NCBI GenBank assembly: GCA_003516025.1
Contig: CP023991.1
Location: forward strand, 841,374-873,373
Reading direction: 5' to 3'
DNA: 32,000 nt
Source of the DNA: Candidatus Saccharimonadota bacterium
GTDB lineage: Bacteria; Patescibacteriota; Saccharimonadia; Saccharimonadales; UBA4665
In this document: positions 1-32,000 of the stretch, one piece after another
Numbering within the stretch: position 1 is the stretch's first letter
Layout of the letters: each line of letters opens with the position of its first letter
Program-made: the position numbers and the translations under genes
The notes under the pieces: model-generated
What the model saw: the letters and a program-made list of their open reading frames with translations, nothing else
The model's database searches: none
Told to the model about the DNA's origin: nothing

Positions 1-57
1 GGTGGTCGTCTTGCCAACGCCGCCCTTCTGATTTGCTACTGCGATAATACGCGTCAT
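1..57 (-). CDS. parA: ParA/Soj-family partition ATPase, first 19 codons only (gene continues off the left edge)
   Basis: The reverse complement of 1-57 reads ATG ACG CGT ATT ATC GCA GTA GCA AAT CAG AAG GGC GGC GTT GGC AAG ACG ACC ACC, which translates to MTRIIAVANQKGGVGKTTT. This is the deviant Walker A (KGGxGKT) N-terminus typical of ParA/Soj/MinD-type ATPases. It is too short to appear in the ORF track. Confidence 0.55.
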   Translation of the reverse strand, partial: MTRIIAVANQKGGVGKTTT

Positions 58-199
58 ATCTGTTTTCCTAGAATATTTCTTTTCTTGCATCAAGCGTATC
101 ATTTTACTGGCTGAAGGTAAACATAACGCTGACGCTTATCGAGCAATTAACCGGCACATCAAGCCACCTCTACCCCTCTATCATGATAGACGAAACGCT

Positions 200-3100
200 T
201 TAGAATTGCCGTATAGGCAGAATGTAAAAAGTACTGTTTTTACCGCCGTTAGACTCGCCGCCGCTGCTCAGGATCTGTATATAAGCATGCCCACCGTCAA
301 GCAGGTCAGAAGACGACCAGAAGTAGCCAAAAATACCGGTGGGAAAAGCAGTACTGAAGAAGCTGTTCCGTAGATATACTTGGGTTAATTCATCTTTACT
401 TGGCAAGAACCAGTCACTGTAGCCATTAAGCACGTAATCATCGGCTACTTTGGCTGCCGTACCGGCGTCAGCACAGCCAGTGACAATAGCAGCTGTATTT
501 TGCTTACCCGTGCCGATAGCGGTACCATTGGCGCCGGCGATATCAGTACTCGCACAACCCCACCTAGGCTTACTGGAATCGTAATTTGGAGCCGCCTCCA
601 GATAGCGCCAGCCATCGCTAAAGCTGCTTTTATCATAGACAATGATACCACCGGCTGGACCGGTATCACCGAGCGCATAGGTTTCCGCGCCACCCGTGCC
701 ACCTGAGCCGCCGGTAGATCCACCGCTGGAAGCGGTATCGCCACAGGTATCGAGCGGACTTAATCCGGCATTTTCCTGTAGCGTTTTACCACCGCGCAAC
801 CGGACATCAGGGGCAGGGTGACCCTGCTTATAGGTAATGGTCACATCCTGCAAACTGGCCAGGATGCTACTGGAGTCACTAAATACACCAGTCTGGGCGT
901 CATCCAGTTCAACGGATACCATCAGGTAGCGCACACTGGGCAGACTGCTGCTACAGGCCGTACTAGTAATCGCAGTTGAAACAGGATTAGATCCTAAAAT
1001 TCCGTCTGTACCCGCCACTCTCACCGATATGTCATTGTAGCCGTCACGCAGTGTGCCAGTATATGAGATGTTCGTGATATTTGCCGCCATCCCCAAGTCA
1101 ACAAGCTTAGAATACTTGCCCTCTCGGGAAATCATATTCAGCGGGGCGTATTGGACGTAGTTTTGATACGTCGTATCATATCCGCCGGTCGCGTAAAGAT
1201 AGCCTCTGTAAATAGCAACAGCATGTGTATCACGGCCAGTGGTTAAGCTCGTAGTAGTCGTCCAATCCCCGAGTGTGCCGTTGGCGTTGATGGGAGCGTA
1301 TTGGACGTCACTAAATTCTGTCGTGCCGTCCCATCCTCCCATCACATAGAGATAGCCGTTGTAAACGATGGAGGCATGTCCGTTTCTAGCAGTTGTGAAG
1401 CTGGTAGTGGCAGCCCAGGCGCCCACCGTGCCATTGGCGTTGATGGGAGCGTATTGGACGTCATTCAAACGTATATTGCTATATCCGCCGATGACATAAA
1501 TGTAGCCGTTGTAAACAACAGAGGTATGCGAAGACCGGCCTGTTGTGAAGCTAGTAGTGGCAGCCCAGGCGCCCACCGTGCCATTGGCGTTGATGGGAGC
1601 GTATTGGACATCATTCAGGTTAGAAGAGCCACTATATCCACCAAGAACATACAGATAGCCGTTGTAAACGACAGAGGTATGCGAATTTCTGGCGGTCGTG
1701 GAATTAGTAGTGGCAGCCCAGGCGCCCACCGTGCCATTGGCGTTGATGGGAGCGTATTGGACGTCATTCAGGTAGGTAGAGCCATTATGCCCTCCCATCA
1801 CATACAGATAGCCGTTGTAAACAATAGACGTATGCGCGTACCGGCTATTTGGGAAGCTGGTGGTGGCAGCCCAGGCGCCCACCGTGCCATTGGCGTTGAT
1901 GGGAGCGTATTGGACGTCATTCAGATATGCGTTACCGCTATAACCTCCAAGAACATACAGATAGCCGTTGTAGGCGACAGAGGTATGCGCGTACCGGCCT
2001 GTCGTGAAGCTGGTGTTAGTAGACCAGCCACCGACCGTCCCACTGCCACCATTATTAACGGCCGCGTACTGCGTAAGCCGCAGATTACCGCTCGTATTAT
2101 TTCCTCCTACTGCATAAATAAATCCCGCGTAAGCTGACGCTGCAACATCGGTAGCAGCCGAGCTTAAGCTTTGATTAATATTCCAATTGCTTATAGAACC
2201 GTCAGTACTAGGGCAGGCATACTGCACCATTGCTGACTGCACATAATTTGCTATTTGGCCTCCCACTTGATAAATACAACCGTTTACCGTTACGCCGGTA
2301 CCGCTTGTTATGGCCGTTGGCATAGCGGTAGTGGACTGCCATGCCGCCAGTGAACCATTGTTATTGATAGCCGCGTATTCGACATCTGCCCTGGCTACCG
2401 ATACGTCGTCATTAGCAAAGCCGCCATAGGCATAAATACGACCGTTGGTAATCGTTACATAGCGATCACGATAATTACTTATGAGCGAGCTTGTGGAGTT
2501 CCAGCTACCGACGGCTCCCGTACCGGCATTCAAAGAAGCGTAGTGGACTAACCTGTTGGATGCGCCGTTCAAACTGCTTCCAACTTCATATAAGTAGGCC
2601 GTACCGTTGCCAGCCGTATAGCTTACCGTAACGCGGCCCACGTTGCCCGATGGCAAAGTAGTACCGTTTGACCACGAAGAAGCTAGCGTACCATTACTAT
2701 TGATCTTCACATACCGTACGGTGCCGCTGTTACTTGAGGTACCCGTATACCCCCCCACTACATATAGGTAACCATTGGCAACAGTACATCCGGCGGAACC
2801 TTTTGCCTGCGGCAACGCGGTGACCGTACCGTACGTACCGATAGTACCGTCAGCGTTTATAGTTGCCCGGTATACGGTGGTTGTATTATTGCTGCCGCTG
2901 TCGCTCGTACTACCGCCAATTACATATATATAACCATTATAGGCGACACTGCATGGCAGAGCCCTGACAGCACCAATTTGTGACGTAGTACCGAAGGTAG
3001 TCGTCGCACCGGCCGGATCGATTTTGGCATACCGGACATCATTCGTAATTGCACCGCTACCTAATACGCCTCCGAACATATACAGGTAGCCATTATAGGC

Positions 3101-5023
3101 AGTAGACGAGAAGTCCTGACGGGCAGCCGGTAGGTTCGTCGTGCTCTGCCACGCTCCGATAGTACCGTTGGCATTTATTTGAGCGTATTGAACGCTATTT
3201 CTTAAAACATCGTTATTATCCTCGCCGCCGAGAATGTACAAGTAACCATTATAGACAGTGGCCGAGAACTCCTGAATACCAATTGATAAGCTTGTCGTGG
3301 CTTGCCAGGTACCTAGTGTGCCATCGGCATTGATGGGAGCGTATTGGACATCACTTCGCAAATTAGTACTATCCGAATCGCCAGCTATAATGTATACAAA
3401 GCCATTGCGCGCGGCGCTTTCAAAGTCTTGCCGGGCGGTCGCGAAGCTTGTCGTGGCTTGCCAGGTACCTAGCGTGCCATCGGCATTGATGGGAGCGTAT
3501 TGGACATCATTCTCAACGCCACCGCTTGTCTTGCCACCCATAATATACATATAGCCATCGTATGTAATGGCCGGAGCGCCTTGCCGGGCGGTCGCGAAGC
3601 TTGTCGTGGCTTGCCAGGTACCTAGCGTGCCATCGGCATTGATGGGAGCGTATTGGACATCATTCAAAAAACTTGAAGTACTCCGGCCACCAGCCAGAAT
3701 GTACATATAACCGTTATAGGCGAGAGTCGAATGACCGCTACGGGCGGTCGCGAAGCTTGTCGTGGCTTGCCAGGTACCTAGCGTGCCATCGGCATTGATG
3801 GGAGCGTATTGGACATCACTTGCATATTTACTACTAGTGCCGCCGCCGTTACTGCTAGTATAGCCACCAAGCATATACATATAGCCATTGTAAGCGACTG
3901 TAGTCTGGTCTACTCTTTCTGTAGAAAAAGCGTTCGTTGTGTTCCAAGCTCCGACGGAGCCGCCAGTTAGACCGCCACGAGTCACCTGTCCGCTTGCACT
4001 AAAGTCAATCATACCTTCGTTGTTACCACCGAGCTGGAAATCGCTCGTACTCGTGACAGTGACACTTGGGTCCACTGTTACCGGACCCTTGACCGATTTC
4101 ATGCCCTCAGCCACAACCGTTAAGCTGTCCTCGGTCAGCTCAAAGCGAGCGGTGGCAGAACCTGTGGAGCCGCCATCCGTTGCGTTAATAACCGGCGCCG
4201 GAATGCCAAAAACCAAGTATGTTTTATCTGCATTTTTACGGGCGATTTCCACGTTCTGGCGATCGGTATCCGAACCATAACTAATGTCGCCAAATAATGC
4301 CGGATCCGCGCTGTAGATGCCGACGGCTCCCCCGCTGCCTGGAACTGATTTAGCCTCTAATGAATCCGGCAATTGCAGCCTGTAGGAAAAGCGCATGGTA
4401 TCGCTGCCGGCTTTTGGAACGATAATGTCTTCTTTGAGGCCATTGTTCTTAAGGGTATATATTGCCTGCATACCGTCACTCATCGGGAATACAATATGCC
4501 CGTCAACCTGCTGCCCTACACTGGCTTTGAACTGAGGAATCAAACTGAAATCAAGGTTGGAATTGGTGTCGTGATAGGTCACACCCTTGCTCATATCCGT
4601 TGGTACATCAAGCGCGTATGTCGCGCTCCCCTTATCACCAGGAGTGCCGACTGATTGTCGCTGTAACTCGGGGGGCATATCGCTGCTTTTTACGGCATCC
4701 TTATTGAACTGGTACAGCTGTTGCTGCGCGTCATAGGTCAGTAATTTTGCGAGTTTGGCGTCGGTAGAACCGACCAGTTCATGCGTATCAGCAGACAGTT
4801 CATAGGCATTTTGGAGCAGCATCGACTGCATCACAGGCACTACCACAGAGAATACTAACAGCAGTGCGGTCAGGCCATTGCTAAGGCGCCAGCGTACACC
4901 GTAGCGTCTATCGTTTCTACGCCACCATGCCACCACGCAAATCCCGATATTCCGCAGATAGCCAGCAGTGCGGCGCAAAGCACCTCGTTTGTGATTTCTG
5001 TTACCGCGTAGTGACTGCCACAT
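200..5023 (-). CDS. Giant (1607 aa) membrane-anchored surface protein with about 18 Kelch-type beta-propeller blades and a C-terminal DUF1566/Lcl-like domain
   Basis: A single 4.8-kb ORF. It has a basic N-terminus followed by one hydrophobic helix (LTALLLVFSVVVPVM). About 18 repeats of roughly 50 aa carry the Kelch-like pattern YNGY[LMI]Y[VIM]xGG ... DVQYAPINA[ND]GT[VL]G[AT]W (DNA about 1150-3920). A Gly/Ser/Thr linker follows. The C-terminal 150 aa (DNA about 200-700) contains GWRYLEAAP...YSDWFLPSKDEL, resembling the DUF1566/Lcl C-terminal domain motif (W-x-LP-S/T-x-x-EL). The domain names come from motif recognition only. Confidence 0.8.
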   Translation of the reverse strand: MWQSLRGNRNHKRGALRRTAGYLRNIGICVVAWWRRNDRRYGVRWRLSNGLTALLLVFSVVVPVMQSMLLQNAYELSADTHELVGSTDAKLAKLLTYDAQQQLYQFNKDAVKSSDMPPELQRQSVGTPGDKGSATYALDVPTDMSKGVTYHDTNSNLDFSLIPQFKASVGQQVDGHIVFPMSDGMQAIYTLKNNGLKEDIIVPKAGSDTMRFSYRLQLPDSLEAKSVPGSGGAVGIYSADPALFGDISYGSDTDRQNVEIARKNADKTYLVFGIPAPVINATDGGSTGSATARFELTEDSLTVVAEGMKSVKGPVTVDPSVTVTSTSDFQLGGNNEGMIDFSASGQVTRGGLTGGSVGAWNTTNAFSTERVDQTTVAYNGYMYMLGGYTSSNGGGTSSKYASDVQYAPINADGTLGTWQATTSFATARSGHSTLAYNGYMYILAGGRSTSSFLNDVQYAPINADGTLGTWQATTSFATARQGAPAITYDGYMYIMGGKTSGGVENDVQYAPINADGTLGTWQATTSFATARQDFESAARNGFVYIIAGDSDSTNLRSDVQYAPINADGTLGTWQATTSLSIGIQEFSATVYNGYLYILGGEDNNDVLRNSVQYAQINANGTIGAWQSTTNLPAARQDFSSTAYNGYLYMFGGVLGSGAITNDVRYAKIDPAGATTTFGTTSQIGAVRALPCSVAYNGYIYVIGGSTSDSGSNNTTTVYRATINADGTIGTYGTVTALPQAKGSAGCTVANGYLYVVGGYTGTSSNSGTVRYVKINSNGTLASSWSNGTTLPSGNVGRVTVSYTAGNGTAYLYEVGSSLNGASNRLVHYASLNAGTGAVGSWNSTSSLISNYRDRYVTITNGRIYAYGGFANDDVSVARADVEYAAINNNGSLAAWQSTTAMPTAITSGTGVTVNGCIYQVGGQIANYVQSAMVQYACPSTDGSISNWNINQSLSSAATDVAASAYAGFIYAVGGNNTSGNLRLTQYAAVNNGGSGTVGGWSTNTSFTTGRYAHTSVAYNGYLYVLGGYSGNAYLNDVQYAPINANGTVGAWAATTSFPNSRYAHTSIVYNGYLYVMGGHNGSTYLNDVQYAPINANGTVGAWAATTNSTTARNSHTSVVYNGYLYVLGGYSGSSNLNDVQYAPINANGTVGAWAATTSFTTGRSSHTSVVYNGYIYVIGGYSNIRLNDVQYAPINANGTVGAWAATTSFTTARNGHASIVYNGYLYVMGGWDGTTEFSDVQYAPINANGTLGDWTTTTSLTTGRDTHAVAIYRGYLYATGGYDTTYQNYVQYAPLNMISREGKYSKLVDLGMAANITNISYTGTLRDGYNDISVRVAGTDGILGSNPVSTAITSTACSSSLPSVRYLMVSVELDDAQTGVFSDSSSILASLQDVTITYKQGHPAPDVRLRGGKTLQENAGLSPLDTCGDTASSGGSTGGSGGTGGAETYALGDTGPAGGIIVYDKSSFSDGWRYLEAAPNYDSSKPRWGCASTDIAGANGTAIGTGKQNTAAIVTGCADAGTAAKVADDYVLNGYSDWFLPSKDELTQVYLRNSFFSTAFPTGIFGYFWSSSDLLDGGHAYIQILSSGGESNGGKNSTFYILPIRQF
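1270..2010. repeat. Intragenic tandem repeat array A: 5 units of 150-153 bp (Kelch blades) with near-identical cores
   Basis: The string ttggcgttgatgggagcgtattggac starts at 1281, 1434, 1584, 1737 and 1890, giving spacings of 153, 150, 153 and 153 bp. Four units share a core of about 60 nt (gtggcagcccaggcgcccaccgtgccattggcgttgatgggagcgtattggacgtcattca) with 0-1 mismatches. Confidence 0.9.
3290..3840. repeat. Intragenic tandem repeat array B: 4 units of 153-156 bp (Kelch blades) with near-identical cores
   Basis: The string ccatcggcattgatgggagcgtattggacatca starts at 3321, 3477, 3630 and 3786, giving spacings of 156, 153 and 156 bp. Three units share an identical core of about 70 nt (gcgaagcttgtcgtggcttgccaggtacctagcgtgccatcggcattgatgggagcgtattggacatca). 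The 20-mer ttgatgggagcgtattggac is shared with array A, so it occurs 9 times in total. Confidence 0.9.
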
Positions 5024-5106
5024 TTTATATTTTTCTTTTAAGAAATAAGTTGTATTTTACCTACCTACTATAGCACATATAAGCATAGGCGGAAAATCTT
5101 AGCTTG

Positions 5107-8100
5107 CTACAGCATTGTCTTTGAGTAGTACATCGTAAGGTCACCGAGCTGGACATTCGCCCCGTTTTTCGCGCTCAGCCGTATTTTGAGCGTCAGATTA
5201 CTTGTCGAGTCATAAGCTCCAGTGAGCCCGGCAGTTGCAACATCACTCCACGCGGTGCTCATTCCGAGATTCTGGTAGTTATAGTTTGTGTCTACCTCTC
5301 CGTCGGTGTCCAGTATCTGGATGGCAATGGAACTATTAGCCGTACTGCTCGTCTTAGCCATCACTCGCAAGGCCGTTGCTTTAACTGTACTGAACGAAGC
5401 ACCACTTGGCACATGTATCCTCACCACTACGTCATAGCATTGCGCAGTAGTGCTGGAAGAGGTCCAGTTATAGAAACTGGTGTTATTAATACCGTCATAG
5501 CCGCTCGTCATCGTGCCATTGTTCGCGCTCACACAGGCGCTGTCACTCTGCGCGTCCAGTACGGCGCCTGCATACTCGGCTTGCAGCGCAATTTCGCCCG
5601 CACTCTGCGCGTTACCTTCCAGACTTACTCCGTACTCAGTAATAAGAACTCCGTTGGTAGCATCCCCTATTATTAGCCGGCCTCCATAAGATGTATCCAC
5701 CGTGAATATAGCGTTACTACTAGCATCCTGAACTTGAAACGCCGCTGCAGAGCTAACCAGTGACTTGACGACGGTTCCTATGGAAGCGTTATTGGTAAGA
5801 AGATTGATGCCACCCGTACCGGCTTGAATGTTAGTGAAACTTGCACCGTTTAACGAGCCAATATTTACTGCGGTCTTACCGGTACTCGTTGATTGGGTGG
5901 CAATATTAACTGTCTGCGTATTACCGGCAGCCGTAGTATTATTGCCAATTTCGACGGTGTTTGTTGCCGTGGATTGCCCAAGCGTAATAGTTCCCGTACC
6001 GCCAGTAGTGCCGAGCTTATAGTTTGATGTGGTGGCGCCTATAACCGTAAAGTCACCGCCAGAAGTACCGGCACCTACTTTGAGCGTAATGGAAGAACTG
6101 CTGTTAGTTGCTCCAATGATAATGTCCTGGTCTCCCGTGCCGGTACCGATATTTATGGCGTGAGCTGCCGCATTGGTACCGACGTTTATTATTGCCGCGT
6201 TAACCGTTCCCATGTTAAGAGTTCCACCAGCAGCGGTATCTAATGCCCCGGACGCGGTAATAGCGAGCAGTATGTTACCGCTTGAATCCTGGGCTTGCAA
6301 AATATTCGCTGTCTGGCCTGAAGCGCCTTGGATAATCATGCCAGCTACACCCGAAGCACTACCCACGACAGACAACTTGGCATTGGTGCCGGAACCTGGC
6401 GTTGTGGTAACGGTTGTGGTATTCAATAGTACGTTAACACTGTCGGTGTATGAGTGCGCTACAGCAATATCAATTTTTCCGTCAGCATTATAGTCGCGCA
6501 TCGCTAGACCATCAGGATGAGCATTAACAACGTAGGTGATAGGGGTACCAAAAACCGCCGAACCATTGTTTTCTAAGACAGACACTGTGTTAGTGCTCAC
6601 ATTAGTAACAATTATTTCGGCCTTGCCATCCCCTGTCAGATCGGTAGCAGATACCTTGCCAGTATTAGTAGCTGTATGATTCGCAGGCGCATAGAAAGTA
6701 CCAAAGCCATTATTTAAAAGTACAGCTACGGTATTATCGCCTGGCGTGTTGGCCGTTACGATATCCGTTTTATTATCACCGTTGAAGTCGCCCATTGCGA
6801 CATCTACCAAACTGCCTGAGCTCGTAACAGCATAACTACCCATAGCACTGAACCCACCACTGCCATTACCTGCCATAGTGAACAAATTATTGCCACTGTT
6901 ACTACCGGTATAAACCAAGTCAAGGTTGCCATCACTATTAATGTCCCCTGTCGTGACCCTGCCAGCTCCACTTGTACCTGAAATGCTTGTCCTGGCTGCG
7001 AAGGTGCCACTGCCATTGTTCTTAAGGATGTACATCACCGTATCAGCCACCACCAGATCTGCCTTACCGTCGTTAGTAAAATCTGCCGCTATCAAACCGG
7101 TAATATTGTTAGCCGTACCACCGGTGTAATCAACTTTAGCTGCGAGGGTGCCATTGCCATTATTGATAAAGACGGATATCAACCCGGTTGTCTTATTTGC
7201 AGTAGCAACATCTGCTTTACCGTCGCCGCTGAAATCTGCCGCTACAATTTCCGTCGGGCCACTTCCCGAACCGGTAGTGTAGTCAACTTTAGTAGCAAAG
7301 GTGCCGTCACCGTTGTTCATAAGTACCGATACGGTGTTAGCATTACGGTTAACCGTAGCCAGGTCAGGCTTACCATCGCCATTGAAGTCGGCTGAGTTAA
7401 TTTCAATAGCTGCGTCACCGGCTATGTAGTTAACTTTAGCATCGAAAGTAATTGGTCCAGTCGTTGTCACCGCGCCACTGCCAAACACACCGGCGCCAAC
7501 TATCAACCCAGTACCGATAGTACCGACGCCATCAATATTAAAGTTGGCATTCTGTATGGAAGTACCGTTATTTATGTAGTTACCGGATCCTCCGGTACCA
7601 CAATTACCACTGCTGAGACAAATAGTAGTAGATCCTAATGCTTGGCCGTTAATGGAAGTTATACTGGTTAAGTTACCCGCATTATCCAAGCGAATAGCGT
7701 CACCAGTTCGCAAGTTACTGCTGGTATTGATGTCCCCGGCGACATTTAATTTGTAACTACCCGTCGTCAGCGTGCCGATACCGACATTACCAGCTGATGG
7801 CTGCAAGATGACATCACCATTGGCAATGATTCGCATCGCATCGCGCGCGTTAGCATTGTCGTATATATAGAAAGTGTTATTACCCTGTTTACCAATCTGA
7901 TATTTAGTAGTTCCCGCATCCTGGATATTAATACCTGTTTGCTGGCTACCCTGCACATTGTTTATGTCTATGAATGCGACATTAGCTCCAGTACTTTGGA
8001 ACAAGGCCACTTGGGCGCCTGCTCTTTGTACAGTTAAGCCATAAGTCGTAGAAGCCACGCCAACGCTCAATGAGCTGGTTGCGTAAGCCGTTGTAGCTTG

Positions 8101-9963
8101 CAACGCGCCAGCGATACCGGTTCCGGTGATATTAAAGTGACCGGTTTGAGCAATGCCTGGCGTAGCGGCTTGTAAGTTTACAAAACTACCACCTGCGCCG
8201 CCAGCCGCACAAGTACCGCCAGTAACAATACCGCCCTGTACCACTTGGTTCGTAAGTACTTGGCCACCCGTACATGCCGTTGTCGCACCAATCGTTCCCC
8301 CGACGCGATATACGGTAGAGGCGTTAATATCCCCTGCTACATCAAGCGTGTAAGCAGGCGCGATGCTCTGGCCAATAGCGACCCGGAGGTTCTGCGCGTT
8401 ACCCGCCCCATCAGCTTCTCCATATACCGTTAACGCGTTAGCCGAACCAACCCGCAGTGAATAGCTTTGCTTAGCGCCCGCAGCAGCCGTGCTATCAATT
8501 CCCAAATCGACTAATGTCATCTGGCCACCGTTGGTCGGCAGAACAATACCACCGTCTACATTTAATGCGGCGCCAACTTGAATTTGGTTACTGCTATTTA
8601 CCTGGAACATATTAATATAACCAGTACCTAACGCATCGGCTGCGCTGATCCATTTGCCATTAGCTATAGTCAAAGCTCCGCCGGACTGCGGGTTTGCCGT
8701 ACCAAGACCTAACCCGCCCATCAGGTAGTTGATAGCGCCAGTGCCGGTTTGTTGCAAGCTGCCATTCATAGTGGCATTAAAGATATTCAATAAATTACCG
8801 CTGGAATCGAGGCGCTGTGTACCAGTGCCCGCACCAGTATTGAAACCGGTGGTTGTGTTGACCGTCGGTGCCGTAAGATTACCGTCTTTATCAAACTTAG
8901 CAAGTACATCTGTATTATCATTTTGCAGTTCCAATAAGTTACCAGTTTGGCTGGTTGTGCCACGAATAATCTGCGCTACATTGCCCGCAGCAGTCGACAC
9001 TACTGCGAGGTTAGTAGCGCTGGCTACGGTTCCACTCGTCTTGCCAATACGTACCGTTACACCGTTTGATCCAAGGTAAGATACGCCGTTAGGGGCTATG
9101 CGGAGGGCGTCGTTTCCATTTACGTCTTTTACCTGCAACACATCTGCAGTTTGTCCAGACATGGCCCGAAGAACTCCGGTGACGCTGCCAATAGCCGCAC
9201 TTTGTATATTAAAATTGGCAGTCTGCGGGCCACCTGTACTATTTTGAATATACCCATTGCTGCCAGTCGATGCCGCAAAACCACAGCTAGTGGAGTTTTG
9301 AACACATAATGTATACGTTCCTGCCGCACCCTGGTCAGCAATCTGGAATGACTGGTTTCCAACTGTCGGCTGCAAGATACTTAATGTGCTCGTAAATCCG
9401 GTTGTGCTGTTGTACTGCGCCAGCTGGCCTGCCCTGAACGCGTATGGCACGCCAGTCAGCTTCAGGCGTGGGTTCATTTCACCATCATATGTTGGCGTCG
9501 CGGTTGGAGTGGTTCCACCAATGTTCATAGTCAGCCACAAGTTCTGATCCCAGTTGATGCCCGAGAAAGCCGTCAGGCTTCCTAAGTTTGCGCTAATGTA
9601 GCCGTTAACTACTTTTACCCGGTTATCATTGCCGGTCGTAGCGCCGTTACTGTCATACCATGTCTCTGTCCACAGCAGTGTACCAGCATTAGCCGCACCC
9701 TGGCCAGCAGGTCCACCAGCAGTCCCGCCATCGTACAGTTTGAATTGGATGTTATAGAAACCATCCGGCACTACGGCGCCGCTGGCGGTTTGCAGGCGGG
9801 CCTGGAAGTTCAGCGTGTTATTCGTCGCCGTTAAGGCGGTCGCTGTTTGAGTTTGTAAAGCAAAGCTTCCAAGGAATATCGAAGCCATACTTAACACACT
9901 CACCATGATAGATATCAGGCTACGGGAGAACAGTACTCGTTTTTGAGGTGTTTGTTGGAACAT
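5107..9963 (-). CDS. Giant (1618 aa) secreted or anchored surface protein with a tail-fibre-like N-terminal domain, Gly/Thr/Asn-rich beta-rich regions and a 7-repeat FG-GAP/VCBS propeller
   Basis: A single 4.9-kb ORF with an N-terminal signal/anchor (LISIMVSVLSMASIFLGSFALQ). Seven repeats of the FG-GAP/VCBS type lie at DNA about 6450-7410: DFNGDGKPDLATVN, DFSGDGKADVATAN, DFTNDGKADLVVAD, DINSDGNLDLVYTG, DFNGDNKTDIVTAN, DLTGDGKAEIIVTN and DYNADGKIDIAVAH. The N-terminal segment (NFQARLQTASGAVVPDGFYNIQFKLYD...LWTETW...VPYAFRAGQL) resembles a domain common at the start of tail-fibre-like proteins. The function is inferred. Confidence 0.8.
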   Translation of the reverse strand: MFQQTPQKRVLFSRSLISIMVSVLSMASIFLGSFALQTQTATALTATNNTLNFQARLQTASGAVVPDGFYNIQFKLYDGGTAGGPAGQGAANAGTLLWTETWYDSNGATTGNDNRVKVVNGYISANLGSLTAFSGINWDQNLWLTMNIGGTTPTATPTYDGEMNPRLKLTGVPYAFRAGQLAQYNSTTGFTSTLSILQPTVGNQSFQIADQGAAGTYTLCVQNSTSCGFAASTGSNGYIQNSTGGPQTANFNIQSAAIGSVTGVLRAMSGQTADVLQVKDVNGNDALRIAPNGVSYLGSNGVTVRIGKTSGTVASATNLAVVSTAAGNVAQIIRGTTSQTGNLLELQNDNTDVLAKFDKDGNLTAPTVNTTTGFNTGAGTGTQRLDSSGNLLNIFNATMNGSLQQTGTGAINYLMGGLGLGTANPQSGGALTIANGKWISAADALGTGYINMFQVNSSNQIQVGAALNVDGGIVLPTNGGQMTLVDLGIDSTAAAGAKQSYSLRVGSANALTVYGEADGAGNAQNLRVAIGQSIAPAYTLDVAGDINASTVYRVGGTIGATTACTGGQVLTNQVVQGGIVTGGTCAAGGAGGSFVNLQAATPGIAQTGHFNITGTGIAGALQATTAYATSSLSVGVASTTYGLTVQRAGAQVALFQSTGANVAFIDINNVQGSQQTGINIQDAGTTKYQIGKQGNNTFYIYDNANARDAMRIIANGDVILQPSAGNVGIGTLTTGSYKLNVAGDINTSSNLRTGDAIRLDNAGNLTSITSINGQALGSTTICLSSGNCGTGGSGNYINNGTSIQNANFNIDGVGTIGTGLIVGAGVFGSGAVTTTGPITFDAKVNYIAGDAAIEINSADFNGDGKPDLATVNRNANTVSVLMNNGDGTFATKVDYTTGSGSGPTEIVAADFSGDGKADVATANKTTGLISVFINNGNGTLAAKVDYTGGTANNITGLIAADFTNDGKADLVVADTVMYILKNNGSGTFAARTSISGTSGAGRVTTGDINSDGNLDLVYTGSNSGNNLFTMAGNGSGGFSAMGSYAVTSSGSLVDVAMGDFNGDNKTDIVTANTPGDNTVAVLLNNGFGTFYAPANHTATNTGKVSATDLTGDGKAEIIVTNVSTNTVSVLENNGSAVFGTPITYVVNAHPDGLAMRDYNADGKIDIAVAHSYTDSVNVLLNTTTVTTTPGSGTNAKLSVVGSASGVAGMIIQGASGQTANILQAQDSSGNILLAITASGALDTAAGGTLNMGTVNAAIINVGTNAAAHAINIGTGTGDQDIIIGATNSSSSITLKVGAGTSGGDFTVIGATTSNYKLGTTGGTGTITLGQSTATNTVEIGNNTTAAGNTQTVNIATQSTSTGKTAVNIGSLNGASFTNIQAGTGGINLLTNNASIGTVVKSLVSSAAAFQVQDASSNAIFTVDTSYGGRLIIGDATNGVLITEYGVSLEGNAQSAGEIALQAEYAGAVLDAQSDSACVSANNGTMTSGYDGINNTSFYNWTSSSTTAQCYDVVVRIHVPSGASFSTVKATALRVMAKTSSTANSSIAIQILDTDGEVDTNYNYQNLGMSTAWSDVATAGLTGAYDSTSNLTLKIRLSAKNGANVQLGDLTMYYSKTML

Positions 9964-10528
9964 TTGTGTTGAGTTGTTTATTTGTTTAGACGAACTATTT
10001 TGATTTTAGTTTTGCGGTAATGTATTTTTACCAACTATTTGTTTTGTCTAAACTCCCTACTATTTTCTCTTTTTACCATAAGAGGTACAACCCTCTTATG
10101 GTGTGAGATCATATGGATAAACTATTGACAAAAACACTACAGAATACACAATATAATGTTGTTTTTAAAGCTACAAATATTATGTAAACAGTTTATAACA
10201 GAGAAAAGTATTAAAATAATCATAAAATATTTCTACTGGTATATGATGTAATTATTATTACGATAATATTTTTCTTCAATAATTCCTCTGAGTTATCCAC
10301 AGCAATATTGTTTTCGCCCTGCTACAGGTATCAGTTGTAAGCGCAGATTCGTCAATTAAAGAACCTTTATCCAAGTACAAGGCGTCTCGCACCGTGCCGT
10401 TAAACAACCATTTTCTACCAGCTCTATACTGATGTTGCTAGCCACGGCCATGAAATTAAGACTCGACTTATATTGATCGGAAAATCATGTGGAGTGGCTA
10501 TGAGAGCAATCCAATTCATAACAACGCG

Positions 10529-12634
10529 CTAGTAGTTACTGGCATACAGGGCTTTTATTTCATCACTCGACAGTTCACGATCATAAATTCTGAGTTCATC
10601 TATACTGCCTTGCCATACATTTGTACCAGTTACCCATGATCCTATCCTCGCGTTGCTTAAAACAGTAGTGAATGTTTGCGTTCTCGATACACGAAATATG
10701 CTGTCCACATATACTCTCATGATGATGCCATCGTAGGTAACACATATATGGCGCCACGTATTATTTGACCATACACCGGAAGAGTATCGTTCGTCAGTTC
10801 CGGTACCATCGCCAACAATGAGAGTATCACCGTCCTGGGATACACGAAGCCCATCAGAACCTTCAACGTCGCCATAGTAAAACATAGTTCTTTTAGCAGA
10901 CCCTGACGCATCCGTGGTCATACCCCAGGCGCATACGGTTCGAGCTGCAGCTCCTACTGGAAACGGCGTAGCATTTGTGAGGGCTATATAATTCGAAGAT
11001 CCACTAAAGTGGTAGGAGCTGTTGGGCCTAGCTTTCCTGTCGGGCGCAAGAGTCGCTCCGCTAACGGTACCGTTATTTGAGTACGGTGTCGCGTCACGTG
11101 CATTACCGCTGAACGGCCAGTAGCCCACTAGACCGGCGTTGATATTGCCAGGCGTAGTGTCCGTAGGTGATGAATTAAGATTGATTTGAGAGTTGTAACT
11201 TTTAGCCTGAACCGATACTTCGCTCGCGGTCAGTGCCCGATTATATGCTCGGACGTCATCAATGGAACCGTCAAAGAACCAGTTACCAAAGCCACCTGAA
11301 CCGATACCAAGCACATTGTTATAGGAGCGCATTGTTGATGGCCCCGTTGCCGTGCCCATTGAAACACCATCAATATACAGTGTCATGGTACGCGCCGCAT
11401 ACGTTGCAGTTACCAGATGCCACTTATTTTTATCAACTGTCGTTGAGCTTACTGCTATGCTCGAAGAGCCAGTGGCGGGCCATATTTCAAAATAATAACC
11501 GTTTGCGTTTGCCATAATGCCACTATTGTATCCCTGCTTACCGACAGCAACCCCACTTGTGCCACCCTTGAGCCACGCCGACAAAGTCCAACTCGCCGAT
11601 TCGCTGCCTTGCATAAGTATGGGATTGTTAAAGTTATCTATCTCAATGTAGTCTGATGTTCCGTTAAACGACATCGCGCCATTCGCCTTTCCGCCACGGT
11701 CCATGACGTTAGAGGTGCCCGTTACAACTCCTTCATTGCCGTACGGAGTATTATCTTTAGCATTTCCATCGAGTTTCCACTGCCCGACGAGCCCGTTTTG
11801 GCCGCTAGCAGCCTGAATACCGGGATCATATTGCTCATACAATTGCATGATTTCTGTATTTGAGAGTACCCGGTTATATATACGAACATCGTCGATAGAT
11901 CCAATGAAATTATCACCGCCGGTGCAAGCACTGGTTGTCGACTCACCGCCAATACAGGTAGGATTACTTTTGGTATACCGTACAGTAGCCCCGCCGTACG
12001 AGTCTGATCCTGCGAGTACTCCATTAACATACAGAGCGATGTTATTCCCATCATAGGTACCAACTATATGCGACCATGTACCATTGGCTACGAGCGACCG
12101 CGCAGCACAAGCTTTCCGGTAACCGCTGCTGGTGCTCACGATAAAAGCTAACTGATATGCTGCGCACTGATCAGCCGTGGAACCGGTAGTAAACAGCGCA
12201 TAACCTCCGGACTCAGTGGTGGATATAATTTTTTGTTCGTTGTTAGTAGCGTTAGACACATTAATCCAGGCATTTACGGTTATATTACTCTTAGGTTGAA
12301 GGGTGTCCGCAAAGGGGATTGAAATATAAGTACCCAAGCCGCTGAATGAGTACGCGCTGTTAGCGCCGCCCTTACGATCGGAAGCCAGTGTCGCTCCGCT
12401 TACCGTGCCATCGCCACTGTTAGGCGTGAAATCTTTGGCATTACCATTCATTTTCCACCAGCCAACCAAACCGCTTTGCAGGTTAATACTATCAGTCGAT
12501 GACGTTAACGTACTGCCTCCTAGCGCAGCGTAAGCACCACCACCAATACAGCCAACCACCACTACGCCCAGCGCAACGAATAATATGGTTTTCTTAGTGG
12601 GGCGCCCAAAGATTGAGCGTAAGCGTCTTGACAT
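10529..12634 (-). CDS. Membrane-anchored protein with three LamG / concanavalin-A-like lectin domains (701 aa from the ATG)
   Basis: The ORF track starts at a TTG at 12652. The first ATG (MSRRLRS...) is at 12634, followed by a TM helix (ILFVALGVVVVGCIGGG). Three modules each begin GLVG[WQY]W..(N/D/S)GNA(K/R)D.TP and each end GSID(D/E)(V/L)R(I/A)Y(N/D)R.L(S/T), the hallmark of Laminin_G_3-type domains. Confidence 0.8.
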   Translation of the reverse strand: MSRRLRSIFGRPTKKTILFVALGVVVVGCIGGGAYAALGGSTLTSSTDSINLQSGLVGWWKMNGNAKDFTPNSGDGTVSGATLASDRKGGANSAYSFSGLGTYISIPFADTLQPKSNITVNAWINVSNATNNEQKIISTTESGGYALFTTGSTADQCAAYQLAFIVSTSSGYRKACAARSLVANGTWSHIVGTYDGNNIALYVNGVLAGSDSYGGATVRYTKSNPTCIGGESTTSACTGGDNFIGSIDDVRIYNRVLSNTEIMQLYEQYDPGIQAASGQNGLVGQWKLDGNAKDNTPYGNEGVVTGTSNVMDRGGKANGAMSFNGTSDYIEIDNFNNPILMQGSESASWTLSAWLKGGTSGVAVGKQGYNSGIMANANGYYFEIWPATGSSSIAVSSTTVDKNKWHLVTATYAARTMTLYIDGVSMGTATGPSTMRSYNNVLGIGSGGFGNWFFDGSIDDVRAYNRALTASEVSVQAKSYNSQINLNSSPTDTTPGNINAGLVGYWPFSGNARDATPYSNNGTVSGATLAPDRKARPNSSYHFSGSSNYIALTNATPFPVGAAARTVCAWGMTTDASGSAKRTMFYYGDVEGSDGLRVSQDGDTLIVGDGTGTDERYSSGVWSNNTWRHICVTYDGIIMRVYVDSIFRVSRTQTFTTVLSNARIGSWVTGTNVWQGSIDELRIYDRELSSDEIKALYASNY

Positions 12635-12650
12635 ATACCATAAGCATAAC

Positions 12651-12684
12651 AAAAAAGCCCCTCGCTTTCGAGAGGGGCTTTTGC
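12651..12684 (-). terminator. Rho-independent terminator downstream of rplU
   Basis: The minus strand reads GCAAAA-GCCCCTC-TCGAAAGC-GAGGGGC-TTTTTT. This is a 7-bp GC-rich stem (12657-12663 pairing with 12672-12678), an 8-nt loop and a U6 tract. A T4 on the other side makes it potentially bidirectional. Confidence 0.75.
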
Positions 12685-12699
12685 TTACAGGTATAAAAC

Positions 12700-13008
12700 C
12701 TAAGCTATTTTGGTAACCTTGATGGTTGCGAGGTGCTGGCGGTGGCCGCGGACCTTGTGGACGCGCTTTTTCGCCTTATAACGGATGCTGGTAACCTTAT
12801 CGGCTTGGCGGTCCGCCTCAACGACATCAGCGGTAACTGTAGCACCGGCTACAGATGGAGTACCAACACGCACATTATTCCCGTCAATCACCAGGAGAGG
12901 TTCAAAAGTAACCTGCTTGTCGTCAGTATCGAGGAGTTCGACGTTTAAAGTCTGACCTTCGCTGACGAGATATTGTTTGCCACCAGTGGCAATGATTGCT
13001 TTGCTCAT
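12700..13008 (-). CDS. rplU: 50S ribosomal protein L21
   Basis: A 102-aa ORF, MSKAIIATGGKQYLVSEGQTLNVE...KVRGHRQHLATIKVTKI. It has the typical L21 N-terminal (GGKQY) and C-terminal (GHRQ) signatures and the typical size. Confidence 0.9.
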   Translation of the reverse strand: MSKAIIATGGKQYLVSEGQTLNVELLDTDDKQVTFEPLLVIDGNNVRVGTPSVAGATVTADVVEADRQADKVTSIRYKAKKRVHKVRGHRQHLATIKVTKIA

Positions 13009-13079
13009 TGTTTACTCGTATTACTTGTTATTAAAGACCAATATATCTTATCAGATACGGTCTGCTCTGTAAAGTAACG

Positions 13080-16079
13080 CTATACCTTGGCCAGCGCTAC
13101 GGCCAGGTCAATACCATCAACTCTGACGTCAGCGGCGAAGCCTTCTGCCGCCGCTGAACCGTCGGTTACCAGTTCGTTGGCTAGCGTTTCCGCCTTAATG
13201 GTTTCTGCATGCTCGGCGATAGCCTGGGCTAATTCCGCGTCATGCGTATCAAGCTTGAGTGTAATTCGGTCATTAACATTCAGCTCAGCCTGCTTACGGG
13301 CGTTTTGCACCTGGCGCACGACTTCACGCATTTGGCCCTCACGTTTTAGCTCAGGGGTAATGTTCAAATCGAGGGCAACCGTATCGCCATTTTCGGTATA
13401 TTGCTGATCCCAACGCTCTTTCATGCCTTGCTGAGCTTCAATATCGCCCATTTCACCAATTACAGCTTGCTTAACATTCAGCTCGTCAGCCATAACCTCC
13501 TGTAGGAATGGAGTATATGGTTCCGCACCGTGCTGCACCGTCGCGACGGCAAGCGCTAACGGTTGACGGACCTTAATACCTGCTTTAGCACGCTGTGCCA
13601 AGCCCTGCTTTATTTGCTCACGCGACCAGTACATGGCATCGAGCAGTTTACCATCAATGTTACCGGCCTTCGGCCAGTCCAGCAAATGGACGCTCTCGCC
13701 AGCCTCGCCGCCGGTCAATTTCAGGAACAACTCTTCTGCCAGGAACGGGGTGAACGGCGCCATGATCTGGCTCAAATGCAGCAGCACGTAATGCAGCGTG
13801 CGGTAGGCGTCATTTTTGTCGTTATCGTCCTCGCTCTTCCAGAAACGGCGGCGGCTGCGGCGAACATACCAGTTACTCGCATCGTCCAGGAACGGCAGGA
13901 TCGGCTTGGTGGCGTTCGGAATATCGTAGCGCTCCATGTTAGCCTGGATGTCCTTGTTCAACTGGTGTACCCGGGACACGATCCACTGATCAAGTGGATT
14001 ACTCAGGCTGCTTGATGGGTCGTCGAAACTACCATCCCACTCCCAGCCATCCACCTCGGCGTACAGCGTAAAGAAGTCGTACATATTCCAAACCATGCTC
14101 AGCTTACGGGCCACGTCGCCCACTTCTTTGTCTTTAAGCACGACGTCTTCGGCGTTCAGGACCGGTGAGCTAATTAACGTAAAGCGCAGCGAATCAGCAC
14201 TGAATTTATCCATCAGTTCGTTGGGGTCGGTGTAGTTTCCTAAAGATTTACTCAATTTGCGGCCGTCCTCACCCAGTACCGTACCGGTTGTAATGACATT
14301 CTTGTAGGCGTTATGGCCGAACAGCGCCGTGTTAACGGCATGTACGTAATAGAACCAGGCGCGCACCTGGCCGACGTATTCCACAATGTAGTCGCCTGGG
14401 AACGTGCTCTCGAACTTTTCTTTATTCTCGAATGGATAATGATGCTGCGCGAACGGCATCGAGCCGCTTTCGAACCAGCAGTCCATCACCTTGTCGATGC
14501 GCTTGTAGTGGACGCCGTCCAGGTCAAACTCAATGTCATCAACCCACGGCCGGTGGTAATCGGCCAGTTCCTCGCCGGATAATTCTTTGAGTTCGGCGTA
14601 CGAACCGACAACTTTCACATGTTCCGTGCCGTCAGCATCCCTACCTTTCCATACCGGCATAGCCGTCGCCCAGAAGCGGTCACGGCTGATGTTCCAGTCC
14701 GGAGCCGTTTCTACGGTCTTCTGGAAGCGGCCATGCTTGAGATGTTCCGGGAACCAGTTGATGTTCTCATTCTCGTCCAGCATCATCTGGCGCTGACCAT
14801 CGATATCGACGAACCAGCTCGGATGCGCCCGATACATCAAACGTGTACCGCAGCGGTAACAATGCGGATAGGAGTGCATAATGTACTCAATTTTCCAGAC
14901 GACACCCCGCGCTTTTAATTCCTTGGCAATTGGCTTGTTAGCTTCCCATACATTTTGGCCCTGCCATTCACTCTCGCTATAAAAGCCGTTTTCATCGATA
15001 ACCGAGACAAATGGGAAACCTTTTTCTTTGGAAAGCGCGTAATCCTCTTCACCATAAGCCGGTGCTAAATGGACGATGCCGGTACCGTCTTCGGTAGTAA
15101 CGTAATCGGCATGCCAGACTTTATGGGCGTTCTGGTTTTCCGGAGTATTGCGGTCGGCAAATAACGGCTCGTAACTCTTACCGACCAACTCGCCGGCATC
15201 AACCGCCCAGCTATCCAGATATGGAATTGGCTGGTGTTTCTCATCGGTAAAGACCTTGGCGGCCAATTTAGCAGCGACAATCAGGTTTTCGTCCTCGAAT
15301 TCGTACGCCCAATAATCCTCATTCTCGTCGAGCGCCACAGCTGTGTTAGCCGGCAACGTCCACGGCGTAGTCGTCCAGGCCAGCAGGTATACAGGCTTGG
15401 TGTTCGGTTCGCCCGGCAAAGTGTAGTCCTTGAGCTTAAACTTCACGAATACGCTTGGGTCAGACACGTCTTTATAGCTGCCGGCGTCCATGGTAACTTC
15501 CGCTTTAGACAGCGGCGTTGCGTCGCGGGTGCAGTATAGCAGCACGCGTTCACCCTCGTAGATCTTGCCTTTGTCGTACAGTTCCTTAAAGGCCCACCAG
15601 ACGCTTTCCATGTAGTTTTTGTCCATGGTTTTGTAAGCACCGGCAAAGTTAACCCAGCGGCCAATGCGGTCGATGGTGTCTTCCCATAAATTACCCGTTT
15701 GTACCATGTTTTCGCGGCAGGTGTTGATGTATTCCTCAAGCGAAATTTTAGTACCGATGTCACGGCGGTCCTGGATGCCTAGTTTTTTCTCAGTAAAGAC
15801 TTCCGCCGGCAGGCCATGGCAGTCCCAACCCCACACGCGCTCCACGCGTTTACCCTGCATCGTCCAGTAGCGCGGTACGACATCTTTAGCGATAGAAGAC
15901 AACAGTGTACCATGGTGCGGCACGCCGGTAATGAACGGCGGGCCGTCGTAAAAGACATACTGATTGTCCTTGGAACGGTTATTAACCGATTTTTCAAAGG
16001 TCTTGTGCTCTTTCCAGTACTGCACCAGGTCTTTCTCGTATTCCAATGCCCGGCGGCGGGTTCCTGATTGAAACTTCAT
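13080..16079 (-). CDS. ileS: Isoleucyl-tRNA synthetase (type-2-like class I aaRS, 999 aa)
   Basis: It has a HIGH-type motif (PPFITGVPHHGTLL) and a KMSKS motif (KLSKSLGNY). The N-terminus (YEKDLVQYWKEHKTFEKS) and the WNISRDRFW segment resemble IleRS rather than ValRS or LeuRS. A strong SD is present (AAGGAGTAAACATG). The amino-acid specificity is inferred from motif similarity, supported by the upstream T-box-like leader. Confidence 0.8.
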   Translation of the reverse strand: MKFQSGTRRRALEYEKDLVQYWKEHKTFEKSVNNRSKDNQYVFYDGPPFITGVPHHGTLLSSIAKDVVPRYWTMQGKRVERVWGWDCHGLPAEVFTEKKLGIQDRRDIGTKISLEEYINTCRENMVQTGNLWEDTIDRIGRWVNFAGAYKTMDKNYMESVWWAFKELYDKGKIYEGERVLLYCTRDATPLSKAEVTMDAGSYKDVSDPSVFVKFKLKDYTLPGEPNTKPVYLLAWTTTPWTLPANTAVALDENEDYWAYEFEDENLIVAAKLAAKVFTDEKHQPIPYLDSWAVDAGELVGKSYEPLFADRNTPENQNAHKVWHADYVTTEDGTGIVHLAPAYGEEDYALSKEKGFPFVSVIDENGFYSESEWQGQNVWEANKPIAKELKARGVVWKIEYIMHSYPHCYRCGTRLMYRAHPSWFVDIDGQRQMMLDENENINWFPEHLKHGRFQKTVETAPDWNISRDRFWATAMPVWKGRDADGTEHVKVVGSYAELKELSGEELADYHRPWVDDIEFDLDGVHYKRIDKVMDCWFESGSMPFAQHHYPFENKEKFESTFPGDYIVEYVGQVRAWFYYVHAVNTALFGHNAYKNVITTGTVLGEDGRKLSKSLGNYTDPNELMDKFSADSLRFTLISSPVLNAEDVVLKDKEVGDVARKLSMVWNMYDFFTLYAEVDGWEWDGSFDDPSSSLSNPLDQWIVSRVHQLNKDIQANMERYDIPNATKPILPFLDDASNWYVRRSRRRFWKSEDDNDKNDAYRTLHYVLLHLSQIMAPFTPFLAEELFLKLTGGEAGESVHLLDWPKAGNIDGKLLDAMYWSREQIKQGLAQRAKAGIKVRQPLALAVATVQHGAEPYTPFLQEVMADELNVKQAVIGEMGDIEAQQGMKERWDQQYTENGDTVALDLNITPELKREGQMREVVRQVQNARKQAELNVNDRITLKLDTHDAELAQAIAEHAETIKAETLANELVTDGSAAAEGFAADVRVDGIDLAVALAKV

Positions 16080-16090
16080 GTTTACTCCTT

Positions 16091-16357
16091 ACTAGATAGT
16101 TAAAAACAAAAAATCACCTCTTCTGACTGTCAGAACTCATGAAATCCGGCGTATGCCGGACGAGATGAGCGGTACCATCTGACTTCCAAAAGAGGTGACT
16201 CTTATATGGCGCTTAGTTGTAGGCGTAACGGGCCACTGCCGTCGGATTCTACTTTTCGAATAGATGAACTATGCGAATTTCTTTCCGCTCCGTATCCGCG
16301 TTGCTTTCAGCGGATTGGTGGGTGATAGCCACTCATAACGGATGTACTTAACTGTAC
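16091..16357 (-). promoter_or_regulatory. T-box-like riboswitch leader of ileS
   Basis: The minus-strand leader runs about 270 nt between a good promoter and the ileS SD. It contains AGAUGGUACCGCU (plus-strand coordinates 16169-16179), which matches the T-box core GGUGGUACCGCG. The UGGUACCG sits as a 5'-side bulge between two helices (UCAGA/UCUGA and CUCAU/AUGAG), the geometry of a T-box antiterminator. UGGU would pair with the ACCA-3' end of a tRNA with discriminator A. An F-box-like CCCGUUAC lies upstream. AGUCAGA is duplicated, so UUCUGAC has two alternative pairing partners. The structure is followed by a U6 tract. I could not assign the specifier codon; AUU and AUC candidates exist. Confidence 0.6.
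16108..16198 (-). terminator. Long composite hairpin plus U-tract at the 3' end of the ileS leader (putative T-box terminator/antiterminator domain)
   Basis: The outer 9-bp stem pairs UCACCUCUU (16190-16198 region on the minus strand) with AAGAGGUGA (16114-16122), immediately followed by UUUUUU (plus 16108-16113). Inner helices are UCAGA/UCUGA, CUCAU/AUGAG and CCGGC-AUAC-GCCGG. Confidence 0.5.
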
Positions 16358-16363
16358 CCTGTT

Positions 16364-16392
16364 ATTGTACGGTAAATAACCGCTTCTTACAA
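16364..16392 (-). promoter_or_regulatory. Sigma-70-type promoter for the ileS leader
   Basis: The minus strand reads TTGTAA (16387-16392), a 17-nt spacer, then TACAAT (16364-16369). The position is right for a leader of about 270 nt. Confidence 0.45.
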
Positions 16393-16396
16393 CAAC

Positions 16397-16666
16397 CTAG
16401 GTCGCGTAGGCGTAGGAGGCGACTTCGTCAATAAGCGGCAGTTGCTCGCCCTGCCATTCCTTTACCAGGCTGCCCTCACCGGTCATGGCTAAGATTGCCG
16501 GGTGATGCATGATGTCATACAGACTGGCTATGGCTATGCCTTCCCGGCTGTCCACGTTGAGCAGCTCCACTTTAGCGTCCGGGTTACGATTTTTAAAATC
16601 ATGCATGAAAGTTTCGACCGCTCGGGCATGTTCCGAATCCGGTCGGTAAAGGATTAGCAATTTCAT
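16397..16666 (-). CDS. Small (89 aa) hypothetical protein, possibly thioredoxin-fold-like without a CxxC motif
   Basis: An ATG-initiated ORF whose composition is typical of the flanking genome. The pattern KLLILY...VELLNVD...HHPAILAMT..GSLVKEW suggests a beta-alpha-beta thioredoxin-like topology with a conserved Pro, but there are no redox cysteines. The fold assignment is a guess. Confidence 0.5.
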   Translation of the reverse strand: MKLLILYRPDSEHARAVETFMHDFKNRNPDAKVELLNVDSREGIAIASLYDIMHHPAILAMTGEGSLVKEWQGEQLPLIDEVASYAYAT

Positions 16667-16980
16667 AATCTCAGTGTACCATAACCATCTTCAGCTAATC
16701 ATGTACTTGTCATTAACATAATCATGAAAAACTACCAGCTTTACACCTACATTCATTGCTTTTTTACTGTTTTTATGTTAATGTAATATGGTTTCGTCGA
16801 GTGCGTCCCGTCTACATGCCTCTTGAGGTATTTTTGCTGGTTGAGGCAACTCCGAAGCACATTAACAGCAAGTTTTTGTTACGTTACGTTTACGACCGGA
16901 CATGCGCCCACTTACCGGCAAATGAGTGTGTTCCCGGCCGTAAACCTTCCCTCCTCCCGACACTTCCTGAAAGGCATCCA

Positions 16981-17382
16981 ATGTTCTCTCCTGGAATCGT
17001 TCCCTTCCTGTCCAGCATCATCGTGTTCACCGCGACCCTGGTCGTTGCTTTTCTGTACGGGCGCGTCAAGCGCATGCCCAATGAAACGGAGACGACGCGC
17101 ACCGTCCTGGCATGCCTGCGAATCGCCTTCCCGGCCGTTGGCATCCTGCTCCTGGTATTATCGAGAAGTCACACCAGCTCCGTCCAACCAGCGACTGATC
17201 TTGATCTGTTCGCCCTGGGTGCGGGACTGGTGGCTATCTTCCTCGCCATCATCGGCGCCCACATTGCCGGAGCCGAGTCGCTCAGCCTGCGGACCACCGC
17301 TTCGCGCGTCTGGATCGCTGTCGGCTGTACCGCCGCGTGTTTTCTGATGGCGATCGGGATCTGGTTCATCTACACCGTCTAG
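16981..17382 (+). CDS. Hypothetical polytopic membrane protein (133 aa, about 4 TM), first gene of the high-GC cassette
   Basis: The first ATG inside the GC-rich part of ORF 16756..17382 is at 16981 (MFSPGIVPFLSSIIVFTATLVVAFLY...). There are four hydrophobic segments. Third codon positions are mostly G/C, unlike neighbouring genes. The stop is TAG. No family was recognised. Confidence 0.6.
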   Translation: MFSPGIVPFLSSIIVFTATLVVAFLYGRVKRMPNETETTRTVLACLRIAFPAVGILLLVLSRSHTSSVQPATDLDLFALGAGLVAIFLAIIGAHIAGAESLSLRTTASRVWIAVGCTAACFLMAIGIWFIYTV

Positions 17383-17431
17383 ACCGCTCTGTTGTCCTTC
17401 CCCGCAACCACCACAGAGTTAGGAACTCACC

Positions 17432-17719
17432 ATGTCCCTGTCCTGGACATTCGTGTTCTGGATCGCCAGCGCAGCAGTGTTCACCGGATTTGCCTGGCAC
17501 TTCTACATGAAGTCCGCCGAGGTGACCCCGGAACGATTGGACCCCACCGTGGGCCGAGCGATTTTCTGCGCGAATGGAAGCATCTTCTGCTTCACCTGGT
17601 CCATTCTCACCCTGAACGAAGCAGGCAGTACCGCGGCGTTCTTCGCCATGGTCGGCGTGCTCCTGGCAGGTCTGCTGGTCCAGTGGTTGCTCAAGCGGCA
17701 CATCACCGCCCCGCGCTAG
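17432..17719 (+). CDS. Hypothetical membrane protein (95 aa, about 3 TM), second gene of the high-GC cassette
   Basis: MSLSWTFVFWIASAAVFTGFAWHFY... has three hydrophobic helices. Reading the codons gives a GC3 of about 80%. An AGGAA lies upstream of the ATG. This frame is preferred over the overlapping antisense ORFs because of its G/C-rich third positions. Confidence 0.6.
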   Translation: MSLSWTFVFWIASAAVFTGFAWHFYMKSAEVTPERLDPTVGRAIFCANGSIFCFTWSILTLNEAGSTAAFFAMVGVLLAGLLVQWLLKRHITAPR

Positions 17720-17764
17720 CACAGGCAGTAAACCAACGACTGACCCCCTAAGGAGAACCGTTCC

Positions 17765-18316
17765 ATGACCATCGCCAGTTACCTGATGGACCGCCTGCTG
17801 ACCTTCGCCGTCAACATCGACGAGGTGCTCGGCAGTCCCAACCCCCAGCGGTCGTACGGCCAGTTCCGCATCTGGAAGATCGAGGACGGATCACGCGGCC
17901 AGGACGAGCAGGCCCCGGACCTCACCGTCCACGCCGAAGGCGACCCGCGCGGCGAGGAGCACATGACCAACATCCGCTGGTTCCCTTCGTGGGTACAGCC
18001 CGTGCTGGTCACCGACAACTACCAGGGCCTGGTGGTGTTCTACAGCCCCGGCGGCACTCCCACGCAGATCGTGTTCTCCACGGTCGACCGGAAGCGCCGC
18101 GTCAGCTACCACATCGACCAGGACCTGCGGACCGGTGAGATGACCTTCATCACCGACTACTCCGGCCACATCTGGATGGCTTCGCCACCCGACCTGCAGT
18201 ACCGCTCTTCGCAGCAGTTCGACGCCGAGGTCATGAAGCTCATCAACGACATGTCGCCCGACATGATCGTGGGTCTCGTGATCCCCGGCCTCATCAGGGA
18301 AGCCCTGCACGGCTGA
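17765..18316 (+). CDS. Hypothetical soluble protein (183 aa), third gene of the high-GC cassette
   Basis: A strong SD (AAGGAG) lies 9 nt upstream of the ATG. The first 46 codons have about 41 G/C third positions (about 89%). There is no TM segment and I recognise no motif. Confidence 0.65.
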   Translation: MTIASYLMDRLLTFAVNIDEVLGSPNPQRSYGQFRIWKIEDGSRGQDEQAPDLTVHAEGDPRGEEHMTNIRWFPSWVQPVLVTDNYQGLVVFYSPGGTPTQIVFSTVDRKRRVSYHIDQDLRTGEMTFITDYSGHIWMASPPDLQYRSSQQFDAEVMKLINDMSPDMIVGLVIPGLIREALHG

Positions 18317-18524
18317 GCATCCGCTCATGCCGCGACCAGTCGCCCAGGAGGTGACATATGTAACAGAGACTTGCTCCAGGTGGAGAGGTGACGGGATCCG
18401 TTGATGTTTGAGCGCTTAACAGCCCTCGTAAAAACGTCAACCCCCCGCCAACCTCTCCACCTGCAGCACCCCGAACGCATGACATGCAATCAAGTATTTT
18501 CGTGCCTTCAGACAAGCTGCAGGA

Positions 18525-18558
18525 ACAGAAAAGCCCGCCTCTTTTGAGACGGGCTTTT
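18525..18558. terminator. Rho-independent terminator of nrdJ, possibly bidirectional and also closing the plus-strand cassette
   Basis: The minus strand reads GCCCGUCUC-AAAA-GAGGCGGGC followed by UUUUCUGUU, a 9-bp stem with one G-U pair. The plus strand forms a similar stem with one C-A mismatch, followed by UUUUAGG. A second small perfect hairpin (ttgcgac-ttt-gtcgcaa) lies at 18567-18583. Confidence 0.7.
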
Positions 18559-18605
18559 AGGATTAATTGCGACTTTGTCGCAATTTGACTTACGGTTACT
18601 ACGGC

Positions 18606-21452
18606 TTAAGAGCAGCCGGTAGTCGACCCGCAACTGGAGCAGACATAGCAGCTTCCGGCGCGCTGGGTCTGATTGCCACAGTTGTAGCACAGTGGCGCGG
18701 TGCTGTCGCCGCCACCAAGCTTGGCGTCGGCGGTCGCTACAGCAGGCGCTTCCGTTACAGCTGGTGAATGTTCGTGAGCTTCGTGCTCGCGGACGGGCGT
18801 GGCCGCGGCAGCGGGCTGGTTAGCGGTAACATCGACCTTCTGGTCATTGTCAGCATTACCGAGCAAGCTGGTCTGGTCGTCACTTGGCATGTCGTCGAAG
18901 CTGGCCAGACCAAGCTCCAGGCGGTCATCGAAGCTGAGGTAGTCCAGGGCCAAACGGCGGAAGATATAGTCAGTAATCGAACTGGCGGTGCGGATGTCGC
19001 TGTCGTCGGTAATACCGCTCGGCGCGAATGACGTACCGCGCATCGTCTTAACATAGCTCTTTAGTGGTACGCCGTACTGCAGGCCATGGCTGACGCTGAT
19101 CGCGAAAGAGTCCATCAAACCGGAAAGCGTACTTCCCTGCTTTGACACGTTAATGAACAGTTCGCCCGGAGTACTATCTTCGAATTCACCGACCGTAAAG
19201 TAACCCTTGAGGTCACTCAGGCGGAATTCGTAGGTGCGGCCGTTACGGCGCTTTGGCAGCTCGCGCTTCACGGCACCCTTCACGATGATGCGGTCGTTAG
19301 TGGTTTCAACGGCAGCCGTAGCAGCCGGCTCGGTCTTCTCGGAATCTGCTTTCTTCGCCATGCTGAGCGGCTGGGCAACCTTACAGTTGTCGCGGTAGAT
19401 AGCGACGGCTTTCAGGCCCATCTTCCAGGCGTCAATATGCAATTGCTCGATATCTTCGACAGTAGCCTCTTCGGGCAGGTTGACGGTCTTAGAGATCGCG
19501 CCGGACAGGAATGGCTGAACGGCAGCCATCATCTTAACGTGACCGAGGTAGTGAATACTGTTGTCACCCATTGAGCAGGCGAAGACGCTCAGGTGTTCCG
19601 GCTTGAGAGCTGGAGCGCCAACGATAGTCTTTTCGGTGTCGATGTAGGCGACAATATCCGCGACCTGCTGTTTGTCGTATCCCAATGCTTTAAGCGCGCG
19701 TGGTACGGTCTGGTTCACGATATGCATCGTTCCACCACCGACCAGCTTCTTAACTTTGACCAGGCCGAGATCCGGCTCGATACCCGTAGTGTCGCAGTCC
19801 ATCATCAGGCCGATAGTACCGGTAGGCGCCAGTACGGAAGCCTGTGAGTTGCGGACGCCGTGCAGTTCACCCTGCTCGACGGCTTCATCCCAAGCAGCGG
19901 CAGCGGCACTGAGGAGCTCTTCGGAAACGAGTGACGCGTCGATAGCCGAAACTGCTTCGCGGTGCATTTTGAGCACATTGATCATGCCTTCGCGGTCCTT
20001 ATGGAAGCCAGCGAACGGACCGACTTTCTGGGCGATCTTGGCGCTGGTAGCGTAAGCTTGGCCAGTCAGCAATGCAGTGATGGCAGCGGCCTGGGCGCGG
20101 CCTTCTTCGGAGTCGTACGGCAGGCCTTGAGCCATCAGGAGGGCGCCGAGGTTAGCGTAGCCGATACCGAGTTCGCGGTAGGCCCGGGCGTTCTTGGTAA
20201 TGCCTTCGGTCGGGTAAGCACTGTAGCCGACCAGGATTTCCTGGGCGGTAAAGATCAACTCAACTGTGTGGATAAAGCTCTTAATATCGAACGAACCGTC
20301 GTCCTTCAGGAACTTCAGCAGGTTGAGGCTGGCCAGGTTACAGGCCGAGTTGTCGAGGTGCATGTATTCGGAGCATGGATTGGAACCGTTGATACGGCCG
20401 GCATTCGGTGTGGTGTGCCACTTGTTAATGACCGTGTCGAACTGCATGCCGGGGTCGGCACATTCCCAGGCCGCCTTAGCGAATTCGCGCATGATGTCGC
20501 GGGCTTTCACGGTAGCAACGGTGCGGCCGTCTTTTGTTGCCTTGAGGTCCCAATCGGCGTCGCTTTCGACGGCTTCCATGAATTCGTCGGTAACACGGAC
20601 CGAGTTGTTAGCGTTCTGGTACTGGACACTGAAGATGTCTTTACCGTCGAGGGTCATATCGAAGCCGGCAGCTTCCAGGGCGCGGGCCTTGCGCTCCTCG
20701 ATCATCTTGGAACGGATAAATTCCATAACGTCCGGATGGTCAACATTCAAGATCACCATCTTGGCAGCGCGACGGGTTTTACCACCACTCTTAATGGCAC
20801 CGGCGCTACTGTCGGCACCACGCATGAAGCTGAGCGGGCCGCTGGCGGTACCGCCGCTTTGGGAAAGAGGCTCCACGCTGGAACGGATAGCCGACAGGTT
20901 GATACCGGCACCGGAACCACCCTTAAAGATCATGCCTTCTTCGACATACCAGTTCAGGATCGACTCCATAGTGTCCTGGACACCGAGGATAAAGCAGGCG
21001 CTGGCCTGCTGAGCGCGTTCTGGCGCGCCGATGTTGAACCAAACCGGGCTGTTGAAAGCAGCGCGCTGGGTAGCCAGTACGTACTTCAGTTCTTCGCGGT
21101 AGTCTTCGGCTTCGGTAGAATTAGACCCTTCGCTGAAGTAACCTTCCTGGATTCCCTGGCGCACGACAGTATCAACCACGCGGTCGATCAGGTGCTTCAG
21201 GCTGGCTTCGCGCTCAGGAGTGCCGGGAGTACCGGTAAAGTACTTCTGAGCCACGATGTTGATTGAGTTCTGGCTCCAGCCTTCCGGCATTTCAATACCG
21301 TTTTGCTCGAAGACGTTCTTGCCGGTCATCGGATTAGTGATGACGCTGTCCCGAGTCGTCCACTTTAGCTGGTCGTAAGCCTTGGTCTTCGGTTCCGTAA
21401 ATAAACGGCGATTTGACTCGGCTTTATCGGCCTTACTCGTTGTTTGCCCCAT
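18606..21452 (-). CDS. nrdJ: Class II (adenosylcobalamin-dependent) ribonucleotide reductase
   Basis: A 948-aa ORF with the typical NrdJ N-terminus (...WSQNSINIVAQKYF...). The catalytic region includes NPCSEY and SACNLASLNL. The C-terminal tail has a CxxC...CxxC pattern (CYNCGNQTQRAGSCYVCSSCG). A GGAGGG SD lies upstream and nrdR is adjacent. Confidence 0.9.
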   Translation of the reverse strand: MGQTTSKADKAESNRRLFTEPKTKAYDQLKWTTRDSVITNPMTGKNVFEQNGIEMPEGWSQNSINIVAQKYFTGTPGTPEREASLKHLIDRVVDTVVRQGIQEGYFSEGSNSTEAEDYREELKYVLATQRAAFNSPVWFNIGAPERAQQASACFILGVQDTMESILNWYVEEGMIFKGGSGAGINLSAIRSSVEPLSQSGGTASGPLSFMRGADSSAGAIKSGGKTRRAAKMVILNVDHPDVMEFIRSKMIEERKARALEAAGFDMTLDGKDIFSVQYQNANNSVRVTDEFMEAVESDADWDLKATKDGRTVATVKARDIMREFAKAAWECADPGMQFDTVINKWHTTPNAGRINGSNPCSEYMHLDNSACNLASLNLLKFLKDDGSFDIKSFIHTVELIFTAQEILVGYSAYPTEGITKNARAYRELGIGYANLGALLMAQGLPYDSEEGRAQAAAITALLTGQAYATSAKIAQKVGPFAGFHKDREGMINVLKMHREAVSAIDASLVSEELLSAAAAAWDEAVEQGELHGVRNSQASVLAPTGTIGLMMDCDTTGIEPDLGLVKVKKLVGGGTMHIVNQTVPRALKALGYDKQQVADIVAYIDTEKTIVGAPALKPEHLSVFACSMGDNSIHYLGHVKMMAAVQPFLSGAISKTVNLPEEATVEDIEQLHIDAWKMGLKAVAIYRDNCKVAQPLSMAKKADSEKTEPAATAAVETTNDRIIVKGAVKRELPKRRNGRTYEFRLSDLKGYFTVGEFEDSTPGELFINVSKQGSTLSGLMDSFAISVSHGLQYGVPLKSYVKTMRGTSFAPSGITDDSDIRTASSITDYIFRRLALDYLSFDDRLELGLASFDDMPSDDQTSLLGNADNDQKVDVTANQPAAAATPVREHEAHEHSPAVTEAPAVATADAKLGGGDSTAPLCYNCGNQTQRAGSCYVCSSCGSTTGCS

Positions 21453-21514
21453 AATTGTTACCCTCCGTTATTGGCCTGCGGACCTCACTCCCCAGACCTA
21501 TTTGACTTGTTTTT

Positions 21515-21623
21515 GTTTAGAGTGCGTACCTCGGGCTCGCTTTCCTAAGATACAAACGCTCTCCTCTGGTTTGTAGCAAAACATGCTGTTACAAAACAGC
21601 GGAGAGCCGTCAAAGCTCTAAAC
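21515..21623 (-). other. Structured RNA element in the nrdR-nrdJ spacer (function unknown)
   Basis: Nested complementarity is visible. GUUUAGAG (21616-21623 on the minus strand) pairs with CUCUAAAC (21515-21522). GCUCUCC pairs with GGAGAGC (21558-21564 with 21601-21607). There is a perfect hairpin gctgtt-acaa-aacagc at 21585-21600. A mutually exclusive alternative helix pairs tttgtagca (21570-21578) with tgc(tgt)tacaaa (21584-21595). No U-tract follows. Confidence 0.4.
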
Positions 21624-21654
21624 GCGCCTCCGCCACGCGCGTGCGCAGCGAAGG

Positions 21655-22128
21655 TTATTCTTTGACGAGATCCAATTTCTGCTCTCGGATGTGCGAAAGT
21701 TCCTGTTCAAAGCTTGATATGTCCTTGAAGCGCCGATAGACGCTCGCGAACCGCACGTAGGCGACTTCATCAACTTTACTGAGATGCTCTATTACCAGTC
21801 CGCCAATTTTAGCGGAGCTGACTTCCGGTTCACCGCAGGCGTACAGCTGGTGCTCGATATCAAGTACGATCCGTTCGATCTGCAGGCTGGTAACCGGTGT
21901 TTTCTCGCATGCCCGGTATAACCCGGCCAGGAGTTTTTCGCGGCTGAACATCTGCCGCTTGCCATCGTTCTTAACAACGATCAGCTGCGGCCGCTCCAAC
22001 CGTTCATAGGTCGTAAATCGGTAATTGCACTCCGGGCACAGCCGGCGGCGGCGGGTAGCCTCGCCTTCTGAAACATCTCGCGATTCAATCACTTTCGTAT
22101 CCTGAAACTGACATTGGGTGCATTTCAT
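21655..22128 (-). CDS. nrdR: Transcriptional repressor NrdR (zinc ribbon plus ATP-cone)
   Basis: MKCTQCQFQDTKVIESR...RRRRLCPECNYRFTTYERLE is the canonical NrdR zinc ribbon, followed by an ATP-cone-like region. The size (157 aa) fits, and it sits directly upstream of nrdJ. Confidence 0.95.
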   Translation of the reverse strand: MKCTQCQFQDTKVIESRDVSEGEATRRRRLCPECNYRFTTYERLERPQLIVVKNDGKRQMFSREKLLAGLYRACEKTPVTSLQIERIVLDIEHQLYACGEPEVSSAKIGGLVIEHLSKVDEVAYVRFASVYRRFKDISSFEQELSHIREQKLDLVKE

Positions 22129-22169
22129 AAATACCCCCTTTATTTCTCCTCATTTTCCCTCTTAAGGTG

Positions 22170-22214
22170 CTACCGCATATGGTGATTAACTAGCTTAATC
22201 TCTACATGTGGTGG
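22170..22214 (-). promoter_or_regulatory. Two NrdR-box-like imperfect palindromes upstream of nrdR
   Basis: On the minus strand, tCACCATATGcggtag lies at 22170-22185 and accaCCACATGTAGaga lies at 22199-22214. They match the published NrdR-box consensus acaCwAtATaTwGtgt at about 9-10 of 16 positions each. Both share CACCAYATG, and their centres are about 29-30 bp apart. They lie 42-87 nt upstream of the nrdR ATG, just downstream of a candidate promoter. Confidence 0.4.
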
Positions 22215-22225
22215 TTAGCCATCTA

Positions 22226-22254
22226 AGCATAACCCTACCTATAGCGTTTTACAA
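22226..22254 (-). promoter_or_regulatory. Candidate sigma-70-type promoter of the nrdR-nrdJ operon
   Basis: The minus strand reads TTGTAA (22249-22254), a 17-nt spacer, then TATGCT (22226-22231). It sits between the ftsZ terminator and the NrdR-box-like sites. Confidence 0.3.
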
Positions 22255-22290
22255 TACAAAATGTGCTGTAGAATTTAGTACGCTTATGGT

Positions 22291-22331
22291 TAAAAATAAA
22301 GGGCTGTTCCCCTGTTGGAACAGCCCTTTAT
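22291..22331 (-). terminator. Rho-independent terminator downstream of ftsZ
   Basis: A perfect 13-bp stem pairs aaagggctgttcc (22298-22310) with ggaacagcccttt (22317-22329), with a 6-nt loop. On the minus strand it is followed by TTTATTTTT. Confidence 0.8.
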
Positions 22332-22351
22332 TGTAGTAAAATCGCCGTAAA

Positions 22352-23761
22352 TTAGTCTTTTTTATCGTCTTCTGACTCGTCGTTGGTACTTTTACGGCGG
22401 CGTAAACGGCGCAGGAAGGACGGCCGCTCAAGCTCATCCTCATGGTCGCTGGTAAATACCTGGCCATGGTTTACGTCCGCCGAAGCCGGGTGGTCGCTGC
22501 CCAGCAAGGCATTGTCATCATGGGATGATACGCCGATGTTCGAGCGGTTATCCTCATGATGCTCCTGGCGGCTTTCGTCGTGGCTCTCATCATCGATTGT
22601 CCAGATGTTCGGCATTGGGGTGTCGCTGGCAAAATTATCGTCGTCCTTTTCGTCGAGCGACAGGTCTATATTCGACAGAGTCTTGTCGTCAGCCGTAGCG
22701 GCAGCGCCCATGACACCGGCATGCATAGAGCCGGCCGGCGTGGCAACCGCGGGCTGAGCTTCCAGCGGAGAGGCAGCTACACCGTCAACACGCTTAGTAT
22801 AATAGGCGGCATCAAAACCGGTCGCCACAACTGTAATGATAATTTCACCTTCGAGATCGGGGCTAATGGTAGCACCAAAGATGATATTGGCGTCAGGATC
22901 GGCGGCGGCGGTAATCGCTTCGGCGGCGGTATTGATCTCGTGCATCGACAGATCGTTACCACCAATGATATTGAAGAGCACGCCGCGCGCGCCATCAATA
23001 GACACTTCAAGAAGTGGCGAGTCAATTGCCTGCTTGGCAGCTTCAATGGCCCGGTCATCGCCACTGGCGCGGCCGATACCCATAAGCGCGGACCCGGCGT
23101 TGCTCATAACGGCTTTGACATCAGCGAAGTCGAGGTTAATGAGACCATTAACAGTAATAAGATCCGAGATGCCCTGGACACCTTGGCGCAATACGTCGTC
23201 GGCCACTTTAAACGCTTCAAGCAGCGGCGTGTCGCGGTTTATAGTCTGTAGCAAGCGGTCGTTTGGAATAATGATAAGCGTATCGACCGACTGGCGCAGG
23301 TTGTTGATAGCCAACTCGGCGTTGCGGCGGCGTTTTTCACCTTCAAAGGCGAACGGCTTGGTAGCGAAGCCCACTACCAAGATGCCGAGCTCCCGGGCTA
23401 CCTGGGCGACGACGTGGCCGGCGCCACTACCCGTACCACCACCGGCTCCAAGCGTAATAAATACCATGTCAGCGCCTTCGATAGCCGTACGAATCTCTTC
23501 GCGGGACTCCTCGGCGGCCTTCTGTCCCACGCCTGGATCGGCACCGGCGCCAAGACCGCGGGTAGCATCCTTACCAATATGTATCTTTTTGCTCGCTTCC
23601 GAATGATGCAGCGCCTGGGCATCGGTATTAACGACGATGAACTCGACGCCTTCGATGCCAGCTTCAATCATGCGGTTAACAGCCGCGCCCCCGGCGCCAC
23701 CAACGCCGATCACTTTAATGCGTGCGAATGTTTCAATTGCTGGCTCAACTGCTTGTGGCAT
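22352..23761 (-). CDS. ftsZ: Cell division GTPase FtsZ (469 aa, long acidic/His-rich C-terminal linker)
   Basis: The tubulin signature GGGTGSG, plus [24 protein letters not shown] and [11 protein letters not shown], are all present. A C-terminal FtsA-binding-like peptide (ERPSFLRRL) is followed by a charged tail. Confidence 0.95.
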
Positions 23762-23997
23762 AGTCCCGTATGTACCCTTCTATATCTATATAACGTCTAT
23801 GTGTTCAGTATACCATTGTCGGCTTCACCGGCACAACAACATATGTATACGGCCTATCCGGGTGCTTTAAGCGGTGCCGGAACAACCATAATGCAGCGCG
23901 CCAGGAGTCTCCGCAGTACAAGTTAAAGCGGCATTTAAAAGTGCTTATGCACACAAATTTTATACATACATAACAGCTCATTAACGGAGGCGGGTGG

Positions 23998-25239
23998 TTA
24001 TTTGCGGAAGCGCTCGAGCAAACCTTCGACAAAGCCAAAAGCCTTGCCGTTCGGACGGCCATACTGGCCCTCTGACTGTTCAACTGGCAACAGCAACATG
24101 TCGAGCAGCATCAGGCCGACGACCGTATAAAATGACGGATCATCCACCGTATCAGCCAAACCGGTCACGGTCTGCAGGACACCAACGCGGGCCGGCAGCT
24201 GCAATTGCTCTTTAGCGAATTCAGCTAAACCAGGTAATTTAGCAGTACCACCAGCCAGCACGACACCGCCAGGCAGCTTTCGGGCACGGCGAATTTTAAG
24301 CAGCTCTTTGTTGACATATTCGAACAGCTCCTCAACCCGGGCTTCAGTAATCATGACCACATCGTCCATTTTGAAGTGTTCCATGGTCTCGCCGCTTTTC
24401 ACGCTGGCGACTGCCTTCGTGGTCTGCAGCAATGTCGCGTGATTAACCTTAACCTGCTCCGCTACTTCGAGGTCAGTCTTCAGGCCGATCGCCAAATCGT
24501 TCGTGATGTGCATACCGCCAATTGGAAGGACGGCTACGTGTTGTACTTCGCCATCTTCGACCACAATAAGATTCGTCGTGCCTGAACCAATATCCAGCAC
24601 TACGGTACCGGCCTCTTTTTGCTGCCGGTTTAAAACTGCCTCAGCCGATGCCAAACTCGATAGCGTGTGGTGTGTTGGCACGATCTGGGCCTTTTCCAGC
24701 GCCATATCCAAATTACGCAAGTTAGGGCTGGCAGCCGTCACGATATGGGCGTCAACTTCCAAACGGACGCCGTTCATGCCAACCGGGTCCTTAATGTTGC
24801 GCTGCCCGTCTAAACTATAATTTTTAGCGAAAAACTGGATAATCTCACGGTTAGCGGGCATTTTTATGACGGTAGCCGCCTCTTCGACGCGCATCCGGTC
24901 ATCCGGGGTGATTTCCCGGGTGGCGCTTGATATGGCGATCACGCCCTTGCTATCCATTCCCTCGACGTGCGTGCCGTTAACATTTACCGTGGCGCGGTTG
25001 ATTTGGACGCCGGAAATCCGCTCCGCTTCGGTAACCGCGTTTATAATCGCTTCGGCCACGTCTTCGACATGCACGACGGCGCCCTTACGCGTTCCAATAT
25101 TAACCGACGCACCGTGGCCGATAATTGATGGTTTTCCTGAACCGTTGGCATCAACCATACCGACGACACAACGTACGGCAGTCGTGCCTATATCCAGGCC
25201 AATAAAAGTATTCTGAGCGCTATTTTGCATATTAGGCAT
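23998..25239 (-). CDS. ftsA: Cell division protein FtsA (actin-like ATPase)
   Basis: FIGLDIGTTAVRCVVG is the phosphate-1 motif and VVLDIGSGTTNLIV is the phosphate-2 motif. GGVVLAGGTAKLPGL is also present. The 413-aa ORF lies immediately upstream of ftsZ. Confidence 0.9.
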   Translation of the reverse strand: MPNMQNSAQNTFIGLDIGTTAVRCVVGMVDANGSGKPSIIGHGASVNIGTRKGAVVHVEDVAEAIINAVTEAERISGVQINRATVNVNGTHVEGMDSKGVIAISSATREITPDDRMRVEEAATVIKMPANREIIQFFAKNYSLDGQRNIKDPVGMNGVRLEVDAHIVTAASPNLRNLDMALEKAQIVPTHHTLSSLASAEAVLNRQQKEAGTVVLDIGSGTTNLIVVEDGEVQHVAVLPIGGMHITNDLAIGLKTDLEVAEQVKVNHATLLQTTKAVASVKSGETMEHFKMDDVVMITEARVEELFEYVNKELLKIRRARKLPGGVVLAGGTAKLPGLAEFAKEQLQLPARVGVLQTVTGLADTVDDPSFYTVVGLMLLDMLLLPVEQSEGQYGRPNGKAFGFVEGLLERFRK

Positions 25240-25285
25240 TCTTAGACATAAGTATACCGCTATAGCTTGACTTTGGGCAAGTCGT

Positions 25286-26041
25286 CTATAGTTGCGTTAA
25301 TATTTCAGCGCCGTCTTCAGTAATAAGTACAGTGTGCTCGAAATGAGCCGCCCAAGAACCGTCGGCAGTCAGAATCGTCCATTGGTCGGGTGCTACATAC
25401 ACCTTTTCAGTTCCCAGCGTCGCCATCGGTTCAATGGCGATCGTCATCCCCTTTGATAACCATGGGCCAGTATGAGGACGGCCGTAGTTCGGTATATTCG
25501 GGTCTTCATGCATATGGTGCCCCACGCCGTGCCCGACAAGATCACGGACAATTCCATACTTACCCTTATTGAGAACCGCCTGCACGGCAGCGCCGATATC
25601 ACCGGTTCGCACCTGATCGTGAACAGCGGCAATACCTTCATACATCGAGCTTTCGGTCATTTGCACCAATTCCTTATGGCGCTGCTCTTTTGGTTGGTCA
25701 ACGATGACGCTAATGGCACCGTCGGTAATCATACCGTCGTATAACACGCCGAAATCAAGACCAACGATATCACCGGATTGAAGGATTTTTGCGGTGGATG
25801 GAATGCCATGCACCACTTCCTGGTTGACTGAAATGCATATGATATCGGGAAAACCCTGATAGCCCAAAAAGACCGGCTTGCCGCCAAGGCTCTCCAGCTC
25901 GCGGGCAGCCAGAATCGCCAGATCTTTCGTGGACATGCCGGCAGTCATTTCCTTTTTTAGATATTGCAGTACAGTGGCCAGCATCCGGCCGCTGTCGCGC
26001 ATGGCGGCAATCTCTGCTTCAGTTTTTACTTGTGTCATCAT
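25286..26041 (-). CDS. map: Methionine aminopeptidase, type I
   Basis: The metal-binding pattern is present: VHGIPS, DFGVLYDGMITDGA, HGVGHHMHEDP, IEPM and EHTVLIT. The start is set at the ATG at 26041 (MMTQVKTEAEI). The 54-codon upstream extension in the ORF track overlaps adk and has no MAP similarity. Confidence 0.9.
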   Translation of the reverse strand: MMTQVKTEAEIAAMRDSGRMLATVLQYLKKEMTAGMSTKDLAILAARELESLGGKPVFLGYQGFPDIICISVNQEVVHGIPSTAKILQSGDIVGLDFGVLYDGMITDGAISVIVDQPKEQRHKELVQMTESSMYEGIAAVHDQVRTGDIGAAVQAVLNKGKYGIVRDLVGHGVGHHMHEDPNIPNYGRPHTGPWLSKGMTIAIEPMATLGTEKVYVAPDQWTILTADGSWAAHFEHTVLITEDGAEILTQL

Positions 26042-26048
26042 ATAGGTA

Positions 26049-26612
26049 TTATACCCCTGTCGGCACCGACATTGGCTCGGGATTATCAATAAGTTCCAGA
26101 ATGTCATCGTGGATTTCACGGGGCGTGCGGCCGGCGTCAATTTCGTGCACCCGGATATGTTTTTCCCGGTAATGCTTAAGGATTGGCCGGGTGACGGCTT
26201 CATATTCCTTAAAGCGCTCGGCGACCGCTTCCGGGCTATCGTCCGGCCGGCCGCGGCTAGCCAGCCGCTTGACCACCACTTCTTCCGTGGCTACCAGGTT
26301 CACGACTGCCGTCAGTTCAAAGCGGCCCTTGTTAACCTGTTCCATCAACCAGTCAGCCTGGGCGACAGTGCGCGGAAAACCATCAAGTACAAATTCCTGA
26401 TGCGTGTCAATTAACTCGAAAACCTTGTCGATAACTCCAATAACCTCTTCGTCACTGAGCAGCTTGCCTTGCAGCATTTCCTGCCGGCGCTTACCGGTTA
26501 CCAGCACGCGCAGGATTTCACCAGTCGAGATCCAGGCGTAACCATGTTCGTCGGCCAGCATCCGGCCCTGCATACTTTTACCGGCACCGGCCACTCCCAT
26601 TAGCAGAATCAC
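26049..26612 (-). CDS. adk: Adenylate kinase (short form, no zinc lid)
   Basis: It has a P-loop (GVAGAGKS) and LDGFPRTVAQADWL, the NMP-binding region typical of Adk. The size is 187 aa. A GTG start overlaps the upstream stop (GTGA), implying translational coupling. Confidence 0.8.
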   Translation of the reverse strand: MILLMGVAGAGKSMQGRMLADEHGYAWISTGEILRVLVTGKRRQEMLQGKLLSDEEVIGVIDKVFELIDTHQEFVLDGFPRTVAQADWLMEQVNKGRFELTAVVNLVATEEVVVKRLASRGRPDDSPEAVAERFKEYEAVTRPILKHYREKHIRVHEIDAGRTPREIHDDILELIDNPEPMSVPTGV

Positions 26613-27073
26613 GCTTGTACCTCCGCGATCCTTTCGCGGACCAGTTTGGCAGTTAGCGCGCCGTCGGCTGAGCCGCCGGACCGCTGCTTAACGGCTGCAA
26701 TCGTCACGCCCATAGTTTCTTTACTGATCGGTCCGTTTTCGGCGGCAATTTTATCAAGGAGTTCATTAATTTCCGCTTCGCTGAGCTGCGCGGGCAAATA
26801 TTCCTCGATAATTTTCTTCTCGGACAGTTCGGCATCCGCTTTTTCCTGGCTACCGCCCGAAACATACAGGTCGGCACTTTCCTGGCGCTTTTTGGCTTCT
26901 TTTTGCAGCAGAGTTATAACTTGGTCGTCCGGTAAACCGGTTTCGCGGGCATTTTTAGCCACTTCCTCGTTTAGGATAACTGCTTTGATGCCACGCAGCA
27001 CTAAGGCGCGGCCTTTATCGCCACCCAGCAAGGCAGCTTTGAGGTCCTGGTCGATTTTTTCCTTAAAGTTCAT
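26609..27073 (-). CDS. GatB/YqeY-domain protein
   Basis: A 154-aa ORF, MNFKEKIDQDLKAALLGGDKGRALVLRGIKAVILNEEV...EEYLPAQLSEAEI, matching the YqeY pattern. An AGGAGG SD is present. The rpsU-yqeY adjacency is a commonly conserved arrangement. Confidence 0.8.
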   Translation of the reverse strand: MNFKEKIDQDLKAALLGGDKGRALVLRGIKAVILNEEVAKNARETGLPDDQVITLLQKEAKKRQESADLYVSGGSQEKADAELSEKKIIEEYLPAQLSEAEINELLDKIAAENGPISKETMGVTIAAVKQRSGGSADGALTAKLVRERIAEVQA

Positions 27074-27122
27074 GAATGTCGGCCTCCTATTACTTATAAA
27101 TTTTAACAGAACTGTACCGCAA

Positions 27123-27157
27123 TAAAAAAGCCCAGACGGGCGGTCCGGGCTTTTTAT
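27123..27157 (-). terminator. Rho-independent terminator downstream of rpsU
   Basis: The minus strand reads GCCCGGAC-CGCCC-GUCUGGGC (8 bp including one G-U pair), followed by UUUUUUAUU. Confidence 0.7.
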
Positions 27158-27170
27158 TGAGTGCCAAAAC

Positions 27171-27386
27171 TTAGCGCTGACCGAGCTTAATTTTCTTAAG
27201 CTTGATGCTCTTGCGCTCAGTGCGGATGATAGCCTTCAGGCGGCGTTCGCGCTTGCTGATAGGCTTCTCAAAATACTGGCCACCCTTAACTACGGCGATA
27301 GCGCCGGACTGCTGAACTTTGCGGTTGAAACGGCGAAGCAGGTTCTCTGCCGATTCCTTACCATCTTTACGTGTAACTTGTATCAT
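27171..27386 (-). CDS. rpsU: 30S ribosomal protein S21
   Basis: A 71-aa, highly basic ORF. LLRRFNRKVQQSGAI...KPISKRERR is typical of S21. Confidence 0.85.
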   Translation of the reverse strand: MIQVTRKDGKESAENLLRRFNRKVQQSGAIAVVKGGQYFEKPISKRERRLKAIIRTERKSIKLKKIKLGQR

Positions 27387-27549
27387 ATCCGTAGTATTTT
27401 ACCCTAACAGATACGACTTTGCAACACTACTGGGGGCAATCATGGGCGGATTTTTCAATTATTAACTTCTTATTAAGTGTTATGGGGATGATTTGCCATG
27501 CATAGGGTCTTTCTATATAAATGGAGACACAATTTAAGGAGTTTTTAAT

Positions 27550-28149
27550 ATGGCCGATAAAACTGATCAACCTAAGAAAAGTTGGTTCAAGCGTCATAAG
27601 ATTCTTACGGTAGTTTTGGGTATTGTAGTAGTCATCGTTTTAGTCAATATGGGGAGCGGATCTGATAAAAGTTCAAACACCGCGTCGAATGACTCCGCGC
27701 AGAACACGGCATCAAATGAAGCGCCCGCGGAGGAAGAGACATTAGCGAAAATCGGTGAACCTGCCCGTGATGGCAAGTTCGAATTTGTCGTAAAGGGTAT
27801 CGAATGCGGACAGGCCGCTGTCGGCAGTAATCAGTACTTGACCGCTACAGCTTCAGGACAATTTTGCTCATTAAACATGTCAGTACAGAACATCGGTGAC
27901 AAATCGCAAACCATGTTCGCTGACAACCAAAAACTGCTTAACGCGTCCGGACAGGAGTATTCATACGATAGTACTGCTACGATTTACGCGGCGCCAGATA
28001 GCAGCAAGTCGTCTTGGTATTCAGATATAAATCCAGGAGTCACCGTAGAAGGAACGATTGTCTTTGACATCCCTAAAGACCAAACACCGACGGTAGCCGA
28101 ACTGCACGACAGCATGGCGTCCAACGGCATAAACGTTTCTCTGCAGTAA
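27550..28149 (+). CDS. N-terminally anchored extracytoplasmic protein, DUF4352-like
   Basis: An AAGGAG SD lies upstream. There is one TM helix (ILTVVLGIVVVIVLV) and a low-complexity linker. These are followed by DGKFEFVVKGIE...FCSLNMSVQNIGDKSQTMF...INPGVTVEGTIVFDIPKD, the beta-sandwich pattern I associate with DUF4352. Confidence 0.65.
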   Translation: MADKTDQPKKSWFKRHKILTVVLGIVVVIVLVNMGSGSDKSSNTASNDSAQNTASNEAPAEEETLAKIGEPARDGKFEFVVKGIECGQAAVGSNQYLTATASGQFCSLNMSVQNIGDKSQTMFADNQKLLNASGQEYSYDSTATIYAAPDSSKSSWYSDINPGVTVEGTIVFDIPKDQTPTVAELHDSMASNGINVSLQ

Positions 28150-28170
28150 TATAACCCTTAGTGGTTACGG

Positions 28171-28587
28171 TTACATTGCCGGCAGTTTTTCGTTGGGCGT
28201 TTCAACCTTTTTGGAGAGCTTGAGCTTACCGCGCGGCCGGATAAATCCGCTTAGCAAGTGCAGCAATGCGAACCAGAAGACAATATTGGCGATCGCGCTG
28301 GCTAGACTGAAGTTAGGATTCTCAACTTTAGCTTCGGCGAAACCGGCATAATCCGGCGCCGACTCGTCACTATTATTCGGATTAAACTTTTCAACCTGGC
28401 GATATGATAAAGGATAGCCGTAATCGGTAACTTTAATGTCACCTTTCGGATTGGCGTCCGGCGCGCAGCCCGCAGAATAATGGCAGAAGGCCACGTTTTC
28501 AACCGAATGCCAGCGGATTATACCGAAACTTAATACGACTGACAGAAGCGTAATAACAGCGATCTTTTGGGCGGTAAATCTATTCAT
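28171..28587 (-). CDS. Hypothetical membrane protein (138 aa, 2 TM)
   Basis: The start is set at the ATG at 28587 (MNRFTAQKIAVITLLSVVLSFGII); the ORF-track start at 28611 is a TTG. A second hydrophobic helix lies near the C-terminus (IANIVFWFALLHLLSGF). No family was recognised. Confidence 0.55.
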   Translation of the reverse strand: MNRFTAQKIAVITLLSVVLSFGIIRWHSVENVAFCHYSAGCAPDANPKGDIKVTDYGYPLSYRQVEKFNPNNSDESAPDYAGFAEAKVENPNFSLASAIANIVFWFALLHLLSGFIRPRGKLKLSKKVETPNEKLPAM

Positions 28588-28655
28588 GCCGCTATTGTAC
28601 CGTCCTGGCAAACTTAGTTAAGTAATAAAACTAACAACACCCGTAGTAGCCCGTA

Positions 28656-28940
28656 TTACACCGTCTTTTTCTGGGTCGTACGTTGTGACTTCAACACGAT
28701 AGATTGAAGCTCTTTGAAAATCGGGAAACTTTTATTGGTGTAATAGATTTTCGTATTACCCTGCTTTTCACTGGTTAGAAAACCAACTTTTTCGAGACGT
28801 TTAAGTTCGCGCTGGATATTGCCGGCATCCTCTTTAATAAGTTTAGCCAGGCCACGAACATGCGTTTTGAAGTCGGGATATTTAGCATAAATCACAATGA
28901 TTTTACGCCGCACCCTGGATGTAATAAATACGTCTAACAT
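28656..28940 (-). CDS. Small winged-helix DNA-binding protein (ArsR-like wHTH)
   Basis: A 94-aa ORF. THVRGLAKLIKEDAGNIQRELKRLEKVGFLTSEKQGNTKIYY fits a helix-turn-helix plus beta-wing pattern. It probably forms an operon with the downstream membrane protein. Confidence 0.55.
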   Translation of the reverse strand: MLDVFITSRVRRKIIVIYAKYPDFKTHVRGLAKLIKEDAGNIQRELKRLEKVGFLTSEKQGNTKIYYTNKSFPIFKELQSIVLKSQRTTQKKTV

Positions 28941-29104
28941 AAGCCCCTAATACTGTCCTGTAGTTTGAATGACAACGTAAAGTATAGCCCAAACGGATAG
29001 CACAATCAACCGCTTTATAAGCGTGAGCGCTTAACCGAACAGTCACCAAAACTGATCGGATCCAAGCTTATGGAGCCCGCGCGTTATTTGCATGTTATTA
29101 GATT

Positions 29105-29134
29105 TGTACGTTGCAGCGTACAATAGAGCGTACA
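29105..29134 (+). promoter_or_regulatory. Candidate operator: three TGTACG/CGTACA half-sites abutting the antitoxin-like gene start
   Basis: tgtacg (29105-29110) and cgtaca (29117-29122) form an inverted repeat with a 6-nt spacer. A third cgtaca at 29129-29134 is part of the direct repeat agcgtaca x2. The sites end 1 nt before the ATG at 29136, and no clear SD is present. Confidence 0.4.
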
Positions 29135-29135
29135 T

Positions 29136-29351
29136 ATGCAAATAGCTACCATTTCGATATTCCGAAAGAACATCAAGCACTACATCGATACAGTCGACAA
29201 GGATCAGGAGCCGCTCATAATTACGCGTTCGGATAACGTGGCCGTCGTAGTTTTACCCTTAGCGCTATACAACACAGTTTCCTGGCTCGACGAAGAAAAC
29301 CAGCGTAAGCAGATCGTGCGAACCAGGCTCCATAGAGCACTCAAACAATAG
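29136..29351 (+). CDS. Phd/YefM-family antitoxin-like protein (71 aa), with no adjacent toxin gene
   Basis: MQIATISIFRKNIKHYIDTVDKDQEPLIITRSDNVAVVVLPLALY matches the Phd/YefM N-terminal pattern (sxxefRxnlxxxldxVxxxxepvxItrxgxxxaVvls). Confidence 0.65.
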   Translation: MQIATISIFRKNIKHYIDTVDKDQEPLIITRSDNVAVVVLPLALYNTVSWLDEENQRKQIVRTRLHRALKQ

Positions 29352-29371
29352 TACCGCTATAATAGGTGCTG

Positions 29372-31321
29372 ATGGCATATTATGAAGTACTCGTTGGAAG
29401 CGCCCAGTACCACGGCAATGAAGCGTTAACGTACGCGTCGGAAATACCGCTACGTGTAGGCCAGGTCGTAAGCGTGCCGCTGCAGCGCTTTTCCGCCCTT
29501 GGTGTCGTTACGGCCGTTGTTGGCAAGCCTGCCTTTAAGACCAAGAACATATCAGAAGTTCATGATTTGCCGCCCCTACCAGCCCACCTGCCGCGAATGG
29601 TCGAGTGGCTGCGCACCTACTACCCGGCCCCGCTTGGCATAACTACCGCCCAGATATTACCAGGCCAGTTATCCGTCAAGACCATCACCGAAACGCCCGG
29701 CGTAACCGCGCCGGTTGCCAGCACCACCAGCAATTTACCGGAGCTTACAACTGAACAAGCCGATGTTTTAGCACGAATTACCACACCGGATACTTATATA
29801 CTGCACGGCGACACCGGCACCGGTAAAACCCGCGTTTACGTGGAACTGGCCCTTAAAACTATTCACAGCGGCAACAGCGCCATTGTTCTGACGCCGGAAA
29901 TCAGTCTCACGTCACAGCTGGCGCGCAGCTTCCAGGACGTTTTTGGTGAGCGCGTTATGATCTTGCACTCCGGCCTGGCCCCAAAAGCCCGCCAGCAGGT
30001 ATGGTTGCGGATACTCAAGAGTACCGAACCATTAATCGTGCTTGGGCCGCGCTCCGCCTTGTTCGCGCCAATCCGCACTCCTATCGGTCTGATTGTGGTC
30101 GACGAGTCTCATGAACCGGCCTACAAGCAGGAACAGGCGCCGCACTACCACGCGGTCAGGGTCGCTTCGCAGCTGGCGCATTTGTATAAGGCGACTCTCA
30201 TTCTCGGCTCGGCTACACCCTCAATTAATGATTATTATGTAGCCGAGCGGCTCAAAAAACCGATTCTGCGCATGACCCATCCTGCTCGTGCCCGTCAGGA
30301 TTCAACCGTTACAACCGAGCTGGTGGATCTCAAAGACCGTGGCCAGTTCAGCCGCTCGTCGTATATTTCCGATGCGCTGATCGCCGCGGTTAAAAATAGT
30401 ATGTCCCGCGGCGAACAGAGCCTGCTGTATCTGAACCGGCGCGGAACGGCGCGGGTAATTCTGTGCAATAACTGCGGCTGGCAAGCAGTTTGCCCGCACT
30501 GTGACCTGCCACTGACTTACCACCATGACCTGCATGTATTACAGTGCCACACCTGCGGTTACCATGAGGCAGTCCGCACGTCGTGCCCGGAATGCGCTAA
30601 CACAGAGATCGTTTTCAAAGTCGTCGGCACCAAAGCGGTCGAAGAAGAAGTGAAGCGTTTGTTTCCGCAGGCCCGTGTAATGCGCTTTGACACCGACAAT
30701 AAAAAAGCCGAGCGCTTCGAGCAACACTACGAAGCGGTTCGGGCCGGTGAAATTGATATCCTCGTCGGCACGCAGTTACTGGCCAAGGGGCTCGACCTGC
30801 CGAAACTTACCACGCTGGGAGTGGTGATAGCCGACACATCGTTAACATTCCCCGACTATTCCGCGGAAGAACGGACCTACCAGTTACTCAACCAGGTGAT
30901 CGGCCGGGTGGGCCGCGGCCACTCCGACCAGGAAAAAATTATTGTCCAGTCGTACGATCCAACACGCCCGGTTATCACAGCCGCCTTAAGCAGCGACTGG
31001 GATACGTTTTACAAAACCGAAATATCCGAACGCCAGCTATTCAACTTCCCGCCGTTTGTCTACGTGCTCAAATTAACCTGCCGGCGAGCCTCCAGCAAGG
31101 CCGCCGAGAAGGCGTCTGAACAATTTTTGTATTCAATTAAAGACTTGCGTTTACCCCTGTTAACCGAAGGCCCTACACCAAGTTTTCATACAAAAATCGC
31201 CGGGAAGTACGAATGGCAGATCCTCGTTAAGACCAAACAGCGCCAAGCCCTTCTGGAAGTCGTCAAGGCACTGCCAAAATCGGGCTGGAGTTACGATATA
31301 GACCCGATCAATCTGTTATAA
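29372..31321 (+). CDS. priA: Primosomal protein N' (replication restart helicase PriA)
   Basis: It has Walker A (HGDTGTGKTRVY) and a DExH-like motif (VVDESHE). The PriA-specific cysteine-rich insertion is CNNCGWQAVCPHCDLPLTYH...CHTCGY...CPECAN. The start is set at the ATG at 29372 (the ORF track begins at a GTG at 29366). Confidence 0.9.
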   Translation: MAYYEVLVGSAQYHGNEALTYASEIPLRVGQVVSVPLQRFSALGVVTAVVGKPAFKTKNISEVHDLPPLPAHLPRMVEWLRTYYPAPLGITTAQILPGQLSVKTITETPGVTAPVASTTSNLPELTTEQADVLARITTPDTYILHGDTGTGKTRVYVELALKTIHSGNSAIVLTPEISLTSQLARSFQDVFGERVMILHSGLAPKARQQVWLRILKSTEPLIVLGPRSALFAPIRTPIGLIVVDESHEPAYKQEQAPHYHAVRVASQLAHLYKATLILGSATPSINDYYVAERLKKPILRMTHPARARQDSTVTTELVDLKDRGQFSRSSYISDALIAAVKNSMSRGEQSLLYLNRRGTARVILCNNCGWQAVCPHCDLPLTYHHDLHVLQCHTCGYHEAVRTSCPECANTEIVFKVVGTKAVEEEVKRLFPQARVMRFDTDNKKAERFEQHYEAVRAGEIDILVGTQLLAKGLDLPKLTTLGVVIADTSLTFPDYSAEERTYQLLNQVIGRVGRGHSDQEKIIVQSYDPTRPVITAALSSDWDTFYKTEISERQLFNFPPFVYVLKLTCRRASSKAAEKASEQFLYSIKDLRLPLLTEGPTPSFHTKIAGKYEWQILVKTKQRQALLEVVKALPKSGWSYDIDPINLL

Positions 31322-31331
31322 TAGTCACGAT

Positions 31332-31919
31332 ATGACAAAAGACGACATCATTACCCTGCCCAAACCGCGCTTGCGCGCGCGGTCACAAAAAGTAACCTTC
31401 GTAACACCGGAGATCGAAAAAGTTATCGCCGACATGGAAGCGGCCACCATCGACTGGGAAGCCAGTCGCAAGCATGAGGTGGGCGTCGCCCTGGCGGCAG
31501 TCCAGATCGATCAGTTGAAGCGCGTCGTGGTTATCCGTGACGACTTCAACGACAAGGATAATCATAATTTCACCGTTTTCATTAACCCGGAAATTACTAA
31601 GTACGAAGGCACAGTCGAAAAAGACTACGAAGGATGTCTCAGCGTGAAAAATGTCTACGGGCTGGTTCCCCGCCATACCAAGGTCCGTGTAAAGGCTATG
31701 GGGCTGGACGGTAAAGAATTCCGCGTTACCGCCGAGGGTTTTTTAGCCCGTATCTTCCAACACGAAATAGACCATACCAACGGCATCGTGTTCATTGACC
31801 ATATCCGCGACCAGGAAGACGCCTTTTTTACACTTACTGATAGCGGTGAGCTGGCTGCCAGCAATTACGCTGCCGAAATTAAAGATAACCCCGAACTATG
31901 GGAAAGTAGCGAAGACTAA
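31332..31919 (+). CDS. def: Peptide deformylase
   Basis: All three deformylase motifs are present: GVALAAVQI (GxGxAAxQ), EGCLS and QHEIDHTNG (HExxH). Confidence 0.9.
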   Translation: MTKDDIITLPKPRLRARSQKVTFVTPEIEKVIADMEAATIDWEASRKHEVGVALAAVQIDQLKRVVVIRDDFNDKDNHNFTVFINPEITKYEGTVEKDYEGCLSVKNVYGLVPRHTKVRVKAMGLDGKEFRVTAEGFLARIFQHEIDHTNGIVFIDHIRDQEDAFFTLTDSGELAASNYAAEIKDNPELWESSED

Positions 31920-32000
31920 ATGGACAGAAGCGACCGTCCGCGTATTGTCTTTTTTGGCAGCGGCCCGGTTGCCGCCCGTTCGCTGGAGCTTCTAAGCACG
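31920..32000 (+). CDS. fmt: Methionyl-tRNA formyltransferase, first 27 codons (runs off the right edge)
   Basis: The ATG at 31920 directly follows the def stop codon. The translation MDRSDRPRIVFFGSGPVAARSLELLST matches the Fmt N-terminal beta-strand/Gly pattern (RIVFFG.....A...L..L), and def-fmt is a conserved pair. The ORF-track entry 31795..31995 is in a different frame and is considered spurious. Confidence 0.65.
   Translation, partial: MDRSDRPRIVFFGSGPVAARSLELLST

What the first reader, a model, noticed from the sequence alone, without database searches (positions are those of the whole stretch)
16890..18470. Compositionally foreign three-gene cassette of unknown function inserted between housekeeping genes
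**Composition shift.** From about 16.89 to 18.47 kb the DNA changes character.
- Individual 60-nt lines reach 55-73% GC, against about 48% just upstream.
- Both strands become almost stop-free. The ORF track shows stacked overlapping ORFs on both strands only here, which is a hallmark of high-GC DNA.
- The three plus-strand genes have third codon positions that are about 75-90% G/C when read codon by codon. The same reading gives about 55% for ftsZ and priA.

**Gene content.** The cassette encodes a 133-aa protein with about 4 TM helices, a 95-aa protein with about 3 TM helices and a 183-aa soluble protein. Each has its own RBS, with AAGGAG before the third gene. It is oriented opposite to all flanking genes. 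I can assign none of the three proteins to a known family. No integrase, transposase or tRNA is adjacent.

**Interpretation.** This looks like a recent, un-ameliorated acquisition from a high-GC donor. If the genome is a Saccharibacteria-type epibiont, its hosts are high-GC Actinobacteria, so host-to-epibiont transfer is an attractive explanation. A compact module of two membrane proteins plus one soluble protein could be an uncharacterised system (for example immunity, defence or host interaction). Its function is entirely open.
Basis: partly seen in the sequence, partly recalled or inferred. Interest (0 to 1): 0.8.

Follow-up and report, generated by a model that had tools for sequence, protein, structure and literature searches.

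The report
Self-expressing GC-rich gene cassette in Saccharibacteria
A 1.8-kb GC-rich block of three unknown genes really was inserted between two housekeeping genes of a Saccharibacteria genome. It probably did not come straight from the actinobacterial host: it belongs to a tiny family of self-contained cassettes with their own promoter and conserved folded RNA ends.

Summary
The three plus-strand genes (16981-17382, 17432-17719, 17765-18316) have GC3 of 0.76, 0.82 and 0.92, against 0.57 +/- 0.06 for 17 other genes. The segment is the strongest tetranucleotide outlier in the window.

- **Insertion:** eleven Saccharibacteria relatives have nrdJ and the 89-aa gene 31-252 bp apart; here the gap is 1,939 bp. 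The segment is 100% identical in three independent assemblies, so it is not a chimera.
- **Proteins:** none of the three matches any curated family. The 183-aa protein has only three real homologues among 1.84 billion cluster representatives, and none lies in a recognisably actinobacterial context.
- **Homologue contexts:** two full-length homologues lie in similar GC3-rich cassettes. One is beside ileS and the 89-aa gene in a related Saccharibacterium.
- **Conserved ends:** these cassettes share an AT-rich extended -10 promoter, a roughly 190-nt leader with three hairpins, and a roughly 170-nt 3' element with a 97-nt hairpin. A 21-25-bp complementarity links leader and 3' element.
- **Arrays:** two other loci carry a second unit in tandem.

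**Verdict:** this is a lineage-restricted, self-expressing cassette family. Its donor and protein function are unknown. Transfer from the host is not supported.

The parts
16756..16784 (+). Promoter-like site: TTGCTT (16756-16761), 17-nt spacer, TG (16776-16777) and TAATGT (16779-16784). It is embedded in the conserved block ATTGMTTTTTTAY-N4-TTTATGKTAAT.
   Evidence: The block is conserved in the first units of the window, L084 and L085. A TATAAT version heads the second units of L084 and L085. The region 16720-16790 is 27% GC. The consensus scan did not flag it because the -35 is weak. No transcript data are available.
16791..16858 (+). Leader hairpin P1: basal helix GUUUCG-uc-GAGU / ACUC-CGAAGC with a variable apical insert.
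   Evidence: The same basal helix with a 2-nt bulge is present in all 5 units, with apical parts of about 4 to 60 nt and one fully compensatory base pair (G-C to A-U). The + strand always folds better than its reverse complement: -20.7 vs -13.1, -31.7 vs -15.0, -19.2 vs -13.4, -12.4 vs -7.6 and -11.7 vs -8.3 kcal/mol.
16866..16890 (+). Leader block GCACATTAACAGC, small hairpin P2, and the 5' partner of the long-range 5'-3' complementarity (CAGCAAGUUUUUGUUACGUUACGUU).
   Evidence: The block is 82-91% identical between loci. The duplex with 18347-18376 has dG -27.0 kcal/mol, z -6.8, and 0 of 1000 shuffles reach it. It appears as inverted repeat I2.
16888..16945 (+). Leader hairpin P3 (GUUUACGACCGG...CCGGCCGUAAAC).
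   Evidence: dG -22 kcal/mol, z -3.0. The equivalent hairpins in the other four units start with GUUUG and end with AAAC but have different paired interiors (-29 to -44 kcal/mol; z -7.9 for the second unit of L085). The pattern occurs once in the window, with 0 expected by chance.
16981..17382 (+). Gene A, 133 aa, four TM segments. SD GAAAGG at 16969-16974.
   Evidence: GC3 0.76. TM segments at 6-24, 42-60, 74-92 and 112-130. It matches no family and only itself in 5.8 billion proteins. The 188-aa call in some sources runs into the conserved non-coding leader.
17432..17719 (+). Gene B, 95 aa, small membrane protein.
   Evidence: GC3 0.82. One strong TM segment at 69-87; two weaker aromatic-rich hydrophobic stretches are seen by reading the sequence. 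It matches no family. Its homologues were not properly searched, because its self-hit was missing.
17765..18316 (+). Gene C, 183 aa, soluble, acidic, beta-rich core. It founds a four-member family with the motif LVFSTVDR..SYH.D.
   Evidence: GC3 0.92. AAGGAG at 17750-17755. Homologues are P0004, P0005 and P0007 only. The AF2 model has pLDDT 51.5, with the core (residues 101-160) at 69-82. There is no fold or PDB match.
18347..18376 (+). 3' partner of the long-range complementarity (GGAGGUGACAUAUGUAACAGAGACUUGCUC). It includes an SD-like AGGAGG followed by ATG-TAA.
   Evidence: (I2). The partner sequences differ between loci but stay complementary (dG -30.4 in L084 and -25.3 in L085). All 5 non-Watson-Crick pairs are G.U on the + strand.
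18372..18468 (+). Long imperfect 3' hairpin (CCAGGUGGAGAGGU...ACCUCUCCACCUG).
   Evidence: dG -54.1 kcal/mol, z -10.1. Inverted repeat I1 has 18-nt arms, 94% complementary. The base is conserved and the centre variable in L084 (z -9.1) and L085 (z -6.6). 10 of 31 consensus pairs show changes on both sides. No T-run follows, so it is not a canonical intrinsic terminator.
18463..18519 (+). Conserved 3' tail GCAGCACCCCGAACGCAT (18463-18480) and the block TCGTGC..TTCAG up to about 18519; end of the unit.
   Evidence: The alignment of three loci is identical at 16 of 18 tail positions. In L084 and L085 the next unit's promoter follows. In the window the native nrdJ terminator follows (18529-18558, I7; terminator-like hits).

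Best explanation
The segment from about 16,750 to about 18,519 is one unit of a small, lineage-restricted family of self-contained expression cassettes. The family is so far seen only in a related Saccharibacterium (L085) and on short unplaced metagenome contigs.

**Shown**
- The unit was inserted between the nrdJ terminator and the promoter of the 89-aa gene in the lineage that leads to this genome.
- It brings its own AT-rich extended -10 promoter and a roughly 190-nt leader with three hairpins (P1, P2, P3).
- It carries three genes very rich in GC3: a 4-TM protein, a small membrane protein, and a soluble protein of the C family.
- It ends in a roughly 170-nt 3' element with a 97-nt hairpin and a conserved tail.
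- A stretch of 21-25 nt in the leader is complementary to the start of the 3' element.
- In two other loci such units stand head to tail, and the gene content differs between units.

**Inferred**
- The three genes are transcribed as one mRNA whose two untranslated ends pair and close it into a panhandle.
- Together with the terminal hairpins, this either protects the mRNA from nucleases or forms a double-stranded processing stalk that cuts each unit out of a longer transcript. rRNA precursors and phage T7 mRNAs are processed in that way.
- The conserved non-coding ends also give the homology by which units are gained, lost and exchanged at this site. This would explain why the cargo is variable and evolves fast.
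- The cargo acts at the cell envelope, because two of the three proteins are membrane proteins. Its biochemical role is unknown.
For: - **Insertion:** 11 of 11 relatives have an empty site with a 31-252 bp spacer, against 1,939 bp here. The native nrdJ terminator and the TACACT -10 of the 89-aa gene are still recognisable at the flanks.
- **Real sequence:** it is 100% identical over 5-20 kb in ENA, JGI and Logan assemblies.
- **Family:** C has only P0004, P0005 and P0007 as homologues among 1.84 billion representatives.
- **Same neighbourhood:** L085 has ileS (73% identity) and the 89-aa gene (60%) followed by a cassette array.
- **Conserved ends:** the promoter, leader and 3' element align between the window, L084 and L085. 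They are 71-79% identical, with blocks at 82-91%, against 64-66% for the C gene DNA. They are absent from the 11 empty-site relatives.
- **Tandem second units:** L084 2575-2838 and L085 7222-7433.
- **Structure:** 9 of 46 leader pairs and 10 of 31 pairs in the 3' element show changes on both sides. Hairpin z-scores range from -3 to -10.
- **5'-3' duplex:** dG is -25 to -30 kcal/mol, z is -6.8 to -7.7, and 0 of 1000 shuffles reach it in each of three loci. The paired sequences differ between loci.
- **RNA rather than DNA:** P1 is always more stable on the sense strand. All 5 non-Watson-Crick pairs of the long-range duplexes are G.U on the sense strand.
- **GC3 is a family trait:** 0.62-0.97 in all four loci. 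It is not the host's high-expression bias, since rplU has GC3 of 0.53 and rpsU 0.60.
Against: - Only three loci carry the non-coding elements. All covariation therefore rests on 3-5 sequences and has little statistical weight.
- There are no transcript data. The promoter, the transcription start and the RNA pairing are predictions.
- P3 and the 3' hairpin fold about equally well on either strand, so a role at the DNA level is not excluded for them.
- The window has a single unit, and no second copy of either element occurs in its 32 kb.
- The origin of L084 and L086 is unknown.
- The persistence of GC3 up to 0.92 in a 51%-GC genome is not explained by this model.
- The membrane proteins of the different loci show no detectable homology.
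- The function of the proteins is not established by anything here.
Confidence: 0.55

Rival explanations
1. The three genes were taken recently from the high-GC actinobacterial host of the epibiont, for example through natural competence, and have not yet drifted to the recipient's composition.
For: - GC3 is 0.76-0.92, with z-scores of 3 to 5.5, and the segment is the top tetranucleotide outlier.
- The site is empty in 11 relatives.
- Cultivated Saccharibacteria grow on Actinobacteria and are naturally competent (PMC10633639).
- The neighbouring nrdJ is 60-63% identical to the nrdJ of Acidimicrobiia, which suggests gene flow between the two phyla has happened.
Against: - No homologue of C from a recognisably actinobacterial context appears among 1.84 billion representatives. 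No homologue of A appears among 5.8 billion proteins.
- Phage and plasmid collections give no match.
- The unit has a 27%-GC promoter of the native TGn type and a conserved leader, both shared with cassettes elsewhere.
- A related species has a related array at the same locus. The C proteins are only 33-37% identical by BLASTP yet all are rich in GC3, which argues against a recent event.
- Proline codon use (CCC 55%, CCG 25%) is, from my own knowledge of actinobacterial codon use, not the typical pattern.
Confidence: 0.15
2. The complementary 21-25-nt stretches are DNA inverted repeats rather than RNA partners. They would bound either a non-autonomous mobile element (terminal inverted repeats) or a segment that a recombinase encoded elsewhere flips relative to the fixed promoter, giving phase variation of the three genes.
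For: - Imperfect inverted repeats at 16867-16882 and 18360-18375 bracket exactly the GC-rich part (I2). The same arrangement occurs in L084 and L085.
- P3 and the 3' hairpin fold equally well on both strands.
- The promoter lies outside the repeats, as it would in a switch that flips a coding segment.
Against: - There is no target-site duplication and no transposase or invertase within 32 kb.
- All five contigs that carry C, from NCBI, ENA, JGI and Logan, have the same gene order. The three whose DNA was compared are identical to the window in the same orientation.
- Conservation extends well outside the repeats on both sides.
- The mismatches are all G.U on the sense strand, 5 of 5, which is expected for RNA pairing and not for DNA repeats.
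- No other copy exists in the window.
Confidence: 0.12
3. The unit is a fragment of a Saccharibacteria phage or plasmid, comparable to a moron or a hyperplastic region. Its repeated promoter-plus-hairpin motifs would be the regulatory punctuation of that element, left behind after integration and decay.
For: - A hairpin followed by a promoter stands between groups of small ORFan genes in L084 and L085. This is the arrangement described for PeSL motifs of T4-like phages (PMC2839356, PMC4122927).
- The cargo consists of ORFans, with small membrane and small basic proteins.
- The composition differs from that of the chromosome.
Against: - There is no phage or plasmid hallmark gene in any of the loci.
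- IMG/VR shows no relative of C and no hit to the P3 hairpin pattern. The 7 loci matching the 3' tail pattern score at chance level with nhmmer. GenBank phages and PLSDB give no match.
- Mobile elements are usually AT-richer than their hosts, not GC-richer (general knowledge).
- The unit sits at the same chromosomal place in two species.
Confidence: 0.13
4. The segment is an assembly chimera that joins Saccharibacteria DNA to DNA of a high-GC organism.
For: The composition changes abruptly. The short contig L086 (731 bp) from the same sample shows a GC-rich to AT-rich junction that could itself be chimeric.
Against: - Both junctions are identical, at 100% over 5,035-20,552 bp, in three assemblies made by different groups and tools from different samples.
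- The conserved promoter, leader and 3' element straddle the compositional borders and recur in L084 and L085.
Confidence: 0.01

Closest known systems
PeSL 'mobile regulatory cassettes' of T4-type phages (promoter-early plus stem-loop motifs; PMC2839356, PMC4122927)
   Same: Conserved composite non-coding motifs, a hairpin next to a promoter, stand at the borders of small, variable, mostly ORFan gene groups. They plausibly serve both expression and recombinational shuffling. Content differs between close relatives at the same place.
   Different: This unit is chromosomal in a Saccharibacterium, with no phage genes nearby. Its motifs are much longer (a roughly 190-nt three-hairpin leader and a roughly 170-nt 3' element) and include a 5'-3' complementarity. 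The cargo is GC-richer than the host. There is no sequence relation to PeSLs, and recombination at the motifs has not been shown.
Integron gene cassettes and attC sites
   Same: Compact cassettes lie in one orientation, each ending in a long imperfect hairpin with a conserved base and a variable centre. The cargo is variable and foreign-looking, and cassettes stand in arrays in L084 and L085.
   Different: No IntI integrase is found within 32 kb. The hairpin lacks the R''/R' core sites (RYYYAAC...GTTRRRY). Each unit has its own promoter and leader, whereas integron cassettes are mostly promoterless.
5'-3' long-distance pairing in type I toxin mRNAs (the fbi/tac elements of hok, AapA1 of Helicobacter pylori) and the RNase III processing stalks of rRNA and phage T7 transcripts (established knowledge, not tested here)
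   Same: The two ends of the transcript are complementary over about 20 nt or more. The first products are hydrophobic membrane proteins, as in the toxin systems. Each unit is bracketed by the pairing, as in the processing stalks.
   Different: The mRNA would be about 1.7 kb and code for three proteins of 95-183 aa, not one peptide under 60 aa. No antisense RNA gene is evident. No cleavage or translational control has been shown.
Classical genomic islets acquired by horizontal transfer
   Same: The composition is atypical, the segment is absent from relatives, its orientation is opposite to its neighbours, and its genes are ORFans.
   Different: There is no integrase, tRNA or direct repeat, and no donor homologues. 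The regulatory ends are conserved and native-style, and are shared with other cassettes.

Membership tests
Horizontally acquired island from the actinobacterial host | Composition atypical for the recipient genome | tested here: met
   GC3 is 0.76-0.92 against 0.57 +/- 0.06. The segment is the top tetranucleotide outlier.
Horizontally acquired island from the actinobacterial host | Absent from the same site in related genomes | tested here: met
   11 of 11 Saccharibacteria relatives have a nrdJ-to-89aa spacer of 31-252 bp. One closer relative (L085) has a related array at this site.
Horizontally acquired island from the actinobacterial host | Homologues in the proposed donor clade | tested here: not met
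   For C, no homologue from an actinobacterial context appears among 1.84 billion representatives or 5.8 billion proteins. For A, only the query itself was found. B was not properly tested.
Horizontally acquired island from the actinobacterial host | Mobility signatures (integrase, tRNA, flanking direct repeats) | tested here: not met
   There is no tRNA, no integrase or transposase domain in the neighbours, and no flanking direct repeat.
Integron cassette / attC | IntI tyrosine recombinase next to the array | tested here: not met
   None is found among the genes called over the window. The rest of the genome was not seen.
Integron cassette / attC | attC core sites R'' RYYYAAC and R' GTTRRRY at the base of the hairpin | tested here: not met
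   The hairpin base reads CCAGGTGGAGAGG / CCTCTCCACCTG, and no GTTRRRY lies at the 3' end (sequence).
Integron cassette / attC | Promoterless cassettes expressed from a common Pc promoter | tested here: not met
   Each of the 5 units has its own conserved promoter-like block.
PeSL-type mobile regulatory cassette | Repeated composite of stem-loop and promoter at the borders of variable ORFan genes | tested here: met
   In L084 and L085 the 3' hairpin and tail are followed by the next unit's promoter. The window holds a single unit.
PeSL-type mobile regulatory cassette | Located in hyperplastic regions of a T4-like phage genome | tested here: not met
   The context is chromosomal (ileS, nrdJ). 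There are no phage genes and no viral contig relatives.
PeSL-type mobile regulatory cassette | Recombination between motifs yields insertions, deletions and replacements between close relatives | not testable with these tools
   All contigs of this species are identical. No closely related strains were available.
Type I toxin-antitoxin with 5'-3' mRNA pairing | Long-distance pairing of the 5' and 3' ends of the mRNA | tested here: met
   The predicted duplex has dG of -25 to -30 kcal/mol and z of -6.8 to -7.7 in three loci. This is a prediction only.
Type I toxin-antitoxin with 5'-3' mRNA pairing | A single small hydrophobic toxin peptide (usually under 60 aa) and a cis- or trans-encoded antisense RNA | tested here: not met
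   The unit has three genes of 133, 95 and 183 aa. No antisense promoter was flagged at the relevant place, and Rfam shows no toxin sRNA family above noise.
IS- or MITE-like element with terminal inverted repeats | Terminal inverted repeats | tested here: inconclusive
   A 16-25-nt imperfect inverted repeat brackets the GC-rich part. Conservation continues outside it, and the mismatches are G.U on one strand.
IS- or MITE-like element with terminal inverted repeats | Target-site duplication, transposase, or several copies | tested here: not met
   No duplication at the repeat ends, no transposase, and no other copy in the window or in about 3 Mb of fetched loci.
Any described RNA family (Rfam 15) | Match at the gathering score | tested here: not met
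   There are 0 matches in the window, L084, L085 and L086. In E-value mode only generic hairpin or miRNA noise appears.

The most novel reading that the evidence does not exclude
A previously undescribed kind of gene-cassette system in Saccharibacteria (CPR bacteria). Units would be self-expressing and delimited by a conserved structured leader and a conserved 3' hairpin element that pair with each other. They would be arrayed at a chromosomal hotspot beside ileS and nrdJ and exchanged between lineages through their conserved ends, without an integron integrase. Their cargo would be fast-evolving, persistently GC3-rich ORFan envelope proteins used in the interaction with, or the defence against, the high-GC host.
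Probability: 0.2. Interest if true: 0.8.

Novelty: new variant of a known kind. Interest (0 to 1): 0.6.

Why it matters
Saccharibacteria have tiny genomes of about 1 Mb, and almost nothing is known about how they gain accessory genes or control them.

- **A concrete case.** Here a 1.8-kb insert can be delimited against 11 empty sites. It arrives with its own promoter and structured RNA ends.
- **Wider significance if the ends are cassette borders.** If the conserved ends prove to be the borders of exchangeable units, this would be a new route of gene flux in CPR bacteria. It would also supply a pair of RNA elements absent from Rfam.
- **An open puzzle.** GC3 of up to 0.92 is maintained in 51-55%-GC genomes across proteins that are only about 35% identical. 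This bears on how composition is set in reduced genomes.
- **If ordinary.** If the unit is just a lineage-specific operon, the result still corrects the attractive but unsupported idea of transfer from the host, and it corrects the start of gene A.

Tried and rejected
- **Giant-protein hits for C.** P0002 (7,482 aa), P0003 and P0006 are sums of many repeat matches. The best single stretch scores 8.7 bits, and most score far lower. I rejected them as artefacts.
- **Leader pattern scan of metagenome contigs.** The one hit (L139) lies inside a rhomboid protease gene and is a chance match.
- **Scans of IMG/VR.** Leader, P1, P3 and 3' tail patterns gave either nothing or chance-level hits. nhmmer with the two element alignments confirmed that none is real.
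- **C-family profile.** It found no relatives in IMG/VR.
- **Phage and plasmid collections.** blastn and tblastn gave no match.
- **Concatenated A+B query.** It returned A's self-hit but not B's, so B remains effectively unsearched.
- **Cargo of L084 and L085.** Pfam and PHROGs gave only sub-threshold noise from TM segments.
- **Homology tests between membrane proteins.** A or B against the membrane proteins of L084 and L085, and A against B, showed none.
- **Alignment of P3 across first and second units.** MAFFT placed them one base out of register, so RNAalifold lost the helix. I relied on the individual folds instead.
- **Codon adaptation as the cause of high GC3.** Rejected, because the ribosomal protein genes rplU and rpsU have GC3 of 0.53 and 0.60.
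- **Exact-protein look-ups of NrdR and L21 to find sister strains.** Only the same strain was found.
- **Naming the organism from the literature.** This failed, so I make no species claim.


Full report
**1. The observation**

The window is 51.3% GC. The three plus-strand genes are A (16981-17382, 133 aa), B (17432-17719, 95 aa) and C (17765-18316, 183 aa). They are 60-64% GC, with GC3 of 0.76, 0.82 and 0.92.

- Seventeen other genes in the window have GC3 of 0.572 +/- 0.063 (maximum 0.684, for nrdJ). The cassette genes therefore lie 3.0, 4.0 and 5.5 standard deviations out.
- The 1,336-nt block is 61.8% GC, against a maximum of 57.9% for any non-overlapping block of the same size. The six largest tetranucleotide distances in the window all fall on it.
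- The excess is mainly in C-ending codons (C3 0.54 against 0.36; G3 0.31 against 0.27).
- It is not the host's bias for highly expressed genes. The ribosomal protein genes rplU and rpsU have GC3 of 0.53 and 0.60.
- A has four hydrophobic segments. B has one strong segment and, by my reading of its sequence, two weaker aromatic-rich ones. C has none and is acidic.
- Pfam, PHROGs, NCBIfam and PADLOC give nothing. There is no tRNA in the window and no integrase or transposase among the neighbours.

Long antisense ORFs also lie over nrdJ (434 aa) and ftsZ. The compositional limits 16,890 and 18,470 are not the limits of the unit (section 4).

**2. It is real and it is an insertion**

The same DNA is 100% identical over 20,552, 6,941 and 5,035 bp in an ENA assembly, a JGI metagenome and a Logan assembly of an SRA run. 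A chimera is therefore very unlikely.

A scan of one genome per species with NrdJ returned eleven Saccharibacteria (71-76% NrdJ identity for ten of them and 69% for L010). All eleven have the order ftsZ-nrdR-nrdJ-89aa-ileS. The nrdJ-to-89aa spacer is 31-252 bp, and they have no homologue of A, B or C. In the window that spacer is 1,939 bp.

The native flanks are still recognisable (I7):
- the nrdJ terminator at 18529-18558;
- the TACACT -10 just upstream of the 89-aa gene, as in L004 and L042.

The insert is thus about 1.8 kb, from roughly 16,720-16,750 to roughly 18,520.

**3. The proteins are near-orphans, and the few relatives are not recognisably actinobacterial**

- C finds only itself among 5.8 billion proteins.
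- An exhaustive HMMER pass over 1.84 billion cluster representatives gave seven hits. Three of them are giant repeat proteins whose scores are sums of stretches worth at most 8.7 bits each, so they are artefacts.
- The three real homologues are P0004 (111 aa), P0005 (167 aa) and P0007 (158 aa). By BLASTP they are 33-37% identical to C, and they share the core motif LVFSTVDR..SYH.D.
- A profile of the four proteins found no more.
- A finds only itself. B was not validly searched.
- No match exists in GenBank phages, PLSDB plasmids or IMG/VR.
- The AlphaFold model of C is poor (pLDDT 51.5, with a beta-rich core at 69-82) and has no fold match.

**4. The relatives reveal the anatomy**

**Gene content of the other loci**
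- P0007 lies on L085. That contig carries ileS (73% identical to the window's) and the 89-aa gene (60%), then a 178-aa gene. After an AT-rich gap come plus-strand genes of 76, 44, 158 (the C homologue), 186, 96, 68 and 58 aa. This is the same chromosomal neighbourhood in a related species, with different and larger content.
- P0005 lies on L084, whose genes of 78, 61, 167, 194 and 115 aa parallel those of L085. The 186-aa and 194-aa proteins are 44% identical.
- All these genes are rich in GC3: 0.62-0.86 in L085, 0.76-0.91 in L084 and 0.91-0.97 in L086.

**Shared 5' end**

The DNA upstream of the first gene aligns between the three loci. In window coordinates it contains:
- a promoter-like block: TTGCTT at 16756-16761, a 17-nt spacer, TG at 16776-16777 and TAATGT at 16779-16784 (27% GC);
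- hairpin P1 at 16791-16858;
- the block GCACATTAACAGC with a small hairpin P2;
- a long hairpin P3 at 16888-16945;
- the SD GAAAGG, followed by the ATG at 16981.

This shows that the 188-aa call for gene A in some sources runs into a non-coding leader. The 133-aa form is correct.

**Shared 3' end**

The DNA downstream of the last gene also aligns. It contains:
- a GTAACA block;
- a 97-nt imperfect hairpin at 18372-18468;
- the tail GCAGCACCCCGAACGCAT at 18463-18480;
- a further block up to about 18,519.

**Tandem units and distribution**
- In L084 and L085 a second promoter and leader of the same design follow directly (L084 2575-2838, L085 7222-7433). Units therefore stand in tandem.
- Neither element occurs in the eleven empty-site genomes, elsewhere in the window, or in any fetched viral contig.
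- Neither matches an Rfam family.

**5. Evidence that the ends are structured, probably as RNA**

| Element | Window | Other units |
|---|---|---|
| 3' hairpin | dG -54.1 kcal/mol, z -10.1 | z -9.1 (L084), -6.6 (L085) |
| P3 | z -3.0 | z -7.9 (second unit of L085) |
| 5'-3' duplex | dG -27.0, z -6.8 | dG -30.4 (L084), -25.3 (L085); z down to -7.7 |

- The five P3 hairpins keep GUUUG...AAAC at the base but have different paired interiors.
- RNAalifold counts 9 of 46 leader pairs and 10 of 31 pairs of the 3' element with changes on both sides.
- P1 keeps a basal helix with a 2-nt bulge in all five units, while its apical part varies from about 4 to 60 nt. It is always more stable on the sense strand than on the reverse complement.
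- Most striking is the long-range pairing. 21-25 nt of the leader (16866-16890) are complementary to the start of the 3' element (18347-18376). No shuffle out of 1,000 reaches the observed energy in any of the three loci.
- The paired sequences differ between loci yet stay complementary. All five non-Watson-Crick pairs are G.U on the sense strand.
- The non-coding ends are 71-79% identical between loci, with blocks at 82-91%. The only shared gene is 64-66% identical at the DNA level.

With three to five sequences this is suggestive rather than statistically secure. P3 and the 3' hairpin fold equally well on both strands, so a DNA-level role cannot be excluded for them.

**6. Explanation**

The best-supported reading is that this is one unit of a small, lineage-restricted family of self-contained expression cassettes.

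- **Shown:** the insertion, the conserved ends, the tandem units elsewhere, the shared neighbourhood in L085, and the persistence of GC3-rich coding across about 35% protein identity.
- **Inferred, expression:** the unit is transcribed from its own promoter as one mRNA whose ends pair. Together with P1 and the 3' hairpin, which has no T-run and so is not a canonical terminator, the pairing either stabilises the mRNA or forms a double-stranded stalk for excising each unit from a longer transcript. rRNA and T7 transcripts are processed in this way (established knowledge).
- **Inferred, exchange:** the conserved ends give the homology for gain, loss and exchange of units.
- **Inferred, cargo:** the cargo acts at the envelope, since two of three products are membrane proteins.

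Not explained: why GC3 stays at 0.8-0.9 in genomes of 51-55% GC, and what the proteins do.

**7. Rivals**

- **Recent transfer from the actinobacterial host.** This has composition and the empty sites in its favour, together with known competence (PMC10633639). Against it stand the absence of homologues from actinobacterial contexts, the native-style AT-rich promoter and leader, the related array at the same site in another species, and the deep divergence of equally GC3-rich homologues.
- **A DNA-level reading (terminal inverted repeats or an invertible segment).** This fits the position of the repeats. It lacks a target duplication, a recombinase or any alternative orientation, and it is disfavoured by the one-strand G.U pattern.
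- **A phage or plasmid remnant.** This fits the PeSL-like punctuation (PMC2839356, PMC4122927). No hallmark gene or viral relative supports it.
- **Chimera.** Excluded as far as assemblies can show.

**8. Comparison with known systems, and novelty**

The closest analogues are:
- PeSL mobile regulatory cassettes of T4-like phages, which share the logic but differ in setting and in the motifs themselves;
- integron cassettes, which share the hairpin-ended cassette design, but there is no IntI, no attC core sites, and each unit has its own promoter;
- mRNAs with 5'-3' pairing, such as type I toxin mRNAs, and RNase III processing stalks.

The unit fails defining features of each family, so it is not a member of any. 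I rate it a new variant of a known kind, namely a small acquired accessory cassette, with unusual and undescribed conserved RNA-like ends. Interest is moderate to high (0.6). The finding is real and the ends are unexpected, but the family is tiny, there are no expression data, and the function is open.

Noticed in passing
window 18606-21452 (-): The class II ribonucleotide reductase NrdJ is 59-63% identical to NrdJ of Acidimicrobiia and related Actinomycetota MAGs, and 53-57% identical to NrdJ of cultured Actinomycetota such as Micromonospora and Rhodococcus. These made up most of the best 80 hits after the Saccharibacteria. It also has the highest GC3 (0.68) of the native genes. This may reflect an old exchange of nrdJ between Saccharibacteria and Actinobacteria.
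   Followed up: no
window 16816-16980 (+): Some sources (NCBI, ENA) call gene A as 188 aa starting at the ATG at 16816. That extension lies in the conserved non-coding leader, which contains hairpins and indels that are not multiples of three. The 133-aa form with SD GAAAGG is the likely product.
   Followed up: yes
L086 1-731 (same ENA sample as the window's genome): A 731-bp contig carries a C homologue truncated at 111 aa, with the same RBS context (AAGGAGAAC.GTTCCATG). It is 76% identical at the DNA level over 102 nt. GC-rich DNA (61-66%) switches to about 43% GC shortly after the stop codon. This is either a decayed cassette in another genome or a small assembly chimera.
   Followed up: partly
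window 16711-16721 (-) and 16773-16783 (+): The 11-mer TTATGTTAATG, which holds the cassette's extended -10, occurs again as a perfect inverted copy pointing towards the 89-aa gene. That copy lies about 45 nt upstream of the gene's own TACACT -10. The insert may have brought a divergent second promoter (I10).
   Followed up: no
window 18345-18362 (+): AGGAGGTGACAT-ATG-TAA is a strong Shine-Dalgarno sequence followed by a start codon and an immediate stop. L084 and L085 have ATGAAAGTGA(T/G)GTAA, a 4-codon ORF, at the same place. All lie inside the 3' partner of the long-range pairing, so they may be a by-product of the pairing sequence.
   Followed up: partly
window 9750-10750: This is the most AT-rich stretch of the window (GC 0.33-0.40). 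It lies between a 1,618-aa FG-GAP protein gene and a 707-aa Laminin_G_3 protein gene, and it is the second-ranking tetranucleotide outlier after the cassette.
   Followed up: no
window 200-9963 (-): Two adjacent giant genes of 1,607 aa (Kelch/beta-propeller repeats) and 1,618 aa (FG-GAP repeats) are probably surface proteins of the epibiont. Their GC2 (0.51-0.52) is unusually high relative to GC3 (0.47-0.52).
   Followed up: no
window about 29136-29351 (+): A 71-aa PhdYeFM-type antitoxin gene lies directly upstream of priA, and no obvious toxin partner was called next to it. The window coordinates are converted from L267 2778-2993.
   Followed up: no
L004-L012, L042 (89-aa gene upstream regions): In several relatives the -10 box (TGnTACACT or TAGACT) of the 89-aa thioredoxin-like gene ends only about 7-10 nt before the start codon. 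This suggests leaderless or nearly leaderless mRNAs, in contrast with the roughly 190-nt leader of the cassette.
   Followed up: no
L084 1345-1929 and L085 6179-6739: A second conserved cargo family of 186/194 aa (44% identical) is rich in Cys and His (for example HCRVHLFEHCPGGCH) and might bind metal. It is absent from the window's unit and has no Pfam or PHROG match.
   Followed up: partly
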